In this document: positions 1 to 64,000 of the stretch, in pieces
Numbering within the stretch: position 1 is the stretch's first letter
Layout: the number at the start of each line of letters is the position of its first letter
Assembly (NCBI GenBank): GCA_963769885.1
Contig: CAVYNH010000001.1
Location: 1 to 64,000 of the forward strand
Origin: Methanobacteriota archaeon
GTDB lineage: Archaea > Thermoplasmatota > E2 > DHVEG-1
DNA length: 64,000 nt
Direction of reading: 5' to 3'
The notes under the pieces: model-generated
What the model saw: the letters and a program-made list of their open reading frames with translations, nothing else
Told to the model about the DNA's origin: nothing
The model's database searches: none
Position numbers and translations under genes: made by a program

Positions 1-755
1 TCGGTCTTCTTAATCTCTAAAGCGGCGTTGACCAAGGCGATCTTGGCGTTGTGGACGTGCTTGGGCATGCCTTCGTGGACGCGTTCCTTGTCGAGGATGA
101 TGCCCTTGATGATCTTGGTATCGTTGATGCTACCGCCCTGTTTCTTCTGGATCTGGATGTTGTCCATGTCGACTTCGGTGCGTCCATCGATTTTCTCGGC
201 GACGCTGGTGACCGCGTCGACGACGACGTCGGAGAGGATTGCTTTTGCGGAGCTGGCTCCCTTGCTGGCCATGGAGGTCATGGCGATGTTCTTCAGCGTT
301 TTTTTGTCGTTGGGCTTGATCGGGATCGCCATCTTGTTGAGGATTTCGACCGCCTTTATGGCCGCCTTCTGGTATCCGCCCGTGATGACGGTGGGATGGA
401 TGTTCTGTTCGATGAGCTCGCCGGCGTTGCGAAGGAGTTCTCCGGTGAGGATCACGGCGGTGGTGGTGCCGTCGCCGCATTGTTCGTCTTGGGCTTTGGC
501 GACTTCGACGATCATTTTTGCGGCGGGGTGTTCGACGTCGATTTCTTTGAGGATGGTGGCGCCGTCGTTGGTGATGACGACGTCGCCCATGGAGTCGACG
601 AGCATCTTGTCCATGCCTTTGGGTCCGAGCGTGGATTTCACGGCGTCGGAGATTGCGCGGGCTGCCATGATGTTGTTGAGTTGGGCGCCTTTGCCTTTTT
701 CGCGTTTCGTGCCTTCTTTAAGGATGATTATGGGTGTCTGTCCTCCAGCCATCAT
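1..755 (-). CDS. Thermosome subunit, 5' part (mirror copy, runs off the window edge)
   Basis: Reverse complement of 18692-19446 (MMAGGQTPIIILKEG...GDGTTT). Confidence 0.9.
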   Translation of the reverse strand, partial: MMAGGQTPIIILKEGTKREKGKGAQLNNIMAARAISDAVKSTLGPKGMDKMLVDSMGDVVITNDGATILKEIDVEHPAAKMIVEVAKAQDEQCGDGTTTAVILTGELLRNAGELIEQNIHPTVITGGYQKAAIKAVEILNKMAIPIKPNDKKTLKNIAMTSMASKGASSAKAILSDVVVDAVTSVAEKIDGRTEVDMDNIQIQKKQGGSINDTKIIKGIILDKERVHEGMPKHVHNAKIALVNAALEIKKT

Positions 756-892
756 ACTGTTCTATGCCTCCTTTATAAGTAGGTTAAAAGCATTCCCAGC
801 ATATGGACACTTCTATATAAACCTATCTGAACAGGGTGCTGTGTAATACTGTAGTGGAAATTTAGTAGTGGAAAATCTGTAGTGGTATCAGA

Positions 893-2334
893 TTAGAAAC
901 CCATTTCTAATAATTCTTTTACTGATCTTAATGTAATATCTATATTCTCGCTTTTTATTCTTGCAACCTCTTCAAAAGCATCTTTAGTAAAACTAAAAGC
1001 AATAACTATGCCTTTATTGGTTTTAGCTCGCTTCATTGATGCCTCAAAATTATCTACTATGGGTCTTCCTACTTTATCCATTTGTTTTGCTTGGAGAACT
1101 GTTCCATCAATAGTATATCCATCAATACCCATGTCTTTTGCTTTCTTCGTCTGAATAGCGAAAAGAACATCACATACCCAGTTTTCAAACTCGAAAGGAT
1201 GCAATTTTCTAAGATCATCTTCTGTCTTTGGGAGTCCAATTATAGGAATGTTTTTCACGACAAACAATCCCATTTTTTTTACATTTCCCATACGATTTTT
1301 TATGACATTACATGCAGTAGGTGAAATATCAATACCAATCCATTTTCTCCTCAAATAATGTGCTGCAACGATAGTCGTACCACAGCCACAGAAAGGATCA
1401 AGTACAATGTCATTTTCATTTGAGGAAATCCGTATTATTCTTTCAAGTAAACGTTTTGGTTTTTGAGTTGGGTATTCCATCCATTCACTTTTTTCACTAT
1501 GTTTACCCATTCCACGCAACATAGAAATGTCAGTCCAAATGTCTTGAGGAGGTGTCCCCTTTGTTTCATCTAAATATCGCTTTTCATAAACCCTTCCATT
1601 CTTAGAATAAGCAAGACGTTTTTCTCTTTCCAATCTCCCCATCACCTCAACCGTATATTCCCAATGTCTCCCCTTTGGTGGATATTTTCCGTTCCATTTA
1701 TAATGCGCTGCCGTACCTTGCCTATCCCCAGGTGCGCTTATATCACCTTTATTGTATCGTCTTACATGTCCTTTTTCAATTTTTTTCCCAAGACGATTAA
1801 TAATATTTTTCGATGCAATTTCTTCATATTTATACCAAGTATCTGCGGTTTCTTCGCTAAGTGGAATGTATTCTTCTAATGCTTTGTTAAACGTGTACTC
1901 ATTTGATTTTGTATAAAATAAAATCGTATCATGCATAGCTCCATATTTATTGGTGAAACTTTGAGCATCTTTTCTTTTCCAAATTATTTCATTCTTAAAA
2001 TTATTATAACCAAAAATATCATCCATCACTATTTTGAGATAATGACTTGCATGACTATCGCAATGTAAATAAATCGACCCTTTACTGTCCAAAACACGAT
2101 GGCAAGTTCGAGTCTTTCCCTCATATATTCAATATAATGATGAATACCACCTTTCCATCGATCATCAAAGGCTTTTTTTTCGCTATTAGTGCCAAACACT
2201 ATATTATAAATCCTGCCACTTGAAAATGGTGGATCAAGATAAATTAAATTTACAAATCCTTCTGGAAATCGCCTCAATACATCAAGGCAATCTCCGCAGT
2301 AAATAGTATCGGTTTTTATTTGCATGTTTTCCAT
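893..2334 (-). pseudogene. DNA methyltransferase-Mrr-like fusion, mirror copy with a 1-bp deletion near 2105 (probably sequence error)
   Basis: ORFs 2029-2334 and 893-2092 together equal the intact 17112-18554. Confidence 0.85.
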
Positions 2335-2365
2335 TTTTAAATCTCCATTTGAATTATATAACTTT

Positions 2366-3527
2366 TCAATTCTGATTTTTAGCCTTTTGGTACTGAATTG
2401 ATTTTTTCATAAGTGTAAGCCATTTCTTTTTTCCTTCAATGGTTATCCCTGCTTCCTCACTCGGTGTTTTACCATCAAGTGTCTCATGTGGTTTAATGAA
2501 ATTGTAGTAAATCCTGTGCCCTTCAACGATAGGAGTTTTCTATCTTTATTCCTCTAATGCTTTTTCACGTTGCCGAATAGTCCCATGTAATCTTTCAACG
2601 TGGTTGTTATTTGGATGGTGCTTTAACCCTACATTCCATAGATGTTCGGTTTCATCATATTAGTTATAAACTCTTTGTTAATCGCATTTTTATATGCTGG
2701 TAGACCATCGGTAACAATGTATTTCGGTTTTCGTCCACCGCGTTCTTTTTTGCTTTCTGGAATACCATACGTGCATCTCTAACATGTCGTTCTTTTGATA
2801 CCACACTTGCTAATTGAAAACGTGTATTTTCATCCATGACATTCCAGAGGTACTCCCATGAGCCATCTATTTTAACCATCATTTCATCAGTATGCCATAC
2901 ATCCCCAATATCAGGTTGTATTTCATTGACGTATTCATTCATTATCCCTACATATTTTTCAATCCAATTGTAAACTGATTTATGGCAAATATTCAGATCA
3001 TAGAACTGTTTTAGATGTTGGCAGATTTTCCTGAGTGATATTCCTTTGAAATACAGATCAAGCGTTAATGCGATTATCTTAGGGTTATATTTCATATTCT
3101 CAAAATCAATATTATTGACAAATCTTCGATTACAGGTCTTACAGAAATAGACTTGTTTACTATTTTTCATCCCATATTTTGTCACTTCTGTTGAATGACA
3201 AAACTTACAGCAATCAACATCAATATCTGTTAACGTAATTTTCTGTTTCACTTTGAGATGTATTTGTTCAAATTTCTCTTTCAGGTTCTTCCATATCTTA
3301 ACCGCATTGATGTGTTTACAAGGTATTCCTCTTAGTTCAAAATCTGGACATGTACAATGCCAATACCGCATCTGTACATCAACTTGATATGTTCCATTTC
3401 CTGTCTGACTTGGCACTATCCACGTATGCGGATTAATCTCGGTTGGTTCTATTCCTTGTTTTAAAAGTGTCATGCCTCTAGCTTTTCTTGCGTTAACCAT
3501 TTCTTTAATATCTATTTTGTTGCCCAT
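2366..3527 (-). pseudogene. IS6/IS240-type DDE transposase with N-terminal SWIM and Zn-ribbon domains, frameshifted copy
   Basis: SWIM CTCPDF...CKHI; CxxC..CxxC ribbon; HTH (SLRKI...YNWI); WHTDE; TDG and NNHVERLHGT readable in shifted frames. Confidence 0.85.
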
Positions 3528-3685
3528 ATATTTCGCCAAGTTTTATAATACATTGTCAGTATATAAAGCTATCAGTTATCTTTATATATATAATAACCGT
3601 TTATGTGCAACATCAACGTACAACATAACTATGCACAAGGTATGTGCATCTTAATGTTGTATATAAAATTACAAGGAGAAAAACA

Positions 3686-4177
3686 ATGGATGACGCAATA
3701 AATAGAAGTCAAATCGGATTTTCAAAAGAGGAATTAAAAAAAATGTCTCCCGAAGATAGAAAAAGATTTGCTCGTTCAATCATATTAAAAGTTGTTAAAG
3801 ATAATCCACAAGGAATTAGTTTACCTCAAGTATCTGATGTTGCAGGGATTGATCGCAGAACAGCATCTAAACATTTAGATTACCTTACAGCGATCAGAGA
3901 GTTGTATAGGCGACAGTTTAGTCAAAGAAATTTCCTCTATTATCCTAATGGAAAAGTAGCCCATCCAACTTTAATAAAAGATGTAAAAATAGGTGAAAAA
4001 TATTATAACTTTCAATTGATCGAAAACCCTTTTGGTAAATTTGTGTATATCCAAGAAAAAACAAGAGATGAATACAATATTTTTACCATTGTCGGAGGAT
4101 TGATGTTAAATGCAAACCAACTCGATGAACTAATATTACATTTAAAAAATATTAAAAAAGAGGTCGATAGCATATGA
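3686..4177 (+). CDS. Winged-HTH protein with a C-terminal PUR/DUF3276-like nucleic-acid-binding domain
   Basis: ILKVVKDNPQGISLPQVSDVAGIDRRTASKHLDYL (wHTH); GEKYYNFQLIENPFGKFVYIQEK resembles a PUR repeat; aggag RBS; ATGA overlap with the next gene. Confidence 0.65.
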   Translation: MDDAINRSQIGFSKEELKKMSPEDRKRFARSIILKVVKDNPQGISLPQVSDVAGIDRRTASKHLDYLTAIRELYRRQFSQRNFLYYPNGKVAHPTLIKDVKIGEKYYNFQLIENPFGKFVYIQEKTRDEYNIFTIVGGLMLNANQLDELILHLKNIKKEVDSI

Positions 4178-5475
4178 AAGAAAAAGTAAAAAGATCAACC
4201 CAAGTGATGATCTATCCTGAAAAGAAAGTAAACAACGCAAGAATTACAACGATCAATTTAAACAATAAAACAATCAAAACACCCTGTTATATCCCTAAGA
4301 TAAGAACATCAAAAGAACTTGACATAATTATTGATGAAAAGAAAATAAATGACTATTTCCAAGGAATATTTTTTGATATATTAAATGTATCATCATTGAA
4401 CAGAGAGAAAACAATATTCAATCCTAAACAAACACGTTTAATCCCAATGATTTCCTATGATTTTAAAACCTTAAAAGGCATCCTCCCTGTTTTCATTGAT
4501 CCAAACACGGAATATCTTTATCTAAACAACAAGCAAAAAAGAACGCAATATAAAAATCTCCCGTCACTCCCACAAAAAATTTCTGATTTTTTAACCAAAT
4601 CAACATATGCGAATTATACTAAGATGTGGCAACAACTGTATAACTCAGGAGATACTACTACAGTCATCAACTGGAATGTAAGAGAACAAAATAAATATCA
4701 ACCTGATGCGATAGTACCATTCGTACCATTTATCGAGGGTGAAAACTCCCCTCTAATAGATATAGCAATTGATGTAAATAAAAAATCCGCTTTCACTATA
4801 GCGGATACCTTTGGTCTTGAACCATCTTTCTATTTTAACCTCAATTATTCAGCATTACGGAATTTAGATCAACTTAAAAAAATCACAGATTTCTTAATGG
4901 ACGTAGACGGAGAATATGAGAACGTAAAAATCATTTTCATCAAAATAAAATACTTCCCTCTGAATGATACCGATGTAAGAAGAAACCTCGGAACATTTGC
5001 CAAGTCTATTCAGGAAGCGGCTGAATTTAACAATAAATTTACTTTCTTGATAGATGCGGATGCATATGCCATACCATGTATATCCACTGGATTTGACGGT
5101 TTCATCGAACCATTAAATGGTTACATTAATGATTATGGCGGTAGCGGTAAATCTTCAAAATTCAGATCATATTATGACAGAAAACGAATGGAATTGGTAA
5201 AAGCAAATAAGATTAAAAATAAACCGTTAAAATGCGGTTGCCCCCGATGTTCAAAGATTAATGAAGTATATGGTGGCGCATTTTTTAACAAGATAGACCC
5301 GCATCTATGGAGTGCATGGAGTAAGGAACATTTGTTCTACAGTAGATGCCAAGAAGTAAAAGAAGTCAGGGACGCAATAAATGACAACGGCATAGCCAGG
5401 ATACAGGATAAATTCATCAACTCCTCCAAAAAAGATTTCATTGAAATTCTTGGTTACTACACTGATGGAGATTAA
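4174..5475 (+). CDS. Divergent tRNA-guanine transglycosylase (TGT/DpdA)-fold protein
   Basis: N-terminal ARITTINLNNKTIKTPCYIP resembles TGT ARxGxlxTxxGxIxTPxFMP; C-terminal CGCPRC...H...EVRDAI Zn site typical of TGT. Confidence 0.7.
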   Translation: MKEKVKRSTQVMIYPEKKVNNARITTINLNNKTIKTPCYIPKIRTSKELDIIIDEKKINDYFQGIFFDILNVSSLNREKTIFNPKQTRLIPMISYDFKTLKGILPVFIDPNTEYLYLNNKQKRTQYKNLPSLPQKISDFLTKSTYANYTKMWQQLYNSGDTTTVINWNVREQNKYQPDAIVPFVPFIEGENSPLIDIAIDVNKKSAFTIADTFGLEPSFYFNLNYSALRNLDQLKKITDFLMDVDGEYENVKIIFIKIKYFPLNDTDVRRNLGTFAKSIQEAAEFNNKFTFLIDADAYAIPCISTGFDGFIEPLNGYINDYGGSGKSSKFRSYYDRKRMELVKANKIKNKPLKCGCPRCSKINEVYGGAFFNKIDPHLWSAWSKEHLFYSRCQEVKEVRDAINDNGIARIQDKFINSSKKDFIEILGYYTDGD

Positions 5476-5672
5476 AACAGATTAAATTTTTTACCATCCC
5501 TATCGAAAAAACTACATAAGTTTTTTGGCGAAACATATGAGCTTAATGATAGGGATGGCAAGAACATCAATGTCATTTGTTTTTAAAATAGTTTGCAAAC
5601 CTAAAATACACAAAATATTTAAAAAATAAAAAATTACATACATTCAGAAGAATAGAGATAGAGGACATATTT

Positions 5673-6182
5673 ATGTGTGAAAAAGAAATAAGACAATACA
5701 ATTCAATTATTTCAATTTGGGAAAGATGGGATAAAGGATATTGGGACTCATTTCATTTTTATATTATTGTCATATCCTTATTATTCGCAGGCTATTCTCA
5801 AATAATAAATAAAATAAATATTGCAGCAGTAATAGTTTGTTTTACTGGTTTTATAATAAGTATTTTCTGGTTCTTTATTTTGCATAGAAAATATGCCCAT
5901 ATTCTTATAGCAGAAAATGAAGGAAGAAAATTAGAGACTAAAATATTCACAGATTGTAATGGTTGTTTTACTTCAAATAAAAATTTTAAGAAAGGAACAT
6001 ATAACGAAATTGATGAAGCTTTAGGTTGTAGAAAATTCTTAACAAAAATAAGTTCTGGTTTAATTGTATCATTTTTTGTACCATTAACATTTACCATAAT
6101 CTGGTTAACATTAATGATTATAACAACAGTTCATTGGATAATTAAGGATGTCTGTCCTTTCATCATATCAGTTATAACATAA
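5673..6182 (+). CDS. Small membrane protein (about 3 TM helices), transposon cargo
   Basis: Hydrophobic segments; gagga RBS; stop codon abuts the subterminal repeats. Confidence 0.7.
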   Translation: MCEKEIRQYNSIISIWERWDKGYWDSFHFYIIVISLLFAGYSQIINKINIAAVIVCFTGFIISIFWFFILHRKYAHILIAENEGRKLETKIFTDCNGCFTSNKNFKKGTYNEIDEALGCRKFLTKISSGLIVSFFVPLTFTIIWLTLMIITTVHWIIKDVCPFIISVIT

Positions 6183-6240
6183 CCATCTAAATTTCCCACT
6201 ACTGATTTCCCACTACAGTATTACACAGAACCCTGAACAG

Positions 6241-6292
6241 GGTTCTGTGTAACCGTGGTTTGGGCAGTTTAGACTGGGAAATCTAGGTTGGT
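6241..6292 (+). mobile_element. Terminus of a second related IS6-like element (mirror of 13159-13210)
   Basis: GGTTCTGTGTAA immediately follows the TSD, then diverged 14-bp-periodic TGGG repeats. Confidence 0.7.
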
Positions 6293-6375
6293 TTCTCCGA
6301 GAGTCGCTGATAAAAGGAAAATGATAAAACAAACAAGATGATGTAGATTTGCTTTCAAATTTAAAGGAGGTAAAT

Positions 6376-6657
6376 ATGGGTGTTGAAGCTTATAAAGAAT
6401 GCAGAGGCTTGGTAGAATCCTATGTTTGTAATAGAGGAACGACTATACAACGTGCTATAAAAAACATAAACACAAGACTGAAAAAAGCAAAATTAACCGA
6501 TCAAGATATTGAAAAAATTCTTGCGGAAGTCAATAAAAATAATGTATCTGATTTTGAAAATTCAACTGCTTTCCCCAATCTTTTTCAAGAAAGAAAACAA
6601 AGATTTGAACTCATAGAGAAAGAACTACAACAATTATTGAATATACATCTAGCTTAG
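6376..6657 (+). CDS. Hypothetical protein, 93 aa
   Basis: ggagg RBS, ATG at 6376, open frame. Confidence 0.6.
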   Translation: MGVEAYKECRGLVESYVCNRGTTIQRAIKNINTRLKKAKLTDQDIEKILAEVNKNNVSDFENSTAFPNLFQERKQRFELIEKELQQLLNIHLA

Positions 6658-6703
6658 TTTTAGGTCCTACCGGAATTGAAGAATACTATTTCCCAAAGTA
6701 TAA

Positions 6704-6856
6704 GGGCCTGGTTCATAATTCGTTTCTCCTGTTGAACAAATCGTAAAGAATCTTGTGAGCTGCTGCTTTCCTGCTTCTTTTCTTCCAAATCACGCGCACT
6801 CTAGAATCAACAGTCTTTTAGACAATTTCTCCTGTTGGGAATTATGAACCAAGCCC
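6704..6856. mobile_element. MITE or internally deleted IS: 153 bp, 18-bp TIR, 9-bp TSD aaagtataa
   Basis: GGGCCTGGTTCATAATTC ... GAATTATGAACCAAGCCC; TSD at 6695-6703 and 6857-6865. Confidence 0.85.
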
Positions 6857-7018
6857 AAAGTATAAACGAAAGGATGGGAATTTTAGTTTTACAAATCCTT
6901 TTAACAAGCCGATGGATAAACAGTATTGGTTTCCCCGTATTGCGTCGTTCACCAAACTACGCTCAGTAGAAGACTTCTGATAAGTCAGGCTTTCTACCAG
7001 GGGAGACGGGAAAAAAAT

Positions 7019-7342
7019 ATGGTCGAAGAAACAACAGAGAAGAGAACAGCTGAAAAAGGAAGAACCGATGAAAACGTGATATATGTTGGAAAGAAACCCC
7101 CAATGAGCTATGTGCTTGCAATAGTAACACAGTTCAATAGTGGATCAGATGAAGTAATAATAAAAGCTAGAGGCAGAACGATTAGCACAGCAGTCGATGC
7201 TGCAGAAATAACCAGGAACCGGTTTGTCACAGACGTGAAAGTCAAAGACATAAAAATTAGTACTGAAAGTATCACCAATGAGGAAGGGAGAACCTCGAAT
7301 GTATCTTCAATGGAAATCTGCTTAACGAAAAAGAAAAAATAA
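7019..7342 (+). CDS. albA: DNA/RNA-binding protein Alba (mirror copy)
   Basis: [15 protein letters not shown]...[17 protein letters not shown]. Confidence 0.95.
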
Positions 7343-7387
7343 AGAAGTAATTGAAAAATAAGAGAAGAAAAAAAAGAGGGATATGGA

Positions 7388-9682
7388 CTAATATTGTAGT
7401 CCTAATCTTTGGATTATTTTTTGTAGGATTGGGAACAGATTAGGATGATTCTCTACGAACCTTAGGAATGGTACGTGAGTATATGCTTTGTTTGTAGGCA
7501 TAGTCACTGACAATGTCGACTCTGGACCTATTAAACCATTAACATCCTCAGCTCTTGCTTTGATAAAATAAGTCCCTCGACTACTCCAAGTGTGTGATAC
7601 CGTTACATCTGTACCAGATGGACTAAAAGCAGTCGTATCAGAGGTATTATCACCCCACTCAATGATGTAACGAACTTGATCTCCATCTGGATCTACTGCG
7701 TTGAATATATAGTTATACCCTATTCCTACTATTCCACTTGTTGGACCATTTATTGTTGGTGCATTTGGAGGATTTCCACCGCCACCGGTGAACTTTGCCA
7801 CAAAAGCATCTCCACCGCCGTTGTAGATTCTGTCGTAGGCTCCTAGTGTCGTCGGAAAATCAGAAGAATAGGTTGCACCGGTGATGGAGGCTTCCCCATC
7901 ATCAATCGCAATATCATGGCCATAATCATAATAGGTTCCGCCGAGGTAGGTACTGTAGATAAGGATGTTACCACCAGGGGAAAGCTTCGACACAAAAACA
8001 TCTCCACCGCCGTTGTAGGTGGTGTCGTAGGCTCCTAGTGTCGTCGGGAAATTAGAAGAATTGGTGCCACCGGTGATGTAGGCGTTCCCACCAGCAACCG
8101 CAATACAATAGCCCCGATCAATATCAGTTCCGCCGAGGTATGTACTATAGTTAAGGGAGTTACCAGTACTGAGTAACTTTGTCACAAAAGCATCTCCACC
8201 GCCGTTGTAGGTGGTGTCGTAGGCTCCTAGTGTCGTCGGGAAATTAGAAGAATAGGTGTAACCGGTGATATAGGCGTTCCCATCAGCAACTGCAATACCA
8301 AGGCCCTCATCATTAAGGGTTCCGCCGAGGTAGGTACTGTAGATAAGGGAGCTGCCAGTACGGGGAAACTTTGTCACAAAAACATCATACCCGCCGTTGT
8401 AGGTGGGGTCGTAGGCTCCTAGTGTCGGGAAATTAGAAGAATTGGTGCCACCGGTGATGTAGGCGTTCCCATCAGCAACTGCAATACCATAGCCATAATC
8501 ATAACCTATTCCGCCGAGGTATGTACTGTAGGCAAGGGCGTTGCCAGCAGGGCGAAACTGTGTCACAAAAGCATCACTATAACCGTTGTAGGTGGTGTCG
8601 TAGGCGCCGGGTGTTATCGGAAAATCAAAATCAGAAGAATAGGTTGCACCGGTGATGGAGGCGTTCCCACCAGCAACTGCAATACCATAGCCATAATCAG
8701 AACTGGTTCCGCCGAGATAGGTACGATAGATAAGAATGCTACCATAAGGGGAAAGCTTAGTCACAAAAACATCACAATAACCGTTGTAGGTGGTGTCGTA
8801 GGCTCCTAGTGTCGTCGGAAAATCAGAAGACCAGGTGCCACCGGTGATGTAGGCGTTCCCATCATCAACCGCAATATCATGGCCCCGTTCATTATTGGTT
8901 CCGCCGAGGTAGGTACTGTAGATAAGGGCGTTACCAGCAAGGGGAAGCTTCGACACAAAAACATCATACTGGCCGTTGTAGGTTCTGTCGTAGGCTTGTG
9001 GTGTCGTCGGAAAATCAGGAGAATTGGTGTAACCGGTGATGTAGGCGTTCCCATCATCAACCGCAATACCAAGGCCCTCATCATAATAGGTTCCGCCGAG
9101 GTAGGTACTATACGCCAGCGTAGGGTCGATAACAAGTGGATACAACGGATTGTATTCATCCTCGATAGCAAAACCGAAACTATTTGGCTGTCTGGGTTCG
9201 TATCTTCCTATAATCCCTTGTTTTATGCCGTTGATTTCTTGGTATATCACCGGTGATTTCTCGGAAAATAGACCAAACCGGGTCTCTATCGCAAGGTCAC
9301 CATCTGATGTTACCCTCATGTTATCAACACCATCATATCGAATAAGAATCGTATCTGGGTCTCCACCAGAATAGACAATGAAATCGTATTTCAACGTGTT
9401 CTCAATGAAATGGTACTGTAAATCAATTCCAGGGTAGATACCCTTGTACACAACCTCTTGGTAATTCGGAACATCGGTATACCACTTCTCAGGGTTATTT
9501 CCAATGAAATAGTTGTTATTGTTAGGAAGTCGACGCTCACCGGTAACGACTGCACTGGGGTTTGCGCCAACAAACTCCGCGACCGTAGAAATCATCTCCA
9601 TCTGTTGCGGTTCTCTTACTTGTATTCGTTCCATCGGGTTTTTGTTATCCTTCAAATCGGCACTCTTAGAATCGTTTAATTC
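7388..9682 (-). CDS. SBBP-repeat beta-propeller/PKD surface protein, 5'-truncated at the fold-back
   Basis: Tandem YSTYLGG...AYITG.T.S.DFPTT.GAYD.TYNG..DVFV repeats; PKD-like WGD domain; amphipathic C-terminal tail. Confidence 0.85.
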   Translation of the reverse strand, partial: ELNDSKSADLKDNKNPMERIQVREPQQMEMISTVAEFVGANPSAVVTGERRLPNNNNYFIGNNPEKWYTDVPNYQEVVYKGIYPGIDLQYHFIENTLKYDFIVYSGGDPDTILIRYDGVDNMRVTSDGDLAIETRFGLFSEKSPVIYQEINGIKQGIIGRYEPRQPNSFGFAIEDEYNPLYPLVIDPTLAYSTYLGGTYYDEGLGIAVDDGNAYITGYTNSPDFPTTPQAYDRTYNGQYDVFVSKLPLAGNALIYSTYLGGTNNERGHDIAVDDGNAYITGGTWSSDFPTTLGAYDTTYNGYCDVFVTKLSPYGSILIYRTYLGGTSSDYGYGIAVAGGNASITGATYSSDFDFPITPGAYDTTYNGYSDAFVTQFRPAGNALAYSTYLGGIGYDYGYGIAVADGNAYITGGTNSSNFPTLGAYDPTYNGGYDVFVTKFPRTGSSLIYSTYLGGTLNDEGLGIAVADGNAYITGYTYSSNFPTTLGAYDTTYNGGGDAFVTKLLSTGNSLNYSTYLGGTDIDRGYCIAVAGGNAYITGGTNSSNFPTTLGAYDTTYNGGGDVFVSKLSPGGNILIYSTYLGGTYYDYGHDIAIDDGEASITGATYSSDFPTTLGAYDRIYNGGGDAFVAKFTGGGGNPPNAPTINGPTSGIVGIGYNYIFNAVDPDGDQVRYIIEWGDNTSDTTAFSPSGTDVTVSHTWSSRGTYFIKARAEDVNGLIGPESTLSVTMPTNKAYTHVPFLRFVENHPNLFPILQKIIQRLGLQY

Positions 9683-12063
9683 CCGGAAGAAGTACCGTTT
9701 CAGACGCATGCCCCCGGGGCAACCGTCTATCTCTGCAAGAACAAAATCGTCTCAGTGTTCACCAGAGAATTAAACGATTCTAAGAGTGCCGATTTGAAGG
9801 ATAACAAAAACCCGATGGAACGAATACAAGTAAGAGAACCGCAACAGATGGAGATGATTTCTACGGTCGCGGAGTTTGTTGGCGCAAACCCCAGTGCAGT
9901 CGTTACCGGTGAGCGTCGACTTCCTAACAATAACAACTATTTCATTGGAAATAACCCTGAGAAGTGGTATACCGATGTTCCGAATTACCAAGAGGTTGTG
10001 TACAAGGGTATCTACCCTGGAATTGATTTACAGTACCATTTCATTGAGAACACGTTGAAATACGATTTCATTGTCTATTCTGGTGGAGACCCAGATACGA
10101 TTCTTATTCGATATGATGGTGTTGATAACATGAGGGTAACATCAGATGGTGACCTTGCGATAGAGACCCGGTTTGGTCTATTTTCCGAGAAATCACCGGT
10201 GATATACCAAGAAATCAACGGCATAAAACAAGGGATTATAGGAAGATACGAACCCAGACAGCCAAATAGTTTCGGTTTTGCTATCGAGGATGAATACAAT
10301 CCGTTGTATCCACTTGTTATCGACCCTACGCTGGCGTATAGTACCTACCTCGGCGGAACCTATTATGATGAGGGCCTTGGTATTGCGGTTGATGATGGGA
10401 ACGCCTACATCACCGGTTACACCAATTCTCCTGATTTTCCGACGACACCACAAGCCTACGACAGAACCTACAACGGCCAGTATGATGTTTTTGTGTCGAA
10501 GCTTCCCCTTGCTGGTAACGCCCTTATCTACAGTACCTACCTCGGCGGAACCAATAATGAACGGGGCCATGATATTGCGGTTGATGATGGGAACGCCTAC
10601 ATCACCGGTGGCACCTGGTCTTCTGATTTTCCGACGACACTAGGAGCCTACGACACCACCTACAACGGTTATTGTGATGTTTTTGTGACTAAGCTTTCCC
10701 CTTATGGTAGCATTCTTATCTATAGTACCTATCTCGGCGGAACCAGTTCTGATTATGGCTATGGTATTGCAGTTGCTGGTGGGAACGCCTCCATCACCGG
10801 TGCAACCTATTCTTCTGATTTTGATTTTCCGATAACACCCGGCGCCTACGACACCACCTACAACGGTTATAGTGATGCTTTTGTGACACAGTTTCGCCCT
10901 GCTGGCAACGCCCTTGCCTACAGTACATACCTCGGCGGAATAGGTTATGATTATGGCTATGGTATTGCAGTTGCTGATGGGAACGCCTACATCACCGGTG
11001 GCACCAATTCTTCTAATTTCCCGACACTAGGAGCCTACAACCCCACCTACAACGGCGGGTATGATGTTTTTGTGACAAAGTTTCCCCGGTACTGGCAGCT
11101 CCCTTATCTACAGTACCTACCTCGGCGGAACCCTTAATGATGAGGGCCTTGGTATTGCAGTTGCTGATGGGAACGCCTATATCACCGGTTACACCTATTC
11201 TTCTAATTTCCCGACGACACTAGGAGCCTACGACACCACCTACAACGGCGGTGGAGATGCTTTTGTGACAAAGTTACTCAGGACCTGGTAACTCCCTTAA
11301 CTATAGTACATACCTCGGCGGAACTGATATTGATCGGGGCTATTGTATTGCGGTTGCTGGTGGGAACGCCTACATCACCGGTGGCACCAATTCTTCTAAT
11401 TTCCCGACGACACTAGGAGCCTACGACACCACCTACAACGGCGGTGGAGATGTTTTTGTGTCGAAGCTTTCCCCTGGTGGTAACATCCTTATCTACAGTA
11501 CCTACCTCGGCGGAACCTATTATGATTATGGCCATGATATTGCGATTGATGATGGGGAAGCCTCCATCACCGGTGCAACCTATTCTTCTGATTTTCCGAC
11601 GACACTAGGAGCCTACGACAGAATCTACAACGGCGGTGGAGATGCTTTTGTGGCAAAGTTCACCGGTGGCGGTGGAAATCCTCCAAATGCACCAACAATA
11701 AATGGTCCAACAAGTGGAATAGTAGGAATAGGGTATAACTATATATTCAACGCAGTAGATCCAGATGGAGATCAAGTTCGTTACATCATTGAGTGGGGTG
11801 ATAATACCTCTGATACGACTGCTTTTAGTCCATCTGGTACAGATGTAACGGTATCACACACTTGGAGTAGTCGAGGGACTTATTTTATCAAAGCAAGAGC
11901 TGAGGATGTTAATGGTTTAATAGGTCCAGAGTCGACATTGTCAGTGACTATGCCTACAAACAAAGCATATACTCACTTACCATTCCTAAGGTTCGTAGAG
12001 AATCATCCTAATCTGTTCCCAATCCTACAAAAAATAATCCAAAGATTAGGACTACAATATTAG
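9680..12063 (+). pseudogene. SBBP-repeat/PKD surface protein, 5'-truncated, with frameshifts near 11088 and 11282 (probably sequence errors)
   Basis: Frame is open from 9680 (FPEEVPFQTHAPGATVYLCKNKIVSVFTRE); ORFs 9755-11137 and 11458-12063; the mirror copy has no frameshifts. Confidence 0.85.
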
Positions 12064-12108
12064 TCCATATCCCTCTTTTTTTTCTTCTCTTATTTTTCAA
12101 TTACTTCT

Positions 12109-12432
12109 TTATTTTTTCTTTTTCGTTAAGCAGATTTCCATTGAAGATACATTCGAGGTTCTCCCTTCCTCATTGGTGATACTTTCAGTACTAATTTTTA
12201 TGTCTTTGACTTTCACGTCTGTGACAAACCGGTTCCTGGTTATTTCTGCAGCATCGACTGCTGTGCTAATCGTTCTGCCTCTAGCTTTTATTATTACTTC
12301 ATCTGATCCACTATTGAACTGTGTTACTATTGCAAGCACATAGCTCATTGGGGGTTTCTTTCCAACATATATCACGTTTTCATCGGTTCTTCCTTTTTCA
12401 GCTGTTCTCTTCTCTGTTGTTTCTTCGACCAT
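12109..12432 (-). CDS. albA: DNA/RNA-binding protein Alba
   Basis: Alba motifs GKKP and KARG. Confidence 0.95.
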
Positions 12433-12594
12433 ATTTTTTTCCCGTCTCCCCTGGTAGAAAGCCTGACTTATCAGAAGTCTTCTACTGAGCGTAGTTTGGT
12501 GAACGACGCAATACGGGGAAACCAATACTGTTTATCCATCGGCTTGTTAAAAGGATTTGTAAAACTAAAATTCCCATCCTTTCGTTTATACTTT

Positions 12595-12747
12595 GGGCTT
12601 GGTTCATAATTCCCAACAGGAGAAATTGTCTAAAAGACTGTTGATTCTAGAGTGCGCGTGATTTGGAAGAAAAGAAGCAGGAAAGCAGCAGCTCACAAGA
12701 TTCTTTACGATTTGTTCAACAGGAGAAACGAATTATGAACCAGGCCC
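12595..12747. mobile_element. MITE, 153 bp, 9-bp TSD ttatacttt
   Basis: 18-bp TIR with 1 mismatch; TSD at 12586-12594 and 12748-12756. Confidence 0.85.
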
Positions 12748-12793
12748 TTATACTTTGGGAAATAGTATTCTTCAATTCCGGTAGGACCTAAAA

Positions 12794-13075
12794 CTAAGCT
12801 AGATGTATATTCAATAATTGTTGTAGTTCTTTCTCTATGAGTTCAAATCTTTGTTTTCTTTCTTGAAAAAGATTGGGGAAAGCAGTTGAATTTTCAAAAT
12901 CAGATACATTATTTTTATTGACTTCCGCAAGAATTTTTTCAATATCTTGATCGGTTAATTTTGCTTTTTTCAGTCTTGTGTTTATGTTTTTTATAGCACG
13001 TTGTATAGTCGTTCCTCTATTACAAACATAGGATTCTACCAAGCCTCTGCATTCTTTATAAGCTTCAACACCCAT
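12794..13075 (-). CDS. Hypothetical protein, 93 aa
   Basis: Mirror of 6376-6657. Confidence 0.6.
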   Translation of the reverse strand: MGVEAYKECRGLVESYVCNRGTTIQRAIKNINTRLKKAKLTDQDIEKILAEVNKNNVSDFENSTAFPNLFQERKQRFELIEKELQQLLNIHLA

Positions 13076-13158
13076 ATTTACCTCCTTTAAATTTGAAAGC
13101 AAATCTACATCATCTTGTTTGTTTTATCATTTTCCTTTTATCAGCGACTCTCGGAGAA

Positions 13159-13210
13159 ACCAACCTAGATTTCCCAGTCTAAACTGCCCAAACCACGGTT
13201 ACACAGAACC
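13159..13210 (-). mobile_element. Terminus of a second related IS6-like element abutting the TSD
   Basis: ...ttacacagaacc|ctgttcag|ggttctgtgtaa... Confidence 0.7.
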
Positions 13211-13268
13211 CTGTTCAGGGTTCTGTGTAATACTGTAGTGGGAAATCAGTAGTGGGAAATTTAGATGG

Positions 13269-13778
13269 TTATGTTATAACTGATATGATGAAAGGACAGA
13301 CATCCTTAATTATCCAATGAACTGTTGTTATAATCATTAATGTTAACCAGATTATGGTAAATGTTAATGGTACAAAAAATGATACAATTAAACCAGAACT
13401 TATTTTTGTTAAGAATTTTCTACAACCTAAAGCTTCATCAATTTCGTTATATGTTCCTTTCTTAAAATTTTTATTTGAAGTAAAACAACCATTACAATCT
13501 GTGAATATTTTAGTCTCTAATTTTCTTCCTTCATTTTCTGCTATAAGAATATGGGCATATTTTCTATGCAAAATAAAGAACCAGAAAATACTTATTATAA
13601 AACCAGTAAAACAAACTATTACTGCTGCAATATTTATTTTATTTATTATTTGAGAATAGCCTGCGAATAATAAGGATATGACAATAATATAAAAATGAAA
13701 TGAGTCCCAATATCCTTTATCCCATCTTTCCCAAATTGAAATAATTGAATTGTATTGTCTTATTTCTTTTTCACACAT
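13269..13778 (-). CDS. Small membrane protein, transposon cargo
   Basis: Identical protein to 5673-6182. Confidence 0.7.
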   Translation of the reverse strand: MCEKEIRQYNSIISIWERWDKGYWDSFHFYIIVISLLFAGYSQIINKINIAAVIVCFTGFIISIFWFFILHRKYAHILIAENEGRKLETKIFTDCNGCFTSNKNFKKGTYNEIDEALGCRKFLTKISSGLIVSFFVPLTFTIIWLTLMIITTVHWIIKDVCPFIISVIT

Positions 13779-13975
13779 AAATATGTCCTCTATCTCTATT
13801 CTTCTGAATGTATGTAATTTTTTATTTTTTAAATATTTTGTGTATTTTAGGTTTGCAAACTATTTTAAAAACAAATGACATTGATGTTCTTGCCATCCCT
13901 ATCATTAAGCTCATATGTTTCGCCAAAAAACTTATGTAGTTTTTTCGATAGGGATGGTAAAAAATTTAATCTGTT

Positions 13976-15275
13976 TTAATCTCCATCAGTGTAGTAACCA
14001 AGAATTTCAATGAAATCTTTTTTGGAGGAGTTGATGAATTTATCCTGTATCCTGGCTATGCCGTTGTCATTTATTGCGTCCCTGACTTCTTTTACTTCTT
14101 GGCATCTACTGTAGAACAAATGTTCCTTACTCCATGCACTCCATAGATGCGGGTCTATCTTGTTAAAAAATGCGCCACCATATACTTCATTAATCTTTGA
14201 ACATCGGGGCAACCGCATTTTAACGGTTTATTTTTAATCTTATTTGCTTTTACCAATTCCATTCGTTTTCTGTCATAATATGATCTGAATTTTGAAGATT
14301 TACCGCTACCGCCATAATCATTAATGTAACCATTTAATGGTTCGATGAAACCGTCAAATCCAGTGGATATACATGGTATGGCATATGCATCCGCATCTAT
14401 CAAGAAAGTAAATTTATTGTTAAATTCAGCCGCTTCCTGAATAGACTTGGAAATGTTCCGAGGTTTCTTCTTACATCGGTATCATTCAGAGGGAAGTATT
14501 TTATTTTGATGAAAATGATTTTTACGTTCTCATATTCTCCGTCTACGTCCATTAAGAAATCTGTGATTTTTTTAAGTTGATCTAAATTCCGTAATGCTGA
14601 ATAATTGAGGTTAAAATAGAAAGATGGTTCAAGACCAAAGGTATCCGCTATAGTGAAAGCGGATTTTTTATTTACATCAATTGCTATATCTATTAGAGGG
14701 GAGTTTTCACCCTCGATAAATGGTACGAATGGTACTATTGCATCAGGTTGATATTTATTTTGTTCTCTTACATTCCAGTTGATGACTGTAGTAGTATCTC
14801 CTGAGTTATACAGTTGTTGCCACATCTTAGTATAATTCGCATATGTTGATTTGGTTAAAAAATCAGAAATTTTTTGTGGGAGTGACGGCAGATTTTTATA
14901 TTGCGTTCTTTTTTGCTTGTTGTTTAGATAAACATATTCCGTGTTTGGATCAATGAAAACAGGGAGGATGCCTTTTAAGGTTTTAAAATCATAGGAAATC
15001 ATTGGGATTAAACGTGTTTGTTTAGGATTGAATATTGTTTTCTCTCTGTTCAATGATGATACATTTAATATATCAAAAAATATTCCTTGGAAATAGTCAT
15101 TTATTTTCTTTTCATCAATAATTATGTCAAGTTCTTTTGATGTTCTTATCTTAGGGATATAACAGGGTGTTTTGATTGTTTTATTGTTTAAATTGATCGT
15201 TGTAATTCTTGCGTTGTTTACTTTCTTTTCAGGATAGATCATCACTTGGGTTGATCTTTTTACTTTTTCTTTCAT
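13976..15275 (-). pseudogene. TGT-fold protein, copy with two frameshifts (probably sequence errors)
   Basis: Three ORF fragments together match the intact 4174-5475. Confidence 0.75.
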
Positions 15276-15762
15276 ATGCTATCGACCTCTTTTTTAATAT
15301 TTTTTAAATGTAATATTAGTTCATCGAGTTGGTTTGCATTTAACATCAATCCTCCGACAATGGTAAAAATATTGTATTCATCTCTTGTTTTTTCTTGGAT
15401 ATACACAAATTTACCAAAAGGGTTTTCGATCAATTGAAAGTTATAATATTTTTCACCTATTTTTACATCTTTTATTAAAGTTGGATGGGCTACTTTTCCA
15501 TTAGGATAATAGAGGAAATTTCTTTGACTAAACTGTCGCCTATACAACTCTCTGATCGCTGTAAGGTAATCTAAAGTTGAGATGCGGTTCTGCGATCAAT
15601 CCCTGCAACATCAGATACTTGAGGTAAACTAATTCCTTGTGGATTATCTTTAACAACTTTTAATATGATTGAACAAGCAAATCTTTTTCTATCTTCGGGA
15701 GACATTTTTTTTAATTCCTCTTTTGAAAATCCGATTTGACTTCTATTTATTGCGTCATCCAT
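15272..15762 (-). pseudogene. wHTH-PUR-like protein, copy frameshifted near 15580
   Basis: Fragments match 3686-4177. Confidence 0.7.
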
Positions 15763-15921
15763 TGTTTTTCTCCTTGTAATTTTATATACAACATTAAGAT
15801 GCACATACCTTGTGCATAGTTATGTTGTACAGTTGATGTTGCACATAAACGGTTATTATATATATAAAGATAACTGATAGCTTTATATACTGACAATGTA
15901 TTATAAAACTTGGCGAAATAT

Positions 15922-17080
15922 ATGGGCAACAAAATAGATATTAAAGAAATGGTTAACGCAGAAAAGCTAGAGGCATGACACTTTTAGAACAAGGAATAGA
16001 ACCAACCGAGATTAATCCGCATACGTGGATAGTGCCAAGTCAGACAGGAAATGGAACATATCAAGTTGATGTCCAGATGCGGTATTGGCATTGTACATGT
16101 CCAGATTTTGAACTAAAAGTATTGTAAACACATCAATGCGGTTAAGATATGGAAGAACCTGAAAGAGAAATTTGAACAAATACATCTCAAAGTGAAACAG
16201 AAAATTACGTTAACAGATATTGATGTTGATTGCTGTAAGTTTTGTCATTCAACAGAAGTGACAAAATATGGGATGAAAAATAGTAAACAAGTCTATTTCT
16301 GTAAGACCTGTAATCGAAGATTTGTCAATAATGTTGACTTCGAGAATATGAAATATAACCCTAAGATAATCGCATTAACGCTTGATCTGTATTTCAAAGG
16401 AATAAGTCTCAGGAAAATAAGCCAACATCTAAAACAATTCTATGAACTGAATATAAGCCATAAATCAGTTTACAACTGGATAGAAAAATATGTAGGGATA
16501 ATGAATGAATACGTCAATGAAATACAACCTGATATTGGGGAAGTATGGCATACTGACGAAATGATGATTAAAATAGATGGCTCATGGAGACCTCTGGAAT
16601 GTCATGGACGAACGTACACGGTTTCAACTCGCTTCTGTGGTATCAAAAGAACGATATGTTAAAGATGCACGTATGGTATTTCAGAAGGCAAAAAAGAACT
16701 GCGGTGGACGCAAGCCGAAGTTCATGGTTACCGATGGTCTACCCGCATATAGGGATGCGGTGAACAAGGAGTTTAAAACTAATACTGATGAAACAGAACA
16801 CCTATGGAATGTGGGGTTACAGCACCATCCAAATAACAACCACATTGAAAGATTACATGGGACAATACGGGATCGTGAAAAAACATTTAGAGGGTTAAAG
16901 ATAGAAAGTACCCCTATTATTGATGGGAACAGGATTTACTACAATTTCATAAAACCACATGAAAATCTTGATGGTAAAACTCCGAGTGAGGAATCGGGAA
17001 TAATCATTGAAGGAAATAATAAATGGCTTACTCTTATGAAAAAATCAATTCAGTACCAAAAGGCTAAAAATCAGAATTGA
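15922..17080 (+). pseudogene. SWIM/Zn-ribbon IS6-type DDE transposase, frameshifted copy
   Basis: WHTDE, VTDGLPAY, NNHIERLHGTIRDR, YYNFIKPH...GKTP. Confidence 0.85.
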
Positions 17081-17111
17081 AAAGTTATATAATTCAAATG
17101 GAGATTTAAAA

Positions 17112-18554
17112 ATGGAAAACATGCAAATAAAAACCGATACTATTTACTGCGGAGATTGCCTTGATGTATTGAGGCGATTTCCAGAAGGATTTGTAAATTT
17201 AATTTATCTTGATCCACCATTTTCAAGTGGCAGGATTTATAATATAGTGTTTGGCACTAATAGCGAAAAAAAAGCCTTTGATGATCGATGGAAAGGTGGT
17301 ATTCATCATTATATTGAATATATGAGGGAAAGACTCGAACTCTGCCATCGTGTTTTGGACAGTAAAGGGTCGATTTATTTACATTGCGATAGTCATGCAA
17401 GTCATTATCTCAAAATAGTGATGGATGATATTTTTGGTTATAATAATTTTAAGAATGAAATAATTTGGAAAAGAAAAGATGCTCAAAGTTTCACCAATAA
17501 ATATGGAGCTATGCATGATACGATTTTATTTTATACAAAATCAAATGAGTACACGTTTAACAAAGCATTAGAAGAGTACATTCCACTTAGCGAAGAAACC
17601 GCAGATACTTGGTATAAATATGAAGAAATTGCATCGAAAAATATTATTAATCGTCTTGGGAAAAAAATTGAAAAAGGACATGTAAGACGATACAATAAAG
17701 GTGATATAAGCGCACCTGGGGATAGGCAAGGTACGGCAGCGCATTATAAATGGAACGGAAAATATCCACCAAAGGGGAGACATTGGGAATATACGGTTGA
17801 GGTGATGGGGAGATTGGAAAGAGAAAAACGTCTTGCTTATTCTAAGAATGGAAGGGTTTATGAAAAGCGATATTTAGATGAAACAAAGGGGACACCTCCT
17901 CAAGACATTTGGACTGACATTTCTATGTTGCGTGGAATGGGTAAACATAGTGAAAAAAGTGAATGGATGGAATACCCAACTCAAAAACCAAAACGTTTAC
18001 TTGAAAGAATAATACGGATTTCCTCAAATGAAAATGACATTGTACTTGATCCTTTCTGTGGCTGTGGTACGACTATCGTTGCAGCACATTATTTGAGGAG
18101 AAAATGGATTGGTATTGATATTTCACCTACTGCATGTAATGTCATAAAAAATCGTATGGGAAATGTAAAAAAAATGGGATTGTTTGTCGTGAAAAACATT
18201 CCTATAATTGGACTCCCAAAGACAGAAGATGATCTTAGAAAATTGCATCCTTTCGAGTTTGAAAACTGGGTATGTGATGTTCTTTTCGCTATTCAGACGA
18301 AGAAAGCAAAAGACATGGGTATTGATGGATATACTATTGATGGAACAGTTCTCCAAGCAAAACAAATGGATAAAGTAGGAAGACCCATAGTAGATAATTT
18401 TGAGGCATCAATGAAGCGAGCTAAAACCAATAAAGGCATAGTTATTGCTTTTAGTTTTACTAAAGATGCTTTTGAAGAGGTTGCAAGAATAAAAAGCGAG
18501 AATATAGATATTACATTAAGATCAGTAAAAGAATTATTAGAAATGGGTTTCTAA
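17112..18554 (+). CDS. Beta-class N4/N6 DNA methyltransferase fused to a C-terminal Mrr-like PD-(D/E)xK domain
   Basis: DPPF (motif IV) lies before DPFCGCGTT (motif I); C-terminal FEFENWV...DMGIDGY...QAKQ. Confidence 0.88.
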   Translation: MENMQIKTDTIYCGDCLDVLRRFPEGFVNLIYLDPPFSSGRIYNIVFGTNSEKKAFDDRWKGGIHHYIEYMRERLELCHRVLDSKGSIYLHCDSHASHYLKIVMDDIFGYNNFKNEIIWKRKDAQSFTNKYGAMHDTILFYTKSNEYTFNKALEEYIPLSEETADTWYKYEEIASKNIINRLGKKIEKGHVRRYNKGDISAPGDRQGTAAHYKWNGKYPPKGRHWEYTVEVMGRLEREKRLAYSKNGRVYEKRYLDETKGTPPQDIWTDISMLRGMGKHSEKSEWMEYPTQKPKRLLERIIRISSNENDIVLDPFCGCGTTIVAAHYLRRKWIGIDISPTACNVIKNRMGNVKKMGLFVVKNIPIIGLPKTEDDLRKLHPFEFENWVCDVLFAIQTKKAKDMGIDGYTIDGTVLQAKQMDKVGRPIVDNFEASMKRAKTNKGIVIAFSFTKDAFEEVARIKSENIDITLRSVKELLEMGF

Positions 18555-18624
18555 TCTGATACCACTACAGATTTTCCACTACTAAATTTCCACTACAGTA
18601 TTACACAGCACCCTGTTCAGATAG

Positions 18625-18632
18625 GTTTATAT
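18625..18632 (+). promoter_or_regulatory. Putative TATA box of the thermosome gene
   Basis: tttatata about 60 bp upstream of the ATG; ggagg RBS downstream. Confidence 0.55.
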
Positions 18633-18691
18633 AGAAGTGTCCATATGCTGGGAATGCTTTTAACCTACTTATAAAGGAGGCATAGAACAGT

Positions 18692-20347
18692 ATGATGGCT
18701 GGAGGACAGACACCCATAATCATCCTTAAAGAAGGCACGAAACGCGAAAAAGGCAAAGGCGCCCAACTCAACAACATCATGGCAGCCCGCGCAATCTCCG
18801 ACGCCGTGAAATCCACGCTCGGACCCAAAGGCATGGACAAGATGCTCGTCGACTCCATGGGCGACGTCGTCATCACCAACGACGGCGCCACCATCCTCAA
18901 AGAAATCGACGTCGAACACCCCGCCGCAAAAATGATCGTCGAAGTCGCCAAAGCCCAAGACGAACAATGCGGCGACGGCACCACCACCGCCGTGATCCTC
19001 ACCGGAGAACTCCTTCGCAACGCCGGCGAGCTCATCGAACAGAACATCCATCCCACCGTCATCACGGGCGGATACCAGAAGGCGGCCATAAAGGCGGTCG
19101 AAATCCTCAACAAGATGGCGATCCCGATCAAGCCCAACGACAAAAAAACGCTGAAGAACATCGCCATGACCTCCATGGCCAGCAAGGGAGCCAGCTCCGC
19201 AAAAGCAATCCTCTCCGACGTCGTCGTCGACGCGGTCACCAGCGTCGCCGAGAAAATCGATGGACGCACCGAAGTCGACATGGACAACATCCAGATCCAG
19301 AAGAAACAGGGCGGTAGCATCAACGATACCAAGATCATCAAGGGCATCATCCTCGACAAGGAACGCGTCCACGAAGGCATGCCCAAGCACGTCCACAACG
19401 CCAAGATCGCCTTGGTCAACGCCGCTTTAGAGATTAAGAAGACCGAGGTCGACGCCCGCATCCAGATCCAGGACCCCAGCCAACTCCAGGCCTTCCTCGA
19501 TGAGGAAGAGACCATGCTGAAGAAGATGGTTGAAAAAATCAAGAAGAGCGGGGCCAACGTCCTCGTCTGCCAGAAGGGCATCGATGACATCGCCCAGCAC
19601 TTCCTCGCCAAAGATGGCATCTACGCGGTCCGGCGCGCCAAGAAATCCGACATGGACAAGCTCGCCAAGGCCACCGGCGCAAAGATCGTCGCCAACCTCG
19701 ACAACCTCAGCGTCAAGGACCTCGGACAGGCTGGCGCCGTCGAAGAACAGAAGATCGGCGACGACCGCATGACCTTTGTTGTCGACTGCAAGAACCCCAA
19801 GGCCGTCAGCATCCTCATCCGCGGCAGCACCGAACACATCGTCGACGAGCTTGACCGCGGCATGCACGACGCCCTCTTCGTCGTCAAAGTCGCCCTCGAG
19901 GACGGGAAGATGACCGCCGGCGGCGGCAGCGCAGCCACCGAGATCGCCATGCAGCTGCGCGAGTACGCCACCACTGTCGGCGGCCGCGAGCAGATGGCGA
20001 TCGAGGCGTTCGCCAACGCGGTCGAAGTCGTCCCCAAGACCCTGGCGGAGAACGCGGGTCTTGACCCCATCGATATGATGATCAACGTCCGCCGCGCCCA
20101 CAAGAAGGGCAACAAGTACGCTGGCATCGACGTCTTCAACGGCAAGATCACCGACATGATTGACAACAACGTCGTCGAGCCGCTGCGCGTCAGCGTCCAG
20201 GAAGTCACGGCATCCACCGAAGCCGCCAACATGATCCTGCGCATCGACGACATCATCGCCTCCAAGAGCGGTGGCCCAGCGCCCGGCGGCCCCGGCGGCA
20301 TGCCAGGCGGCCCCGGCGGTATGGGCGGTGACATGGACGAGTACTAA
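18692..20347 (+). CDS. ths: Thermosome (group II chaperonin) subunit
   Basis: TLGPKGMDKM, GDGTTT, GGM-rich tail. Confidence 0.98.
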   Translation: MMAGGQTPIIILKEGTKREKGKGAQLNNIMAARAISDAVKSTLGPKGMDKMLVDSMGDVVITNDGATILKEIDVEHPAAKMIVEVAKAQDEQCGDGTTTAVILTGELLRNAGELIEQNIHPTVITGGYQKAAIKAVEILNKMAIPIKPNDKKTLKNIAMTSMASKGASSAKAILSDVVVDAVTSVAEKIDGRTEVDMDNIQIQKKQGGSINDTKIIKGIILDKERVHEGMPKHVHNAKIALVNAALEIKKTEVDARIQIQDPSQLQAFLDEEETMLKKMVEKIKKSGANVLVCQKGIDDIAQHFLAKDGIYAVRRAKKSDMDKLAKATGAKIVANLDNLSVKDLGQAGAVEEQKIGDDRMTFVVDCKNPKAVSILIRGSTEHIVDELDRGMHDALFVVKVALEDGKMTAGGGSAATEIAMQLREYATTVGGREQMAIEAFANAVEVVPKTLAENAGLDPIDMMINVRRAHKKGNKYAGIDVFNGKITDMIDNNVVEPLRVSVQEVTASTEAANMILRIDDIIASKSGGPAPGGPGGMPGGPGGMGGDMDEY

Positions 20348-20395
20348 ACCGTACTCTCCCCTCTTCTCTTTTTTCACATTTTATTTTTTCATCCT

Positions 20396-20902
20396 ATGCC
20401 CGCAAAAAAGTCTGCCACCAAGACCCACCCGGTGGAGCAAACCGATATAAAGGTAAAATCCTTAGAGCAGCAAATCCAGGGACTGCGACGAGAACTTGCC
20501 GACAAACAGGACAAACTCCTCCGGGCGTACGCGGATTACCAGAACTACCAGAAACGCATGGAAAAAGAGCTTGCCGCTCGCGAACTCGAGATCAGCAGGC
20601 GCTACCTCATAGAGATTCTCGATTTCTCCGATCTTCTCAAAAAAGCAGCAGACGATCCTCACCCCCAGGAAGGCCTCAAGTCGCTCATCGCCACCATCGA
20701 TCATTTCCTGGCCAAAGAGGGCGTCACGTACCTCGATTGCAAGGGCAAACCCTTCGACTACAAGCTCCAACACGCACTCTCCACCCTTGAGCGGGAGGAA
20801 TGCCCGGATGGCACCGTGCTTGAAGAGGTTAAAAAAGGCTGCCTCCTCGGCGATACCCTGCTCCGGCCTGCTCAAGTCATCGTCTCCAAAAAGAAAGACT
20901 AA
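20396..20902 (+). CDS. grpE: Nucleotide exchange factor GrpE
   Basis: [15 protein letters not shown]...[11 protein letters not shown]. Confidence 0.93.
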
Positions 20903-20925
20903 CCCCTCATAGGAGGTATTCGATC

Positions 20926-22809
20926 ATGGCACATATCATCGGAATCGACCTCGGGACAACGAACTCCGAGGCCGCATATATAGAAGCTGGAAAACCCGTC
21001 GTAATTAAAAGCGCGGAAGGACAACCCTACTTCCCCTCGGTCGTCGCCATCACCAAGACCGGGGAGATGCTCGTCGGTGAAGCCGCGAAACGCCAAGCCG
21101 TCACCAACCCCGAGGGAACCGTCCAACGCATCAAACGCAAGATGGGGACCAACGAGAAGATTACGCTGCACGGCAAGACCTATACTCCGCAGCAGATCTC
21201 GGCGTTCATCCTGCAGAAAATCAAGAAAGACGCCGAGGACTACCTTGGGGAGAAGGTCACGGACGCGGTCATCACCGTCCCCGCCTACTTCAACGACAAC
21301 CAGCGCCAGGCGACCAAGGATGCCGGCGCCATCGCCGGCTTCAACGTCAAACGCATCATCAACGAGCCCACGGCCGCAGCCCTGGCCTACGGCCTGGACA
21401 AATCCGGGGACCAGCGGATCTGCGTCTACGACTACGGCGGCGGCACCCTCGATGTCACCATCATGGAAGTCGGCGAAGGCGTCTTCGAGGTCCTCGCGAC
21501 CAGCGGCGACACCCACCTCGGCGGCTCAGACATGGACCAGGCGCTCGTCGACTACGTCGCCTCCGACTTCCAGAAGAAGAACCACATCGATCTCCGCAAA
21601 GACCCCAAGACCCACCAGCGGCTCCTCGAAGCCTGCGAGCAGGCGAAGATCGAGTCCAGCTCCACCCTCGAGACCGAGATCAACCTCCCCTACATCACCG
21701 TCGTCAACGACGAGCCCAAACACCTCGAAGTCAAACTGACCCGTGCGAAGGTCGAAGAGATCATCCGCCCCTTCGTCGACCGCAGCGTGCCGCCCTGCCG
21801 CCAGGCTCTAAAAGACGCCAAGCTCAACCCAGATCAGATTGATCACATCATCCTCGTCGGTGGCACCACCCGCATCCCCATGGTCCAGCGCAAGGTCGAG
21901 GAGAACTTCCAGAAGAAGCCGAAACGCGAGGTCGACCCTATGGAATGCGTCGCGATCGGCGCCGCGATCCAAGCTGGCGTCCTGTCCGGCGAGATTGAAA
22001 AAGAGATCGTCCTGCTCGACGTGACGCCCCTGACGCTCAGCGTCGAGACCCTCGGCGGCGTCGCCACCCTGATCATCGAGCGCAACACCACGGTGCCCAC
22101 TAGAAAAGCACGCATCTTTTCCACCGCGGCCGACAACCAGACCAGCGTCGAGATCAACATCCTGCAGGGAGAACGCCCCATGGCCGCGGACAACAAGAGC
22201 CTCGGCCGCTTCCACCTTGACGGCATCCTGCCCGCCCCGCGCGGCATCCCCCAGATCGAGGTCTCCTTCGACATCGACGCCAACGGCATCCTCAACGTCA
22301 GCGCCAAGGACCTCGGCACCGGCAAACAACAGTCCATCAGAGTCACCGGATCCACCCGATTATCCGAAACAGAGATTGAACGCATGCGCGCCGAAGCCAA
22401 ACAACACGAGACCGAGGACAAGCAGCGCAAGGAACGCGTCGAGATCCGCAACAACGCAGACACCCTCGTCACCCAGACTGAACGCACCCTTGCGGAGCTG
22501 AAAGACAAGTTCACCGAGCAAGACCGCATCGCCATCGAGGCCGCCCTTAAGACTCTCCGTGAAAAACTCACCACCGACAACACCGATGAAATCAAGAAAG
22601 CCATGGACAACCTCACCGCGGCGCTCTCGAAAGCCTCGACCACGATCTACCAGCAGGCGGCCCAACAGCACCAGCAGGACCAACCCGGCGGCCCCGGCCC
22701 CGGCGGGCCCACGGAAGGCCAATGGCAGCCGCCCCCAGGGGGGCAGGGCTCGACCTACAACGCGGACTACGAGGTCAAAAACAAGAAGAAGCACCCCGAC
22801 GAACACTAA
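20926..22809 (+). CDS. dnaK: Chaperone DnaK (Hsp70)
   Basis: [27 protein letters not shown]. Confidence 0.98.
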
Positions 22810-22816
22810 CGCCAGG

Positions 22817-23323
22817 TCATGGCCGTTGCGGCGGCTTCAGGCTCCGATGTGGCTCTAGTCGGAGGTCGTCCACCGACCACCGCTTCCCCTTCTCTTTAAT
22901 GATCATTACCGCACAGGGAGCGTTCTTCAGCACCTCCTCGGAGACGCTGCCGAGCAGGAACTTGTTGAACCCCTTCTTCCCTTGACTTGCCATCACCACT
23001 AGATCATCGTCATGGATGAACCTAACGATCTCCTTGGCGGGGTTGCCTTCCAGCATCACGGTCTTGCTCTCCACCCCGTGGTCCTTCGCGATCGCATTGA
23101 CCTCGTCGAGGACTTCATGCTTCTTCCGCTCGATCTTGTCCTCCAGGACCGTCGACAGCATGAACTGCTGGGTATCATTCACGGATAAAATCGACACCTC
23201 CACATGCAGCAGCTTCGCAAAAAACGCGCCCTGCTCCGCCGCAATACGGGACACATCCGACGTATCGACCGGGATCACCACACGCTTGATCCGATCAGGC
23301 TCCTCGCATCCCTCACGCCTCAT
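22817..23323 (-). CDS. Universal stress protein
   Basis: VIPVDTS, LVVMASQG...LLGSVSEEVL; start uncertain. Confidence 0.88.
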   Translation of the reverse strand: MRREGCEEPDRIKRVVIPVDTSDVSRIAAEQGAFFAKLLHVEVSILSVNDTQQFMLSTVLEDKIERKKHEVLDEVNAIAKDHGVESKTVMLEGNPAKEIVRFIHDDDLVVMASQGKKGFNKFLLGSVSEEVLKNAPCAVMIIKEKGKRWSVDDLRLEPHRSLKPPQRP

Positions 23324-23455
23324 ACAAGAAACGAATCGCCTCCCGCCCAATAAAGGTTTGCCCCACATTGGATAACAACCGTCAACAACATCGGTACGAC
23401 CTGTACAACAACGCCTTTTAAACCTCGCACACACAACAAACCCTGAGGAATAACC

Positions 23456-23578
23456 ATGATGATGATCGTCGGGCAAGTCTCAAGCCAAGAAGAGGCCAAC
23501 GAAATCGAGACCATCGCCAAACACTTCGTCGTCGGCAACCGCGCCCGGTCCCTCGCCCAACGACTCAAAGAACCCTGA
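23456..23578 (+). CDS. 40-aa microprotein (paralog of 61151-61378), absent from the ORF track
   Basis: gagga RBS; MMMIVGQVSSQEEANEIETIAKHFVVGNRARSLAQRLKEP. Confidence 0.6.
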   Translation: MMMIVGQVSSQEEANEIETIAKHFVVGNRARSLAQRLKEP

Positions 23579-23606
23579 ACCACCACAACAAGGAGGACCC
23601 ATCCCT

Positions 23607-23834
23607 ATGTCCAAGACCGCCGCCAAAATCTGGATCTGGCTCGACGGCACCACCCTCATCAAAGCCGTCTACAACCCCCTCAACCGCACCCTCACCATCC
23701 TCGATGAAAACGACCGCCTCCTCCTCAAACGCATCGGCATCACCGTCGAACAAGCCTACCAGCTCGCCGCCAAACTCGCCGTCATCGGCGCCAAACGCAT
23801 GGACGGCAACCGCGAACCCTTCACCTACCTCTAA
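23607..23834 (+). CDS. Hypothetical protein, 75 aa
   Basis: aggagg RBS, C-rich codon usage typical of this genome. Confidence 0.7.
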   Translation: MSKTAAKIWIWLDGTTLIKAVYNPLNRTLTILDENDRLLLKRIGITVEQAYQLAAKLAVIGAKRMDGNREPFTYL

Positions 23835-23869
23835 GAAAACGCGCTCCCCAACCCCCTTTTTTTCTTACT

Positions 23870-24289
23870 TTAATCCCGCCACACCGGCTTCACCCACGAG
23901 TCGATGAACCGCTGCGACAAATCAGAGCCCGCCCGCGCGATATCCGTCACCGTCACAATCCCCACCACCCGGCCATCCACCACCACCGGCAGCTTCTTAC
24001 AATGGCACTCCCGCATCACCCGCAACGCCACATCCGTCGTCTCCAACGCATGCACCGTCTTCACATCAGGCGTCATAATCTCCCGCACCGTCGTCCTCAC
24101 CGGATCCCGACCCAGACAAATCGTCCGCTCGATCAAATCCCGCTCCGTCACAATCCCCACGCACTCCTCCCCAGAAACAACCACGAGACAGCCGACCTTC
24201 TTCTCCTTATACCTCATACACGCATCAAACACCGAGGCCCCGGCCTCAATCGACACCACCGACCGCGTCATGATCTCCTTGACCAGCAT
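23870..24289 (-). CDS. CBS-domain pair protein
   Basis: VKEIMT, GIVTERDL, LPVV...GIVTVTDI. Confidence 0.92.
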   Translation of the reverse strand: MLVKEIMTRSVVSIEAGASVFDACMRYKEKKVGCLVVVSGEECVGIVTERDLIERTICLGRDPVRTTVREIMTPDVKTVHALETTDVALRVMRECHCKKLPVVVDGRVVGIVTVTDIARAGSDLSQRFIDSWVKPVWRD

Positions 24290-24374
24290 CCAGACCAACC
24301 CTCAGCCGCTACAGAATCAAGTACCAACGTTATATCCTTAGCCCCTCGCAAGCCAAAAAAAACAGGACTCCGTC

Positions 24375-25709
24375 CTACGGTTGACACGACGGGCCGCTCA
24401 TATACAGAGGGATCTTTTCAACCGCAGCCGCACGCTTCCGCTGGATATCCGCCAACAGCTGATCCAGCAGCTCCGCCGCCCGCTTCTTACATGCCCCGCA
24501 CAACAACGTCCCCTTCTTGCAGGACTCATGCAGCGCCGCGAGCTCCGCATCGCTCTCCAGCAGATGATACAAGAACAACTCGTAGATGATGCACTCCTCT
24601 GGCTTCCCGCCAGTCCGCATCTGCTCCTCCTTCGTCGCCGCACCGCCCGTCTTCGCATTCAACAGCTTCTTGCGCGCCTCCGCCGGCGAGTCGGTCAGGA
24701 AAATCGAGCTCTCCGGCTTCGACGACGACATCTTCTCTCCAGTCAACCCCGTGATGAACCGATGGTACGTCGACGACGGCTGTAAAAACCCATACCCGCC
24801 GAACGCAGGCTCCGCCACCGCCAACCGAGCATCAATCCGACCCAGATCAGACTCAGAGGCATCCTCAATATAGATCGCCTTATACTCCGTAATACGCCGC
24901 AGACGACGAAACCCTAGCTCCTTCAACACCCGCTCCGCGACATCCAACAACTCAACGACACACTCATCGACCTTCACAAAGACGCCAATACGCTCATCCT
25001 TCGTCTTCATCACGTTAAACAACCGGAAATCCTGCGCGATATCACGACACAGCCGGATATGAGGATCCTGATCAACCCCAACCGGCACCAGCGTCGGCCG
25101 GATCCCGCCATACTGCGGCAACTGCACATGCAAAATATCCCCCGCTTGAACCAACGGAGAAAACACATGCGCCAGGTTCGTGCCACCATCAAACCCATAC
25201 GTCGCCACCATTTGCGACCAGTTCACCTTCCGGCCCAAGAGATAGGCGAGGTCCTTGACATCCTCGTTCTTCGACTGGAAATAGATCCGGCAACGCTCCG
25301 GCTTCAACCCAAGCGCGATGTAGTTGATGATATACTCATTAATAGCCATGTCCTTCGTTTGGTCTAGCGTCATTCCCCGGGTAGCATAGGCTTCGATATC
25401 CGCGACCGCAATCGCAATATCGGCCCCGATGCTCTGATAATAGATGACTTCGTCGATGACCATCTTATGGCCGAGGTGCATCCGCCCCGACGGCATCAGC
25501 CCGGTGAGGATCGCCCAGGGCTTCTTGGCAAGGATCGCTTCATGAATCTGATTGAACCCCCGCTGGCCGAAGACAACGCCACGGCGGAGCAGGCGGTGCG
25601 GCGACGGGAGGTCCTTCCAGCAGTCCTCAGTGAAGGCTTGAATACCGAATTCGTCACGCAACCGAGCATAGTCTTGATAGGAACGGGAACTCCACGGATC
25701 GATCTTCAT
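24375..25709 (-). CDS. trpS: Tryptophan-tRNA ligase (archaeal type)
   Basis: PSGRMHLGH, VPVGVDQDPH, KMSSS. Confidence 0.96.
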   Translation of the reverse strand: MKIDPWSSRSYQDYARLRDEFGIQAFTEDCWKDLPSPHRLLRRGVVFGQRGFNQIHEAILAKKPWAILTGLMPSGRMHLGHKMVIDEVIYYQSIGADIAIAVADIEAYATRGMTLDQTKDMAINEYIINYIALGLKPERCRIYFQSKNEDVKDLAYLLGRKVNWSQMVATYGFDGGTNLAHVFSPLVQAGDILHVQLPQYGGIRPTLVPVGVDQDPHIRLCRDIAQDFRLFNVMKTKDERIGVFVKVDECVVELLDVAERVLKELGFRRLRRITEYKAIYIEDASESDLGRIDARLAVAEPAFGGYGFLQPSSTYHRFITGLTGEKMSSSKPESSIFLTDSPAEARKKLLNAKTGGAATKEEQMRTGGKPEECIIYELFLYHLLESDAELAALHESCKKGTLLCGACKKRAAELLDQLLADIQRKRAAAVEKIPLYMSGPSCQP

Positions 25710-25777
25710 CTCCCCGGCTATCTCGTCAACGTGATAAAAAACTTCCCCCTAAAAAAAGAGGAGAAGGCCGGGGGGAC

Positions 25778-28700
25778 TTAGCGCTTCCGCCGGCGAAGCA
25801 CCACGGCGATGATGACGATGACGAGGACCGCGATAATCCCGATGATCGCCAGCACCATCGTCTGGGAGAAGAACGAGGCCTGCTGCCGGACGTTGGGATG
25901 GTCCGATGCGCCGAATGGCGCGTGACCCGCGACGGAAAACCCTTCTTGCGGCGCATAGATCAAGGGTTCGACGTCGCCTGGCTCCCAGTGATTCAGGGTG
26001 CTGAACGTGGTCCCGGGTACCCAGGTGCGCAGGTTGGGGTCGCCATAGAGGCAGACATTCTCCTCAAGGTCCCACCACCATACCGGCGGGTCGGAGATGT
26101 ACTGGATGCCGACTTTCTTGATGCCCGCCTCGTAGATCTGGCCCATGGTCATGCCGAGGGCGATGCCGCGGGGCACGGAGTTCTGCCAGACGCCGGAATA
26201 CCACGAGGTCGCCCAGGGATCCATGATTTGGACCACCGACCCATGCCGCATAAGGGAGATGTGGAGGTATTTGCCGGCGGGTAGGCAAGCGACACTGCTG
26301 ATGCTGACCGAGTGAATGTTTCCGAGCGAATCATCAACATTACTTCCATTGTAATAGGCGGTTCCCATGCGGGTGGCAAGCAGTGAGATGACAATGCCAT
26401 CGTAATAATCCTGGGTGTCTTGGAACCATTTTGGGGTGATGAGGCGTAGGATCGGCAGGCTGGCGATGTTACCCAGGATATCTCGGAGAGGGTGTTTGGC
26501 GAGCGCCAGATCCAAACCTGTTTTGATGAATCCGATGCGGGGATCCGGATTCCCAAGCATGGTGGCGATGAGGCCGTGGACCTGCATGGTCATGGTGTCC
26601 GGCTCCGTGGTGGATCCCATGAGCCATTCGTAGCCCCGCCAGGGGTTGACCTCCTTGGTTTCTGCAGCGAACGGGAACGTCTTTTTGGCGTCAGGGTTCT
26701 GACCGGTGGGGTCCCAGAACATGAGGACGCCGCCGTCGCGTGGTCCGCCGTGGGTGTTGATGAGCCAGAGGAGGATGCCTTGGTTGAGGTTGTTCATGTT
26801 GGCGTCGAAGTTGGTGGAGTAGACAGGGGAGTACCCGCCCTGGTCGAGGTAAAAGGTCTGGACCTCGGCGGCGCTCATATCAGGCAGGTAAGCGCCGGTT
26901 TGTCCGTTGACCGCTAGCATGTCCCCGGAGTCGATAGGGTTGAAGGATGCGGTCTGGCCAGGGATGTCCCCGTCGGCGCATTTGTACGTGAAGCCCCAGT
27001 AATTGCTCGCCCGGCTGTTGAATTTTTCTTCGTAGCAGATGAGGGTGTTCAGGGCGGGGTAGTGCAGGGTGACGTCCCCGGAGGGTCTGATGATTTTTAA
27101 TCCGAGTTTTCCGCGCCAGGGGAACTGGCGTTTGCTGATGCTACCGTTGGTGAGGGTGACGCCGTCAGGGTTTTTAATACCAGGGTTTTGGAAGACGATC
27201 TGGGGGTAGAAGACGGTTTTTGCGAGCCAGACTGACAAGTCGGTTGGAGACCCGAAGAAGCGGCCGGGCTCGGCTTTGCCGACGAACATTCGGTCCCAGG
27301 AGAAGCCGATGTTGTATTGTCCGCCGACGGTGATGAGGATTTCGTCGCCTTGTTTGTCATAGTCGAGTTGTTTGAGGTAGGAGTAGACGCGGGTTCCGGT
27401 GAGGTACATCTCGGCGACCGCGGGTTCTTTGCTGATGCCGTCGGAGTGACGTCGCCAGAGTTCGTTGTGGTAGATGACGGCGGAGGAGAACTGGGGGTGG
27501 TTTTCGACGATGAGGACGGGGCTGCCGTGTTGGGCGGCGATATAGGCGGCTGGTCCGACAGCGATTTCACCCTCTATGGGGGCTCCGGGGTGGAAGGTGG
27601 CGTTGTCCATGGTCCAGTAGTTCACGGTGGAGAAGATGACGTCGTTTTGGCCTGAGAGGGATCGGATGGTGGTGTTGATGTCGTTGAAGGTGGTGAGGTA
27701 GTGGGTGTCGGTGATGCCGTCGGTGAGGGTGGTCTTGGTGGTGCTCTTCATTGTGTTGTGGAGGTCGACGACGTAGAGGTGTGTCGTGCCGAGGGTGGCG
27801 AGGGTGCTGGTCGTGGTCTTCGGGGTGGATGCAGTGGAGGTGTAGAGGAGCGGGGCGTTGAGGAGGGAGGCGAGGACGGCGGCGTTGGCGGCGGAGTCGA
27901 GGCTGTCGCCGTAGCTGCGGGTCATGTTTTGCTTCCAGGAATAGTCGATGGTGAAGGGGGTGTCGCTGGTGAGGGGTGTTTCGGTGTAGACGCAGAGGCT
28001 GTAGTGTTCGCCGGGGAGGCATTCGCCGAGGCCGGTGAGGTGCATGTCGGTGCTGGTGCCGTCGGGGAGGGGGATGGCGCAGGCTCCCTCGGGTGTGGGG
28101 CAGGTGGTGGAGACGCCGGCTTCGCGGGTGGAGAGGATTTCTTCGCCGCTGGGGCCGATGAGGCTGAAGCCGAGGTCGACGCTGGGGTCGTTCCAGTGGA
28201 GGGTGATGGTGGCGTCTTGGCATCCGTAGGGGGGGAGGTCGGGGATGGTGAGGGTGGTGCCGGGGTACATGTTGACGTCGATTTGGTAGGTGACTTTGTG
28301 GAGGTTTTGGAGGACTTCGAGGAGTCTGCCGTAGCGGCCGAAGTGGAGGAAGAGGAGGTTGCGGGTTTTTTCGATGGGGGTGTTTTGGAAGTTGGTTGGG
28401 GTTTGGTCGGAGAGGGTCTTGGTGGGGGCGTCGGTGAGGGCGACGCTCCATTTGCCGGGGTTGTAGACGTAGGTGGAGACGTAGTCTTTGTCCATGCCTT
28501 CCATGGCGTTCCAGGCGGCGACGATGCCGGCCATCATCCATTGGCCGTCTTTTTCGCAGTAGACTTGGAGGTCGCGGTCGCCGGCGGGGATGCTCATGTT
28601 GATGATGCCTTGGAAGCCGCCGCGTCCGATGTTGATGTAGACGCTGGGGTACCAGGAGCGGATGTAGAGCATTTTGTAGCCGTCGGGGACGGTGAATTCG

Positions 28701-29371
28701 TTGTAGATGGGGTAGATCTCGTTGGTCTGGGGGACTTCGAAGTGTTGGGTGAGGGTGCCGCGTTGGGTGGTGACGGTGCCGTTGAGGGTGCCGTGGGTCT
28801 CGTTGCCGGTGGTGGGGAGGGTGGGGTCGATGGCGGCGACGACGGCGGTGTCGGCGTAGGCCCAGTCGGCGAGGGCGAGTTGGCTGGCGATGGTGGCGGG
28901 GTCGGTGCTGGTGATGGTGGTGAGGGTGTGGGTGTTCCAGTCGGGGTTGAGGCTGTCTTGTGGGACGTTGATGGCGGTGAGGGTGTCGAGTTGGCCGTCG
29001 CAGTAGGCCATCCAGTCTTGCATGAAGTAGTCGATGCCTTGGCGGGTGTTGAGGAAGCGGTCGTCGAGGCTGGTGCCGGGGTGTGGGTCTTCGTAGAAGA
29101 GGAGGGGGTTGGTGTAGATGGTTTTGGTGGTTTTGTCGTAGAAGACGGCGGTGGGGACGGCGGCGAGGTAGGCGTAGTCGTCGATGAGGCTGTGTTCTTG
29201 TTGGGCGACGAAGGTGACTTTTTTAAGGGGGACGTAGGGCTGCCAGGTGACGCCGCGGGTGGAGGGTTGGGTGGTGTTGGCGGCGGTGGTGAGGGGGGCG
29301 GCGGTGGTGAGGAGGCAGAGGATGGTGGTGATAAGGAGTAAACTGTGGGTGACGGGCTTGTGGTGTGGCAT
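25778..29371 (-). CDS. Large secreted, C-terminally membrane-anchored protein with a divergent C25-like peptidase region
   Basis: Signal peptide; NTHGG / VACLP / LYGDP motifs; TM helix plus RRRKR tail. Confidence 0.7.
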   Translation of the reverse strand: MPHHKPVTHSLLLITTILCLLTTAAPLTTAANTTQPSTRGVTWQPYVPLKKVTFVAQQEHSLIDDYAYLAAVPTAVFYDKTTKTIYTNPLLFYEDPHPGTSLDDRFLNTRQGIDYFMQDWMAYCDGQLDTLTAINVPQDSLNPDWNTHTLTTITSTDPATIASQLALADWAYADTAVVAAIDPTLPTTGNETHGTLNGTVTTQRGTLTQHFEVPQTNEIYPIYNEFTVPDGYKMLYIRSWYPSVYINIGRGGFQGIINMSIPAGDRDLQVYCEKDGQWMMAGIVAAWNAMEGMDKDYVSTYVYNPGKWSVALTDAPTKTLSDQTPTNFQNTPIEKTRNLLFLHFGRYGRLLEVLQNLHKVTYQIDVNMYPGTTLTIPDLPPYGCQDATITLHWNDPSVDLGFSLIGPSGEEILSTREAGVSTTCPTPEGACAIPLPDGTSTDMHLTGLGECLPGEHYSLCVYTETPLTSDTPFTIDYSWKQNMTRSYGDSLDSAANAAVLASLLNAPLLYTSTASTPKTTTSTLATLGTTHLYVVDLHNTMKSTTKTTLTDGITDTHYLTTFNDINTTIRSLSGQNDVIFSTVNYWTMDNATFHPGAPIEGEIAVGPAAYIAAQHGSPVLIVENHPQFSSAVIYHNELWRRHSDGISKEPAVAEMYLTGTRVYSYLKQLDYDKQGDEILITVGGQYNIGFSWDRMFVGKAEPGRFFGSPTDLSVWLAKTVFYPQIVFQNPGIKNPDGVTLTNGSISKRQFPWRGKLGLKIIRPSGDVTLHYPALNTLICYEEKFNSRASNYWGFTYKCADGDIPGQTASFNPIDSGDMLAVNGQTGAYLPDMSAAEVQTFYLDQGGYSPVYSTNFDANMNNLNQGILLWLINTHGGPRDGGVLMFWDPTGQNPDAKKTFPFAAETKEVNPWRGYEWLMGSTTEPDTMTMQVHGLIATMLGNPDPRIGFIKTGLDLALAKHPLRDILGNIASLPILRLITPKWFQDTQDYYDGIVISLLATRMGTAYYNGSNVDDSLGNIHSVSISSVACLPAGKYLHISLMRHGSVVQIMDPWATSWYSGVWQNSVPRGIALGMTMGQIYEAGIKKVGIQYISDPPVWWWDLEENVCLYGDPNLRTWVPGTTFSTLNHWEPGDVEPLIYAPQEGFSVAGHAPFGASDHPNVRQQASFFSQTMVLAIIGIIAVLVIVIIAVVLRRRKR

Positions 29372-29606
29372 TTTCTCCCCCAGGGGTTCTTTAGGAGTAT
29401 ATGGGCGTAGGGGTTTATTAATATTTTTTTATATGTATAAATGGATTGGGATTGGGGTGCCTCTGGGGGTGGTGGTGGTGTCCGGTTTTGGGTGTGGCTT
29501 GGCGGCTGTTGTGTTTCTCTTTTTTCTTTTTGGTGAAATGATATCTTTATATCCCCCGTGGGTATTCGTACCGGGTGTCTTTATGCGTGGGAGACATTGC
29601 ACCCTT

Positions 29607-29738
29607 ATGACTGAGCATTGTGCGATTTGCGGGGGCGAGATTAGCTCTGTGGACGACCGGGGGATCTGCCATCTCTGCAAGCTGTCGATTATTTTCAACG
29701 AGGACACGTTTCCGGAGATCGAGGACTGCGCGTCCTGA
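29607..29738 (+). CDS. 43-aa CxxC-CxxC zinc-finger microprotein
   Basis: MTEHCAICGG...ICHLCK. Confidence 0.55.
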   Translation: MTEHCAICGGEISSVDDRGICHLCKLSIIFNEDTFPEIEDCAS

Positions 29739-29804
29739 TTTTTCTTTCAGCGGGGAAACCCTCTTATAACGCGGTGCTTTTCTCTGGCGGGGTTCAGGAG
29801 TGGT

Positions 29805-30713
29805 ATGAATCCGGAGTTGCGTTCGCTGCTGGGTCGTCAGCATTACGCGGTGGTCGGCGGGCATTCCGCGGTGAAGCTGTGCCATTGGACGAAGGAGAGC
29901 ATCCTGCGGGGGCGGTCGTGCTACAAGCAGGATTTTTATGGGATTGCGTCGCATCGGTGTCTGCAGATGTCGCCGGCGGTGTCCGCGTGCACGCAGATGT
30001 GCCTGTTCTGCTGGCGGATCCAGACGTTCACCGAACAAGCGGTGGCGGCGCCGGATGACCCCGAGGCGATCCTGGAGGGGTCTCTCCGTGCGCAGCAGAA
30101 GCTGCTCACCGGGTACAAGGGGGATCCGCGGACGGACCCGGAGAAGTTCGTGGAGGCGCAGCGGCCGACCATGGTCGCCTGCTCGCTTTCTGGGGAGCCG
30201 ACGCTGTATCCAAGGCTGGGGGAGCTGTTCGAGGCGTGCCATCGCCGTGAGATGACCACGTTCTTGGTCACAAATGGGACGCAGCCGACGGTATTGGCGC
30301 GGCTTGATCCCTTGCCGAGGCAGCTGTATCTCTCCGTCGTGGCTCCGACTGAGGACGTATATAAGAAGTTATGCGCGCCGTTGATTCCAGATGGTTGGGC
30401 GCGGATCCAGGAGACGCTGGCGGTGCTGCCGTCGCTGGGGACGCGGACGGTGGTGCGACATACGCTGGTGAAAGGCTGGAACATGGATCCCGGGATGGTC
30501 CCAGCGTATGCCCGGATGATCGCTGCGGCGCAGCCGGAGTTCGTCGAGGCGAAGGGCTTCGTCTTCGTCGGGTCCTCCCGCGGGCGGATGCATTTTGACG
30601 CGATGCCGTCGCATGAGGACGTCCAGCGGTTCGCGGCGGCGCTCGCCGAGGCGACCGGCTACAAGGTGACGAAGGAGAAGCCTGACTCCCTCGTGGTTTT
30701 ACTACAGAGGTAG
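29805..30713 (+). CDS. taw1: 4-demethylwyosine synthase (radical SAM)
   Basis: HSAVKLCHW, CYKQDFYGIASHRC, CTQMCLFCWR, SLSGEPTLY. Confidence 0.95.
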   Translation: MNPELRSLLGRQHYAVVGGHSAVKLCHWTKESILRGRSCYKQDFYGIASHRCLQMSPAVSACTQMCLFCWRIQTFTEQAVAAPDDPEAILEGSLRAQQKLLTGYKGDPRTDPEKFVEAQRPTMVACSLSGEPTLYPRLGELFEACHRREMTTFLVTNGTQPTVLARLDPLPRQLYLSVVAPTEDVYKKLCAPLIPDGWARIQETLAVLPSLGTRTVVRHTLVKGWNMDPGMVPAYARMIAAAQPEFVEAKGFVFVGSSRGRMHFDAMPSHEDVQRFAAALAEATGYKVTKEKPDSLVVLLQR

Positions 30714-30747
30714 AAGGAAAAGAGAAAAAAAGGGTGAAAGGCGGTGT

Positions 30748-31107
30748 TTATCCTTTCAGTTTGCGGCGTTCGACTTTCACGCCGGCAGGTGAGACGACCA
30801 TGAGGTTCTGGCCGATGCCGGCGATGTCGCCGCCGATGTCGTCGGTGATCCGTTTCAGCTCGTTGGTGACGCGTTTCAGTAGCATCTCTTCATCGGCGAT
30901 GGCGGTGAAGTCGAGGACGAGCACGTTGCCGCCGTAGACGTAGTCGGTGAGCTTGCGGAGGTCCTCGTACCGCAGGATCTCTCCGACGGCGACATACATC
31001 CGTGCCCCCTGGGCGGTACCCGTGGTGTCCATGTATTTCTCCAGGTCGATGTACCCTTCGGTTGTACCTGTTTTTTTCTCGCCAAAAATCTTACCTGTCA
31101 ATCCCAT
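30748..31107 (-). CDS. sepF: Cell division protein SepF (archaeal)
   Basis: YIDL linker, GNVLVLD, GGDIAGI, VVSPAGVKVER. Confidence 0.88.
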   Translation of the reverse strand: MGLTGKIFGEKKTGTTEGYIDLEKYMDTTGTAQGARMYVAVGEILRYEDLRKLTDYVYGGNVLVLDFTAIADEEMLLKRVTNELKRITDDIGGDIAGIGQNLMVVSPAGVKVERRKLKG

Positions 31108-31460
31108 AGTGCCATTCTCCTGTAATAAAGTCGGTATGCTAAAATAATTATCGCCTTATAAAGTCATCGCAACTGTTTGTTTATTAGAGATACCGACCCA
31201 TCCACGAAATCTTATGAGCGCATGTCTGTTTAACTATTTTTGCTCCGTGAATAATCATCCACCAGATTAGATGATAACTTATTTAACACCATTTATTGGG
31301 CTTCGACTGAGATGGTCTACTGCCCCCCCTCAATTTTTGCAAATTTCTTTACATAAACTAATTTTTTTCGCTTCGGGTTTTTTTTTATGATTATTATCCC
31401 TTAAGATAGAAAAATTAAAATATCTATTCACTCTTTTACAAGTCAGAGAGGGAGAATAAG

Positions 31461-32417
31461 ATGAACAAGGAAACAAAATATCTAATATTAATCATAACTT
31501 TATCATGCTTGGTTCTCACTGCAGGACCGTGCATCGCCGTCACAGGCTCGACCCAAAACGCAAGGATTCAAATGCCAGTACCAATAGTCCCAACATCGAA
31601 AACGTCTGGAAATGGTCTTGTCGATTACTGGAGCTTCGATGAGGGCTCCGGCAGCATCGCCCATGACTCAGTCGCAGGTAACGACGGCCAAATCCACTCG
31701 TGCAACTGGGTAGCCGGCCACTCGGGAACCGCCCTGGAATTTCCTTATACTGATAGTTGGGTTGTACTCCCGGGCAGTTTTGATAGCCAGATCACGACCT
31801 TCGTCTCTATCGACGCCTGGATTTATTGGTACGGCCATGGGACATTTCCCTACTCTCATATCATCTTCGACACTCGAAGAGGCGGGTTTACTGGCGGCTA
31901 CGTATTCTTCATCTGGCCTGACGGCATTCTCCGGTTCTACAACGACTTCAAGCCTGAGCAACACATCAACAGCTCGGCACCGATACCAATCAACGTATGG
32001 ACCCACGTCCGTATCGATTTCAATGATGCAACCGATACGATGCAGTTGTTTATCAACGATAAGCTTGATACGACCGCGACAACAACGTACCCCCTGTTAA
32101 GTAATGATTATGGGGCTCTGATTGGGAATAATGTCTACTATGAACCGGCACCGTTTAACGGCATCATCGATGAGGTGAAGATCTACAATTCGCGGCCAAC
32201 CCCTCACAACCTGTTCCTGCTAGGCAGAATTACGAACAAGACCTCGGACAACTCCACCGTCACTTTCAATGCGAAGTCGCTGATCGTCTGGGACAAGAAC
32301 GAATCGATTATCATGAAGCTTAAATCAGGCGAGCAGATAGTCGTCCTGAAGGATTATCGGGGGTTTATCGGGAAACGGTTTGTCATCGGTAAGTTCATGG
32401 GTTACGTGAATTCCTAA
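31461..32417 (+). CDS. Secreted LamG/ConA-like domain protein
   Basis: Signal peptide; YWSFDEGSG, WTHV, FNGIIDEVKIYN. Confidence 0.85.
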   Translation: MNKETKYLILIITLSCLVLTAGPCIAVTGSTQNARIQMPVPIVPTSKTSGNGLVDYWSFDEGSGSIAHDSVAGNDGQIHSCNWVAGHSGTALEFPYTDSWVVLPGSFDSQITTFVSIDAWIYWYGHGTFPYSHIIFDTRRGGFTGGYVFFIWPDGILRFYNDFKPEQHINSSAPIPINVWTHVRIDFNDATDTMQLFINDKLDTTATTTYPLLSNDYGALIGNNVYYEPAPFNGIIDEVKIYNSRPTPHNLFLLGRITNKTSDNSTVTFNAKSLIVWDKNESIIMKLKSGEQIVVLKDYRGFIGKRFVIGKFMGYVNS

Positions 32418-32585
32418 AAATAACCCAAGATGACCGGGGCGGTTCTTCGTATCCTCGATTAATCGCCTCGGCCTTTCATTTATCATTTTCTATACTATTT
32501 TGTTGATTGGAAATTTGGTCTTATAAACATTTGGAGCAGGTGCAGATGCGGCCTGCGCTGCCGACGAATTGGCATGGTTCTTCTT

Positions 32586-33078
32586 CTATTGATGCGTGAG
32601 CATCCAGAGGTGGTCGCCGACGTAATGCAGCGTCTTGATTGCTTTCCCGGCCTTTGAGGCGGTCATCGCCTCCCCGGAGACGAGCGCGATACCGACGGCG
32701 AGGGGCTTGCGGTGCATCTCGTCGCAGACCCAAACCTCGTCCCCCTCCTGGATTTCAGGGTCCGCGGACACGATTCCCGGGGCCATGACGTCCGCGCCGT
32801 TGCTAATGAACCGGATGGCGCCCATGTCGACGGTCACACAACGCCCCGGCGGCTTGTACTTGTCAATGCCGACCAGGGTCATGACCTCACGGTCGTTCCA
32901 GCGGAAAAAGTCGACCTCGTCATAGACGAGGATGACCGTGTATTCTTCAAGCGTCCCGGTGTCCACGGTCGCCGTCTCCGGGAACAGGTCGGTCTTGTAC
33001 CTGCGCCCGCAGTCGAACAAGGAGATCCCGGACTTCTTTCTGCTTCAGACGATGCTGGTTCTTGACGTTCCTCGCCAT
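32586..33078 (-). CDS. PUA-domain RNA-binding protein (MCT-1-like), with an apparent 1-bp frameshift near 33005
   Basis: VDMGAIRFISNGADVMAPGI, HYVGD; N-terminus MARNVKNQHRLKQKE lies in another frame. Confidence 0.8.
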
Positions 33079-33188
33079 ACTCCTCTGTCGCTAACCCACC
33101 ATGCATTTTTAAGACTTGCCGAAACCCTGAACAGGTGACCAAACTCTTATAAATCACACCTGTATTTCGTCCATCCTAGGTAATCCCC

Positions 33189-33407
33189 ATGGTGGAGAAA
33201 CCGTTGAAACTGTTGCACGCCAGCCTCAACAACCGCGTCATCGTCGAACTCCGAGGTGGCGTCCAGTACCAAGGCGTGCTCGACGGCTACGACGTCCCCC
33301 ATATGAATCTGGTGCTGAAGAATGCGGACGAGCAGATAAAAGAGAAAAAGACCAAGCATGAGAGGGTCATCGTCCGGGGGGACAATATCATTTATATATC
33401 TCCATAG
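33189..33407 (+). CDS. lsm: Sm-like (Lsm/SmAP) protein
   Basis: GVLDGYDVPHMNLVL, VIVRGDNII. Confidence 0.93.
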   Translation: MVEKPLKLLHASLNNRVIVELRGGVQYQGVLDGYDVPHMNLVLKNADEQIKEKKTKHERVIVRGDNIIYISP

Positions 33408-33424
33408 GATAGGGGGTAGCCACT

Positions 33425-33589
33425 ATGACGAAGGGAACCACGTGCCGATCCGGGGGACACCGGTCGCATACGATCTGCCGCCGCTGCGGGCATCATTCTT
33501 TTCACCTGCAGAAGCGGCGCTGCGCGTTTTGCGGGTTCGGCGAGACCGCGAAGATCCGACGCTACAACTGGACGCGACGCAAAGTTTGA
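33425..33589 (+). CDS. rpl37e: 50S ribosomal protein L37e (absent from the ORF track)
   Basis: MTKGT...HTICRRCGHHSFH...CAFCGFG...RRYNW; canonical position after lsm. Confidence 0.93.
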   Translation: MTKGTTCRSGGHRSHTICRRCGHHSFHLQKRRCAFCGFGETAKIRRYNWTRRKV

Positions 33590-33772
33590 ATCATCCGTCT
33601 TTTCTTGCTAGGAATAGGGCGTTGTCTCAAAACTCAAAGGTTCCTCCTGAAGCCACTTCAAGACGAGAAAAACGATCTCGGGGGACGGCTGAATACTTTT
33701 GAGACAAAGCCGGGGAATAGTTTCACCCACCCCCTCTTGATGTTTTTAAAGCGGGAGCCTGTTCACATTGGT

Positions 33773-33901
33773 ATGGCAACCCGTGCATGCCCCCGCTGCG
33801 GCCAGGCCATTGACGTGCAATTCCCGATCCGCCACTACATCTGTCGGGACTGCCGACGCTCTCTGTATCCGTGGCTCTCGACCCAGAAAACAGGATTATA
33901 A
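33773..33901 (+). CDS. 42-aa CPxCG zinc-finger microprotein
   Basis: MATRACPRCGQ...ICRDCRR. Confidence 0.5.
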   Translation: MATRACPRCGQAIDVQFPIRHYICRDCRRSLYPWLSTQKTGL

Positions 33902-33930
33902 GGGGAGAACGATTTCACTGTCACTGTCGT

Positions 33931-34668
33931 ATGTGCTACAGTCTCGCAGTCCTCAGTCCGAAGGAGATGATCCGGGCGCGATTCAACGTCACTCTTCCCC
34001 CGGACGAGCCCCATCCGCAGTACTATTATGTTTCCGCGTTCGACTACCCGCGGCTGCCGGTCATCACCAGCGCGTCGCCGCAGACTCTGTCCTATTTTCA
34101 GTGGGGGCTGATTCCGTCCTGGGTGAAGACCACGCAGGAGGCGGAGACCGTGCGGAAGAAGACGATGAACGCCCGTGCAGAGAGCATCTATGAGAAGCCC
34201 GCCTTCCGCCGGGCGGCCGCGTCGCAGCACTGCCTGGTTGTCGCGGACGGGTTCTTCGAGTGGCAGGAGGTCAATGGGCGCAAATACCCGTATTTCGTCC
34301 GGTTGAAGACCAAGGAGCCGTTCGCCCTGGCCGGCCTCTGGGATTCCTGGGCTGACCCATCGACACGCCAGCAGCTGTGTACGGTGAGCGTCGTGACGTG
34401 TCCGGCGAGCCCGTTGCTGGCGGTGATTCATAACACGGCGAAGCGCATGCCGGTGCTGTTGCCCCCGGCGGTGGAGCGGCGGTGGATCGACCCGCGGCTG
34501 CCGATGTCGGAGGCCCAGGCGCTGCTCGTGCCGTGTACCGACGAGATCTTGGAGGCGTTCACGGTCGCGAAGATTCCGACTGGCAGCAGGGACGCGAACC
34601 GGCCGGAGACGATTGCGCCGCATCGCTACGCGGAGCTATCCTCGCGAGGTCAGTCCTCGCTGTTTTGA
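33931..34668 (+). CDS. SRAP/HMCES abasic-site protein (SOS response-associated peptidase)
   Basis: Met-Cys N-terminus, WGLIP, NARAE, GFFEW, H..RMPV. Confidence 0.92.
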   Translation: MCYSLAVLSPKEMIRARFNVTLPPDEPHPQYYYVSAFDYPRLPVITSASPQTLSYFQWGLIPSWVKTTQEAETVRKKTMNARAESIYEKPAFRRAAASQHCLVVADGFFEWQEVNGRKYPYFVRLKTKEPFALAGLWDSWADPSTRQQLCTVSVVTCPASPLLAVIHNTAKRMPVLLPPAVERRWIDPRLPMSEAQALLVPCTDEILEAFTVAKIPTGSRDANRPETIAPHRYAELSSRGQSSLF

Positions 34669-34754
34669 ACATCTTTGGTTAGCGAAACCCGTATATAGGT
34701 CGAGCTAATTAATGGGCCCCAACATAAAGCAGAAACCCCTTTGAGGTAGCAACG

Positions 34755-35072
34755 ATGGCATTCATAGACCGGATGGAAAAGAACATCGCGAAGCTGGAGA
34801 GACGCATCGAGCGCGAGCAAGGGCGGATCGCCAAGCTGGAAGAGAAATGCGAGGCCAAGAAGATCACCAGGGCTGACTACAACATCAAGCGCCGGGAAAG
34901 CGACGAGCGTACCCGGGGCTGGAACGCCCGGATCCAGACGCTGAAGGGCGGCATCGTCCGCGAGAAGAAACACCTCGAGGAAAAACAAGAGGAAAAAGAG
35001 AAGAAGCGCGAGGAAAAAGAAAAGAAGAAGGAACGCGCAGAGAAAAAGGAAGAGGCAAAAGAATCGCCCTAA
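34755..35072 (+). CDS. Charged coiled-coil hypothetical protein
   Basis: gaggt RBS, E/K-rich open frame. Confidence 0.7.
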   Translation: MAFIDRMEKNIAKLERRIEREQGRIAKLEEKCEAKKITRADYNIKRRESDERTRGWNARIQTLKGGIVREKKHLEEKQEEKEKKREEKEKKKERAEKKEEAKESP

Positions 35073-35096
35073 TCCTTTTTCATTATTTTTTCACTT

Positions 35097-35372
35097 TCAT
35101 CGTCGGACCGCGAACGAGGGAAATGCCCCGGAGAAGTCCGCGAAGTTCACCGCCACATCCTCCACTTTTGCGAACGGCGGGCCTTTCCGGCACCATTTGA
35201 TCATGTCCTCGACTCTGGTCCGGTCTCCTTCAAAGACCGCCTCGACGCAGCCGTCCTCGGTGTTGCGCACCCAGCCCTTCAACCCGAGTTCTTCTGCCTT
35301 GCGCTGGGTGCTCGACCGGAACCAGACGCCCTGCACCATCCCTGAGACTATCACGTGGGCATGCACCTTCAT
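35097..35372 (-). CDS. acyP: Acylphosphatase
   Basis: VSGMVQGVWFR, GWVRN. Confidence 0.93.
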   Translation of the reverse strand: MKVHAHVIVSGMVQGVWFRSSTQRKAEELGLKGWVRNTEDGCVEAVFEGDRTRVEDMIKWCRKGPPFAKVEDVAVNFADFSGAFPSFAVRR

Positions 35373-35396
35373 TGTCCTCACAACTCCTCCAAATTT

Positions 35397-36707
35397 CTAT
35401 GGGCGGAACCGCAGCAGCGTGCGTGGGAACGGGATCGTATCCTTGATGTTCTCCGAATGGCAGATCCACGCCACCGTCCGCTCGACGCCAAGGCCGTAGC
35501 CGGCGTGCGGCACCGAGCCGAACCGCCGCAAATCAAAGTACCACTGATAGTTCTCGACCTTCTCCCCCATCTTCCGCAGCCGCTCAGACATGTACGCGAT
35601 GTCGGTGCTGCGCTGCGAGCCGCCGATGAGCTCCCCGTACCCATCCGGCGCCAGCATATCGAAACACAACGCGGTCTTCGGGTCCTTAGGGTCCGGCGAC
35701 TTGTAAAACGCCATGATGTCCAACGGATAGTTCGTCACCACCACCGGCGTCTGAAAATGCTTCATGATGCTATCCTCCTCGATGGTGCGGAGGTCCTTGC
35801 CCCACTCGACCTCCATCCCCTCCTTCTTCCGCAAGACCTCTAATGCCTCCGTATAGGTAATAGTTGGATACGAGGCGGTGGCCAACCGCTGCAGGCGATG
35901 GGTATCGCACTCGAGGACTTTGAGGTCAGCGGCGTTCTTCTCCAACACCTGGCTGACGATGAAGCGGATCTCGTCCTTGGCGATCTCCGTGATGTCATGC
36001 AGGTCCATCCAGGCGGCCTCCATCTCCGCCATCCAGAACTCCGAGAGATGCCGCGACGTCTTCGACCGCTCCGCCCGGAACGTCGGCCCCACGTTATAGA
36101 TCTTCTCCAACGCGAAGACACCGGCCTCCGCGTACAGCTGCCAGGACTGCGACAGGTACGTCTTATCCTGGTAATACTTGACCTCAAACAGCGTCGAGCC
36201 GCCCTCACACTGGTTCGGCTGCAGCACCGGCGCATCAAACTCATAGAACCCCCGGTCGCGGAAGAACTGATGGATCGCCCCGACCACCGTCGACCGGATC
36301 TTCATCGTCGCCGTTAATTTCCGGGACCGAAGCCACAGATGCCGCTGATCAAGCAGGAACTCCGGGCTCTGATCCTTCGTGATCGGGAACGGCTCCGCCG
36401 CATTCACCACCGTCACCGTACGGGCGAGAATCTCGTAGCCGCCCGGTGCCCGCGGATCCACCTTGACCTCACCACAGAGCTCCACCGACGACTCTATCAA
36501 CGCGGCCTTCGCCGCCTCGAACTCCGCATCCAGCAGATTCCCCTTCTTCACCGTCACCTGGATCACGCCGGAGACGTCCCGCAGCGTCATGAACACGATG
36601 TTCCCGCTGCTCCGAGTCCGATAGATCCAGCCTCGGAGGCAGACCCGCTGCCCCGCCGGCATCCCAATAAGCACATCCTGGACTTGAGACCACGCTGTCG
36701 TCGCCAT
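35397..36707 (-). CDS. asnS: Asparagine-tRNA ligase
   Basis: OB-fold N-terminus, RHLWLRS, LSQSWQLY, FRAE.S.T.RHLSEF, GGSQR, PHAGYGLGVER. Confidence 0.93.
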   Translation of the reverse strand: MATTAWSQVQDVLIGMPAGQRVCLRGWIYRTRSSGNIVFMTLRDVSGVIQVTVKKGNLLDAEFEAAKAALIESSVELCGEVKVDPRAPGGYEILARTVTVVNAAEPFPITKDQSPEFLLDQRHLWLRSRKLTATMKIRSTVVGAIHQFFRDRGFYEFDAPVLQPNQCEGGSTLFEVKYYQDKTYLSQSWQLYAEAGVFALEKIYNVGPTFRAERSKTSRHLSEFWMAEMEAAWMDLHDITEIAKDEIRFIVSQVLEKNAADLKVLECDTHRLQRLATASYPTITYTEALEVLRKKEGMEVEWGKDLRTIEEDSIMKHFQTPVVVTNYPLDIMAFYKSPDPKDPKTALCFDMLAPDGYGELIGGSQRSTDIAYMSERLRKMGEKVENYQWYFDLRRFGSVPHAGYGLGVERTVAWICHSENIKDTIPFPRTLLRFRP

Positions 36708-36902
36708 ACTCAGACCAAGGGGATAAGTTAGCCAGATAAAGCAATTACGGTCAAACCAGCCACCAACCTCCCCTGAGTCGCGGCCGCCACTCTCAGATAC
36801 CATGGACCAAATGCTTAAGTAGGGGTTTTTTTATATTGGCAATACTTTCCCATCCTTATTCCGATGAGAATTCACATCTAATCCTACACTGGGGTATCAA
36901 CC

Positions 36903-37532
36903 TTGCCAGAAGAAGAGAAACAACCAACCGAAGCCGGAGAGCAACCAACCGAAGCGCCACGCAAGGAGAAACAAGAGGCCGGTAAACAGCCCAAAAAAGA
37001 AAAGAAGCAAAAACCAGCCGGCGAAGAAGGCGCCAAGAAAAAGGTCGAACACGACGCGAACTTCAACTACATCGTCCGCATCGCCAACACCGACATCAAC
37101 GGCGAACGCAACGTCGTCCAAGGCCTCACCAGCATCAAGGGCATCGGCCGCCACATGGCCGCCTTCGTCGCAGACGCCTCAGGCGTCGACCGTAACCTCA
37201 AATTCGGCACCCTCAGCGAAACCCAGATCCAACAAATCCAGACCGCGCTCCAGAACATCGAGACCACCGCCCCCGCCTGGATGATGAACCGCCGCAAAGA
37301 CCTCTACACCGGCGAAAACCAGCACCTCATCAGCGTCGAAGTCGCCACTAGGCTTCGCGACGACATCAACCTCATGAAGATGATCCGCAGCTACAAAGGA
37401 GTCCGCCACGAGGCAGGACTCCCCGTCCGCGGCCAACGCACCCGCGCCAACGGCCGCTTCGGACTCGCGCTCGGCGTCTCCAAACGCCGCGAAGTCAAAC
37501 CAGGCGGAGCAGGAGCAAAGAAAGAGGAGTAG
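36903..37532 (+). CDS. rps13: 30S ribosomal protein S13 with a charged N-terminal extension
   Basis: YIVRIANTDING, GLPVRGQRTRAN. Confidence 0.95.
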   Translation: MPEEEKQPTEAGEQPTEAPRKEKQEAGKQPKKEKKQKPAGEEGAKKKVEHDANFNYIVRIANTDINGERNVVQGLTSIKGIGRHMAAFVADASGVDRNLKFGTLSETQIQQIQTALQNIETTAPAWMMNRRKDLYTGENQHLISVEVATRLRDDINLMKMIRSYKGVRHEAGLPVRGQRTRANGRFGLALGVSKRREVKPGGAGAKKEE

Positions 37533-37538
37533 TAACCC

Positions 37539-38324
37539 ATGAGCAGCCCAAAGTTCCCCAGCAAGAAATACGAGACTCCCCTGCACCCCTGGAAAGAGAG
37601 CCGGATCAAGGCTGAACGCGAAATCATCAAGAAATATGGCTTGAAGAATCACGTCGAGGTCTGGAAGGCGAAGACATACCTGGGCAAGAACCGTCACCAT
37701 GCCCGTGAGCTCCTCGCCAAGGTCGGCACCCCGACCCCTCAGGTCAAGAAAGAGAGCGACCAGCTCCTCAACCACCTCACCCACATGGGCATCCTGCCCA
37801 TGGGATCGTCCCTCGACGACGTCCTCGCGTTGGACATCGACACCGTCTTGAACCGACGCCTGCAGACCCTCGTCTACCTGAAAGGCTTCTCCAGCACCCC
37901 GTTCCAGGCCCGCCAGCTGATCAGTCACGGGCACATCGCCATCGGGCCGCAGAAAGTCACGGTCCCCGGTTACATGGTCCCCAAGGAACAGGAGACCCTC
38001 ATCCAGTACACCATGAAATCCCCGCTGAACGAGCTGTCCCACCCGGCCCGACCGAAGATCGAAGGCCTCGCTCGCCCAGCCGCGCCATTGCCACGTGAGC
38101 CTGGAGCAGCACCCGCCCCTACCCCTACTCCTGCTCCTGCCCCTGCCGCTCCTCAACCCGGTGCAGCGACACCAGAGGCACCCCGTCCGGCCCCGGCGGC
38201 ACAGCCCGCGCCGACGGCGCCCCCACGGCAAACGGAGCCGCGCCCGAAGAAGGCCAAGAAACCGAGGAGAGAAGAGAAGAAGCCTGCTGAGACGGCGAAG
38301 GAGCCGACAAAGGAGGCTGCGTAA
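37539..38324 (+). CDS. rps4: 30S ribosomal protein S4 with a Pro/Ala/Lys-rich C-terminal extension
   Basis: [23 protein letters not shown]. Confidence 0.95.
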
Positions 38325-38326
38325 GC

Positions 38327-38710
38327 ATGGCACGAAAAGGCATCGCCCATATCTATTCTTCATTTAACAACATCATCATCACCATCACTGATTCGACGGG
38401 AGCTGAGACCGTCGCGAAATGCTCGGGAGGCATGGTCACCAAATCCGCAAAGGATGAGGGATCCCCCTACGTCGCGATGCGCGTTGCTCAGGCCGCCGCT
38501 GAGGCTGCTTTGGAGAAGGGGTTTGACAACGTCAACGTCCTGATTCGCGGTAAGGGCGGCAAGAAGGGCGGTACTCCCGGCCGAGGTGCCCAGACGGCGA
38601 TCCGCTCGCTGGTGCGGGCTGGCTTGAAGATCGGTACGATTGAAGATGTGACCCCGCATCCGCATGATGGCTGCAAGCCGAAGGGCGGGAAACGCGGCCG
38701 TCGGATCTAA
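38327..38710 (+). CDS. rps11: 30S ribosomal protein S11
   Basis: [20 protein letters not shown]. Confidence 0.96.
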
Positions 38711-38721
38711 GGGTGACCCTT

Positions 38722-39513
38722 ATGATCGTGAAGTCGATGGAGTTTAAAGGGAATAAGGCTGAGGTTCGGCTTGAGGACACGGATCTGTATTTTGTCAACT
38801 CGCTGCGCCGGGTGATGCTGGCGGAGCTGCCGAAGCTGGCCATCGACGACGTCATCATCTACGACAACACCAGCCCGCTGTTCGATGAGATCATCGCGCA
38901 TCGGCTCTCGCTCATCCCTATCCCCACGGACCTGGAGCTGCTGACGTATCGGAGTCAGTGCAAATGCGAAGGCAAAGGCTGTCCGAGCTGCACCGTGCGC
39001 TACACGCTGAGCAAGGAGGGCGCCGGGGTCGTCTACTCTGGTGACCTGCAGCCGGAGCATCCCAGTTTTGCGATTAAGGAGACCCGGATTCCGATCGTGG
39101 AGTTGTCCAAGGACCAGCGGGTGATCCTCGAGGTCGAGGCCGTGCTGGGCAAAGGCCGGGAGCATGCCAAGTGGCAGCCGGTGATCGCCCCGCGGTACAG
39201 CATGGAGCCGGTCATCGAGATGGACAAGAAGCATCTCACCGAGGCCAAGGCGTTCCTGTCTGAGCTGCCTGCGGGGCTGGTCGAGGTCAAGGGGACGACG
39301 GTCGTGCTGAAGGACCGGTCCCGCCTGCCGGAGCTGGAGCAGTACCTGGAGCGCGGCAAGGAGGGCAGCGTCACCCTGCGGCGGGATCCGACGCGGATCA
39401 CGTTCACGTTTGAGACCGACGGGTCGCTGAGTCCCAAGGACGCCTTGAAGGAGTCGGTGGCGATACTTTTGCGGAAGTACGAGGAGTTCGCTACGCGCCT
39501 CAAGAAGCTCTGA
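38722..39513 (+). CDS. rpoD: RNA polymerase subunit D (Rpo3)
   Basis: NSLRRVMLAE, DEIIAHRLSLIP, EHAKWQP. Confidence 0.95.
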   Translation: MIVKSMEFKGNKAEVRLEDTDLYFVNSLRRVMLAELPKLAIDDVIIYDNTSPLFDEIIAHRLSLIPIPTDLELLTYRSQCKCEGKGCPSCTVRYTLSKEGAGVVYSGDLQPEHPSFAIKETRIPIVELSKDQRVILEVEAVLGKGREHAKWQPVIAPRYSMEPVIEMDKKHLTEAKAFLSELPAGLVEVKGTTVVLKDRSRLPELEQYLERGKEGSVTLRRDPTRITFTFETDGSLSPKDALKESVAILLRKYEEFATRLKKL

Positions 39514-39695
39514 GTTGATTGTTCTCATACCTTCCCGATGAGTCAACTATTTTATCTGAATGGTCAAGTTACTTGTTAATTATTTTACTAATTGTTTCCC
39601 TTGATAAACACCGTTTTCAGTTGGTTCCGTGTTGCTGGTGCGTCTAAGGTTTTATTAAGGACGCGATGATTTTTATTCGTAATAGAGGAAGGAAA

Positions 39696-42173
39696 ATGGC
39701 TAGAAAACTACTCGCTATTCTTGCATGCCTGCTCATGATGGGCAGCGTGTTCGTAGGCATCTCTTCCAGTGGAACACCAAAAACCGGCACCCTGACCGTC
39801 ACCATCCCCGTCGGCCCCTACACCATCGAGCACACCCCGCAGGGCGACGTTATCTCCGTCGAAGGATACGGCCGCCTCCTCACCCCGGGCAAGCCGAGTC
39901 TGCCATCCCGCATCTTCTCCATCGCCATCCCACCAGGCGCAACGGTCGTAGACGTCAACGCTGATTCGACGGAAACCCCGATCGTAGGAGTCTATACTAT
40001 ACCGCCGGCGACGCTGCCGCGCGTTATCGGGGAAGAAGACCCCAGCGTCTACGCGCAGGAGCTGCAGACCTACCAGTCCAACTACGCCAGCGTCTACTTC
40101 ACCAACGCCCCGTACCCATCCACCGTCGCACAACTCGTCGGCGCCGGCGGTTACCGGAAATACAACCTCGTCGACATCCGTATCAACCCCATCGCCTACA
40201 ACCCTATCGAAAGCACCTTGACTCTCCGTTCCTCGATCTCGGTCACACTCTCGTACACGATTCCTGATGGCGTCCAATTAATGAATGACAACCTTCCAAG
40301 CACTGAGCGAACAGCCCAGGACATCATCCTTAACTATGCGCAGGCACAATCCTGGTATCCCCCCTCTGCCTCAGCGAGGGGGCTGTATGAATATGTCATC
40401 ATCACTACGGATGCCCTTGCGTCCTCGGTGAGCGCCCTCTCCTCGTGGGAAAGCACGAAGGGGAAGAGCGTCAACGTGGTGACAACCTCCTGGATCGACA
40501 GCCATTACACCGGTTACAACCTCTCTGCGAAAATGCGAGCCTTCCTCCGCGAGAAGTATCCCTCCTCGCAGTGGGGCATCGAGGACGTCTGCCTCATCGG
40601 CAGCTACGCGGATGTCCCCATGCGGTCCACTGCGCAGGATGTCGGCTACGGCGCTACCAAGACCGACTACTACTATGCGGAGCTCTCCCTCCCCGACAGC
40701 CAATCCTGGGATATTGACGGGGACCACCGATACGGCGAGGACTCCGACCCCATTGATTTCCAGGCAGAGGTCAACGTCGGCCGCATCCCCTGGAACACCC
40801 CAAGCGTTGTGGCCGGCATCTGCGAAAAATCGGTCGCCTATGAGCAGAACACGGAGGAATCCTACAAGAAGAACATCCTCCTGCTCGGCTCCTTCTTCTG
40901 GGCGGACACCGACAACGCCGTCCTCATGGAGGCAAAGGTCAACCAGCCGTGGATGTCGGACTGGACGATGACCCGCTTATACGAGGACGCGCAATCTTCC
41001 CACCCCTGTAATTATGACCTGACGTACGCCAACGTCGAGTCCGTCTGGTCCCAGGGGACGTACGCCTTCGTCGACTGGGCCGGACACGGCTCAGAGGACG
41101 CGGCCTATGAGCTGTATCCCCAGCAGCCGTTCGTTGACGAGGACACGTTGTTGTCTCTCGATGACGGCTATTCAGCGATCGTCTTCGCCGACGCCTGCAG
41201 CAACGCGGATTCTGACTACCTCAACATCGCGCAGGCGACGCTGAAACAGGGCGGCGTCGGGTTCGTCGGCTCCAACAAGGTCGCCCTCGGATGCCCGGGA
41301 TGGACCGGGCCCATGAGTGGTTCCAGCCAGTCTCTCGACTACTTCTTCACCACCTGCTGCACCTCCTGTAACTATACCCAGGGTGCAGCGCTGCAGTACG
41401 CCCTCCGCCAGATGTACCAGAACAACCTCTGGGACTATCTGCGCTACGAGATGTTCGAATGGGGGGACCTGTACGGGAACCCTGATCTCTCCATGGGACC
41501 TGCCATTACGAGCAATCCGCCGAGCACCCCCACGCTCGTCGGCCCGGCCCACGGTCTCGTGAACTTCACCTACCAATACTCGAGCTCCTCGTCTGACCCG
41601 GACGGCGACCAGATTTATTTCTTGTTCGACTGGGGCGACGGGTTGAACAGCGGCTGGCTCGGGCCTAAGGCCTCGGGATCGACGGCCACGGCGAATCACA
41701 CCTGGTCTGCGTTAGGCAACTATACCGTGAGAGTCAAGGCTAAGGATGTCAACGGGGCAGTGAGCGAATGGTCGGCTCCGATTGCCCTGACTATCGCGAA
41801 GAATAGCGCGCCTGAGCGTCCTCTGGTCCATGGGCCGACGTCCGGTGCACCGCGCAAGCCCTGTTCGTACACCATCCAGACCACTGATATCGACGGGGAT
41901 AACGTCTCCTATTACGTCGACTGGGGCGATGGCAGGACAACCGACTGGATCGGGCCCTACGCGTCAGGTGAGCAGATCATCCAGAACCATACCTGGCTGA
42001 TCCGCGGGCTCTATAACGTGAAGGTGAAGGCCCGAGACGGCCTGGGCTTTGAGAGCGGCTGGGGGACCGTGCAGGTGCACATGCCGTACTATCCGCCGTT
42101 GCTGGCCTTGCTGCACCGGCTGTTCGACCGGTTCCCGAACGCGTTCCCGGTCCTGCGGCATCTCTTCGGTTAG
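39696..42173 (+). CDS. Secreted C25 (gingipain-like) cysteine peptidase with two PKD-like domains
   Basis: Propeptide, YVIIT, VGRIP, WAGHG and ADACS dyad, YGNP, DWGDG twice. Confidence 0.9.
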   Translation: MARKLLAILACLLMMGSVFVGISSSGTPKTGTLTVTIPVGPYTIEHTPQGDVISVEGYGRLLTPGKPSLPSRIFSIAIPPGATVVDVNADSTETPIVGVYTIPPATLPRVIGEEDPSVYAQELQTYQSNYASVYFTNAPYPSTVAQLVGAGGYRKYNLVDIRINPIAYNPIESTLTLRSSISVTLSYTIPDGVQLMNDNLPSTERTAQDIILNYAQAQSWYPPSASARGLYEYVIITTDALASSVSALSSWESTKGKSVNVVTTSWIDSHYTGYNLSAKMRAFLREKYPSSQWGIEDVCLIGSYADVPMRSTAQDVGYGATKTDYYYAELSLPDSQSWDIDGDHRYGEDSDPIDFQAEVNVGRIPWNTPSVVAGICEKSVAYEQNTEESYKKNILLLGSFFWADTDNAVLMEAKVNQPWMSDWTMTRLYEDAQSSHPCNYDLTYANVESVWSQGTYAFVDWAGHGSEDAAYELYPQQPFVDEDTLLSLDDGYSAIVFADACSNADSDYLNIAQATLKQGGVGFVGSNKVALGCPGWTGPMSGSSQSLDYFFTTCCTSCNYTQGAALQYALRQMYQNNLWDYLRYEMFEWGDLYGNPDLSMGPAITSNPPSTPTLVGPAHGLVNFTYQYSSSSSDPDGDQIYFLFDWGDGLNSGWLGPKASGSTATANHTWSALGNYTVRVKAKDVNGAVSEWSAPIALTIAKNSAPERPLVHGPTSGAPRKPCSYTIQTTDIDGDNVSYYVDWGDGRTTDWIGPYASGEQIIQNHTWLIRGLYNVKVKARDGLGFESGWGTVQVHMPYYPPLLALLHRLFDRFPNAFPVLRHLFG

Positions 42174-42298
42174 ACGACGTGAGAGGGGATTCCCTCCTCT
42201 TTCTTTTTCTTTTTGTCTTTCACCTGGAATTTGGGAAGAGCTTTTCGGACGGTGAGGCAAATCTAATAACCTGATGCTTTATTACGAGACTTCGCCGC

Positions 42299-42371
42299 GG
42301 GCCTGTGGGGTAGCTTGGTATCCTTGTGGCTTCGGGAGCCATCGACATGCGTTCAAATCGCATCAGGCCCA
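42299..42371 (+). tRNA. tRNA-Pro (CGG)
   Basis: Acceptor stem GGGCCTG/CAGGCCC+A; anticodon arm gtggc-ttCGGga-gccat; T-arm atgcg-ttcaaat-cgcat. Confidence 0.96.
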
Positions 42372-42430
42372 TTATCTTCTACAGGAGAAAAGTCTGGTAA
42401 CAGACCCAAATTTGGCGTTCTGTTGGTTTT
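42358..42430 (+). repeat. att-like site A: tRNA 3' core plus right arm
   Basis: tcgcatcaggcccat, then caggagaaaagtc...ggcgttctgtt shared with site B and in part with site C. Confidence 0.85.
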
Positions 42431-42595
42431 TTCCTTGCCTCGCTTTCCTGCTGATAGTTGTGTTGGTTTTTTGTATATAATTAAAGGGCTTGATTCATAA
42501 TTCCCTGATGGAGGAAAAGAAGAAGGGATATCGCATCCTAATCGACATGAAATATGATAAATTGAAAAAAGGAAAAAAAGAGGAGAGGTAGGTAA

Positions 42596-43984
42596 TCATT
42601 GACCGCAAGTTCTGCAGCTCAGGTGGGGTACGAGCTGCACGTCATTAATTGAAAATAAAAACAATTTTGCTGTTGCGATAAATGGTGGGCAATCATCGAT
42701 AACAATAGTCATTGTGATTTTACCTATCCCAAGAACAAAACCATTTATACTTTCGGTTGCGTACGGTAAAAAGTTGGGTATCATGCCACTCTTATGTGCT
42801 CCAAGAAGTATAAGTCCACCAGTTATTGTGACACTCCACGGTACGTTAGTTAAAGTTTTATTGCAAATGTTATAGAAATAAATATGATACCCGGGGCCTC
42901 CTGTTATGTTGACATAGAAACAGCATTCGCCGCAGACAGGAGTGTCTTCTATGATGGGCGCTGAAGAATTCTCATCGCTCGTTGCAAATGCCATATTATG
43001 GATTATGGTTCCATTCGCGGTTTCTGGACGGACAAGAACTAGCAGCCAGACGCATTTGGTTGAGTTCGCTATGATTGTACCGATATCCCAACGGACCGTA
43101 CGGCTGCTAATGTTATAGCCTGGCGAGGCGTCTATGAAACCCGTTTCATTCGGGAGCTGATCGGTGATAATAACATTATGTTGGGTAGATGCATGTGCGG
43201 ATGTGCAAATTGTGTAATTAATGTACTCGCACTGCCATACGCAATCGGTTTCGTTGAGGTTGTCAGTCTTTGTAATTATTAAGTGTGAGCCGCAATCGAT
43301 GTATGCTTCGATTAGCCAGTTGCGATCCCAAAGACTACCGTAACTCTGTAATTCAATCCAGCCTGAGCCTGAACCGTCATTATACCAGTCGCCCTTCCCA
43401 TCCACGGCCGGTCCTGAATCGAACCCTATTGGGATTTCATCGGGATCCTGGACCATCTCCACTGATATCCATAAGTCTTCCGTGCAGTTAAATGGTACCG
43501 GCGTCGAAAGGGTTACTACAAACCAGCCTGAATCATTAACGAAATAGGGCTGTGAACAGAGGAGCTGGCCTGGTGTAGTAGGAGTTCCCTGCCTATATAT
43601 TTTGATGTTTCCATGAAGATAATTTGCATCCCAGTGATAGAACTGAACAGCGGTGAGCCGACAGCCGCAATACGGCGCGAGTTCAGTAGGGGTTAACCGT
43701 ATCGCTGCTTCCCATGTAGCCCCGCCTGATATTTTAAATCCAACCCATTTGTTTGTATAGTAGTAATAGAGCCATCCTCCATTACAAATCGCGCAGGGTG
43801 TGCCTACTTCATGGTTTGTCTGTTGATGTGTAGCATCGTGAGTGTTTGTATCGAGTAGAAATGGCGCTGTATTTTCTGACTTTTTAATATCTGCCGTCAC
43901 CATAAGTGATGATAAGATCAGGAGCAACGCAATCATTACAATACCAGCATCTTTCAAAATAGTTTTTCCACCAATAGATTTCAT
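42596..43984 (-). CDS. Secreted protein with a DUF11-like Ig domain and the recurrent C-terminal domain (unit 1 cargo)
   Basis: Signal peptide; ITKTD...ITDQLP...RWDIG; ITGG..G...W...GGLILLG tail. Confidence 0.8.
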   Translation of the reverse strand: MKSIGGKTILKDAGIVMIALLLILSSLMVTADIKKSENTAPFLLDTNTHDATHQQTNHEVGTPCAICNGGWLYYYYTNKWVGFKISGGATWEAAIRLTPTELAPYCGCRLTAVQFYHWDANYLHGNIKIYRQGTPTTPGQLLCSQPYFVNDSGWFVVTLSTPVPFNCTEDLWISVEMVQDPDEIPIGFDSGPAVDGKGDWYNDGSGSGWIELQSYGSLWDRNWLIEAYIDCGSHLIITKTDNLNETDCVWQCEYINYTICTSAHASTQHNVIITDQLPNETGFIDASPGYNISSRTVRWDIGTIIANSTKCVWLLVLVRPETANGTIIHNMAFATSDENSSAPIIEDTPVCGECCFYVNITGGPGYHIYFYNICNKTLTNVPWSVTITGGLILLGAHKSGMIPNFLPYATESINGFVLGIGKITMTIVIDDCPPFIATAKLFLFSINDVQLVPHLSCRTCGQ

Positions 43985-44326
43985 CGTTTTCCTCCTTCCC
44001 CAAAACTCAGGTTATGAAAAGAAAATCTCTCGAGGGTATTTATATTTTTTTGTCTGAAATCTTATGAAATAGAAATGGTAAAAAAACCGATGTCGCGCTT
44101 CATTTGGCGTTCTCATGAATTTCCTTTCTTTTAATAAAGATACTTTTGGAACCTTGTTTAAAACTCTATTTACCCACAATTGATGCTGGGACGCCGTGGT
44201 CATTTTAGATTTTGCGATCTATTCCTGCTTTTTCTATCCTATTCTTGATTGACGTATTTCCTAGGTTGTTTGGGCTTTATGGGAGCCTTTCTAAAAATAT
44301 GTGTGAGTTAAGTATGGGAAAACATG

Positions 44327-44512
44327 AGAAAAAAAAGAAAGAGAGAGTCGGATTCAACCGTCCTTAAAACCGACAGGCCTAACAACCGCGTTCTGTCGCC
44401 GAGAATTCCTCCTGTTGACCAGATGCAGGTCGCATCAGGCCCATCATCTTTTCCAGGAGAAAAGTCCGGCGACAGAGCCAAAAACGGCGTTCTGTTAGTT
44501 TTTCGGCCTCGC
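44327..44512 (+). repeat. att-like site B: left arm, core (44430-44444) and right arm; dyad centred at 44434
   Basis: tctgtcgccg (44392) / cggcgacaga (ends 44476); ctcctg (44409) / caggag (ends 44459). Confidence 0.88.
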
Positions 44513-44614
44513 AGGCGGATATTTGCCCGCGTTCTTTTATTTTCTGAAAACATTTAAATAAATCCATGGGATAGCTCTTCTTTGCTGTTTTGGAAAGAAG
44601 GAGGAATAGAGAAT

Positions 44615-45100
44615 ATGAGGGAAAAAATAATTGGAATATTTGCAATAGTTCTGTTGATAGCACCTGTAATGCCAGTTTCAGGGGCATCCGAAAAAAATAG
44701 TAGTATTTCACCAGTCCCTTCTAATAGTGTTATTAAAAATGGAAATAGAGATTTAGTTTTTAATGGTGTTATTAAAAATTGTGAATTAGATATAACCTTT
44801 GACAGATGGGTTTTAAATTTGCCTATCGGAATACCTAACAAAATATTTGCGGTTTTATTTTATTTTTATGCTCAGGATGCTGGTACAACCGCGGAACCTT
44901 CGAATACGCATTTAAAAATCACAGGTGGAACTAAAGTATCTGGTGACGGTGATATACCTATTGATGTCACCTGTTCCTGGTGTACATTTGCTTTGTATGG
45001 ATTCTTTGGAACGAGTTCTGTCACCCCCCTAATTTCCCTTGGTGGTGAAATTAAGGGTGTTGCAAAGAGAGCAAGATTTGACTGTGGTTATCCAACATAA
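44615..45100 (+). CDS. Secreted hypothetical protein (unit 2 cargo)
   Basis: MREKIIGIFAIVLLIA signal peptide, aggagg RBS. Confidence 0.75.
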   Translation: MREKIIGIFAIVLLIAPVMPVSGASEKNSSISPVPSNSVIKNGNRDLVFNGVIKNCELDITFDRWVLNLPIGIPNKIFAVLFYFYAQDAGTTAEPSNTHLKITGGTKVSGDGDIPIDVTCSWCTFALYGFFGTSSVTPLISLGGEIKGVAKRARFDCGYPT

Positions 45101-45126
45101 AAATAATGTCAATTAATGTCTTCTAA

Positions 45127-45729
45127 GCGAGAAATCCCCATGCTTTAGCGTGGGGATGAATCGCGTCATTTTTCTTCAAAAATTCGTTACCACGTACTGG
45201 GTGGACGCGCCCGCAGTCGCGGGCGCTCTGAAGCACCTGCCCAGGACATCTTGTATGGAACTTATTAGCAGTAGCCATAGCGTAGGCCAGAATATATACC
45301 ATTTGGAATGGTGCCCGAAATACCGCTACCACATGATGCGACGGGAGGAAATCCAAAAACTAATCGAGAATGTGGTGCGTGATGTAGCAGCACGGCATCA
45401 CATCACCGTCATCGAACTCAGTGTGATGCCGGACCACATCCACCTGGTTGCCGGCCTCCCGGCGACCATGAGCGTCTCCTCCGCCCTCCACCTCCTCAAA
45501 GGAGCCTCCTCCCATGAGATCTTCCTACGGATTCCCGCCTTCCGAATGCGGTACCCCCGGGGAGCCTTCTGGAGCCCCGGGAAATTCTTCCGCACCATTG
45601 GCGACGCCAATACAGAAACCGTGATCAACTACGTCAGAAACCATCGATTCCAACAAGCCACCCTTGACGGGTTTCCGGGGACAGCCTAACCCCCGGAAGC
45701 CCCGGCATTTATGCCGGGGAGGATGTCAC
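45127..45729 (+). mobile_element. IS200-type element (tnpA only)
   Basis: Left hairpin atccccatgctttagcgtggggat; right hairpin ccccggcatttatgccgggg followed by TCAC; left boundary approximate. Confidence 0.85.
45255..45689 (+). CDS. tnpA: IS200/IS605 Y1 transposase TnpA
   Basis: HLEWCPKYR, PDHIHL (HUH), LKGASS, FWSPG, NYV. Confidence 0.93.
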   Translation: MELISSSHSVGQNIYHLEWCPKYRYHMMRREEIQKLIENVVRDVAARHHITVIELSVMPDHIHLVAGLPATMSVSSALHLLKGASSHEIFLRIPAFRMRYPRGAFWSPGKFFRTIGDANTETVINYVRNHRFQQATLDGFPGTA

Positions 45730-45790
45730 ATTCAATTTTTTTTTTATCATCGATTAGCATAAAACATGAGTCAAAACCGTGTCACTGCTT

Positions 45791-45937
45791 CTAAGGAACC
45801 TTTCTTATTCGTAGTTCACCAGCACCGATGGGTTCAATGCTCAACCGGTCTCCTGCTTTGAGGTTGTAGAGATCACAGACTCGCTTCGGCAGGGTGAGAA
45901 TCATACTGTCGTTGATCTCACGAATTGTTCGTTCCAT
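45791..45937 (-). CDS. AbrB/MazE-type DNA-binding microprotein
   Basis: RTIREINDSMILTLPKRVCDLYNLKAGDRL. Confidence 0.75.
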   Translation of the reverse strand: MERTIREINDSMILTLPKRVCDLYNLKAGDRLSIEPIGAGELRIRKVP

Positions 45938-46101
45938 ACGGAAAACGATATAGTTTTTTAATGTTAAATCGTTTGGGATTTCCATACGAATCAGGATTCG
46001 AAGGCACTGGTTTTTTTGGTACCGGTCTACAGATTCAGATAAGCATATTCTACCGGTATTTCAGTATTCGAATCCCGATGTGGGCGTGTAAACGTGCAAT
46101 A

Positions 46102-46251
46102 AGAAAAAAGAAAAGAAAGAGAGAGTCGGATTCAACCGTCATTAAAACCGATAGGCCTAAAAACCGCGTTCTGTCCCCGAGAATAACTCCTAGTGACCAG
46201 ATGCAAGTCGCATCAGGCCCATTAACGTCTACAGGAGAAAAGTCGGGCGAC
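46102..46251 (+). repeat. att-like site C: left arm, core (46208-46222) and shortened right arm
   Basis: ~100-bp left arm nearly identical to B (gagagagtcggattcaaccgtc...); dyad centred at 46212. Confidence 0.88.
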
Positions 46252-46498
46252 GATGTTGGTGTCAGGGCGAGGCTCTTGGTCTGACTTCTTCGTTAAAATA
46301 GGGGATTCTGCAGATATGTTTTTAAAGAAGTAAAACCAGGTTCTGAATCCCTTCTGTCATGTATTTTTATCTTTTACAGACATTTATATCAAGCTACAGG
46401 ATAACAAATGGCAAGGAGGAACAGGTTCTTATACAGAATAGCTGGTTAAAGTAAATCCTGTTTTGGTAATTTTAGAAAATAGAAGGAGGAAAAAAGAA

Positions 46499-47686
46499 AT
46501 GAAAACGAAAATCATAGGAATATGTGTAGGTATGCTGATGTTCGCCACTGTTCTTTCAGTGGCAGCGCCGATAAATAAAAATGTCACGGAAGTTACACCC
46601 GTTACGTCTCCGTTCGCTGGAAACACAGGAGCTCCTTCGGTGTCACCGCTTTCTCAGATAAGTACGTTACTTGGGAAAACTGTGTACGGATCCAAGGTAT
46701 ACCCTCCTTATCCATGTAAGGAGCTTGTTTCGTTCACCTTGGATAACCCTGGCACCATCAACAATATTACTAATGCGACCTCGAAATATTTCCTTTCTGG
46801 TGGCTGTTGGGCGAATGGCGTCTGGTGGGGCTGCGAATATTCAGGGTGGTCAGATAATAACTCTAAGATATGGAAGATCAACCCCACAACTGGGAAAATG
46901 ACTCTAGTCGGTCCCTCTAATACCCACGATGATGAGAGTCTGCAAGGGCTAGCGTATGATGACACAACTGGCACCATGTATGCTTGTAGTCCCATTAACC
47001 TCTATACTATCGATATGCTCACAGGTAACGCAACACGGGTGGGTTCCTATCTGGGACATGTTATGATAGGTATTGCATGTGATTCCAAAGGGAACCTGTA
47101 TGGGGAAGAAGTAGGGAACCCGGGGTCTCTCTATGCTATCAACAAAACGACTGCACATATCAGTTTAATTGGTCATTTCGGCTTCTATCTCAACCATTGT
47201 CAAGATATGGCATTTGATAAAGATAATGATAAATTATACCTCGCAGCTTTAACTCAGAATGGAACAGAAAATGAAGGTGCGTTGTACTACTGTGATCAAA
47301 ACACGGCAGCATGCACAAAGATCGGTATTTTTGGAACCAACCTCACTGAGATTGACGGGTTTGCTATACCCTATACATCTGATGTTGAAATAAATGGATT
47401 GAAAGGTGGAATCGGCGTACACGCGACCATAAAGAATACTGGTACGGTCAATCTCAGTAGCGTGAAATGGAGTATTGTCTTAGAAAAAGGTCTCATCATT
47501 CTGGGCAAGAAAAGTAACGGGACAATACCCTCCCTCTCTGTTGGTCAATCCGTAGATATCAAAACAGGCTTAATCCTTGGATTCGGAATGCCGAGGGTTA
47601 TGATTAAGGTCGAAACTCCTGATCATTTTATAGAGAAAACTGCGAAAGCGACGGTATTGTCATTCTTCGTCCTTGGGGTAAAGTAA
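46499..47686 (+). CDS. Secreted beta-propeller-like protein with the recurrent C-terminal domain (unit 3 cargo)
   Basis: MKTKIIGICV signal; LY.ID..TG..T.VG repeats; KGGIGV.ATIKN.G...W...GLIILG tail. Confidence 0.8.
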   Translation: MKTKIIGICVGMLMFATVLSVAAPINKNVTEVTPVTSPFAGNTGAPSVSPLSQISTLLGKTVYGSKVYPPYPCKELVSFTLDNPGTINNITNATSKYFLSGGCWANGVWWGCEYSGWSDNNSKIWKINPTTGKMTLVGPSNTHDDESLQGLAYDDTTGTMYACSPINLYTIDMLTGNATRVGSYLGHVMIGIACDSKGNLYGEEVGNPGSLYAINKTTAHISLIGHFGFYLNHCQDMAFDKDNDKLYLAALTQNGTENEGALYYCDQNTAACTKIGIFGTNLTEIDGFAIPYTSDVEINGLKGGIGVHATIKNTGTVNLSSVKWSIVLEKGLIILGKKSNGTIPSLSVGQSVDIKTGLILGFGMPRVMIKVETPDHFIEKTAKATVLSFFVLGVK

Positions 47687-47971
47687 CCCTCCTCTTTTTT
47701 TCTTTTTTTTCTTTTGTCTTTGATTCGCACAAAAACCCATGTGTTTTAAACCTGTCACTGCGTGACCGCTCATAGGAGATGAAGTAATATGTCTTTGTTT
47801 TCTGCGTGCGTCCAGGCGTGCTGAGCGCGGTTTTTTTTACGCAAACAGCGCGTCGTCGGGTTGCTTCCGTAGGCGGTGCGTCGGTTTCCTCTGGGCCATG
47901 GTTTTATTTTTATCGTGAATTTTACTCCTCTTTCATGGTAACTGTTATATAATAGAAGAGGTGTACCGAGT

Positions 47972-48292
47972 ATGGGGGCCTACGGCCTCTTTATTGCGGG
48001 GGAAAAGAATATTTTCAACAATCGGCGGTCAGAAATCGATATTATGCAGGAGATTTTGACGCTGACGCAGAACAGTGCCCGAAAGACGCAGATCCTTTAC
48101 CAGGTGAACCTGAGCTACACACTACTGAAGAATTATCTCATGTTCCTTATAAGCAATGACTTCATCCGTGAGGTGACGGTCGATAACGATCATAATCCCT
48201 ATTCGGCCTACCAGCTAACTGAAAAGGGTCATCTTTTTATGAAGGATATTAAAAAAGTGCAGTCTCATTTGAACGGAAAATTTTTTTGGTAA
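47972..48292 (+). CDS. Winged-helix transcriptional regulator (COG3432-like)
   Basis: RRSEIDIMQEIL, KTQILYQVNLSY, YQLTEKG. Confidence 0.85.
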   Translation: MGAYGLFIAGEKNIFNNRRSEIDIMQEILTLTQNSARKTQILYQVNLSYTLLKNYLMFLISNDFIREVTVDNDHNPYSAYQLTEKGHLFMKDIKKVQSHLNGKFFW

Positions 48293-48518
48293 CTTTTTTC
48301 TCACACCCGCAAAAACAACGGGAGAGATAGAACATTGTTCTAGAACAATGCTTCTGCTCTTCTTATAACCCCGAGGGTATTTATTTTTTGTAGGCGAATG
48401 ATAGCAGGAACGTGGTGTTCCGTTTTCGTTCGTATATCTGGGGGAGACACTCGGCTTTGCACTCCGCCTTGCATAAGAAATCAAAGCAGAAGTAACTGAA
48501 AAGGAGGAAAAGGTAACC

Positions 48519-49718
48519 TTGAAAAAGAACAAGATCGGCGTAATGTTTCTAGTGTCAGTCCTAGCGCTATCTGGGATCGGGATCTCTTATGCGGCATTCA
48601 CAGACACCATCACCGTCCACGGTACAGTCCAGTGCGCATCCGTGCAATTCAACATACAAGACTTTTCGGGCACCTGGGTCTACAAGGTCTACGGCGGGAC
48701 AAGCCCACCGCAGCATGAGATCTATGTGGACTATGAGCACCTGACTTCGGCGGAGCTTGCCACGATGTTTCCGGGCAGTACGATAGTGTTGGTGTCGTCA
48801 GCGACCGGAGCCGCCGGGCCGAGCCCCTACGATGCGACGTTCACCTTCGACAAGCTGTTCCCCTGCATCCAATTCAAAGCAGATGTGAAAACGACGATTG
48901 GGACGATTCCGGTGAAGATCCAGGCCATCACCCTGACGCCGCTCAACGGCGCTGAATGGATACGGCCGTTGATCAGCAACAACGAGATTAGGGTAGAGCT
49001 GAAGATGTTGCGGAATGGCCAGTGGAGTACAGTCGGCGTCGGCGCGCAGGTACACCCAACCGATATCATCGAGATCATCGTATGGGTGCATATCCCCCAG
49101 AACAACGCGTACCAGGGGTTAACGGGCTCGCTGCAGGTCACCGTCAGCGTCCAGCAGTGGAACGACCTGTGCGGTCAGACCACCGGACCAAAAGAGTTGA
49201 ATCTCCCGACGGGGACAATAAACGCAGTCTACTACCATTACGGACCCTCTAGCTACTGGCAGACGGTCCTCAGCAACGTCGGGACCGGGTATACCGTCCA
49301 TGATGGGTCCTACATCGGCTGGTGCAACGACGAAGACACGTACATCGTCCCAGGCAACTTGTACAACGTAAGGCTGTTTTCAAGCTATGACCAATCGTTC
49401 TTCTTGGCTCATCCCAACTGGAACGGGAATTATTGGTATAGCTGGCCATGCGTCAACTACCTCATAAACCACAAGATACCAGTGACGAGTCAGCTGCAGA
49501 AGGATCAGATCCAGTTCGCGATCTGGTATTTCATCGACCACGGCTACACCGGCACTGATCCTATCGTCTGGGGCATGATCAACGCTGCGCTCGCCAACGG
49601 GAAGTACTTCGTCCCGCAGACCGGTCAAAATATGGCCGTGCTCGTCGTTGGATATCCCTTCGATGGAGTGCAGCATGGATACGTAGTTCAGCACACCTTC
49701 ATCGAAGTCGACCCATAA
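48519..49718 (+). CDS. SipW-type signal-peptide protein (TasA/camelysin-like N-domain plus an extra C-terminal domain)
   Basis: GISYAAFTDTITVHG signal/N-strand motif; TTG start with ggagg RBS. Confidence 0.72.
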   Translation: MKKNKIGVMFLVSVLALSGIGISYAAFTDTITVHGTVQCASVQFNIQDFSGTWVYKVYGGTSPPQHEIYVDYEHLTSAELATMFPGSTIVLVSSATGAAGPSPYDATFTFDKLFPCIQFKADVKTTIGTIPVKIQAITLTPLNGAEWIRPLISNNEIRVELKMLRNGQWSTVGVGAQVHPTDIIEIIVWVHIPQNNAYQGLTGSLQVTVSVQQWNDLCGQTTGPKELNLPTGTINAVYYHYGPSSYWQTVLSNVGTGYTVHDGSYIGWCNDEDTYIVPGNLYNVRLFSSYDQSFFLAHPNWNGNYWYSWPCVNYLINHKIPVTSQLQKDQIQFAIWYFIDHGYTGTDPIVWGMINAALANGKYFVPQTGQNMAVLVVGYPFDGVQHGYVVQHTFIEVDP

Positions 49719-49844
49719 ATAAATAAGAATACCTGAGTCCGGGGGTCCCGGACTTGGCAGTTCAAACGGCGGAGACGCTCAGCCTTGAACTCCGCCTGAA
49801 AAAAGAAATCAGGGCAGAGAAACCATAAAGGAGGAAAAAAAGAC

Positions 49845-50516
49845 ATGAAAAACAAACTCGGCGTGATATTCGCCGTATCTGTAATGGCGCTAGCTGGTAT
49901 CGGCATTAGCTACGCAGGGTTCACGGACACCATAACCGTGCATGGAAGCGTAACGACCGCGACTGTGACCCATACTATTGGTTCCACCTTCTCTGGGACA
50001 TGGGTCTACAAAGTCTATGGAACGGGAGCACCCACCCATGAAATCTACGTTGACCACACAGGCCTTGGGATAACAGAAGTTCAGCGACTTTATCCTACTG
50101 CCATTGTTCTAGGCCCGATTGCGAGTGCGACAGCCGCACCCGGGACAGGCTATGATGTTGAACTCACATGGACCAACATCTTCCCCTGCATCGACTTCTG
50201 CTGTGACTTCGACTTCACGTACACCGGAACCATACCCGTGAAAGTAAACAGCATGACGATGACCTATGACCCTAACCCCGGTGGAACGCCATCTGGCTGG
50301 ATCGATCAGTACCTGACCTATACATTAACTACGGGTACTGGCACAACACCGGTTCCGATAGGTCTTGGCTCCCAGCTCCATCCTGGTGATGTAGTGCACT
50401 GTGTATTCTGCATCCACTTGCCGCAACTCGACAGTTTGCAGGGCAAGTGCGCCGTTGGACATGCATCACTGCAACTAGTCCAGTGGAACGAGTTCCCATA
50501 CACGCCAATACCATAA
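49845..50516 (+). CDS. SipW-type signal-peptide protein (TasA-like), paralog of the upstream gene
   Basis: GISYAGFTDTITVHG; shares GTWVYKVYG, FPCI.F and QWN with 48519. Confidence 0.75.
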   Translation: MKNKLGVIFAVSVMALAGIGISYAGFTDTITVHGSVTTATVTHTIGSTFSGTWVYKVYGTGAPTHEIYVDHTGLGITEVQRLYPTAIVLGPIASATAAPGTGYDVELTWTNIFPCIDFCCDFDFTYTGTIPVKVNSMTMTYDPNPGGTPSGWIDQYLTYTLTTGTGTTPVPIGLGSQLHPGDVVHCVFCIHLPQLDSLQGKCAVGHASLQLVQWNEFPYTPIP

Positions 50517-50707
50517 ATAAGTGATAGAACCGACCACAAACCCCTAACCACATGAGCTGGATTGGGAGAAACCAACCCCCCAATTCATCTCTCATTTCTT
50601 TTTTTATATTCAACTATTTCAAGACCGCGTTTCATGGCGTTCTTCCATAATGCCATATTTCATACCAACAGTTATAAGCATTTATATAAAACATATAAGA
50701 TAACGAG

Positions 50708-53700
50708 ATGGAAGGAGTCATAGTGAGACGATGGACTAACAAGGGAAGTGGTACACAGAAAACGACATCCAGCCTTCTGCATACCATCCCGGTCATCCTC
50801 CTCCTTCTCAGTACCACCGCGGCTCCTGCGATAGCCGGACCTTCCCACACGACCGGCTCAGGCGCATCGCTGAGCTACACCTTCTCCTTCAGGACCCCGA
50901 CCCTCACCGAAATCCAGCTCGACAACCGGACGTTCACCAAAATCGAGATGGACGAATGCCTCGCCTCATCGCAGCCCGGCCTCCCGGCGCTGCCGGTCTT
51001 CCCCGCCCACCTGCTCCTCCCCCCGGGAGCAACCGTCACGAGCATCCATACCCCAACACAGGGCACCATCGACCTTCACCTGGACACCCCGGTCCTCCCA
51101 GCGCAAGAACTCGTCCACCCCGGTACAGACGAGATCCCCGCCTTCGTCATGAACACGAGCGCCTACGCCTCACCAACCCCGGTATCCGACACCATCTATG
51201 AAAACCAGGGAATCGGCTACTGCCGCGGATACACCATCCTCACCCTCACCATTCATCCCGTCCGGTACATCCCGAAAACCGGCTCCTTATCCTACTACCC
51301 AGAACTCACCCTCACCATAGACCTCCAGCAGCCCGACGCTACACGGCTCGGGAAAGCCACCACGTTCCTCCGAGACAACACGGCAGACCAAGCAGCGATC
51401 CGCGGCCTGGTCGACAACCCCTCACTCCTGACAGCCTACAACCCGACCATCGACGCCCCCCTCGGGGATGACCCGCTACGGACCGACGGCCTGTGCAGCG
51501 CCTCCGGACACTACCCCTACGTCATCATCACCAGCAACAGCCTCAAGAGCACGACCGGCTACCCCTACAACTGGACCAGCCTCATCACCCACCGCGAGAC
51601 CCACGACGGCCTCAACGGCACCATCGTCACCGTCCAAGACATCGACGCCTGCCACGCCTACTGGAACACCACCGCACTCTACAACGACAGCCAAGCCCAC
51701 ATCAGGGAATTCTGCAAAGACGCCTACCAGAACTGGGAGACCGACTACATCCTCCTCGGCGGCGACTGGGACAGCGCCCCCAGCGACCAGATCGTCCCCT
51801 ACCGACTCTTCACCGACCGCTATCTCCCTGGTGACCTCTATCAAACCATGGCCTGCGACATGTACTACAGCCACCTCGACGGTACCTGGTGGGACGCCAC
51901 AGACAACGTCTGGGGCGGCAGCGCAGGAAGCGGCGCCAACAACCTCTACGCAGAACTGTACATCGGCCGCATCGCCGCCTACAACGCCTCCATGGTCTCC
52001 AACGCGGTCCAAAAGATCATCTGGTATGATCTGAGCGCCTCCGGCGACTGGCTCCATCAAGCAGTCTTCGCCGGCGGCAACCTCGGCTGGAGCGCCACCT
52101 CCAAACAATACATGGAGGAACTCAGGCTCGGCACCGACACCTACCGCACCTTCACGGGCTTCCAAGAATGGAACACCGCCCACCCAGCCTCCACCATTGA
52201 CTTCGAAACATACTATCATGCCGACCTCGGAAGTAACTACCCAGAGTATTTCTCAGACTCCATCGAGGACGACAACGCCTCGATCATCAACCACCTTGAC
52301 CACAGCGACTGGAACAGCCCCTTCGGCCTCACCTGGTGGTCCGACCGCATCAACGCCAAACCCTTCTTCGGCTACTCCCAAGGATGCCTCGCCGGCCGCT
52401 TCCACGAAGGCTACGCCGGCTCCGAACAACTGCAGTGCCGCTTCGCCGGACGCAACGCCTTCGCCCTCATCCTCAACACCGGCTACGGCTACGGTAGCTA
52501 CTACGACACGGACGGCGCAAGCCAAGCCCTCGAGTGCTACTTCTGGGACTACTTCTTCAACAACCAATCCGCTCACACCGAAAACTGGCAGCTCGGCAGA
52601 GCCCAGGCCTACTCCGAGGACAAGATGAGCACGTACATCGACAGCTACAGCCACGCCTGGTGTTACGCCTGGTACAGTAGCCACCTCTTCGGCGACCCAG
52701 CTCAGACCCTCCGGCTCTCAGACACGCCACAAGAAAACATCCACCTCGCCAGCGAATCCCCGACCAATGGATCCACCACAGTCCCGATTACAACAACATC
52801 GCTCAGCGTCCAGATCACGCATGCACTCGGACACACGTTCAACTATACAATTCAGACAAGCCCCAACATCGGAAGCGCCTCAGGAACAGGCGTCCACAAC
52901 GGGACCAAATCCTGCACGATCACTGGCCTGAGTTACGCAACAACCTACCAATGGACCGTCAGGGTCACTGACGGAGAATCATGGGTGAACGAGACGTACA
53001 CCTTTACCACCCAGAACGCGCCAATCAATCATCCCCCCACGTTGACTAGCCCCAGTCCTACCAATGGCGCGACCGGCGTCTCGATCAGCACCTCGTCCCT
53101 GAGCATCACCATCCAAGACCAGGATGGAGACCATTTCAACTGGACCATCACGACAGCACCCAACATCGGCAGCAGCGCGGGAACCTCATCGACGAATGGA
53201 ACCAAGACATGCGCAGTATCAGGCCTGGCCTACTCAACCGCGTACACCTGGACCGTGCGGGCGAACGATGGGCATCAATGGACGAACACCTCGTACACCT
53301 TCACCACGCAAAGCGCGCCAGTCAACAACCCGCCAGCCCTATCCAACCCCAGCCCAGGGAACGGCTCCACAAGCATCCCGATTAGCACCACCTCGCTGAG
53401 CATCACGATCGGAGACCCTGAAGGGGATCCATTCAATTGGACCATCACCACGACACCAAATATCGGGAGCGGCTCAGGAACCCTTGCAGGCAACGAGAGC
53501 AAGTCTTGCAGCGTCTCCGGCTTGGCTTATTCAACCCTCTATACATGGACCGCGAGAGCCTATGACGGGCATCACTGGACGAACGCAACCTACACCTTCA
53601 CGACACAGAGCGCACCGATCAACAACCCCCCCACCTTGACCAATCCCAGCCCAGCGAATGCTTCTACGACCGTACCAATAACCACCACGACTCTCAGCAT

Positions 53701-55270
53701 CAAAATCCAAGACCCCGAGGGAGACTCGTTCAACTGGACCATGACAACGACGCCGGACATCGGCAGCAGCTCAGGTACATCCGCAAGCAACGGCACCAAA
53801 TCCTGCAGCGTCTCCGGCTTGACGTATTCAACCACGTATAATTGGACCGCCAAGGCCTACGACGGGCATCACTGGACGAACGCAACCTACACCTTCACGA
53901 CACAGAACGCGCCCGTCAACAATCCACCCACCCTCACCAGCCCAACACCCGCCAACGGCTCAACCACCGTATCAGTCTCGACAGCATCCCTCACCATCCT
54001 CATCCGGGACCCCGAGGCAGACCCGTTCAACTGGACCATGACAACGACGCCGAACATCGGCAGCAGCTCTGGAACCTCCGCAAGCAACGGCACCAAAACC
54101 TGTCCGATTTCCGGCCTCGCCTACTCTACTGTCTATTCATGGACCGCGCACGCCTACGACGGCCACCACTGGACCAACGCGACTTACACCTTCACGACTC
54201 AAAACGTGACCGTCAATTCCCCTCCCGTCGTCTCCAGCCCCAGCCCTGCAAACGGATCCAGCGATCTGTCCACCCAATCGACGACGCTGCACATCACGAT
54301 CCGAGACCAGGAAGGAGACGACTTCAACTGGACGATCACCACCATTCCTAACATCGGCAGCAGCTCAGGCACCGCCTCCGTAAACGGCACCAAGAACTGC
54401 ACCGTCACACACCTTGCCTTTTCGACCACCTACACCTGGGTTGTCCGAGCCACTGACGGACACGGGTGGACCAACAAGACGTACCACTTCTCCACCCAGG
54501 CTCAGCAAGGCGGCGGCAACCCCCCGCAAGGCGGGGAGCCTCCAGGCAACGGTGGCGCGACAGAGAACCATCCCCCGCAGACACCCGCGCGACCCCGCGG
54601 CACAGTCCTCCTTGAGATCGGCGTCGGCTCCACGTTCACCAGCTCAGTAGTCGACCAGGACGGCGACAGCCTCCGCTACCGCTTCGACTGGGGAGACGGG
54701 ACGATCAGTGACTGGAGCGCATGGCAAGCGCCGAACACCACGATCTCCATGGAACATCACTGGACGACGAACGGCACTTACCTGGTCCGAGTCCTCGCGC
54801 AAGACGAACCTGGAGAGAACAGCAGCTGGTCCCCCACCCTCACCGTGACGGTCACCGCAGCCGCTGAGACAGTTTCCCACCCCGAAGGGCAGATCGAGAT
54901 CCCCTCGGTCATCCCAGCAAACAAAGGCGTCGTCTTCAACGCCTCAGGATGGACGAACCTCACCGGGGATGCCCTCACCTACACCTGGGACTTCGGGGAT
55001 GGAACCACCGGCACCGGGATGACCATCACCCATGTCTACGCGAAGCCCGGGAACTACACCGTCACCCTCACCGTCACGAACAGCAGCGGCCACCGCCAGA
55101 CCAAGACCGTCGCCATCACGGTCACCAGCTCCACCACCGCCCTCGCTCAAACCTCCCGAGCACCCCTCCTCAGCCCCCTCCCACTCCTCCTGATAGTAGT
55201 CACCATACTCCTCTTCGTCGCCATCGTCATCTGGCTCGTGAAACGATATCTAAAACCTCGGAAAACCTAA
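50708..55270 (+). CDS. Giant C25 (gingipain-like) peptidase with ~6 tandem 99-aa Ig/Fn3-like repeats, two PKD domains and a C-terminal TM anchor
   Basis: YVIIT, IGRIA, NHLDH and SQGCL dyad, LFGDP; DWGDG and WDFGDG; start uncertain. Confidence 0.88.
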   Translation: MEGVIVRRWTNKGSGTQKTTSSLLHTIPVILLLLSTTAAPAIAGPSHTTGSGASLSYTFSFRTPTLTEIQLDNRTFTKIEMDECLASSQPGLPALPVFPAHLLLPPGATVTSIHTPTQGTIDLHLDTPVLPAQELVHPGTDEIPAFVMNTSAYASPTPVSDTIYENQGIGYCRGYTILTLTIHPVRYIPKTGSLSYYPELTLTIDLQQPDATRLGKATTFLRDNTADQAAIRGLVDNPSLLTAYNPTIDAPLGDDPLRTDGLCSASGHYPYVIITSNSLKSTTGYPYNWTSLITHRETHDGLNGTIVTVQDIDACHAYWNTTALYNDSQAHIREFCKDAYQNWETDYILLGGDWDSAPSDQIVPYRLFTDRYLPGDLYQTMACDMYYSHLDGTWWDATDNVWGGSAGSGANNLYAELYIGRIAAYNASMVSNAVQKIIWYDLSASGDWLHQAVFAGGNLGWSATSKQYMEELRLGTDTYRTFTGFQEWNTAHPASTIDFETYYHADLGSNYPEYFSDSIEDDNASIINHLDHSDWNSPFGLTWWSDRINAKPFFGYSQGCLAGRFHEGYAGSEQLQCRFAGRNAFALILNTGYGYGSYYDTDGASQALECYFWDYFFNNQSAHTENWQLGRAQAYSEDKMSTYIDSYSHAWCYAWYSSHLFGDPAQTLRLSDTPQENIHLASESPTNGSTTVPITTTSLSVQITHALGHTFNYTIQTSPNIGSASGTGVHNGTKSCTITGLSYATTYQWTVRVTDGESWVNETYTFTTQNAPINHPPTLTSPSPTNGATGVSISTSSLSITIQDQDGDHFNWTITTAPNIGSSAGTSSTNGTKTCAVSGLAYSTAYTWTVRANDGHQWTNTSYTFTTQSAPVNNPPALSNPSPGNGSTSIPISTTSLSITIGDPEGDPFNWTITTTPNIGSGSGTLAGNESKSCSVSGLAYSTLYTWTARAYDGHHWTNATYTFTTQSAPINNPPTLTNPSPANASTTVPITTTTLSIKIQDPEGDSFNWTMTTTPDIGSSSGTSASNGTKSCSVSGLTYSTTYNWTAKAYDGHHWTNATYTFTTQNAPVNNPPTLTSPTPANGSTTVSVSTASLTILIRDPEADPFNWTMTTTPNIGSSSGTSASNGTKTCPISGLAYSTVYSWTAHAYDGHHWTNATYTFTTQNVTVNSPPVVSSPSPANGSSDLSTQSTTLHITIRDQEGDDFNWTITTIPNIGSSSGTASVNGTKNCTVTHLAFSTTYTWVVRATDGHGWTNKTYHFSTQAQQGGGNPPQGGEPPGNGGATENHPPQTPARPRGTVLLEIGVGSTFTSSVVDQDGDSLRYRFDWGDGTISDWSAWQAPNTTISMEHHWTTNGTYLVRVLAQDEPGENSSWSPTLTVTVTAAAETVSHPEGQIEIPSVIPANKGVVFNASGWTNLTGDALTYTWDFGDGTTGTGMTITHVYAKPGNYTVTLTVTNSSGHRQTKTVAITVTSSTTALAQTSRAPLLSPLPLLLIVVTILLFVAIVIWLVKRYLKPRKT
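52730..54500 (+). repeat. Intragenic 297-bp tandem repeats (~6 units)
   Basis: NxPP-starting units at ~53024, 53321, 53618, 53915 and 54212, plus an earlier divergent unit. Confidence 0.9.
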
Positions 55271-55423
55271 GAAAAACGCCTCCTTTTATTAAGATTAATA
55301 AATAAAAAACAGGAGACCACGCCTTTCTCTCGAAGGAATCGGAGAAAAAAACAGGTGAAAACGACGCCACCCTCCCAAAGATAATTTTTTATATACAAGA
55401 ATCATAGTAACAGACTTGAAGCT

Positions 55424-56608
55424 ATGTGGTACCTCATCCTTGGACTTCTCGGGCTCCTCTACCTGGCATCCAACACCATCCTCCCTAGCCAAGGCACCAT
55501 CGGCACCTACCTCCTCCAACCCCTCCTCTGGATAGGCCTCGCCATCCTCACCTTACTCGTCGCCAAAAACGAAGACCTCAACATCCTCAAGTTCAAACGT
55601 GTCTCCCACTGGTACTTCGGCAACTCACCCCTCCAGGCCGGCCTCCTCATCGGCGGCCTCCAAGTCACCCTCCTCATCCTCGTCGGCGTCTTCACCGGCT
55701 TCGGAAAAAGCCCCAACAGCTTCACCCCCACCCCCCTCATCCTCAACCTCGTCTTCGTCGCCTCCCTCCTCACCGGCACCGAGATCACCCGCGCCTACCT
55801 CATAAAACGCGGCACGCAAACCCGCAGGCACACCACCCTCGTCCTCATCGCCGCCACCGTCATCTACGCCGCCTTCCAACTCACCATCACCCAGATCCTC
55901 ACCCTCACCACAAACACCCCCATCATCCTCCTCGAATTCCTCGGAAAAACCGTCATCACCGCCATCGCCATCAACCTCCTCGCCTCCTACCTCTCCTACA
56001 TGGGCGGCGCCACCGCCTCCCTCAGCTACATCGGCATCCTCACCGCCTTCGACTGGTTCTCCCCAATCCTCCCCAACCCCCACTGGACCATCCTCGCCCT
56101 CATCGGCACCATCATCCCCGCCATCGGCTACTCCCTCATCCAAAACTCCATCCGAGAACCAGGCATCAAAAAACACCGGAAACCACACCGAACCACCGCC
56201 GACGGCTATGGCTGGACCGCCGTCACCGTCTTCAGCGTCCTCATCGTCTTCTTCTCCTTCGGATACCTCGGCGTCAAACCCACCGTCATCTACAGCGGCA
56301 GCATGCAACCAGAACTCCAAGTCGGCGACCTCGCCATCATCCAAAAAACCGACCCCGCCACCCTCAAAAATGGAGACATCATCCAATTCAACAACGACAA
56401 CATGACCCTTATCCACCGCGTCATCAACATCACCTCACAACAAGGCCAGACACTTTATACCACCAAAGGCGATGCCAATAAAGACCCCGACATCCCCCCC
56501 ATTAAAGAAGACCAAATCATCGGCAAATCCATCTTCACCATCCCCAAGATAGGATGGATACAAATCCTCGTCAAAGACCTCGCCAGAAAAGCAGGCATCA
56601 AAGTCTAA
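55424..56608 (+). CDS. SipW/Sec11-type signal peptidase I fused to a multi-TM N-terminal domain
   Basis: YSGSMQP, GD, IHRV (Ser-His), TKGDAN..D. Confidence 0.9.
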   Translation: MWYLILGLLGLLYLASNTILPSQGTIGTYLLQPLLWIGLAILTLLVAKNEDLNILKFKRVSHWYFGNSPLQAGLLIGGLQVTLLILVGVFTGFGKSPNSFTPTPLILNLVFVASLLTGTEITRAYLIKRGTQTRRHTTLVLIAATVIYAAFQLTITQILTLTTNTPIILLEFLGKTVITAIAINLLASYLSYMGGATASLSYIGILTAFDWFSPILPNPHWTILALIGTIIPAIGYSLIQNSIREPGIKKHRKPHRTTADGYGWTAVTVFSVLIVFFSFGYLGVKPTVIYSGSMQPELQVGDLAIIQKTDPATLKNGDIIQFNNDNMTLIHRVINITSQQGQTLYTTKGDANKDPDIPPIKEDQIIGKSIFTIPKIGWIQILVKDLARKAGIKV

Positions 56609-56625
56609 AAAAAAGAGAATGCACC

Positions 56626-57876
56626 ATGAGTAGAGCCAAAAACAGAAAAGCCAGGACCCTCCCCAGAAAAACCATCCCACGGACACCGCGGTACATCATC
56701 ATTGCCGTAATCAGTGTCATCCTCATCTACGCCCTCACCAGCACCTACCTCGCCTACCAAACACCCACGACACAACGACAGACCCAAACCATCGTCCATT
56801 ACTCAAACAACGGCCGCTTCACCTACCTCATCTACCTCCACAACAACACTATCTACAATAAAACCGTCCTCTACCCAGAAGAAGGCATCATCTTCACCCA
56901 ACTCCTGGACCACATCAACGCCACGTTCACCTACACCTACGAAATCAACACCACCTCATCCATCAGCGGCAACTGCAGCATCCTAGGCATCATCCAAACC
57001 AACCTGTGGAGCAAAACCTTTTCCCTCCGCCCCCAAACCCCCTTCAGCGCCATGGGACAGTACGCCACCGCGACCGTGGACTTCCCCATCGACTACGCGT
57101 ACTTCGAACAAGTCTTAGAAGAAATCAATACAGAGACCGGCGTCCCGGCCCAAAACCCCGTCCTCATCATCCAAAGCCATGTGACTATCACCGCGCATAC
57201 AAACCAAGGGGCCGTCTTCACATCCTTCTTCCCCGCCTTCAACCTGACCCTCGGACAGCGAACCATCGATGTTTCAAAGAATCTGATCTCCAGCGACCCG
57301 GGATCATTAACAAAAACAATAACGATAGAGACCCCTAATATCCAATCCCAGAGAAACAACTGGTCCATCATCAGCATTATCACCCTCCTCGGGCTGGCCT
57401 CAGTTGTACTATTCACCGCGAGTCCTGTCGAAACAAAAACAAATACAGTGACCGAGGTCAAAAAAATCAAGAAGAAATATAACGAGTGGATTGTCGAAGC
57501 AGACGAACATCCGGATGCTGCGGAAGCCCGCATCGTTTCCATTAAGTCAATCCAGGATCTCGCTAAAATCGGAGAGGAACTCGGGAAGCCCATCATCCAT
57601 TATTCCCCAAAAAACGAGAACGACAAGAACAATACCTTCTATGTCATCGATGAAACAGTCTTTTATGAATACGTGCTCAAGCCAGCGGAGAGCAGCAAAA
57701 AAAGCACCACCTGCCCACAATGTGGGGCAACCATCGACTATGAGGAAAATGCAGGACGAAAAGTAACCTTACGATGCCCGAACTGTGGAAGTAAGGCAGT
57801 CGCTGACGTATCTGAGGAAAAACCCTGGTCAAATCTGTTAGCTCGAATAAAAAAACGAAGACTCAATGGCAAATAA
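56626..57876 (+). CDS. DUF5305-like membrane-anchored protein with a C-terminal double Zn ribbon
   Basis: Two TM helices; SIQDLAKIGEELGKPIIH; CPQCG...CPNCG; adjacent to the SipW gene. Confidence 0.7.
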   Translation: MSRAKNRKARTLPRKTIPRTPRYIIIAVISVILIYALTSTYLAYQTPTTQRQTQTIVHYSNNGRFTYLIYLHNNTIYNKTVLYPEEGIIFTQLLDHINATFTYTYEINTTSSISGNCSILGIIQTNLWSKTFSLRPQTPFSAMGQYATATVDFPIDYAYFEQVLEEINTETGVPAQNPVLIIQSHVTITAHTNQGAVFTSFFPAFNLTLGQRTIDVSKNLISSDPGSLTKTITIETPNIQSQRNNWSIISIITLLGLASVVLFTASPVETKTNTVTEVKKIKKKYNEWIVEADEHPDAAEARIVSIKSIQDLAKIGEELGKPIIHYSPKNENDKNNTFYVIDETVFYEYVLKPAESSKKSTTCPQCGATIDYEENAGRKVTLRCPNCGSKAVADVSEEKPWSNLLARIKKRRLNGK

Positions 57877-57991
57877 CCAAAGAATCTAAGGAAATTTTAC
57901 TGTTTTCTCCCTGTCTATAATCTAGACTAGTATCTGCTTTGACTTCGATGGAACCAATGGCGATGTTTCAACAGCTTGTGTTGTAGGTAGG

Positions 57992-58375
57992 TTAGGCGAT
58001 AAGGGAGGCGATGAGGTAGCCGAGGACGACGAGGAAGGCGCCGGTGAAGTATATCAGGAGGGATGAGACGGATGTGTGGCGCCATTTTTTGATGTTTTGG
58101 TGGAGGATGAAGTTGGCGCTGATGACGAAGACGCCGAAGATGCTGATGATGGGGACCAGCTTAATGATGAGTTTTGAGAGTTCGGCGATGACAGGGGTGA
58201 GGAGGCCGAGGATGCCCATGCTGCCGATGTAGATGACGACGGCTTCGTGTTTTTGGCGGTATCTGCCGCCGCTTTTGAAGCCGTGGGCGGTGGTGGTGTA
58301 GAGGAAGCCGGTGATGAAGGTGATGATCATCCCGGTGAGGATGAGGGTTCCCTCCTCGGTCAGGAAGTCTGCCAT
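57992..58375 (-). CDS. Small 4-TM membrane protein
   Basis: Hydrophobic open frame with genome-typical codons. Confidence 0.7.
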   Translation of the reverse strand: MADFLTEEGTLILTGMIITFITGFLYTTTAHGFKSGGRYRQKHEAVVIYIGSMGILGLLTPVIAELSKLIIKLVPIISIFGVFVISANFILHQNIKKWRHTSVSSLLIYFTGAFLVVLGYLIASLIA

Positions 58376-58442
58376 GCGGTGCTCGCCATCCCAAGTGTAT
58401 TGAGTGCGAATCTCCCATCCCTTTTTAAACCTGATTTTTTTG

Positions 58443-58583
58443 TTAAAATTCTCGGTTGACTTTGGTGTCGATGATCCGTTGTGGTTCGAAGAACTCCTGT
58501 TGGCAGTTGGGGCAGTGGATGGGGTTCTCCCGCGATTCGCAGATCCACCGATGCCCGCAAAAGGGGCACATCTCTCGTTTCAT
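58443..58583 (-). CDS. 46-aa zinc-ribbon microprotein
   Basis: MKREMCPFCGHRW...HCPNCQ. Confidence 0.55.
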   Translation of the reverse strand: MKREMCPFCGHRWICESRENPIHCPNCQQEFFEPQRIIDTKVNREF

Positions 58584-58624
58584 GACACTGTGCTTCCCAA
58601 GTTGCATGTCCATGAGTTGTTTTT

Positions 58625-59884
58625 TTATGGGGTGTTTACGATGAGGAGGAACCCGAGGAGGAGGCCGGTGGTGGTGACGGTCTGTTTGCCGGCGTTCTTC
58701 GCGGTGGTGTGGACTTGGATTTGGACTTTGCCAAGGGCGAGGAGCGGGATCCGCTGCGTCTCGGCCTGTCCTGGCGTCAGGGTGTCGATGGTGTCGGAGA
58801 AGCTGAGGTTGATGTCGTTTTTCCGGCCGCCGGTGATCGTGATCGTCCATTTCAGCTGCGTCAGGTTCGTTGTGGCTGGGTTGTAGAGTCGGACGCGTAG
58901 GCCGAGGGGTCCGCCGTGGATTTCGATGCCGGTTTTCGGGGGGTAGACGACGTAGGCGGCGGCATAGCCGACCTTGCAGCAGCCGTATTCGATGTACATG
59001 AAGCCGTTCTCGCCCCAGTAGGGTCCCCAGGAGTTTTTCAGGATCCAGCAGCCGTGCTCGCCGAGGGTGTCGTCCCAGCCGACCAGGGTGACCGCATGGT
59101 TGATGTTCGCGGGGGAATTGTTGTTGAAGACTCCGCCGGTGTAGGCGCCGAAGGCTTCGTTGACGGCGACGCCGCTGGAGACGGGCCCGTAGGTGTAGAT
59201 TGCGTTCTTTATTGCCTCGGTGCTGGGCACTCCTTGGTTGACGCCGACGTATTTCCATGAGTCGAGGTGGTACGGGTGATGGTAGGGGCCGTCGCAGGGT
59301 GCGTCCTCGGCGACGTACGGGAAGCCCTGTTCAAGGACCGCGCCTGAGCCGTCGAATGTGTCAGTACGCCATTGGTGGTAGTCGTGGGCGTACCAGCCGC
59401 CGTTGCATCCCCAGTGGTTCTGGTTGCAGCTGACGAGCCATTGTTCGGAGAGGTCGACTTCGACGTGGTCGTGGATGAGGATCGCGCTTTCCATGGGTCC
59501 GACGGTGCCGAAGGCCCAGCAGCTGCCGCAGCCGTCTTGGTCCTTGACGCTGGAGACGCCGTTGTGGTCCCGCCAGTCCCATCGGTCCGGGAGGGTGGTG
59601 GTGGGCAGGCAGGGGTCGAAGCTGGCGTTGACCCACCAGTCTGCTGGCTCGACGAGTCCGCAGAGCTGTGAGAATGGGCGCTGGGTCGCGGGGTTCTCTC
59701 CGACCGTGAACGTCCAGCCGTTTTCTGTTGCGTGTTGCTGCATGGTGGCGATGTCTGCGGGGGTCAGCCAGGGCGTGGTGCCGGTCGTCGTGAGGGAGTC
59801 AAGCGTGCATCCGCAGGAGCCGAGGACGGTTGGTGTGATGAGGGTAAGGAGGCATAACAGGCAGGGTATCCAGGGGGTTTTCAT
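58625..59884 (-). CDS. Secreted papain-family (C1A) cysteine protease with the recurrent C-terminal domain
   Basis: QDGCGSCWAF, NHAV, KNSWG. Confidence 0.95.
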   Translation of the reverse strand: MKTPWIPCLLCLLTLITPTVLGSCGCTLDSLTTTGTTPWLTPADIATMQQHATENGWTFTVGENPATQRPFSQLCGLVEPADWWVNASFDPCLPTTTLPDRWDWRDHNGVSSVKDQDGCGSCWAFGTVGPMESAILIHDHVEVDLSEQWLVSCNQNHWGCNGGWYAHDYHQWRTDTFDGSGAVLEQGFPYVAEDAPCDGPYHHPYHLDSWKYVGVNQGVPSTEAIKNAIYTYGPVSSGVAVNEAFGAYTGGVFNNNSPANINHAVTLVGWDDTLGEHGCWILKNSWGPYWGENGFMYIEYGCCKVGYAAAYVVYPPKTGIEIHGGPLGLRVRLYNPATTNLTQLKWTITITGGRKNDINLSFSDTIDTLTPGQAETQRIPLLALGKVQIQVHTTAKNAGKQTVTTTGLLLGFLLIVNTP

Positions 59885-60084
59885 GAGGGATCCTCAGGGT
59901 GTTTTTATTCTTGATTTTACCTTAATTAATTCAGACTTATAAATATATCCTCCTGGGGTGGGGGGCGAGTCTGGTCCTGGCCGACGGTGGTGATGGGTTG
60001 GATGGTTTGCTACTGGCTTTTCCGGGGGAATAATAACTAATTTATAGCAGGAGTGTGTTTCCTTGTGTGCACTCTAGGAGGAAT

Positions 60085-60723
60085 GCGATGCCTGCGTCGT
60101 CGTTTGAGCACATGCCAGTTGAGGCTTCTTGTGATGACCGTCCCTCGTCCCCGATTGAGGTTCATCGGTTCCATTGTCTGCGGACGGTGTTTCTCGTCGG
60201 GTACGTCCTCGTCCTGATCGGGATGGTGCTGTCTGTCCGGTTCGTCTCCGCGGAGACGGATCTGGGCAAGGTGATCCTCGTGTTCGGCCTTTTGGTGGGA
60301 CCGGCTGCGATGTTGTTGTTGCTCCTGCATGTGTACGAGACGTGGGGGCTGGTGCGGTTTGGCACACATGCCGTGCCGTTGACGCTTGATTTAACGTACT
60401 TCGGGTTCTTCGTCGTGTCCGCGGTCACCTTCGGTGGGTTCTGGTCTCTCTTTCTTTTCTATGAGATCAGCGCCCCGGCGCTCAGTCTGATGTGGTGGGG
60501 GCTGGTGGTGTTATTGGTCGGGGAGTTGCTGGGCTGCATGCTAGCCTCGCGGTTCATCGTGAGACGGTTGGTGTGTCCTCGGCTGCCGTCGTTCTTTGCG
60601 CACTCGGAGCACCATAATTTCCGTCACCCGCGGGACCGGCCGCGGCTGTTCCTTCACCGGAACATCCCGAATTGGGCGATCTGGGAGCAGGATGACTGCT
60701 TCATCCGGATGAAGCACGGGTAG
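60085..60723 (+). CDS. Membrane hypothetical protein
   Basis: About 4 hydrophobic segments; start uncertain. Confidence 0.55.
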   Translation, partial: AMPASSFEHMPVEASCDDRPSSPIEVHRFHCLRTVFLVGYVLVLIGMVLSVRFVSAETDLGKVILVFGLLVGPAAMLLLLLHVYETWGLVRFGTHAVPLTLDLTYFGFFVVSAVTFGGFWSLFLFYEISAPALSLMWWGLVVLLVGELLGCMLASRFIVRRLVCPRLPSFFAHSEHHNFRHPRDRPRLFLHRNIPNWAIWEQDDCFIRMKHG

Positions 60724-60809
60724 TCCTTGGACTGGGGAAAAAGGAGAAAGGGGTCTCTCCCCGTCTTTTTTTTTGATTTGTGGTCGAGGAGAGAGGACGA
60801 TTGCGGGTT

Positions 60810-61037
60810 TTAGAAGGAGCTGATGAGTTCGGCGATCCGTTTCCGCTTGTCTTCCTCGTCGGGGAGGGTGATGGAGGATTTCCATTTCTTCGTCCCGTCC
60901 GGGAGGTAGAACCCGCGGGAGACCGCGAGGAATTCTTTTGAGAGTGCTTCACCGATGGCCTTCTTTCTGGCGACTTCGATGAAGTTGTTTTTTCCAAACT
61001 TCACTTCTTCGGCTTTCATTGTCTCGAATTCAACCAT
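60810..61037 (-). CDS. Small protein, possibly PC4/Whirly-like ssDNA-binding fold
   Basis: FIEVARKK...FLAVSRGFYLPDG..KWKSSITLP beta-beta-helix pattern. Confidence 0.6.
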   Translation of the reverse strand: MVEFETMKAEEVKFGKNNFIEVARKKAIGEALSKEFLAVSRGFYLPDGTKKWKSSITLPDEEDKRKRIAELISSF

Positions 61038-61150
61038 TGCAATCACTTTGGCGCCAGGGAAGTGCATAACTGGATTTAAATTTTTTCACTTGGTGGAAAT
61101 GCAGCATTCTCGGTTGTTTGGGGTGAAAAAAAGAGGAGGAGGGGGGCACG

Positions 61151-61378
61151 TCAGCAGAACCCTTTGACGTACCCTGCGGCTGGTTTGGGGGTGACGAGAG
61201 GAGTATGGGCTGGTGGTCGGGGAAACGGTTTCTTGACGCTTGGCTGTGGACAGTGGAGTCTGAGTGGTGTGGTGAAGCTTTTCATCCGCTGTTCGTAGAC
61301 AAAGACCTTGGCGATGTCTTCGATTTCCTCGACCATCGCCTCGTCACTGGCCGCTCCAACGATTTTGATTCCCGCCAT
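61151..61378 (-). CDS. Small protein (paralog of 23456-23578)
   Basis: ggaggtg RBS; MAGIKIVGAASDEAMVEEIEDIAKVFVYEQRMKSF. Confidence 0.65.
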   Translation of the reverse strand: MAGIKIVGAASDEAMVEEIEDIAKVFVYEQRMKSFTTPLRLHCPQPSVKKPFPRPPAHTPLVTPKPAAGYVKGFC

Positions 61379-61594
61379 AAACACCTCCGCGCCTTTGCTA
61401 GTCTTTGACTAGCAATGTACTATTTGTCACTACTTGCATATAAACTTTCTGAAAAAAACAAGGCTCTGGCGGCGTCCAGCGTCCGTCATGGAGAACCAGG
61501 CGGGCTACCCACTCAACCCGGGAGGGGTGGCTCGATAGGCGGCTGGAAAGTATTAAAAGCATGGAACAAATAATGGCCTTCAGGAAGGAAGGGC

Positions 61595-62080
61595 ATGGCT
61601 GCGGACGTCCCAGAAGGCGCAAGTATACGGCTCCGGGCGAAGTACCGGCGGATCACGCTGTGGTTGCTCATCGTCGCGATCATTTTCACGGTCTGGACCC
61701 TTTCCGTCCTCTTCGCGGTGTTCTCCCTGCAGTTGGGCGGACGGTGGACGATAATCTCGCCGACGTACTGGGTTGTGGCAGACGTCATCGTCGTCGCCCT
61801 GGTCCTGCTCATCGATGCCCTGATTTTCATGCGGTATCAGGGGAAGACCCGATCCACGCGACCCAAGGTCGTGAAGGAGAAGAAGGGGCGGAGAGCCAGG
61901 AAGGAGAAGGCTCCTGAGCCGGAGATGCTCAAGGGCAGACAGGTCTACACCGTGACGCTGCCGCACGGTGCTAAAGGCGGGATCTTCAGCAAGACCTTCG
62001 TCGCCATTGACGACCGCCGCGTGCTCCAGCTGCGCTACCAGATGATCCCTCCAGCGACGCTGTGGCCGCTGCAGCAATGA
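61595..62080 (+). CDS. 2-TM membrane hypothetical protein
   Basis: Two hydrophobic helices plus a soluble C-terminal domain. Confidence 0.7.
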   Translation: MAADVPEGASIRLRAKYRRITLWLLIVAIIFTVWTLSVLFAVFSLQLGGRWTIISPTYWVVADVIVVALVLLIDALIFMRYQGKTRSTRPKVVKEKKGRRARKEKAPEPEMLKGRQVYTVTLPHGAKGGIFSKTFVAIDDRRVLQLRYQMIPPATLWPLQQ

Positions 62081-62553
62081 ACATACCAATGAAATACGTC
62101 AGCATTCTGCTTGCAACTTTCACATCGCAACTATCCTCTTGACCTTACTGGAAATTTTTTGTTATCGGTCCCGGATGGATTGATCTACCTGGATACTCGC
62201 AATCAGTTTTCAGTTTTTTTATCGAAAGATAAGCTAAGCTATTAAGGATAAACATCAGATTCTGCCGGAACCATCACATTTTCGGATGCACGGTCTTCAG
62301 AGAAGGAGAAGGGGAGATAGATTGGATTTGTGCTGAATATAGGCCGTAAGCCTCTTTACTGCTCCTAAAAACAATCTTATTAGAAGTTCAAAAAATTGTA
62401 ATTTCTCGAGAAGAAACCCTGATTATTAAAGAGATTTTATTAGGAATAATCAATCAAGAAGTTGATGAATCTCCTAATCCCACGACAACTTAATTGAAAA
62501 AAGAAGGAAAGTATCAACTGACTTTTCTTCACAGAAGAAGAGAACGGCGTGCT

Positions 62554-62862
62554 TCACTTCTCTGTTGGAATTATCTTGATGCTATTTTTGTCTGGTATCA
62601 ATGAGACTACATCGTTAGCTTTCAAATGGTATTTCGTGGCAAGTTCTTTTGGAATGCGAAACCCTAGACTTTGTCCCCATCTTGTGACCTTCGCGCGATA
62701 TAACTTTATCGCCCTGTATCGGTCAGCAACATCATGAAGCTGCTTCATATCAACGATCTCATCGCCGCACTTCGAACAAGCGTAATATTTATAGCTGATT
62801 CCCTCTGGAGTCAACGCCTCTTTCTCTTCCATCTGTTTTCCACACGTACCACATTTTTTCAT
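62554..62862 (-). CDS. Zn-ribbon (MqsA/YgiT-like) plus AbrB/MazE domain, putative antitoxin
   Basis: CGTC...CSKCGD; KVTRWGQSLGFRIPK. Confidence 0.8.
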   Translation of the reverse strand: MKKCGTCGKQMEEKEALTPEGISYKYYACSKCGDEIVDMKQLHDVADRYRAIKLYRAKVTRWGQSLGFRIPKELATKYHLKANDVVSLIPDKNSIKIIPTEK

Positions 62863-62863
62863 A

Positions 62864-63103
62864 TTACACCTTCTTTTCTATAGTTACAATTTTTATTCTG
62901 TTTCCAATGATTTCGTCAACGCAAATTACCGTGAAGTGTTTGTATTTTTTACTGAATTTCACGTTACTCTTACCATATCTTTTTATCGTTCCACCTTTGA
63001 TGGTTGCTTCGATCATATCCGGTGTTATTCCTCGGTCCATGGCACGTATGAATGCGTGCCGTTTGATCTCTACTTCATATTGAGAGATATCCATTGATAT
63101 CAT
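62864..63103 (-). CDS. DUF4258-like putative RNase toxin
   Basis: IKRHAFIRAMDRGIT..I...I..G; C-terminal IVT. Confidence 0.75.
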   Translation of the reverse strand: MISMDISQYEVEIKRHAFIRAMDRGITPDMIEATIKGGTIKRYGKSNVKFSKKYKHFTVICVDEIIGNRIKIVTIEKKV

Positions 63104-63166
63104 ATAGTATCCTTTAATATATAAAAGTATTGTCTGAAAATTGCTAAGTGGGGGCCGTAAGCCTCT

Positions 63167-64000
63167 TTATTTCTTCATCAGGCCCATTTCTACGAGCTTC
63201 TCCGGTAGGTACGTGTCTGTGACGTAGTCCAGCCCGTACTTCGCCAGCGCCTGCTGCTCGGACTTCTTCCCGATTTCCAGCTGCAGCTTGATCTCATGCT
63301 TCCAGAACTGGTCCTGGAACCGCGGGTCGTCCAACTCGCTCTTCAACGCATGGATGTCCTCCGCAGTGAGCGTATCCGTCGGCAGCTTGTAGTTGACGAT
63401 ATCCGAGGGCGTCACCCCGAGGTACTGGGCCGCCGGCGTCGCGAGGTACTCCGAGATATGCGCGGTCTTGATCGCCCCGTACGCGACGCTGCCGTAGATC
63501 CGGAAGCTCCAGGGGTCGCAGTCCGTGAAGACCAGGACCGGCAGCCGTTTTTCCTCGTTGAGCCGCTTGATGAAACGCCGCGTCGACCGCGCCGGCTGCC
63601 CCTTAAGATGCACGAGGATCGCACGGGAGTCCGTGTCGAACCCGTTCTCCACCAGCCGGTCGAACATACCGCCGGTCTCGATCGCGACCACGAAGTCCGC
63701 GTCCACCTCCTTGAATGACAGCTTCTCCTTCTCGACATTGTAGGGGATGCCGTAGCCGGCGTCGCCGACATCGTCCTGGCAGTGGATCCGCTTCTTCTTG
63801 TTGTTCCTGGTCACCTCCTCGATGACGAGGTTGCCGATGACGCGCGCGCCGTCCTCCTCCGGACGCAGCTTGAAGTCCTCCCGCATGCAGCCGGTGATGA
63901 CCTCAAGGTCCTCCGCGAGCAGGTCTGACTCATCCTGCGTATGGAACTTCGCCAGGTTCCAGCCCTCAGAGATGTAATAGGTTTCTCTGAGCGTCGACGA
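63167..64000 (-). CDS. top6A: DNA topoisomerase VI subunit A (5' end outside the window)
   Basis: [39 protein letters not shown]. Confidence 0.96.

Follow-up and report, generated by a model that had tools for sequence, protein, structure and literature searches.

A two-gene operon carried by an archaeal transposon appears to be a conflict or regulatory module that has not been described before, rather than a DNA-modifying enzyme of a known kind. It encodes a 433-aa protein that is predicted to be a tRNA-guanine transglycosylase (TGT) barrel with a zinc site and a remodelled pocket, and a 163-aa partner that comprises a winged helix-turn-helix (wHTH) domain and a C-terminal PUR-like unit. The operon lies near the start of the window, which is the whole stretch of 64,000 nucleotides analysed here. 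TGT-fold proteins are already known to serve purposes other than tRNA modification: DpdA modifies DNA, and Cap10 deazaguanylates proteins. The present family would form a further branch that keeps the zinc subdomain, appears to change the chemistry, and is accompanied by a DNA-binding partner. The preferred explanation, with a probability of roughly 40%, is that the pair is an autoregulated operon and a conflict module, for defence or addiction, with a non-canonical enzyme; it is preferred over a catalytically dead sensor. Once found, the function would reveal either a regulatory principle or a nucleic-acid enzyme not known before. Moreover, the pair is the commonest cargo seen here of little-known archaeal IS6-like transposons that carry restriction systems, and would help to explain the movement of defence genes among uncultured archaea.

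Gene pair and promoter region

The two open reading frames are located on the forward strand at 3644/3686-4177 and 4174-5475, and the stop codon of the partner gene overlaps the start of the TGT-like gene in an ATGA at 4174-4177, as an earlier note on this DNA had described. A GAGGT box is present 9 nt upstream of the TGT-like start. The ATG at 3686 is preceded at 8 nt by an AGGAG box, and the 163-aa form of the partner (3686-4177) is therefore its likely product. As the same note had also stated, the pair is divergent from the transposase. The transposase contains SWIM and DDE_Tnp_IS240 domains, and the intergenic region between it and the pair (3528-3685) has TATA-like boxes.

An operator-like set of two direct and one inverted ACAACAT repeats is present at 3607-3661, within a 19-nt inverted repeat at 3619-3661. 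It adjoins the partner gene and is ~80-130 bp away from the transposase start. Within the 165 nt that precede the partner gene, the 7-mer TGTTGTA/TACAACA shows a 17-fold enrichment (13 occurrences in 6.7 kb, compared with 34 in 295 kb), and it is common to the window and the related loci L001, L014, L015, L016, L063, and L065; other clades have their own repeats at the same position before the partner gene. The conservation of these promoter repeats suggests that the partner may repress its own operon. With the gene overlap and the operator-like repeats, the pair may resemble, in layout only, a type II toxin-antitoxin module, in which a small DNA-binding autoregulator is encoded upstream of a larger effector and neutralises its toxicity.

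Partner protein

The AF2 model of the partner (pLDDT 85.8) has a wHTH fold at residues 24-89, with structural matches at Z 9-10.4 and rmsd 1.0-1.8, and many members of the family are matched by MarR_2, HTH_5, and HTH_IclR. The C-terminal beta-beta-beta-alpha unit (residues ~100-162) resembles a PUR repeat. Taken as a domain within the whole model, this sheet and helix unit matches bacterial Pur-alpha from Borrelia (PDB 3nm7) by Foldseek over 67-70 columns, with E 4e-3 and TM 0.57-0.62. In contrast to Pur-alpha, the unit is fused to a wHTH domain and its sequence signal is weak, as Pfam PurA is found in 4 of 50 family members with a best E of 0.0027. The wHTH part of the wHTH-PUR assignment made earlier is upheld, and the PUR part is a candidate resemblance that is weak in sequence. 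Since the PUR-like unit is a single repeat, the partner would need to dimerise. Homologues of the partner form 85 clusters, and it is the better conserved protein, with identities of 39-43% compared with 30-35% for the TGT-like protein.

Fold of the TGT-like protein

The AF2 model of the TGT-like protein (4174-5475, forward strand; pLDDT 90.4) finds its best structural matches in arcTGT (PDB 1iq8) and bacterial TGT (e.g. 3unt), with VIA-align Z scores of 27.4 and 25.9, followed by QTRT2 (22.2), Cap10 (18.9), and DpdA (16.9), and unrelated TIM barrels score 13 or less. The match to 1iq8 includes 331 residues at rmsd 3.3 and covers only residues 6-351 of that structure. In the sequence comparisons, hhalign against 22 canonical TGTs gave a probability of 98.2% and E 2e-13, and a profile of 49 relatives matched 1iq8 at E 1.2e-11 with the N-terminal strand motif and the zinc site included. 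The features shared with arcTGT and bacterial TGT comprise the (beta-alpha)8 barrel, the N-terminal hairpin K-x-I-x-T-P, the DSG-position aspartate, the GxDxF strand, and the CxCxxC...H zinc subdomain; the fold, the strand motif, and the zinc site had all been recognised in the earlier note. The zinc ligands of arcTGT correspond to C354, C356, C359, and H386, which are kept in 38-46 of the 49 relatives.

In contrast, the identity to these enzymes is 11-14%, and the curated TGT profiles stay below threshold: Pfam TGT (PF01702) reaches 17.7 bits against 26.3 and matches the zinc region only, NCBIfam tgt_general reaches 20 bits against 47.6, and only 3 of the 49 relatives are matched at E <=0.01. 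A helical insert of ~60 residues follows strand 3, and the protein ends at residue 433, without the C-terminal C1-C3/PUA tRNA-binding domains of arcTGT. The TGT-like protein also differs in its obligate wHTH-PUR partner and its location on mobile DNA, and the host encodes an arcTGT of its own. No curated family in Pfam, NCBIfam, PHROGs, or PADLOC matched either protein, in keeping with the earlier proposal of a possibly undescribed module. No fused forms turned up in a search over 813-2320 aa. The predictions of a complex between the partner and the TGT-like protein were inconsistent, with three runs scoring 0.72, 0.00, and 0.00, and speak neither for nor against a complex.

Active site

Three aspartates are described as invariant and essential in TGT and DpdA (PMC10164549). 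They are likewise invariant in arcTGT and Cap10. Judged by profile alignment, on which the residue equivalences rest, the active site of the present family is rebuilt, with one of the three aspartates (D109) kept and a new conserved set consisting of E113, K257, D308, and E312. The kept residue aligns to the general acid/base aspartate of the DSG motif and is present in 46 of 49 relatives. The aspartate that recognises the Watson-Crick edge of guanine (Zm D156, DpdA D130) is absent, and the corresponding position has a conserved PPxP (P182-P185) and no conserved acid, in a region of low alignment confidence. The nucleophile, which is the final aspartate of GxDxFD (Zm D280, DpdA D256), is absent as well; its position is taken by I311, in an alignment column that varies. 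The first aspartate of this motif is matched by D308, which E312 follows in 36 of 49 relatives. The alignments made by eye in the earlier note were reproduced by hhalign (IDPNTEY with TDSGxFQ, and GFDGFIE with GxDxFDS), and the mapping of the catalytic aspartates agrees with the remodelled site proposed there.

Even though the 49 sequences are only 18-35% identical overall, D109, P110, K257, D308, and H386 are each kept in at least 92% of them, E113 recurs in 42 of 49, and two arginines next to the zinc site, R383 and R384, are conserved as well. Comparison of the window copies with those of L001 gives a dN/dS of 0.059 (TGT-like gene) and 0.082 (partner gene), and both genes are under strong purifying selection.

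Proposed function

The zinc subdomain contacts nucleic acid in canonical TGTs. In the preferred explanation, the TGT-like protein would bind nucleic acid through its retained zinc and arginine surface, and would still be an enzyme, although not one that exchanges guanine for 7-deazaguanine; the base-sugar bond would be attacked, or the base bound, by a new chemistry. The partner, which probably dimerises or tetramerises through the PUR-like unit, would repress the operon by binding to the ACAACAT repeats, which lie between the TATA box and the start codon of the partner gene. The TGT-like protein would then be the effector of a conflict module, in defence or addiction, and the partner its regulator, possibly also a neutraliser or targeting subunit, in a layout like that of type II toxin-antitoxin pairs such as HipBA. 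The operon would travel as cargo of an archaeal IS6-like transposon beside restriction-modification genes. The fold, the constraint on the pocket, the conserved pairing, the operator, the conflict-gene setting, and the sporadic distribution support this explanation. On the other hand, conservation is higher in the partner than in the TGT-like protein, the opposite of what most toxin-antitoxin pairs show, neither protein has a match in PADLOC, and there is no invariable defence neighbour; these points are counted against a conflict module.

As two of the three essential aspartates (PMC10164549) are missing by profile alignment, a catalytically dead protein is a serious alternative and comes behind the conflict module in probability. 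The TGT-like protein would here be a ligand-binding or nucleic-acid-binding subunit, similar to QTRT2, that modulates the wHTH-PUR repressor and forms a switch for mobile-element or defence genes. The variable nucleophile position, the PPxP in place of the base-recognition aspartate, the conserved operator before the partner gene, and the better conservation of the partner are consistent with such a sensor and regulator pair. Moreover, QTRT2 (PDB 6fv5), the non-catalytic subunit of eukaryotic TGT, is structurally close and likewise has the TGT fold, a zinc site, and an incomplete catalytic set. However, the partner of QTRT2 is a catalytic paralogue, of which no counterpart is encoded here, and the present family has a conserved polar set of its own. 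A second parallel is TIM-B (phage P4 beta), a TGT-related barrel found in two-gene conflict operons and proposed to be a negative regulator of the adjacent effector (preprint 10.64898/2026.10.19.760177). In contrast, the TGT-like protein (P0001) matched no PHROGs family, the neighbours of TIM-B (Gop, PAACC, HigB, RES, and others) are not those found here, and a wHTH-PUR partner is not described for TIM-B (10.64898/2026.10.19.760177). The near-invariant polar residues D109, E113, K257, and D308 argue against a dead protein, since the alignment places them at the ends of strands, as is typical for active barrels. The pair also has no constant neighbour as a regulated target, and the dN/dS of 0.06 shows constraint, yet does not separate binding from catalysis.

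A more specific proposal, which is considered rather unlikely, is that the family represents a new branch of the TGT fold with catalytic activity. Here, the Lys/Asp/Glu set (K257, D109, D308, and E113/E312) would replace the Asp nucleophile and excise or replace a base of DNA or tRNA, and the wHTH-PUR partner would guide or restrain the enzyme. Together, the two proteins would constitute a new archaeal system, for defence or of the toxin-antitoxin type, that is spread by IS6-like cargo transposons.

Transposon and cargo

The segment 835-6232 is a genuine IS6-like cargo transposon of 5,398 bp (~5.4 kb) with four passenger genes, which bears out the transposon setting given in the earlier note. 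It has terminal inverted repeats of ~50 bp and is flanked by the 8-bp target duplication CTGAACAG, which is read directly at 827-834 and consists of the identical 8 bases at 6233-6240. The left repeat (835-884, forward strand) begins with GGTGCTGTGTAA and continues with two GTAGTGGAAA-type boxes, and the right repeat is located at 6183-6232 on the reverse strand. Two sister elements in this genome have ends of the same type and perfect 8-bp duplications, which brings the elements with such duplications in this genome to three. The end of a second, related element (6241-6290, forward strand) abuts the right target duplication; a search for its matching far end found none.

The reverse strand of the element encodes an N6/N4 DNA methyltransferase fused to an Mrr-type nuclease domain (893-2335; Pfam N6_N4_Mtase 1.2e-38, Mrr_cat 1.7e-08) and the transposase (2370-3527, lower boundary approximate). 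The methyltransferase gene is frameshifted by a 1-base gap at 2104 and is intact in the mirror copy described below (17112-18554, 480 aa). The transposase is frameshifted in both palindrome arms, and its relative in L001 is intact at 387 aa. A 169-aa membrane protein matched by Pfam 8xMP (5673-6182, forward strand) is cargo of the window copy only, as the L001 element is without it.

The element shares with IS6/IS26 a DDE_Tnp_IS240 transposase, inverted ends that start with GG, and 8-bp target duplications (PMC7986276). In contrast, IS6/IS26 elements are compact, with a size of ~0.8 kb and a single ORF, and one single member with a passenger gene is given in the review of this group (PMC7986276), whereas the elements found here have 4.5-7.2 kb, 3-6 passenger genes, terminal repeats of ~50 bp with internal boxes, and a transposase with a SWIM and zinc-ribbon N-terminus. 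The two sister elements encode transposases that are 77-78% identical to that of the window and carry a type IIG restriction enzyme and a PIN protein; a profile search of these elements, on contigs C4 and C6, found no homologues of the pair. The elements that bear the pair also carry the methyltransferase-Mrr fusion, BglII with a methyltransferase, or DUF3800.

Distribution and linkage of the pair

Both genes are present in 25 of the 28 assessable metagenome loci anchored on the partner, which lies directly upstream and overlaps or abuts the TGT-like gene. When contexts were retrieved from TGT-like proteins instead, with identities as low as 21%, 11 of 12 had the partner upstream. A divergent transposase of the same family is found in ~40% of the loci, and the linkage of the pair to this family extends far beyond the window locus. 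The earlier note had called for an analysis of such neighbourhoods, and the homologues show linkage both to the wHTH gene and to the transposase. The family is sporadic and occurs in 2 of 401 genomes of the phylum. A search with the narrower alignment A3 found one locus in GTDB genomes (a Hydrothermarchaeota MAG), 31 metagenome loci, and no loci in IMG/VR, and tblastn of the TGT-like protein (P0001) against the phage and plasmid collections gave no match. The cargo next to the pair differs between loci, and no defence gene is its invariable neighbour.

The earlier idea that the pair assists transposition is weakened and is improbable. In this reading, the pair would regulate or target the divergent IS6-like transposase, for example through the shared intergenic promoter or the choice of insertion site. 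Its position directly at the 5' end of the transposase in the window and in L001, L022, L026, L065, L066, L076, L077, L080, L082, and L089 agrees with this, and so does the roughly parallel divergence of transposase, partner, and TGT-like protein, with identities of 38%, 40%, and 32% to L022, and of 29% and 33% to L026, where the TGT-like match is weak. However, the sister elements have closely related transposases, the same ends, and perfect duplications without the pair, and the pair is present without a nearby transposase in L024, L064, L071, L072, L083-85, L092, and L095. Moreover, the operator-like repeats are beside the partner gene and not beside the transposase start.

Relation to DpdA and Cap10

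DpdA (PDB 7ui4), which inserts preQ0 into DNA, is also a TGT-superfamily protein on mobile or defence DNA; it has retained the three aspartates and acts together with DpdB (PMC10164549). A similar role here, in which preQ0 or another 7-deazaguanine of the host is inserted into DNA at sequences targeted by the partner and protects the element from restriction, is the least probable of the explanations, because only D109 is kept, the guanine-recognition site is PPxP, and the nucleophile position is variable, even though the zinc site is kept, DNA methyltransferases adjoin the pair, and linked synthesis genes would not be needed in a host that makes preQ0 (QueC at C4:253045 and QueD at C4:161930, off this contig). 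DpdA is also the most distant of the TGT-type structural matches, and neither dpdB or dpdC nor preQ0 synthesis genes were found in the element or the related loci. The lack of matches in the phage and plasmid collections likewise counts against a DpdA-like role.

Cap10 of type IV CBASS (PDB 9ntn) is similar in that a TGT fold with remodelled surfaces was recruited to a conflict system. Cap10 has no zinc site, retains both the catalytic and the base-reading aspartates, and acts with Cap9 and a CD-NTase. In contrast, the TGT-like protein keeps the zinc site and is without those aspartates, and Cap9 (QueC-like) and CD-NTase neighbours were not found. The absence of deazaguanine-synthesis and CBASS genes nearby had been reported from the window and holds.

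Duplication at the start of the window

Positions 1-9691 of the window are the reverse complement of 9758-19446 at 98.9% identity, and this 9.7-kb mirror is probably an assembly fold-back. Its second arm contains a mirror copy of the whole element at 13211-18620 on the reverse strand, in which single-base gaps split the TGT-like gene into three pieces (13994-15254) and the partner gene is broken too.

Fold and pocket of the TGT-like protein

Pfam TGT matches the 433-aa TGT-like protein (4174-5475, plus strand) in the zinc region only and below threshold. Exhaustive HMMER searching of 1.84 billion cluster representatives recovered 83 clusters of homologues, nearly all of 420-450 aa, and a 49-sequence profile matched arcTGT 1iq8 (E 1.2e-11), with the similarity lying in the N-terminal strand motif and in the zinc region. 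The AF2 model (pLDDT 90.4) gives Z scores of 27.4 with arcTGT, 25.9 with bacterial TGT, 22.2 with QTRT2, 18.9 with Cap10, and 16.9 with DpdA, whereas unrelated TIM barrels reach at most 13. The TGT fold, N-terminal strand motif, and zinc site described in the earlier note are borne out.

In a global hhalign comparison with the catalytic domains of 22 canonical TGTs and arcTGTs from the same phylum (probability 98.2%), D109 falls on the DSG aspartate and D308 on the first D of GxDxFD. The conserved PPxP (182-185) falls on the stretch with the guanine-reading aspartate, and the variable position 311 falls on the nucleophile aspartate. The DpdA structure paper (PMC10164549) describes three aspartates as invariant across TGT and DpdA, with the catalytic pair essential. 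Cap10 keeps all three, whereas the 433-aa family appears from the alignment to have lost two of them and so lacks this defining feature. The family has a near-invariant polar set of its own, comprising D109-P110, E113, K257, D308, and mostly E312; R383 and R384, which adjoin the zinc site, are also conserved. The dN/dS of the gene is 0.059 between the window copy and that of L001, a homologous metagenome locus; for the partner gene the value is 0.082, so both genes are under purifying selection. The pocket appears to be rebuilt rather than decayed, and the remodelling of the active site suspected earlier agrees with the alignment.

When the ESM Atlas was searched by fold with model mbd7ea777d2fe, the closest predicted structures were Bacillota fusions of a Ser/Thr protein kinase with a TGT-like barrel (665-683 aa, TM 0.71), together with unannotated Bacillota and Actinomycetota proteins. 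These outscore the canonical TGT clusters (TM 0.67). The kinase-barrel fusions hint at a wider unannotated clade that may be tied to signalling.

The partner protein and its operon

The partner gene (3686-4177, plus strand) probably starts at the ATG at 3686, with an AGGAG box 8 nt upstream. Its stop and the start of the TGT-like gene overlap in the ATGA of 4174-4177, and the latter start has a GAGGT box 9 nt ahead of it; the two-gene overlapping layout described previously is correct. In the AF2 model of the partner (pLDDT 85.8), residues 24-89 form a wHTH with Z scores of about 10 against many wHTH and Z-alpha domains, and the C-terminus is a sheet with a long helix. The top match of this C-terminal unit outside wHTH proteins is Borrelia Pur-alpha (E 4e-3, TM 0.57-0.62), and Pfam PurA matches 4 of 50 family members weakly. 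The wHTH-PUR label is therefore reasonable, with its PUR-like part putative. The partner family comprises about 85 clusters, a number similar to that of the TGT-like family, and is the better conserved of the two (39-43% versus 30-35% identity).

Two direct copies and one inverted copy of ACAACAT lie within a 19-nt inverted repeat at 3607-3661, between a TATA-like box and the partner start codon. The same motif in a similar arrangement precedes the partner in six other loci (L001, L014, L015, L016, L063, and L065), whose partners are 39-47% identical. The 7-mer TGTTGTA/TACAACA is enriched 17-fold in the 165-nt windows before the partner and has no other occurrence within the 5.4-kb element. 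In more distant clades, other repeats or palindromes occupy this position. Indirectly, these conserved and enriched repeats are good evidence for repression of the operon by its own wHTH protein.

The cargo transposon and its relatives

The pair lies in a transposon at 835-6232, a low-GC island (28-36% versus about 50% in the flanks). Its minus strand encodes a fusion of an N6/N4 methyltransferase with an Mrr nuclease domain, and a transposase with SWIM and DDE_Tnp_IS240 domains; its plus strand encodes the pair and a membrane protein (Pfam 8xMP). At its ends are imperfect repeats of some 50 bp, which start with GGTGCTGTGTAA and GGTTCTGTGTAA and each contain two GTAGTGG(G/A)AA boxes; the direct repeat CTGAACAG flanks them at 827-834 and 6233-6240. 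The same genome holds two sister elements with the same type of ends and perfect 8-bp duplications, L012 (C4:264441-271645, CACCCCAA) and L013 (C6:779109-783578, CCTATTGG). The two transposases share 77-78% identity with the unbroken L001 homologue, but the cargo is different. In one element it is a 941-aa Eco57I/MmeI-type restriction-modification enzyme together with a PIN protein; the other has no more than unknown genes and one weak 2TM match. The ends starting with GG, the IS240-type DDE domain, and the 8-bp duplications fit the IS6/IS26 family. Since the published description gives that family a length of about 0.8 kb and a single known passenger-carrying member (PMC7986276), the present elements are unusual cargo-carrying relatives.

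Upstream of the thermosome gene there is a TTTATATA box, and 5 nt separate it from the 8-bp duplication of the element (811-834). A second related transposon end (GGTTCTGTGTAACC...) adjoins the same duplication at 6233-6290; a search for its far end found none.

Linkage and distribution

Twelve contexts were collected around TGT-like proteins with identities from 95% to as low as 21%, and in 11 of them the partner gene sits immediately upstream. The exception is the clade of P0010, a 54% identical TGT-like protein, in which a CxxC-rich zinc-ribbon protein takes the partner's place; its gene is separate from the TGT-like gene, with no overlap (L005:7304-7774, L006:119-637). In the converse search from the partner, 28 metagenome loci could be assessed, and in 25 of them the TGT-like gene follows downstream, either overlapping the partner or abutting it. 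The window, L001, L022, L026, and 7 of the roughly 17 metagenome loci whose upstream DNA is long enough have a divergent homologous transposase immediately upstream of the pair, and homologues of the methyltransferase or its Mrr fusion lie beyond it in L001, L026, L077, and L080.

Elements bounded by terminal inverted repeats were delimited in four loci. Those of L022, from a Methanoperedenaceae MAG (4717-9847, duplication about CTATAGG), and L026 (4825-9874, duplication TAATCCAG) contain the transposase, as does that of L001 (4588-9473, no duplication). The 3.3-kb element of L024 (6643-9934, no duplication) has IS6-type ends (GGTTCTGGTAAC...) and no transposase, and its sole cargo is a DUF3800 gene and the pair; it thus resembles a non-autonomous cargo element. 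The terminal repeats are wholly different among these clades, and the transposase, partner, and TGT-like protein have diverged roughly in parallel, from which the association of pair and transposase appears to be old; it is obligatory in neither direction, judging from these loci.

The family is rare and patchy, being found in 2 of 401 genomes of the phylum and in one further GTDB genome locus, a Hydrothermarchaeota MAG; phage, plasmid, and IMG/VR collections gave no match. L001 (JGI 3300048655) is the closest relative of the element and has a BglII-type endonuclease and a methyltransferase in place of the methyltransferase-Mrr fusion. Nearly all of its 52.8-kb contig is made up of short ORFs that match no Pfam family, and the contig looks like a virus or plasmid.

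Function of the pair

The reading preferred here, at a probability of roughly 40%, is that the TGT-like protein would serve as the effector of a conflict module with non-canonical chemistry, and the partner would act as the operon repressor. This leaning comes from the new polar residues, which are as conserved as the zinc ligands, from a layout like that of an autoregulated toxin-antitoxin operon, and from the company of restriction systems, PIN and DUF3800 proteins, and mobile DNA. The operon may be likened in shape to autoregulated HipBA.

The other live reading, somewhat less probable, is that the TGT-like protein is a catalytically dead sensor or co-regulator. A 2026 preprint on TIM-B (phage P4 beta) proposes other TGT-related barrels in conflict operons as regulators (10.64898/2026.10.19.760177); the window's protein has no detectable sequence match to the phage families, so TIM-B would be a parallel and not a sign of membership. 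Assistance to transposition, raised in the earlier note, is unlikely, since the pair occurs in places without the transposase and the transposase in places without the pair. A preQ0 insertase of the DpdA type is likewise unlikely, and the least probable of these roles.

Genome setting and the mirror duplication

The window is the beginning of contig C1 in an archaeal genome bin of 2.09 Mb, whose genes include thermosome, Alba, DnaK, arcTGT, QueC, and QueD. The contig begins with a near-perfect 9.7-kb palindrome, in which 9758-19446 is the reverse complement of 1-9691 (98.9% identity, 86 mismatches, and 20 gap bases). Mismatched positions are concentrated in the transposase (2250-3500), which has two paralogues elsewhere in the genome (72-74% identical), and the other differences are scattered single-base gaps. 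The methyltransferase is broken in the first arm, and the partner and TGT-like genes are broken in the second; the 95% identical relative P0006 is unbroken. The palindrome is most likely a fold-back assembly artefact with uneven polishing, in which case the genes of 1-9691 are listed twice with different frameshifts in each copy. Both genes of the pair are intact in the first arm, where they were found.

The palindrome centre coincides with the 5' end of a surface-protein gene with DUF7948, SBBP beta-propeller, and PKD domains (7388-9709, minus strand; mirror copy 9755-12063, plus strand). This gene has tandem repeat units of about 192 nt, and its 5' end is truncated by the centre.

Follow-up and report, generated by a model that had tools for sequence, protein, structure and literature searches.

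Two related transposons share a single 8-bp target in front of the thermosome gene of an archaeon, and a survey of their relatives indicates that this target is almost certainly a site defined by the core promoter. The locus lies in a window of 64,000 bp from the source genome (G000; C1, C2, C4, C6 and C7 denote contigs of this genome). The junction reads tip (13199-13210), ctgttcag (13211-13218), tip (13219-13230), and we confirmed that two element ends sharing one 8-bp target are really present. The first tip belongs to an older remnant (element B) and the second to a complete transposon (element A; Table 1). The other copy of ctgttcag is followed by atagg and then by TTTATATA at 18626-18633. 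The original prediction had put this copy 4 bp before the putative TATA box; its proximity stood, and the gap is 5 bp to TTTATATA, or 4 bp when the preceding G is counted. The BRE/TATA at the thermosome-type gene was conserved in 50 of 108 family genomes. Downstream of the thermosome gene lie grpE-like and dnaK genes (neighbours identified by eye).

Table 1. Features of the thermosome locus (positions in the window)
Feature	Position	Strand	Evidence or remark
Element B remnant, TATA-facing end and about 0.77 kb surviving	12444..13210	-	family end, ORF, motif X
Motif X, ~80-nt three-way-junction hairpin	12444..12523	-	in some family elements; here fused to Alba 5' leader
Unrelated 153-bp MITE nested in B remnant	12595..12747		9-bp duplication
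Element B end, 12-bp tip and three diverged 14-bp repeats	13157..13210	-	sequence comparison
8-bp target duplication common to B and A	13211..13218	+	same letters as 18613-18620
Element A, complete 5,394-bp IS6-like cargo transposon	13219..18612	+	TIRs, 8-bp TSD on both sides
Cargo, 8xMP-family membrane protein	13269..13778	-	PF24838, E 5.5e-10
Cargo, wHTH-like and TGT-like gene pair	13976..15804	-	frameshifted here; intact in mirror arm 3644-5475
Transposase, SWIM + Zn ribbon + HTH + DDE	15908..17080	+	PF13610, tblastn; split by indels
Cargo, N6/N4 methyltransferase fused to Mrr-like nuclease	17112..18554	+	PF01555, PF04471
TATA-side target duplication	18613..18620	+	-13 to -6 relative to TATA box
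BRE region and putative TATA box (18626-18633), thermosome promoter	18619..18633	+	sequence conservation
Thermosome subunit	18692..20347	+	PF00118, E 5e-190

Taken as a whole, targeting by distance from the promoter, stacking and docking on TBP/TFB make up an explanation that we regard as reasonably probable. How far a site lies from an archaeal core promoter decides where these IS6-like transposons insert. The duplication spans -13 to -6 and rebuilds the BRE and TATA box downstream of the element; therefore the core promoter and the target survive, and the same bases can be used again. Element B very probably inserted first and was later stripped of its far end and of most of its body, and element A inserted afterwards, between B and the TATA box. 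The ruler would be the transposase docking on TBP, probably on TBP-TFB, at a highly occupied promoter.

The TIRs of element A were identical at 37 of 42 positions, and its GC content (approximately 0.26-0.40) contrasted with that of the host DNA just outside (approximately 0.57-0.62). Element A contains one transposase gene, and the indels that split this gene are probably consensus errors, because the two arms of a palindrome differ there. Positions 1-19446 of the window form a fold-back palindrome (98.6% self-complementary, axis at ~9724); thus the segment 800-6300, with the junction copy at 6232/6241, is this locus again, in reverse. The fold-back cuts a repeat-protein gene whose 5' part forms the start of C2. 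This contig seems to be the true continuation of the region past the fold-back, and no family end was found in it.

The end of element B carries the predicted features, namely the same 12-bp tip as A and diverged 14-bp repeats beside the duplication. Beyond the tip, its identity to the left end of A falls to only 20/28 and 34/50, with the 14-bp repeat period in common, and ends in other genomes match it more closely (39-40/50). Further, a subterminal motif at ~13125-13137 recurs at the right-hand ends of the copies on C4 and C6, and a 102-aa ORF in the remnant has a 41% homologue inside element L008/L082. Because the B end is closer to the ends of other genomes and is backed by family sequence, it is not a local inverted duplication of A, and the expectation of two related elements at one target was borne out. 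It is accordingly scarcely credible that misassembly or an inverted duplication of local DNA produced the second end. The contig does start as a fold-back chimera with indel errors, and none of the public contigs listed spans the exact A/B junction; however, the junction lies 3.5 kb off the palindrome axis, and the same architecture (tip, 8 bp, tip) was present at 12 further junctions in independent assemblies. The partner end of B was absent from view, as predicted: no tip adjoined ctgttcag elsewhere in C1-C3, and a genome-wide tip scan revealed no further family end in G000.

Contigs of a related strain from one wetland sample do not contain 12446-18613; there, 12445 is joined to 18614 via 531 other letters, and no family tip was present at the duplication. 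These contigs would represent an allele that carries neither A nor B, and the far part of B and the native spacer appear to have been deleted in G000.

Motif X, at the outer edge of the remnant, is a candidate element-borne small RNA of ~80-90 nt with a conserved hairpin loop, located ~30 nt after a TATA-like box and often ~85 bp from the element end. It was observed in the window and in L002, L007, L016, L017, L058, L077, L078, L083, L094, L108 and L150, with no credible match in Rfam and no exact match in viral contigs. We rejected motif X as a guide RNA, as it occurred in 5 of 25 TSD-bounded segments and was absent from A and from the C4 copy. At other thermosome promoters, Alba did not turn up within 1.5 kb and is therefore a lineage-specific neighbour at most. 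The MITE nested in the remnant has TIRs of 16-17 bp and a second copy at C1:66385-66557; the duplications of the two copies are 9 and 8 bp, and in the C1 copy a TATA-like word directly follows the duplication.

Each of the three family copies of G000 stops 13 bp short of a TATA box, that of the thermosome gene, of the rpl3 operon or of 16S rRNA. We surveyed ~180 ends at ~100 loci, drawing on GTDB genomes, on metagenomes and on a search with the tip pattern. In an offset scan, an exact TTTAWAWA started at outside +14 in 28 of 127 unique outer ends, and every other offset gave 0-1. Counted against background, the word occupied +14 in 27 of 123 unique ends compared with 0.0006 per position (0.06%), although these statistics overstate independence because the surveyed loci are related. 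The reverse orientation gave no exact TTTAWAWA at +14 among the unique ends, and at most half of all ends are able to face a promoter. When thermosome-type promoters were excluded, the word was still found at +14 in 9 of 104 ends. Approximately 19 of the 24 TSD-confirmed close-family sites fitted the TATA register, and approximately 5 had no TATA match there; all 24 had an 8-bp TSD. Across targets, a BRE signature was evident (R at -6 in 38/42, A at -4 in 30/42, A at -3 in 33/42), in agreement with the Pyrococcus furiosus consensus (PMC6640164). Most positions of the duplication contained little information, indicating that its sequence is free, and, regardless of the bases duplicated, a 5-bp gap on the BRE side separated its TATA-side edge from the TATA box. 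Elements were inserted in both orientations (22 vs 11).

The promoters used were those of the thermosome (most often), rpl3, 16S rRNA, rpS8e, rpL44e, an Hsp20-like gene, rpS17e (assigned by eye) and dnaK; such genes are normally highly expressed. The original prediction proposed to look for homologous insertions at a fixed distance from TATA boxes or enriched before thermosome genes, and both were found: the peak at a single offset contradicts random insertion, and the thermosome is the commonest target. A safe harbour restricted to the thermosome is too narrow a description, given the other promoters hit. The idea of programmed targeting holds as far as placement is non-random and at a fixed distance from TATA, but not as a guide or element-specific address, since sister transposases use different promoters.

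At thermosome-type promoters, 20 different 8-mers served as target, and they were perfectly duplicated in the loci with both ends; therefore these are separate insertions. In a sample drawn blind to the elements, 9 of 29 thermosome promoters carried a tip at the exact base and 2 more carried a decayed tip. Empty thermosome promoters matched the far flanks of the single insertions L016 and L052, and at one rpS8e site transposases from different clades had made insertions in opposite orientations (L022, L065). On the transposase tree (the outgroup L180, on a very long branch, was ignored), use of the thermosome required 7 changes, at least 4 of them forced by strong branches. Random insertion followed by selection, or one ancient thermosome insertion inherited vertically, is thus highly improbable and largely refuted. 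Selection would purge insertions inside essential promoters, but it predicts a broad upstream spread rather than a peak at one base. Some thermosome-resident transposases do cluster on the tree (16 of 500 shuffles were as low), but the many different, perfect TSDs, both orientations and the 7 changes exclude a single inherited event.

Relatives from other Thermoplasmatota families, at 36-41% identity, had the 5-bp gap at 6 of 10 sites with a TSD of 8 or 9 bp, and no TATA match at that register at 4 of 10. Because the 5-bp gap stayed constant whether the TSD had 8 or 9 bp, it is the cut on the TATA side that is fixed. One of these distant relatives forms a triple stack before dnaK.

Among a safe harbour, recognition of resident ends and tethering to the promoter, tethering fits best, and contact with TBP/TFB is suggested by the position of the insertions. 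On this geometry we lean towards a protein tether as the ruler. The transposase might instead read the sequence or bendability of BRE-TATA by itself and cut at a constant offset without the help of a host factor, which we consider possible but rather unlikely and rank below docking on TBP or TBP-TFB. Such reading predicts the same sequence profile; the transposase has two extra zinc domains, and the two ends nested in L147 and L022 keep the usual gap to TATA-like words. Further, the 5' border of the BRE is touched by TFB. As this is where the TATA-side cut is made, a TFB tether faces a steric problem, a clash that direct reading avoids. However, TATA-like words are common in AT-rich DNA, elements included, yet the targets are mostly housekeeping promoters, and a nearly symmetric TATA box is hit on the BRE side only. 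Docking is favoured for three reasons: the duplication has no fixed sequence, most targets are genuine, strong promoters, and insertions are confined to the BRE side. The restriction to the BRE side could also reflect purifying selection instead of targeting.

The family transposase has ~392 aa, and the elements measure 2.0-8.1 kb with cargo. Two intact relatives in G000 (P0001 and P0002) passed the cut-off of the IS6 model NF033587 (128.6 and 134.2 bits; cut-off 125) and carried a SWIM domain (PF04434), with PF13610 also matched and the DDE residues D217, D277 and E315 conserved. Their predicted fold (pLDDT 88.8) comprises SWIM (~1-93), a Zn ribbon (~110-140), an HTH and a DDE core of the RNase H type. 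Fold searches returned generic DDE/integrase matches only and barely covered the N-terminal domains. Of the genes in the three G000 copies, only the transposase gene is common to all. The wHTH-PUR protein, put forward as a target selector, was rejected because it is absent from the other two G000 copies and from most family elements, occurring in only 9 other loci. The SWIM domain was the other proposed selector. In a small sample, all four TSD-bounded elements with SWIM-less transposases (L187, L290, L193, L026) lay 5-7 bp from a TATA-like box. Eight SWIM-less homologues were looked up, and one of them yielded a TSD-bounded element. Thus SWIM seems dispensable for targeting in these few cases and may have a role in setting the register; mobilization of such elements in trans is possible. 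The Zn-ribbon/HTH/DDE part, and not SWIM, probably provides the docking surface. A complex prediction of TBP, the TFB core and the transposase scored 0.00 twice and is evidence neither way. In L286, L288 and L289, the SWIM-less transposase gene is overlapped by an upstream gene for a DEDD/RNase H-like exonuclease. G000 has 3 TBP-like and 4 TFB genes, and locus L005 2686-4723 (G000 C7:86685-88722), beside a tRNA-Arg gene, contains a second TBP gene, an apparently frameshifted TFB gene and an Alba gene.

The survey contained 13 junctions of the form tip, 8 bp, tip. Among the TATA-anchored stacks where several kb were available, seven (the window, L001, L065, L078, L097, L104 and L116) had a far neighbour with a decayed tip or no partner within the locus, although some far neighbours may extend past the retrieved DNA; in L012 the far neighbour was complete. 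Wherever the two members differed, the TATA-side element was the complete one, and no TATA-anchored stack combined a complete far element with a decayed TATA-side one. This is as expected if newcomers land between the resident and the TATA box. It is very likely that stacking reflects repeated use of one site and that A is the younger element.

Newcomers could alternatively recognize resident ends and insert flush with them, in the manner of targeted IS26 transposition or of the insertion of IS3 and IS30 next to an inverted repeat. The 13 junctions agree with this, as do two stacks (L077, L182) with no TATA match at the usual register, and the targeted pathway of IS26 requires a resident copy according to the excerpt of PMC7986276. 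However, single insertions occur at the same base with empty-site flanks, so that recognition of resident ends is not needed, and most stacks are TATA-anchored with the complete member on the TATA side. Further, targeted integration by IS26 proceeds conservatively, without creating a new TSD; at the present junctions, by contrast, 8 bp are kept between different ends. We therefore regard recognition of resident ends as very unlikely and retain repeated use of the promoter-defined site. Family ends were also nested 70 bp inside other family ends (L147 1431/1501, L022 11593/11663), at the usual gap to TATA-like words.

The enzyme is IS6-like and the element falls outside the classical IS6 family. 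According to excerpts of PMC7986276 and PMC6807381, IS6/IS26 elements share the IS240-type DDE domain and the 8-bp TSD, and the E-x-x-H-x3-R motif of bacterial IS6 clades is found in the archaeal enzyme. IS6 TIRs are described as starting with GG, with G7 and G10 in the consensus (excerpt of PMC6807381); the first 8 bases of the family tip equal the bacterial consensus, and G10 is absent as in archaeal clades. Unlike IS6 enzymes of 220-250 aa, as given in these excerpts, the 392-aa transposase has SWIM and a Zn ribbon, and unlike strict IS6 elements (~0.8 kb, no passengers), the family elements measure 2-8 kb and have cargo flanking a single transposase gene on either side. Replicative transposition via cointegrates and a targeted conservative pathway characterize the IS6/IS26 family. 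The 14-bp subterminal repeats and fixed-distance promoter targeting are further differences; the latter was not found in the excerpts of either paper.

TnGBS ICEs, ISLre2 and ISKra4 (p-MULT 3/4) insert upstream of sigma-A promoters at a fixed distance of 15-17 bp; they have been proposed to contact the initiation complex, and the ISKra4 group inserts both ways round (PMC3942029). The present family likewise uses a DDE transposase and inserts upstream of core promoters at a constant spacing, in both orientations like the ISKra4 group. In contrast to these Mutator-type enzymes at sigma-A promoters, its enzyme is IS6-like (the Mutator/IS256 model NF033543 gave only 32 bits against a cut-off of 150) and its targets are archaeal BRE/TATA promoters. 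Integration of Ty3 is set by the TBP-containing initiation factor TFIIIB, and the intasome contacts TBP (PMC8632968). Position is set relative to the promoter in both systems, and here it is the geometry that points to TBP; Ty3, however, is an LTR retrotransposon that integrates at the transcription start of Pol III genes, whereas this family consists of DNA transposons found upstream of BRE/TATA. The family works like TnGBS/ISLre2/ISKra4 and Ty3 and is a member of neither. Tn7, with its site attTn7, has cargo, repeated transposase-binding sites in its ends, insertion at a fixed offset and tandem insertions. The present family resembles it in its cargo, its end repeats, its fixed offset from a recognized site and its tandem insertions, but has one transposase, no TnsC/TnsD, many promoters and both orientations. 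In a search of mostly open literature, we found no published account of promoter-targeted insertion in archaea or by IS6-like enzymes.

Promoter-guided insertion is known from yeast and from some Firmicute elements. To this the locus adds a thermosome hot spot with measured occupancy, a stacking order and a constant gap at 8- and 9-bp TSDs. We see an even chance that a widespread archaeal DDE family uses the TBP/TFB pre-initiation complex as its target selector, regenerates its landing site at strong promoters and stacks defence and modification cargo in order. If so, it would be an archaeal counterpart of Ty3-TFIIIB targeting that works with a single enzyme of ~390 aa, and it would leave ordered, datable stacks of such cargo before essential genes. 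With approximately one third of the sampled thermosome promoters occupied, the family is a major route for restriction-modification and defence cargo. A one-protein system precise to a single base offers an in vitro route to how transposases exploit TBP/TFB, and possibly a tool for safe-site integration in archaea. In uncultured archaea, the places where the elements insert point out genuine core promoters.

Empty thermosome promoters carry a conserved motif, cggaactactgc, immediately before the target 8-mer; this motif is possibly a regulator site. It was found in L254, L259, L261-L264, L267, L269 and L280, and variants flank element ends in L008, L045, L100 and L156; in G000, the native upstream motif of the thermosome promoter was not found. 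Insertion severs the motif from the BRE/TATA, and the harbour may therefore not be neutral for heat-shock regulation. In L008/L082 (5843-11736), the motif is present at both element ends with different 8-mers and no TATA, an arrangement that probably arose by rearrangement between copies at two promoters. L016 (CAZQSR010000113.1) is filed as an Ignavibacteriaceae MAG, yet it carries an archaeal thermosome-type promoter with a family element, and this contig is probably mis-binned.

Follow-up and report, generated by a model that had tools for sequence, protein, structure and literature searches.

We have identified a 5.4 kb unit transposon in an uncultured Thermoplasmatota archaeon (positions 13219-18612 of the window, by which we mean the whole 64,000-nucleotide stretch of DNA analysed) and interpret it as a promoter-targeting 'transporter' transposon, one of a large and apparently undescribed IS6-like family of the Thermoplasmatota. 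We consider this reading as a whole to be likely, with a probability of about 0.8; no paper describing the family was found in the literature searched.

The element and its relatives

The segment is a real transposon with terminal inverted repeats (TIRs), a target-site duplication (TSD) and spaced subterminal repeats. The 23 bp TIRs, GGTTCTGTGTAATACTGTAGTGG at 13219-13241 on the plus strand and GGTGCTGTGTAATACTGTAGTGG at 18590-18612 on the minus strand, are identical at 22 of 23 positions, and the window contains four TIR matches, whereas shuffled sequence gave an expectation of 0.00. Both tips read GGT(T/G)CTGTGTAA, and directly outside them lie the two exact copies of an 8 bp TSD, ctgttcag, at 13211-13218 and 18613-18620. 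The left end (13219-13276, plus strand) comprises a 12 bp tip, GGTTCTGTGTAA, 4 bp and a series of 14 bp units, two of them clear (GTAGTGGGAAA) and the third degenerate; the units, GTAGTGG(G/A)AAA, start at 13235 and 13249, with the degenerate copy at 13263, thus maintaining a 14 bp spacing. The right end (18555-18612, minus strand) has the tip GGTGCTGTGTAA, 4 bp and three GTAGTGG units spaced by 14 bp, the CCACTAC cores of which start at 18562, 18576 and 18590. Subterminal repeats were matched eight times in the window (1.98 expected), a number reached in none of 100 shuffles. The initial annotation, made from the sequence alone, had claimed these TIRs, this 8 bp TSD and the repeats of 14 bp period, and all three held. 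Because the duplication is perfect, we regard the element as a recent arrival.

Two independent members of the family are present in the same genome, one on contig C4 before the rpL3 operon (264436-271650, TSD CACCCCAA) and one on contig C6 before the 16S rRNA gene (779104-783583, TSD CCTATTGG). Eight more members with perfect 8 bp TSDs were found in other genomes, giving ten complete elements besides that of the window, all with GG-CTGT tips and three 14 bp-spaced units per end. The initial annotation had proposed inspecting the ends that accompany homologous transposases, and these ten elements have such ends together with perfect 8 bp TSDs; a sibling element, L023, is without a TSD. The family ends measure 58 bp (a 12 bp tip, 4 bp and three 14 bp units), 22 of 23 compared ends read GGT(T/A)CTGT, and autocorrelation over these 23 ends is 0.55 at a shift of 14 against a background of about 0.26. 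Elements range from 2.8 to 7.2 kb and carry two to seven passenger genes, with different cargo in each element.

Transposase and relationship to IS6

The transposase gene of the window element (15910-17080, plus strand) encodes SWIM, zinc ribbon, helix-turn-helix (HTH) and IS6-type DDE domains and is interrupted by indels at approximately 15961, 16122 and 16590. Profile tests were made on the intact C4 homologue: it passed the NCBIfam IS6 model NF033587 (134.2 bits, cut-off 125) and PF13610 (74.9 bits, cut-off 27), with the SWIM domain scoring 30.5 bits (cut-off 19.6) and the zinc-binding domain NF050000 scoring 34.7 bits (cut-off 28). Residues C65/C67/C77/H79, C114/C117/C136/C139 and D221/D281/E319 are all invariant in 46 homologues, and the window transposase keeps D221, D281 and E319 though frameshifted. 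The protein is conserved at about 390 aa, and proteins of this kind form more than 512 clusters.

The family meets the criteria of IS6/IS26 elements in sharing a DDE_Tnp_IS240 core with an HTH, a pass of NF033587, tips of GG followed by a CTGT motif, and an 8 bp TSD. It fails the criterion of short TIRs and a small transposase-only element: IS6 members have TIRs of 15-20 bp and are about 0.7-0.9 kb, up to 1.8 kb, with a transposase only (PMC7986276), whereas the family has 58 bp ends with three 14 bp units. IS6/IS26 elements of 0.7-0.9 kb move cargo as two-copy pseudo-compound transposons, while the family carries its two to seven passengers within single units of 2.8-7.2 kb and, unlike IS6/IS26, shows promoter-directed insertion and a candidate hairpin RNA of its own. 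IS6/IS26 moves by cointegrate formation, replicative or conservative, which host recombination resolves; the simple insertions with TSDs seen in the family are compatible with several transposition pathways. Within IS6 the closest groups are clades h/VII (ISCpe7) and i/VIII (Varani et al. 2021, PMC7986276; Harmer and Hall 2019, PMC6807381), whose long transposases have an N-terminal zinc-finger extension and, in clade i, an additional unknown domain at the N-terminus. ISCpe7 is the best annotated relative of the family transposase (32% identity over residues 146-377), and ISCpe7-type proteins align solely from residue 146 onwards, an observation made without a tree; for the N-terminal 145 residues (SWIM and zinc ribbon) the plasmid collection contained nothing comparable. 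A 2021 review lists ISDsp3 as the one 'transporter IS' (tIS) in the IS6 family (PMC7986276). ISDsp3 likewise has a single IS6-type transposase and passenger DNA inside one pair of ends, but it has one hypothetical passenger and a single known copy, in contrast to the many elements and changing multi-gene cargo of the family (sequences were not compared). The ends of Tn7, Mu, Tn552 and IS21 hold several transposase-binding sites, and the family resembles them in having subterminal repeats in the outermost 60 bp or so of each end; these systems differ in transposase family and site spacing, and they use accessory ATPases, whereas no such ATPase was seen in the window element. The earlier proposal of a distinct archaeal transposon type with multi-site ends and a SWIM-extended IS6-like transposase is thus supported.

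Passenger genes and the contig-start foldback

At the very start of the contig, window positions 1-9682 repeat 9767-19446 in inverted orientation, with 98.9% identity. This foldback contains a mirror copy of the element (835-6232, minus strand), which is likely to be part of the foldback and not an independent insertion. The claim of one central transposase and four passengers held only when frameshifts were read through: in the window copy the transposase is broken and passengers of 433 and 177 aa are each in pieces, while the mirror copy has both passengers intact and a transposase that is also broken, but at other places.

The first passenger (13269-13778, minus strand) encodes a membrane protein of 169 aa that belongs to the 8xMP family (PF24838; 39.6 bits, cut-off 30). 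The second (13976-15275, minus strand) is the 433-aa enzyme resembling tRNA-guanine transglycosylase (TGT) and DpdA, with frameshifts near 14210 and 14451 and an intact mirror gene at 4174-5475 (plus strand). It is overlapped by the gene for the third, a 177-aa protein (15272-15804, minus strand; frameshift near 15576; intact mirror at 3644-4177, plus strand), and this pair is conserved in L023; the 177-aa protein is probably a winged-helix (wHTH) protein, although the evidence amounts to no more than a lead. The fourth passenger (17112-18554, plus strand) is intact in the window copy and encodes in a single 480-aa protein an N6/N4 DNA methylase (N6_N4_Mtase, 170 bits) fused to an Mrr-type PD-(D/E)xK nuclease domain (Mrr_cat, 34.6 bits), with DPPF and D...QxK motifs visible. 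A sibling element has the same methylase core but a separate BglII-type endonuclease. The earlier description of the cargo as modification/restriction-type genes held, with activities inferred from folds and motifs; the role in defence that it also suggested is an inference and has not been shown.

The 433-aa passenger belongs to the TGT superfamily, with a TIM-barrel TGT fold, a CxCxxC...H zinc site and the expected aspartates; its activity is inferred. Its profile matched 1iq8 (E 2.4e-11), and a Foldseek search with its predicted structure (pLDDT 88.9) returned TGTs for all top matches, the best being 1iq8 (E 2.3e-11, TM 0.64). Residues D109, D308 and H386 are near-invariant, and the barrel, the zinc site and the aspartates D109 and D308 are shared with DpdA and archaeosine TGT (ArcTGT; PDB 1iq8). 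At about 430 aa the protein differs from ArcTGT in lacking the C-terminal tRNA-binding domains, has just 10-14% identity to solved TGTs and falls below the Pfam cut-off. DpdA puts a 7-deazaguanine base into DNA and is usually encoded with DpdB/C or preQ0 synthesis genes. The DpdB/C partners are absent from within the window element, in which the sole partner is the wHTH protein; the host genome encodes QueC and its own ArcTGT, and therefore preQ0 should be available. A DpdA-like action on DNA is possible, as is one on RNA.

A candidate hairpin RNA

A hairpin RNA candidate at 13873-13977 (plus strand) folds with -34.4 kcal/mol (z -6.3) and has a loop (13909-13926) complementary in sequence to the start of the transposase gene (15910-15927). 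Nine of ten elements contain a co-varying counterpart. We infer that this RNA probably limits transposase translation; its expression has not been shown. Translation of the IS10/Tn10 transposase is under antisense control by RNA-OUT, which resembles the candidate in being an element-encoded hairpin RNA with a loop that pairs with the transposase start region. Unlike RNA-OUT, the window hairpin does not lie antisense to the transposase start but is encoded at a locus 2 kb away from it.

Probable promoter targeting and stacking

The right TSD lies 5 bp before the TATA box (TTTATATA, 18626-18633, plus strand) of a thermosome (chaperonin) ORF at 18692-20347, so that the 8 bp TSD and these 5 bp place the element tip 13 bp from the TATA box. 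A TATA box at this fixed distance was found for eight of the ten complete Thermoplasmatota elements and was missing from two. Among 69 unselected metagenome end flanks a TATA-like octamer occurred nine times at offset 13 and at most once at each of 51 other offsets; a TATA box therefore adjoins just some 13% (9/69) of unselected single ends. A search of 197 genomes of the class with the pattern ACAGAACC-N(9-17)-TTTATATA gave 25 matches, against three for the reversed pattern used as a control, with a gap of 13 in 18 matches, 14 in five and never 9-12 or 16. The genes downstream of the 18 gap-13 matches included thermosome (ten) and rpL3 (two, excluding the C4 element of the window genome), as well as rpS8e, rpL44e and 16S rRNA. 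These position statistics show that insertion 13 bp before a TATA box is a strong preference, not a rule, and that the targets are promoters of very highly expressed genes. By this geometry the BRE/TATA core promoter survives insertion, because the TSD restores the 13 bp before the TATA box.

At 13165-13210 (minus strand; GGTTCTGTGTAA ccgt GGTTTGGGCAGTTT AGACTGGGAAATCT AGGTTGG) an older and different member of the family has left a decayed end, tip-to-tip with the window element and 8 bp apart from it. Stacking of later arrivals on one and the same 8 bp accounts for this foreign end and its third ctgttcag-type junction. Stacking was also seen in L008a/b, L009, L001 and L007, and tips exactly 8 bp apart were found in the window (13199-13219), L007, L008, L009, L001 and five of 69 metagenome flanks. 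The element adjoining the TATA box was the newest one in all stacks examined. The initial annotation had sought an empty site with a single ctgttcag in relatives, and a strict empty site was not obtained in the one congeneric genome available or in more distant relatives. In the former, the same pre-thermosome position holds a truncated, different family member; in the latter, the thermosome promoter is unoccupied and the 8 bp there are not conserved. Promoter targeting, stacking, the regulatory hairpin, the frameshifts and the foldback were all absent from that annotation.

Discussion

In the mechanism we propose, several transposase copies would bind the three 14 bp-spaced units in each 58 bp end, for which there are no binding data, and the transposase would cleave the element at its GG tips and link these to target DNA, with an 8 bp stagger, by a pathway that has not been shown. 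According to the position statistics, the staggered cut is placed so that 5 bp separate the duplicated 8 bp from the TATA box of a very highly expressed gene. A later arrival would read the same TATA box, land on the same 8 bp and push the older element outward, and pairing of the hairpin loop with the transposase start would limit translation.

Two alternative explanations of the insertion pattern can be put forward. Survivorship, whereby insertions occur anywhere and only harmless ones persist, is consistent with targets that are essential and highly expressed, with the intolerance of coding regions and core promoters to insertion, and with the many ends in metagenome samples that have no TATA box. 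Selection would, however, permit insertion at 13 bp from the TATA box or anywhere beyond, whereas the gap was 13 in 18 of 25 cases with a shoulder at 14, never 9-12 or 16, and TATA-like octamers peak at one offset of 52; we regard survivorship as very unlikely. We give as little credence to the view that the window element homed in on the end of the older element already in place, the promoter being incidental. End-targeting is known for IS30 and IS21, and the recurrent tip-to-tip arrangements exactly 8 bp apart speak for it, but L002, L005 and L012 occupy the 13 bp position without a resident end on the other side, and the location of the newest element next to the TATA box in the examined stacks is a prediction of promoter targeting and not of end-targeting.

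Other alternatives concern the state of the window copy. Both mirror copies could be real, as arms of a true inverted duplication of at least 9.7 kb including the 5' part of the thermosome gene. The arms differ at 92 columns, concentrated in the transposase gene, and the differences by codon position (20/12/43, the third dominant; 32 synonymous and 32 non-synonymous) resemble allelic divergence, not random error. Conversely, the duplicated stretch begins with the contig's very first base; contig C2 matches 9678-10240 at 99.8% and beyond this overlap runs into unique sequence completing the 5'-truncated SBBP gene, unlike the present contig, C1, which turns back on itself at 9678-9682; outside the transposase there is roughly one indel for every two substitutions, and the indels disrupt different genes in the two arms, as is typical of long-read error; and all other contig ends lack a similar structure. 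A true duplication is thus unlikely. Harder to dismiss, though we lean against it, is that the window copy is a dead relic with real frameshifts, mobile only with a transposase supplied by a sister element. The window copy may be dead because the transposase is frameshifted in both mirror copies (three frame-breaking indels in the window arm, at least two in the other), and intact family transposases with 74% nucleotide identity are present in C4 and C6. Against this, the perfect TSD and near-identical ends argue for recent arrival, and each passenger gene broken in one arm is intact in the other, which indicates sequence error; the transposase frameshifts of the window copy may possibly also be assembly errors. 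Help in trans is itself uncertain, as the subterminal units of C6 read CGTTGGG and those of the window GTAGTGG, although C4 shares GTAGTGG.

Returning to promoter targeting, no archaeal or bacterial DDE transposon with insertion at a fixed distance from TATA at the strongest promoters was found in the literature searched. Yeast Ty3, Ty1 and Tf1 are directed to promoters by transcription factors, and the Ty3 integrase uses TFIIIB, which consists of TBP and the TFB homologue Brf1. The likeness to Ty3 lies in insertion at a base-pair-precise position with respect to a promoter element, upstream of genes that are heavily transcribed and are left undamaged, at a site that is hit again; Ty3 is, however, an unrelated eukaryotic LTR retrotransposon, and contact of the family with archaeal TBP/TFB has not been shown. 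A bolder and merely possible reading, without binding data, is that the pre-initiation complex guides the transposase, which would read TBP/TFB-bound bent promoter DNA, perhaps via its SWIM domain, and may thereby measure 13 bp from TATA at the most occupied promoters, those of the thermosome, ribosomal protein and rRNA operons.

IS6 elements are the textbook case of a very small insertion sequence whose cargo moves only in two-copy structures. In the family, the IS6 catalytic core drives transposons of a single unit, in which the ends are long and multi-site and the restriction and DNA-modification cargo is freely exchanged. The family offers such genes a likely means of spreading among uncultured archaea, and stacks of element ends before thermosome, rpL3 and rRNA operons are now explained for annotation purposes. 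The finding of safe sites by mobile elements via the transcription machinery becomes testable in archaea, and the family is a possible tool for site-directed integration in these organisms. If true, guidance by the pre-initiation complex would make the family the prokaryotic DDE equivalent of Ty3-TFIIIB targeting and give archaea a natural safe-harbour integration system.

Element boundaries and family members

The window comprises the first 64 kb of contig C1, and the element at window positions 13219-18612 (5394 bp) lies in a genome of 2.09 Mb, 7 contigs and ~55% G+C. It is bounded by inverted 23-mers at 13219-13241 and 18590-18612 that differ at one base, a terminal repeat that gave four matches in the window as against none in shuffles, and the octamer ctgttcag is found directly outside each tip (13211-13218 and 18613-18620). 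Within the ends, GTAGTGG(G/A)AAA units recur every 14 bp; the right end has three, the left end two and a degenerate third copy. The G+C content of the element is 27-36%, as compared with 54-63% for the host genes beyond it. The terminal repeats, 8-bp target-site duplication and 14-bp-period subterminal repeats proposed in the initial annotation were thus confirmed in the sequence; the element is real and the overall reading of it as an IS6-like, cargo-carrying unit transposon is supported.

When the whole genome was searched for the tips, two further elements were detected, one on contig C4 (C4:264436-271650, locus L001:1001-8215; 7215 bp, duplication CACCCCAA, intact 394-aa transposase) and one on contig C6 (C6:779104-783583, locus L002:1001-5480; 4480 bp, duplication CCTATTGG, intact 392-aa transposase). 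Each carries one transposase, with passengers unlike those of the other or of the window element. Twenty loci from other genomes provided eight more complete elements of 2.8-7.2 kb with perfect 8-bp duplications, one of which is a distant relative in Nitrosopumilaceae. A sibling element, L023:6588-11473 (JGI Ga0504914_0000157, 52.8 kb), has good ends and no target duplication; its contig holds mainly small unannotated ORFs and a 1440-aa protein, and could conceivably be a virus or plasmid. A complete 6961-bp family element was also seen on a 7070-bp contig (L012; CAZQSR010000113.1) whose flanks of only 55 bp are thermosome-promoter-like; this contig was binned in an Ignavibacteriaceae MAG, probably in error.

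All Thermoplasmatota ends share a common plan, consisting of a 12-bp tip GGT(T/A)CTGT(G/A)TAA, 4 bp and three 14-bp units nnnnTGGGAAAnnn, with an autocorrelation of 0.55 at shift 14 versus ~0.26 elsewhere. The variable part of the unit is the same at both ends of one element and differs among elements. Homologues without such ends would have refuted the proposal; this did not occur, as the other complete elements have the same end plan.

Transposase and relationship to the IS6 family

The transposase gene of the window element is broken, at different places in its two readings (the element and a mirror copy of it at 835-6232). An intact homologue scored 134.2 bits with the NCBI IS6 model (cut-off 125), also passed Pfam DDE_Tnp_IS240, and has in addition a SWIM finger and an IS1/IS1595-type zinc ribbon. 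This SWIM, zinc ribbon and IS240 architecture is present in more than 512 protein clusters (67-81% identity); the CxC...CxH motif, the four ribbon cysteines and D221/D281/E319 were invariant in 46 of these clusters that were compared. The best annotated relatives are ISCpe7-type transposases, with 32% identity over residues 146-377 only, and a profile search of solved structures with the transposase gave no match.

A review of the IS6 family describes terminal repeats of 15-20 bp, elements of ~0.7-0.9 kb and longer zinc-finger clades h and i, with ISDsp3 as the single passenger-carrying member in its list (PMC7986276, 2021), while the family membership of archaeal and long forms has been doubted (PMC6807381, 2019). 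In neither paper is there mention of transposases with a SWIM domain, of ends with several units or of insertion directed to promoters, and literature searches on SWIM with IS240, archaeal IS6 cargo transposons, TATA-directed archaeal integration and '8xMP' found no description. In its catalytic core, tips and duplication the window element satisfies the definition of the family, whereas its end structure, size and content fall outside it.

Cargo and a candidate hairpin RNA

The window element encodes four passengers: a 169-aa 8xMP membrane protein, a 433-aa TGT/DpdA-like protein, a 177-aa probable winged-helix protein, an assignment that is only a lead, and a 480-aa protein in which an N6/N4 methylase is joined to a nuclease domain of Mrr type. 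The family profile of the 433-aa protein matches archaeosine tRNA-guanine transglycosylase (E 2.4e-11) and its model (pLDDT 88.9) matches TGT structures only; its zinc site and two of its aspartates are conserved, and the tRNA-binding C-terminal domains are absent. The host genome encodes QueC and an ArcTGT of its own. For the 433-aa protein, a role in DNA modification like that of DpdA is our best guess and remains an unproven possibility. PADLOC returned nothing for the 433-aa, 177-aa or 8xMP proteins.

The 177-aa and 433-aa genes overlap and the pair is conserved in the sibling L023, whose DNA is 88% identical to the window element across the transposase and the wHTH-TGT module. The methylase core recurs in this sibling, where a BglII-type endonuclease is encoded separately after it, and the 8xMP gene is absent. 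None of the window element's passengers recurs in ten other complete elements. DNA methylase or restriction-modification genes are present in 5/11 elements, with PIN, TrkH, another transposase or unknown genes in the remainder. The cargo of the C4 element is a type IIG restriction-methylase and a PIN gene.

Window positions 13873-13977 fold into a hairpin (-34.4 kcal/mol; z -6.3) whose loop, GCTCATATGTTTCGCCAA, is complementary at 16/18 positions to the transposase start (15910-15927). A matching hairpin occurs in 9/10 elements, with a loop that varies with the element's own transposase start (0-2 mismatches in 16). Such an RNA may regulate the transposase, although its expression and function are inferred.

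A probable foldback join at the contig start

Window positions 1-9682 (arm A) are an inverted copy of 9767-19446 (arm B) at 98.9% identity, reaching contig base 1, and include the element copy at 835-6232. The flanks of this copy are mirrored too, the 5' part of the thermosome gene among them, and hence it is not an independent insertion. A composite transposon formed by the two inverted copies was rejected because the inner segment and flanks are mirrored as well and the true continuation is found in contig C2. Bases 3-565 of C2 overlap C1:9678-10240 at 99.8%, and the unique C2 sequence beyond completes the missing 5' part of an SBBP/PKD gene truncated by the foldback, whereas C1 folds back on itself at the junction 9678-9682. 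We conclude that C2 is the true continuation, that the two contigs can be joined and that genes called in 1-9682 are mirror duplicates. Arm A is probably the product of a foldback join, whether as an artefact or as a minority variant, and served only to read the same genes a second time. No comparable structure was found at other contig ends.

The arms differ in 92 columns concentrated in the transposase gene, where codon positions are hit 20/12/43 times, the third dominating, with 32 synonymous and 32 non-synonymous changes. This codon-position pattern suggests that the divergence is real allelic variation, which would imply two element variants in the sampled population. Comparison of 15950-17450 with 2000-3500 places roughly 10% divergence, mostly of synonymous type, in ~700 bp of the transposase gene, the rest being near-identical; we interpret this stretch as a recombination tract or strain variant inside an otherwise identical element. 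Outside the transposase gene the arms are separated by 11 substitutions, 6 indel columns and one further indel, which lies in the methylase gene. The genes disrupted by these indels are not the same in the two arms: in arm A it is the methylase, in arm B the 177-aa and 433-aa genes. The pattern resembles long-read error.

The truncated gene (9755-12063; mirror 7388-9709) encodes a 773-aa surface protein with DUF7948, SBBP-repeat and PKD domains and contains tandem coding repeats of roughly 190 bp at 10337-11669. Next come an Alba gene (12109-12525) and an unknown gene of 102 aa, and all three are located in an island of low G+C that lies between the centre of the foldback and the old element end. 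Self-comparison of the window also revealed direct repeats of 71-89% identity (52866-54406; 44326-44473/46103-46251) that are unrelated to the transposon.

Preferred insertion at a fixed distance from TATA boxes

In 8/10 complete elements, one flank consists of the 8-bp duplication, 5 bp and then TTTATATA or TTTAAATA. A metagenome scan with an end motif carrying no flank information retrieved 69 distinct flanks, among which a TATA-like octamer occurred nine times at offset 13, and no more than once at any of the 51 other offsets; in five further flanks the tip of another element was exactly 8 bp away. When 197 genomes of the class were searched with ACAGAACC-N(9-17)-TTTATATA, 25 matches were obtained, all from the window's own taxonomic family, versus three for a reversed control. 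A gap of 13 was seen in 18 matches, of 14 in five, and of 15 and 17 in one each; gaps of 9-12 and 16 were never seen. A thermosome gene lies behind the TATA box in 10/18 gap-13 matches, as well as in the window and at loci L005 and L008b, and other genes in this position include the rpL3 operon, rpS8e and rpL44e. In the window's genome, the three members precede the thermosome gene, rpL3 (C4) and a 16S rRNA gene (C6; Rfam 541 bits). The C6 element is 13 bp before a TATA box, presumably that of the rRNA operon promoter, which lies ~400 nt upstream of this rRNA gene. Thermosome, rpL3 and 16S rRNA units are among the most strongly transcribed in the archaeal cell.

Elements also accumulate at these sites. 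The decayed end of another member (13165-13210; units GTTTGGG, ACTGGGAAA and GGTTGG) faces the window element across ctgttcag, and its other end was not found in C1 or the first 22 kb of C2. At locus L008 two elements are complete and the octamer aaatacca is present three times, and stacking with remnants of older elements was detected at L009, L001 and L007. At L001, the far flank of the C4 element shows a decayed older end with TGTGGGGA units. A newcomer measuring from the same TATA box would insert at the identical 8 bp and duplicate them once more, so that the newest element would adjoin the promoter; this reasoning accounts for the decayed end to the left of the window element.

The initial annotation had proposed an empty site with a single ctgttcag in relatives as a check. 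No such site was found: the identical position before the thermosome promoter in the congeneric genome G001 is occupied by a 500-bp stump of another, different member, and the 8 bp are not conserved in more distant free promoters. Two related genomes (G014, G008) have element ends at this position and three (G015, G016, G018) have a free promoter.

The spacing may have arisen because selection retains only insertions at harmless places or because the insertion mechanism itself sets the distance. Selection alone would not yield a single-base peak, and the position statistics make a spacing set by the insertion mechanism the likely reading. How this distance is measured could be explained by the TATA box being read directly or through TBP/TFB, and both possibilities stand. 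The 8-bp duplication and the 5 bp restore 13 bp before the TATA box, and therefore BRE and TATA box stay intact. Base-precise insertion before the strongest promoters, a feature absent from the initial annotation, is the most interesting property of these elements.

Follow-up and report, generated by a model that had tools for sequence, protein, structure and literature searches.

The window analysed here, a stretch of 64,000 nucleotides from contig C1 of the Thermoplasmatota genome G000, carries a tRNA-Pro(CGG) gene behind which three units follow one another (Table 1). The window contains three exact copies of the 15-mer TCGCATCAGGCCCAT and no more, while 0/100 shuffles yielded three matches; the three copies of the tRNA 3′ end listed in the original prediction were thus confirmed by exact matching. 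Copies A and B are 2072 bp apart and copies B and C 1778 bp. These direct repeats of the tRNA-Pro(CGG) 3′ end delimit the units, as expected of an element that targets tRNA genes. A low-GC island of foreign composition (38-47% GC vs ~60% GC in the flanks) starts at 42372, exactly where the tRNA ends. Past unit 3, nhmmer arm profiles detected neither a left arm nor a core that would close the array, in line with the earlier remark that no closing attR is visible, and the end of the island is undefined.

Table 1: Features of the tRNA-Pro(CGG) locus, with positions in the window.
Feature	Positions	Strand	Basis
tRNA-Pro(CGG), probable integration target, attB side of attL	42299-42371	+	ARAGORN
Core copy A, tRNA 3′ end + 1 nt	42358-42372	+	15-mer match
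Right arm A, integrase 3′ stub, about 38-51 codons including core	42373-42469	-	tblastn, translation, nhmmer E 5e-27
Unit 1 cargo, 462-aa secreted-type protein with DUF11 domain	42596-43984	-	ORF, Pfam
Left arm B, putative distal attP arm	44325-44429	+	repeat comparison; nhmmer E 4e-31
Core copy B	44430-44444	+	15-mer match
Right arm B, integrase 3′ stub of about 22-24 codons	44445-44515	-	tblastn, translation, nhmmer
Unit 2 cargo, 161 aa, signal-peptide-like N-terminus, no Pfam family	44615-45100	+	ORF, Pfam
IS200-type insertion sequence in unit 2, tnpA 45255-45689	45113-45729	+	Pfam Y1_Tnp E 4e-28
Unit 2, 64-aa AbrB/MazE-like protein, weak match below Pfam cut-off	45791-45985	-	Pfam
Left arm C	46104-46207	+	repeat comparison; nhmmer E 2e-27
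Core copy C	46208-46222	+	15-mer match
Right arm C, integrase stub of about 12-13 codons	46223-46258	-	translation; nhmmer
Unit 3 cargo, 395-aa secreted-type protein, DUF4394-like propeller and C-terminal domain shared with unit 1	46499-47686	+	ORF, Pfam
Low-GC tail of the island, including wHTH gene 47972-48292	47687-48400		composition

Every core had been described as followed by the same right arm. This is true of A and B, which are 85% identical over 74 nt, but C has only about the first 35-45 nt in common with them: right arm C is truncated inside module M, and its nhmmer match covers model positions 1-51 only. The left arm of ~100 nt ascribed to copies B and C was recovered in both, with 89% identity over 145 nt including the core. 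Left arm B is made up of a polypurine tract, module M (44370-44401), CTCCTG (44409-44414) and a spacer of 15 nt in which a hairpin resembles the T-arm; right arm B contains CAGGAG (44454-44459) and a second module M (44468-44497). That the arms form inverted repeats around the core holds for joint B (44392-44414 and 44454-44476: 23 nt, 78% complementary, 39 nt apart, centre 44434), but the repeat is weak in joint C, whose right arm is truncated. Similarly, when folded as ssDNA, site B gave z = -4.1 to -4.8, whereas site C did not fold (z = -0.3). The inner hairpin GATGC-N5-GCATC was found in both B and C, as predicted.

With the intact integrases of relatives as tblastn queries, the right arm was recognized as the 3′ end of a tyrosine-integrase gene on the minus strand. 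The integrase tail matches the window at 42469-42356 (E 9e-5) and again at 44508-44437, and the minus-strand frame of stub A ends in ...NGPDAI-stop within the tRNA T-loop. The site is thus not the free-standing, attC-like palindrome that had been proposed. The stubs of the window measure about 38, 24, and 13 codons, shrinking with distance from the tRNA, and no other integrase sequence was found in the window by the same search. Contig C1 has no integrase, every PF00589 match of the genome being on other contigs. Because the units have no integrase gene, we filed them as remnants and not as autonomous elements. Intact integrases of the same family are present in the genome at tRNA-Pro(TGG) and tRNA-Arg, where the arm motifs differ (GAGACAC at tRNA-Pro(TGG)); a cognate integrase with the CGACAGA arm type was not found in G000. 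A second integrase-less array of the same architecture lies at tRNA-Met.

In relatives, intact integrases of 420-460 aa are convergent to tRNA genes (Pro, Ile, Ala, Val), and at the tRNA-Pro, -Ile, and -Ala loci the same arm lies between the integrase catalytic domain and the tRNA. The expectation that the arms would recur beside a recombinase was therefore borne out. The integrase ORF ends 19-22 nt inside the tRNA in 14 of the 31 distinct loci of relatives. Arms are present in 11/118 genomes of the order, including this one, and mostly adjoin tRNA-Pro. One relative (G129) has a complete, integrase-bearing element of 11 kb bounded by tRNA-core-right arm and left arm-core; in another (G124), a truncated integrase with a 115-aa frame directly follows the right arm, and further integrase C-terminal matches come after the arm in G131, G095, and G040. 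Module M is palindromic and present once per arm, with the half-site CGACAGA in this array. Since its sequence covaries between both arms of one element, as in G129, and differs among elements, it most likely binds an element-encoded protein. No solved structure matched the integrase family at E <= 1, only weak Xer-like matches were obtained in NCBIfam, and no description of the family was found in the literature consulted. This large family, whose tyrosine integrases target tRNA genes of sediment Thermoplasmatota, appears not to have been described previously.

The original prediction drew a parallel with the Aciduliprofundum casposon, which reportedly targets tRNA-Pro with a duplication of similar size. 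As in that case, the target here is a tRNA-Pro gene and the repeat is about 15 nt long. The arms form inverted repeats around it; in a casposon-like or other transposon they would be TIRs, and a Cas1-type or DDE enzyme would have generated the core as a target-site duplication. We give this model next to no chance. The genome, at 92% completeness, yielded no Cas1 (PF01867) match, and the inverted repeats are 15 nt and 9 nt off the core and not flush with it; membership of the casposons was rejected on these two grounds. The right arm also codes for the 3′ end of a tyrosine integrase. Moreover, the intact elements carry a tyrosine integrase with neither polymerase nor Cas1 (the 11-kb G129 element was inspected). 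Arms, core, and integrase homology all agree with the other part of the prediction, that is, a tRNA-anchored tandem array with attP-like joints and att-type recombination rather than TIR+TSD.

A segmental duplication, or a native tRNA-flanking signal (terminator, small RNA) copied locally and involving no mobile element, is very improbable as well. The right arm does adjoin tRNA-Pro genes in several genera and has a hairpin followed by a T-run, but similarity stops at the arms and the cargo differs, the composition shifts at the tRNA end, and the occurrence of the same arm between integrase catalytic domains and three different tRNA genes of relatives is not what such a signal predicts. The homology of the arm to integrases contradicts this candidate, which was rejected.

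Every unit has a gene with an N-terminal signal-peptide-like segment, as judged by eye. The claim of one unrelated signal-peptide gene per unit stands to that extent, but the cargo proteins of units 1 and 3 have a common C-terminal domain of ~88 aa (32% identity, E 1e-8). That no recombinase is encoded is right for the integrase, of which there are 3′ stubs only, whereas unit 2 contains the Y1 transposase of an IS200-type element. This IS of 617 bp, 100% identical to a copy on contig C6 of the same genome (G000:C6:39348-39964), is a later, independent insertion into unit 2. Nor is the cargo limited to secreted proteins, because genes for regulators and metabolic enzymes lie in the tRNA-Met array and on related metagenome contigs. 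In G001, of the same genus, synteny revealed a single unit, its cargo different, that lies between tRNA-Pro(CGG) and an attR, so that the content downstream of tRNA-Pro differs among relatives as anticipated.

With its repeats, its arms homologous to integrase-bearing elements, its stubs, its compositional boundary, and its variable content in relatives, the locus probably consists of three integrative elements that have decayed in tandem at the tRNA-Pro(CGG) 3′ end. As only integrase stubs are present, and their length falls with distance from the tRNA, the most fitting account is one of successive integrations and subsequent loss of the integrase. Autonomous members, seen in related Thermoplasmatota genomes, carry a tyrosine integrase of 420-460 aa whose gene is directed towards the att site and whose last codons traverse the right arm and the att core, and for that reason the integrated ORF stops at a codon of the tRNA T-loop; the left arm is the other attP arm. 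Each new element would recombine with the intact tRNA via the 10-15-nt core and displace the older ones outward, leaving left arm-core-right arm joints. Later deletions may then have removed the integrase genes down to stubs of about 38, 24, and 13 codons, the outermost attR may also have been lost, and the remainder would be captured cargo, here secreted proteins typical of the lineage. We infer this order of events (integration, outward push, deletion), and also that the units once had an integrase and lost it after they had integrated, as opposed to having lacked one from the start. A striking repeat structure is in this way explained by ordinary biology, namely, a long-lived tRNA-Pro integration hot spot where mobile elements deposit accessory genes before losing their integrase. 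Joints so regularly two-armed, and arm motifs that covary, offer clear targets for biochemical tests, as well as sequence signatures by which gene flow in these uncultured archaea can be traced.

She et al. 2001 reportedly described “gene capture in archaeal chromosomes” with tandem degenerated elements at tRNA genes. Tandem integration in archaea, and integrase loss after integration, are on record (PMC8371274), and in the tycheposon islands of Prochlorococcus older elements are displaced into islands, where integrases are fragmented and tRNAs partial (bioRxiv 10.1101/2020.12.28.424599). The array resembles these systems in its site-specific integration at a tRNA 3′ end, the partial tRNA repeat of each unit, newer elements adjoining the tRNA, fragmented integrases, and cargo acquired by capture, and differs in the Thermoplasmatota host, the reduction of all three units to short stubs, the very regular two-armed joints, and an integrase family that is apparently undescribed. 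Cis-mobilisable elements (CIMEs) are known from the ICESt1/ICESt3 family of streptococci, together with an accretion-mobilisation model. Like CIMEs, units 1 and 2 are flanked on both sides by functional-looking att sites, have no recombination or transfer genes (the IS200 being separate), and stand in tandem with related units at one site. Unlike CIMEs, they belong to an archaeal host, no conjugation module was seen in any family member, the array includes no integrase-bearing partner, and mobilisation is putative. The array is best read as CIME-like remnants, a case of “gene capture” by a known route to genomic islands, and not as a new integron-like system.

A different model, which follows the original prediction, is that the units are nonautonomous but continue to be integrated, excised, or reshuffled when a family integrase acts on them in trans. 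They would move alone or along with an adjacent element that has an integrase (by accretion and cis-mobilisation, like CIMEs), with the tRNA serving as an integron-like store of exchangeable genes. We consider this rather unlikely. Complete arms, both M modules included, border units 1 and 2, the integrase-less architecture recurs at tRNA-Met and in G001, G014, G124, L082, and L088, and intact integrases of the same family are available in the genome. Moreover, metagenome contigs contain the joints beta|x, beta|y, and alpha|x between integrase-less units, recombinant exactly at the core: the flanks are 99.5-99.98% identical and the switch falls inside a 47-nt stretch around it. Homologous recombination across these 47 nt of identity explains such joints equally well, however, and the resident integrases have other arm motifs. 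The stubs vary in length, not only among the three units but also in relatives (the 115-aa frame of G124, about 45 codons in L103), for which independent deletions and not a defined cassette end are expected; the dedicated minimal cassette of the original prediction did not survive this signature of deletion decay. Right arm C and the L082 arm are without module M, the left arm-core joints of G014 have no right arm at all, and unit sizes range from 0.66 to 8.3 kb.

The array is similar to an integron in that small gene units are stacked in order, with partly palindromic recombination sites between them, and in that the newest unit probably adjoins the entry site. At its head, however, stands a tRNA gene, and there is no adjacent integrase, attI, or common promoter. 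The units are in mixed orientations and have their own upstream regions, and the sites are double-armed, attP-type, and derived from an integrase gene end, unlike attC hairpins. Neither the IntI/attI/promoter nor the attC features of integrons were thus found, contrary to the integron-like system first envisaged; membership was rejected on the lack of an integrase on contig C1, the unfolded site C, and a palindromy that consists of arm motifs continuing into the integrase ORF. It is doubtful that the attP-like joints form a working gene-cassette system of Thermoplasmatota, in which units with both arms but no integrase would be excised, inserted, and reshuffled at tRNA genes by a family integrase in trans, maybe one whose C-terminus switches between the excised and integrated states. 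If true, archaea would possess a counterpart to the cassette exchange of CIMEs or integrons, one that diversifies secreted and other accessory proteins.

The target of the myxophage Mx8 is said to be a tRNA gene 3′ end. Passages of PMC6070905 on its integrase (IntP/IntX) place attP within the 3′ end of the integrase gene and name attB1 and attB2 as the bacterial sites. The att core of the present family similarly falls within the last integrase codons, as seen in the 14 loci above and in the T-loop stop of stub A, which leads to the prediction that the encoded C-terminus differs between the integrated and excised forms. Unlike in Mx8, the integrated form of this archaeal family has only about 5 codons past the crossover, with a stop from the T-loop, and the tail of 2-46 aa predicted for the excised form shows no coding-type conservation, since its synonymous vs nonsynonymous changes are no different from those of other frames; the integrase frame remains open into the left arm in 8/12 copies. 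The archaeal cases known of “att inside int” are of the suicidal SSV type, in which integration splits the gene (PMC7253208, PMC8371274). With the core in the final codons integration leaves the gene unsplit, and this arrangement is thus the nonsuicidal counterpart.

Some features of the array run counter to decay. A full-length left arm is present at every internal joint examined and neither unit 1 nor unit 2 has lost an M module, a regularity not expected of purely random decay, although ascertainment is biased because the copies were found by arm similarity. Given units of 1.2-2.1 kb vs 10-11 kb for intact elements, large clean deletions would have been needed three times. The recombinant metagenome joints at the core could mean that units still move.

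The tRNA-Pro locus of the window is best read as an array of integrase-deleted integrative-element remnants, a known kind of structure. A window search with the core, that is, the last 14 nt of tRNA-Pro(CGG) plus 1 base, returned three exact copies (A, B and C) and no others, and 0 of 100 shuffles contained three core matches. The predicted tRNA 3'-end repeats with arms are thus real and well above chance. By alignment and repeat finding, the right arms of A and B are 85% identical over 74 nt, and that of C resembles them over its first 35-45 nt only. Copies B and C have in common a left arm of about 100 nt, with 89% identity across 145 nt when the core is included. The GC content is about 60% up to the tRNA end, drops at precisely that point to 38-47%, and goes back up near 48400. 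No closing attR of unit 3, the DNA after copy C, was found by core searches allowing up to 2 mismatches or by profile searches, in agreement with the original prediction, which had described it as missing.

Coordinates of the features of the array, of related loci, and half-sites of the palindromic arm module M (window, analyzed stretch; G000, its own genome; L-numbers, loci or contigs)
Feature	Location	Detail
tRNA-Pro(CGG)	window 42299-42371	sole tRNA of the window (ARAGORN)
Cores A, B, C	window 42358, 44430, 46208	
Inverted repeat, 23 nt	window 44392-44414 / 44454-44476	centre 44434
Integrase tail match (tblastn)	window 42469-42356	38-51 aa, E 9e-5
Second integrase tail match (tblastn)	window 44508-44437	22-24 aa
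IS200-type insertion sequence, 617 bp	window 45113-45729	in unit 2; Y1 transposase, Pfam E 4e-28
Other copy of this insertion sequence	G000:C6:39348-39964	
Genes whose products share a C-terminal domain of ~90 aa	window 42596-43984, 46499-47686, 58625-59884	58625-59884: host-encoded papain-like peptidase (ORF translations)
440-aa gene	window 56554-57876	
Homologue of the 440-aa gene at attR of G001	L019:5481-5881	last ~100 codons
tRNA-Met(CAT) array	G000:C6:590115-599869	cores CCGGGCCCA at 599804, 598432, 590115
Integrase at tRNA-Pro(TGG)	G000:C7:198818-202249 (L029)	intact, 428 aa; arm motif GAGACAC
Example intact family integrases	L075:15235-16497, L077:3166-4437, L076:6686-7957	ORF ends 19-22 nt into convergent tRNA; L077: 423 aa, nearest intact one at tRNA-Pro(CGG)
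ImmA/IrrE-HTH and DUF4411 genes	L075:13275-14926	intact 11-kb element
M half-site, tRNA-Ile element		TCGATAG
M half-site, tRNA-Ala element		TTCGAAAC
M half-site, tRNA-Met array		AGATTG
M half-site, L082		CAGTACT

An association of the arms with a recombinase was borne out in related genomes, where integrase matches immediately follow the right arm. In G124, a genome from another genus, the Pfam scan of relatives placed a partial Phage_integrase match in this position. Its translation ends as a tyrosine recombinase does (R-H...LGH...Y) and is preceded by stop codons, so that the fragment is a stub. With this fragment as the query, the integrase family was found in 80 of the 118 genomes of the order. 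The intact members, of 420-460 aa, are in convergent orientation with tRNA-Pro, -Ile, -Ala and -Val genes, and at 14 of 31 distinct loci the ORF ends 19-22 nt within the tRNA gene. The last integrase codons, G-P-x-x-I, are read from the reverse complement of the tRNA acceptor and T-stem, and the T-loop, read as its complement, supplies the stop codon. The catalytic domain finishes about 55-60 residues ahead of the ORF end. The integrase gave weak Xer-like matches to protein families, and a sequence search of solved structures had no hit at E <= 1.

When the intact integrases were used in tblastn, nothing was found in the window beyond two tail matches, at copies A and B. The minus-strand translation of A ends in ...KTNRTP..FSP..NGPDAI-stop, close to the G124 stub and to the intact tails, and about 13 integrase codons are left in right arm C; the stubs of A, B and C therefore shorten with distance from the tRNA. 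The right arm is DNA coding for the C-terminal tail of the integrase. An extended integrase tail encoded by the left arm was not supported, synonymous and non-synonymous counts being alike in all three frames.

In the myxophage Mx8, the 3' end of int contains attP, and the C-terminus is altered by integration (PMC6070905). The integrase-att arrangement of the Thermoplasmatota family is similar, with the att core in the int 3' end. Since the ORF ends in the tRNA and takes its stop from the T-loop, the C-terminus of the excised form is predicted, as in Mx8, to be different from and longer than that of the integrated form. The archaeal cases of an att site inside int that have been described are SSV-type integrases, which are split on integration (PMC7253208, PMC8371274); compared with these, the Thermoplasmatota family is a non-disrupting variant. 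We found no description, in the literature cited here, of an archaeal integrase ORF ending inside a tRNA with a T-loop stop, and this family with its att site in the last codons is the more interesting by-product of the analysis.

Intact elements of the family were found in two relatives. An element of about 11 kb at tRNA-Ile(GAT) in G129 has tRNA-core-right arm and left arm-core as its edges and encodes the integrase, an ImmA/IrrE-HTH protein, a DUF4411 protein and three PQQ-propeller/PKD proteins; no replication or virion genes were found in it. This arrangement recurs in an element of about 10 kb at tRNA-Ala(GGC) of G083. In the intact 11-kb element the ImmA/IrrE-HTH gene adjoins the DUF4411 (PIN-like) gene, and the two may form a toxin-antitoxin pair or a regulatory one.

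Each arm carries a single copy of the palindromic module M, which in the window reads CGACAGA, about 12 nt, TCTGTCG. The copies of the two arms are in direct repeat, consistent with the direct repeat GCGTTCTGT present in both arms, and the inner arm ends are CTCCTG and CAGGAG. The M half-site varies from element to element and covaries between both arms of one element, a pattern that fits M modules acting as element-specific protein-binding arm sites. The T-arm-like hairpin ahead of the core is present in many copies and is irregular. When folded as ssDNA, site B was strongly palindromic and site C was not, so that the palindromy is a by-product of the arm sites and not an attC-like requirement.

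Three readings were rejected: an attC-like ssDNA hairpin site, since only B folds; an integron, in view of the lack of IntI, attI or a common promoter, the mixed gene orientation and the failure of site C to fold; and a casposon, since no Cas1 was found in the genome, which is 92% complete, the arms are not flush with the core, and the family enzyme is a tyrosine integrase. The architecture of the window matches CIME-like remnants in a tandem array. Of the original interpretation, att-type recombination at the tRNA, the tandem array and the variable cargo were retained, but not the integron-like reading.

The arms occur in 11 of the 118 genomes of the order, G000 counted. The congeneric genome G001 shares the upstream genes, the tRNA and the right arm with the window. 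After these comes a single 2.15-kb unit, which encodes other proteins (one with an MBL fold and one of the membrane) and ends in a partial left arm and a degenerate core; the cargo beyond tRNA-Pro thus differs between relatives, as had been suggested. Against G001, the conserved flank genes restart at window ~57559, and this flank also lies beyond the arrays of genus g18. In other genera the right arms come directly after tRNA-Pro(CGG) or tRNA-Pro(TGG), and left arm-core copies occur in series (n=3 in G014, n=2 in G124). Contigs of relatives often end just past the right arm, as is expected of a variable region. This comparison makes the tRNA-Pro locus an old hot spot with lineage-specific content. 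In G001, attR is joined to the end of a homologue of the 440-aa gene; in the window this gene ends a TasA-like cluster beside the array, and the whole cluster is deleted in G001.

Within G000, BLAST with the arms gave no copies beyond the three places in the window, but genome-wide profile searches revealed another array without an integrase, at tRNA-Met(CAT), so that the idea of arms elsewhere in the genome failed by the first method and held by the second. Its three cores have left and right arms, its units are 1.37 and 8.3 kb, and the region is low in GC. From ORF translations, its cargo was named as an Lrp/AsnC-type regulator, aminotransferase-like and aldehyde-oxidoreductase-like proteins and a 779-aa secreted protein. 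Pattern scans found further left arm-core-right arm joints in two Thermoplasmatota MAG contigs (L082, L088) and three metagenome contigs (L102, L103, L108); the pattern was absent from the scanned viral contigs. The cargo of these contigs, judged in the same way, includes racemase-, amidohydrolase-, response-regulator- and TFIIB-type look-alikes. One secreted protein per unit, as originally described, is therefore no rule. The intact family integrases of G000 lie at tRNA-Pro(TGG) and tRNA-Arg(CCG), with arm motifs that differ from those of the window array. The one at tRNA-Pro(TGG) is adjoined by a long coiled, glycine-rich protein, and the locus may be a resident provirus or island.

We favour a model in which integrase-bearing elements would have integrated successively at tRNA-Pro, with int lost afterwards. 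Tandem integration with integrase loss is on record in archaea (PMC8371274), and in tycheposon islands newcomers push older elements inward, leaving fragmented integrases and partial tRNAs (bioRxiv 10.1101/2020.12.28.424599). Stub lengths vary, not only in the window (the G124 frame has 115 aa and is preceded by stops, and in L103 about 45 codons are left), and unit sizes spread from 0.66 to 8.3 kb. That the integrase-less units are still moved by an integrase supplied in trans, as originally proposed, seems unlikely to us. In favour of it, neither arm has been lost from units 1 and 2, complete left arms are the rule, and recombinant joints exist in metagenome and MAG contigs. Against it, right arms C and L082 are shortened and without M, the G014 joints are without any right arm, and no cognate integrase was found, the family integrases of G000 having other arm motifs. 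Serial integration and int loss are also favoured by the increase in decay with distance from the tRNA, where the outermost attR is absent.

The recombinant joints are beta|x in L108, beta|y in L103 and alpha|x in L102 and L088. The flanks of these contigs are 99.5-99.98% identical and switch inside a 47-nt stretch around the core. Natural populations have thus acquired or shed a block at this point. The joints are explained equally by site-specific recombination and by homologous recombination within the 47 nt. Among the four contigs the block shows a presence/absence polymorphism at the att joint.

The ORFs of the three units match their earlier description: a 462-aa DUF11 protein on the minus strand in unit 1, a 161-aa protein in unit 2 and a 395-aa DUF4394-like protein in unit 3, all with N-termini that by eye look like signal peptides. 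The cargo had been called unrelated in each unit, which does not hold throughout, as the proteins of units 1 and 3 have a common C-terminal domain of about 88 aa. Hundreds of matches to this C-terminal domain (about 90 aa) occur across the order, and its function may lie in sorting or anchoring. Cargo homologues were uninformative on the movement of cassettes: the order has large paralogous families to which the 462-aa and 395-aa proteins can be assigned, and the best matches, at <=54% identity, are in unrelated contexts. In describing the units as free of any recombinase, the original prediction overlooked the IS200-type Y1 transposase in unit 2, although this sits in a separate insertion sequence. 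The insertion sequence is 100% identical to the copy on contig C6, and is therefore a separate, recent insertion. One of its ends is also found at the contig end of G001:C22, and it therefore appears to have been active recently.
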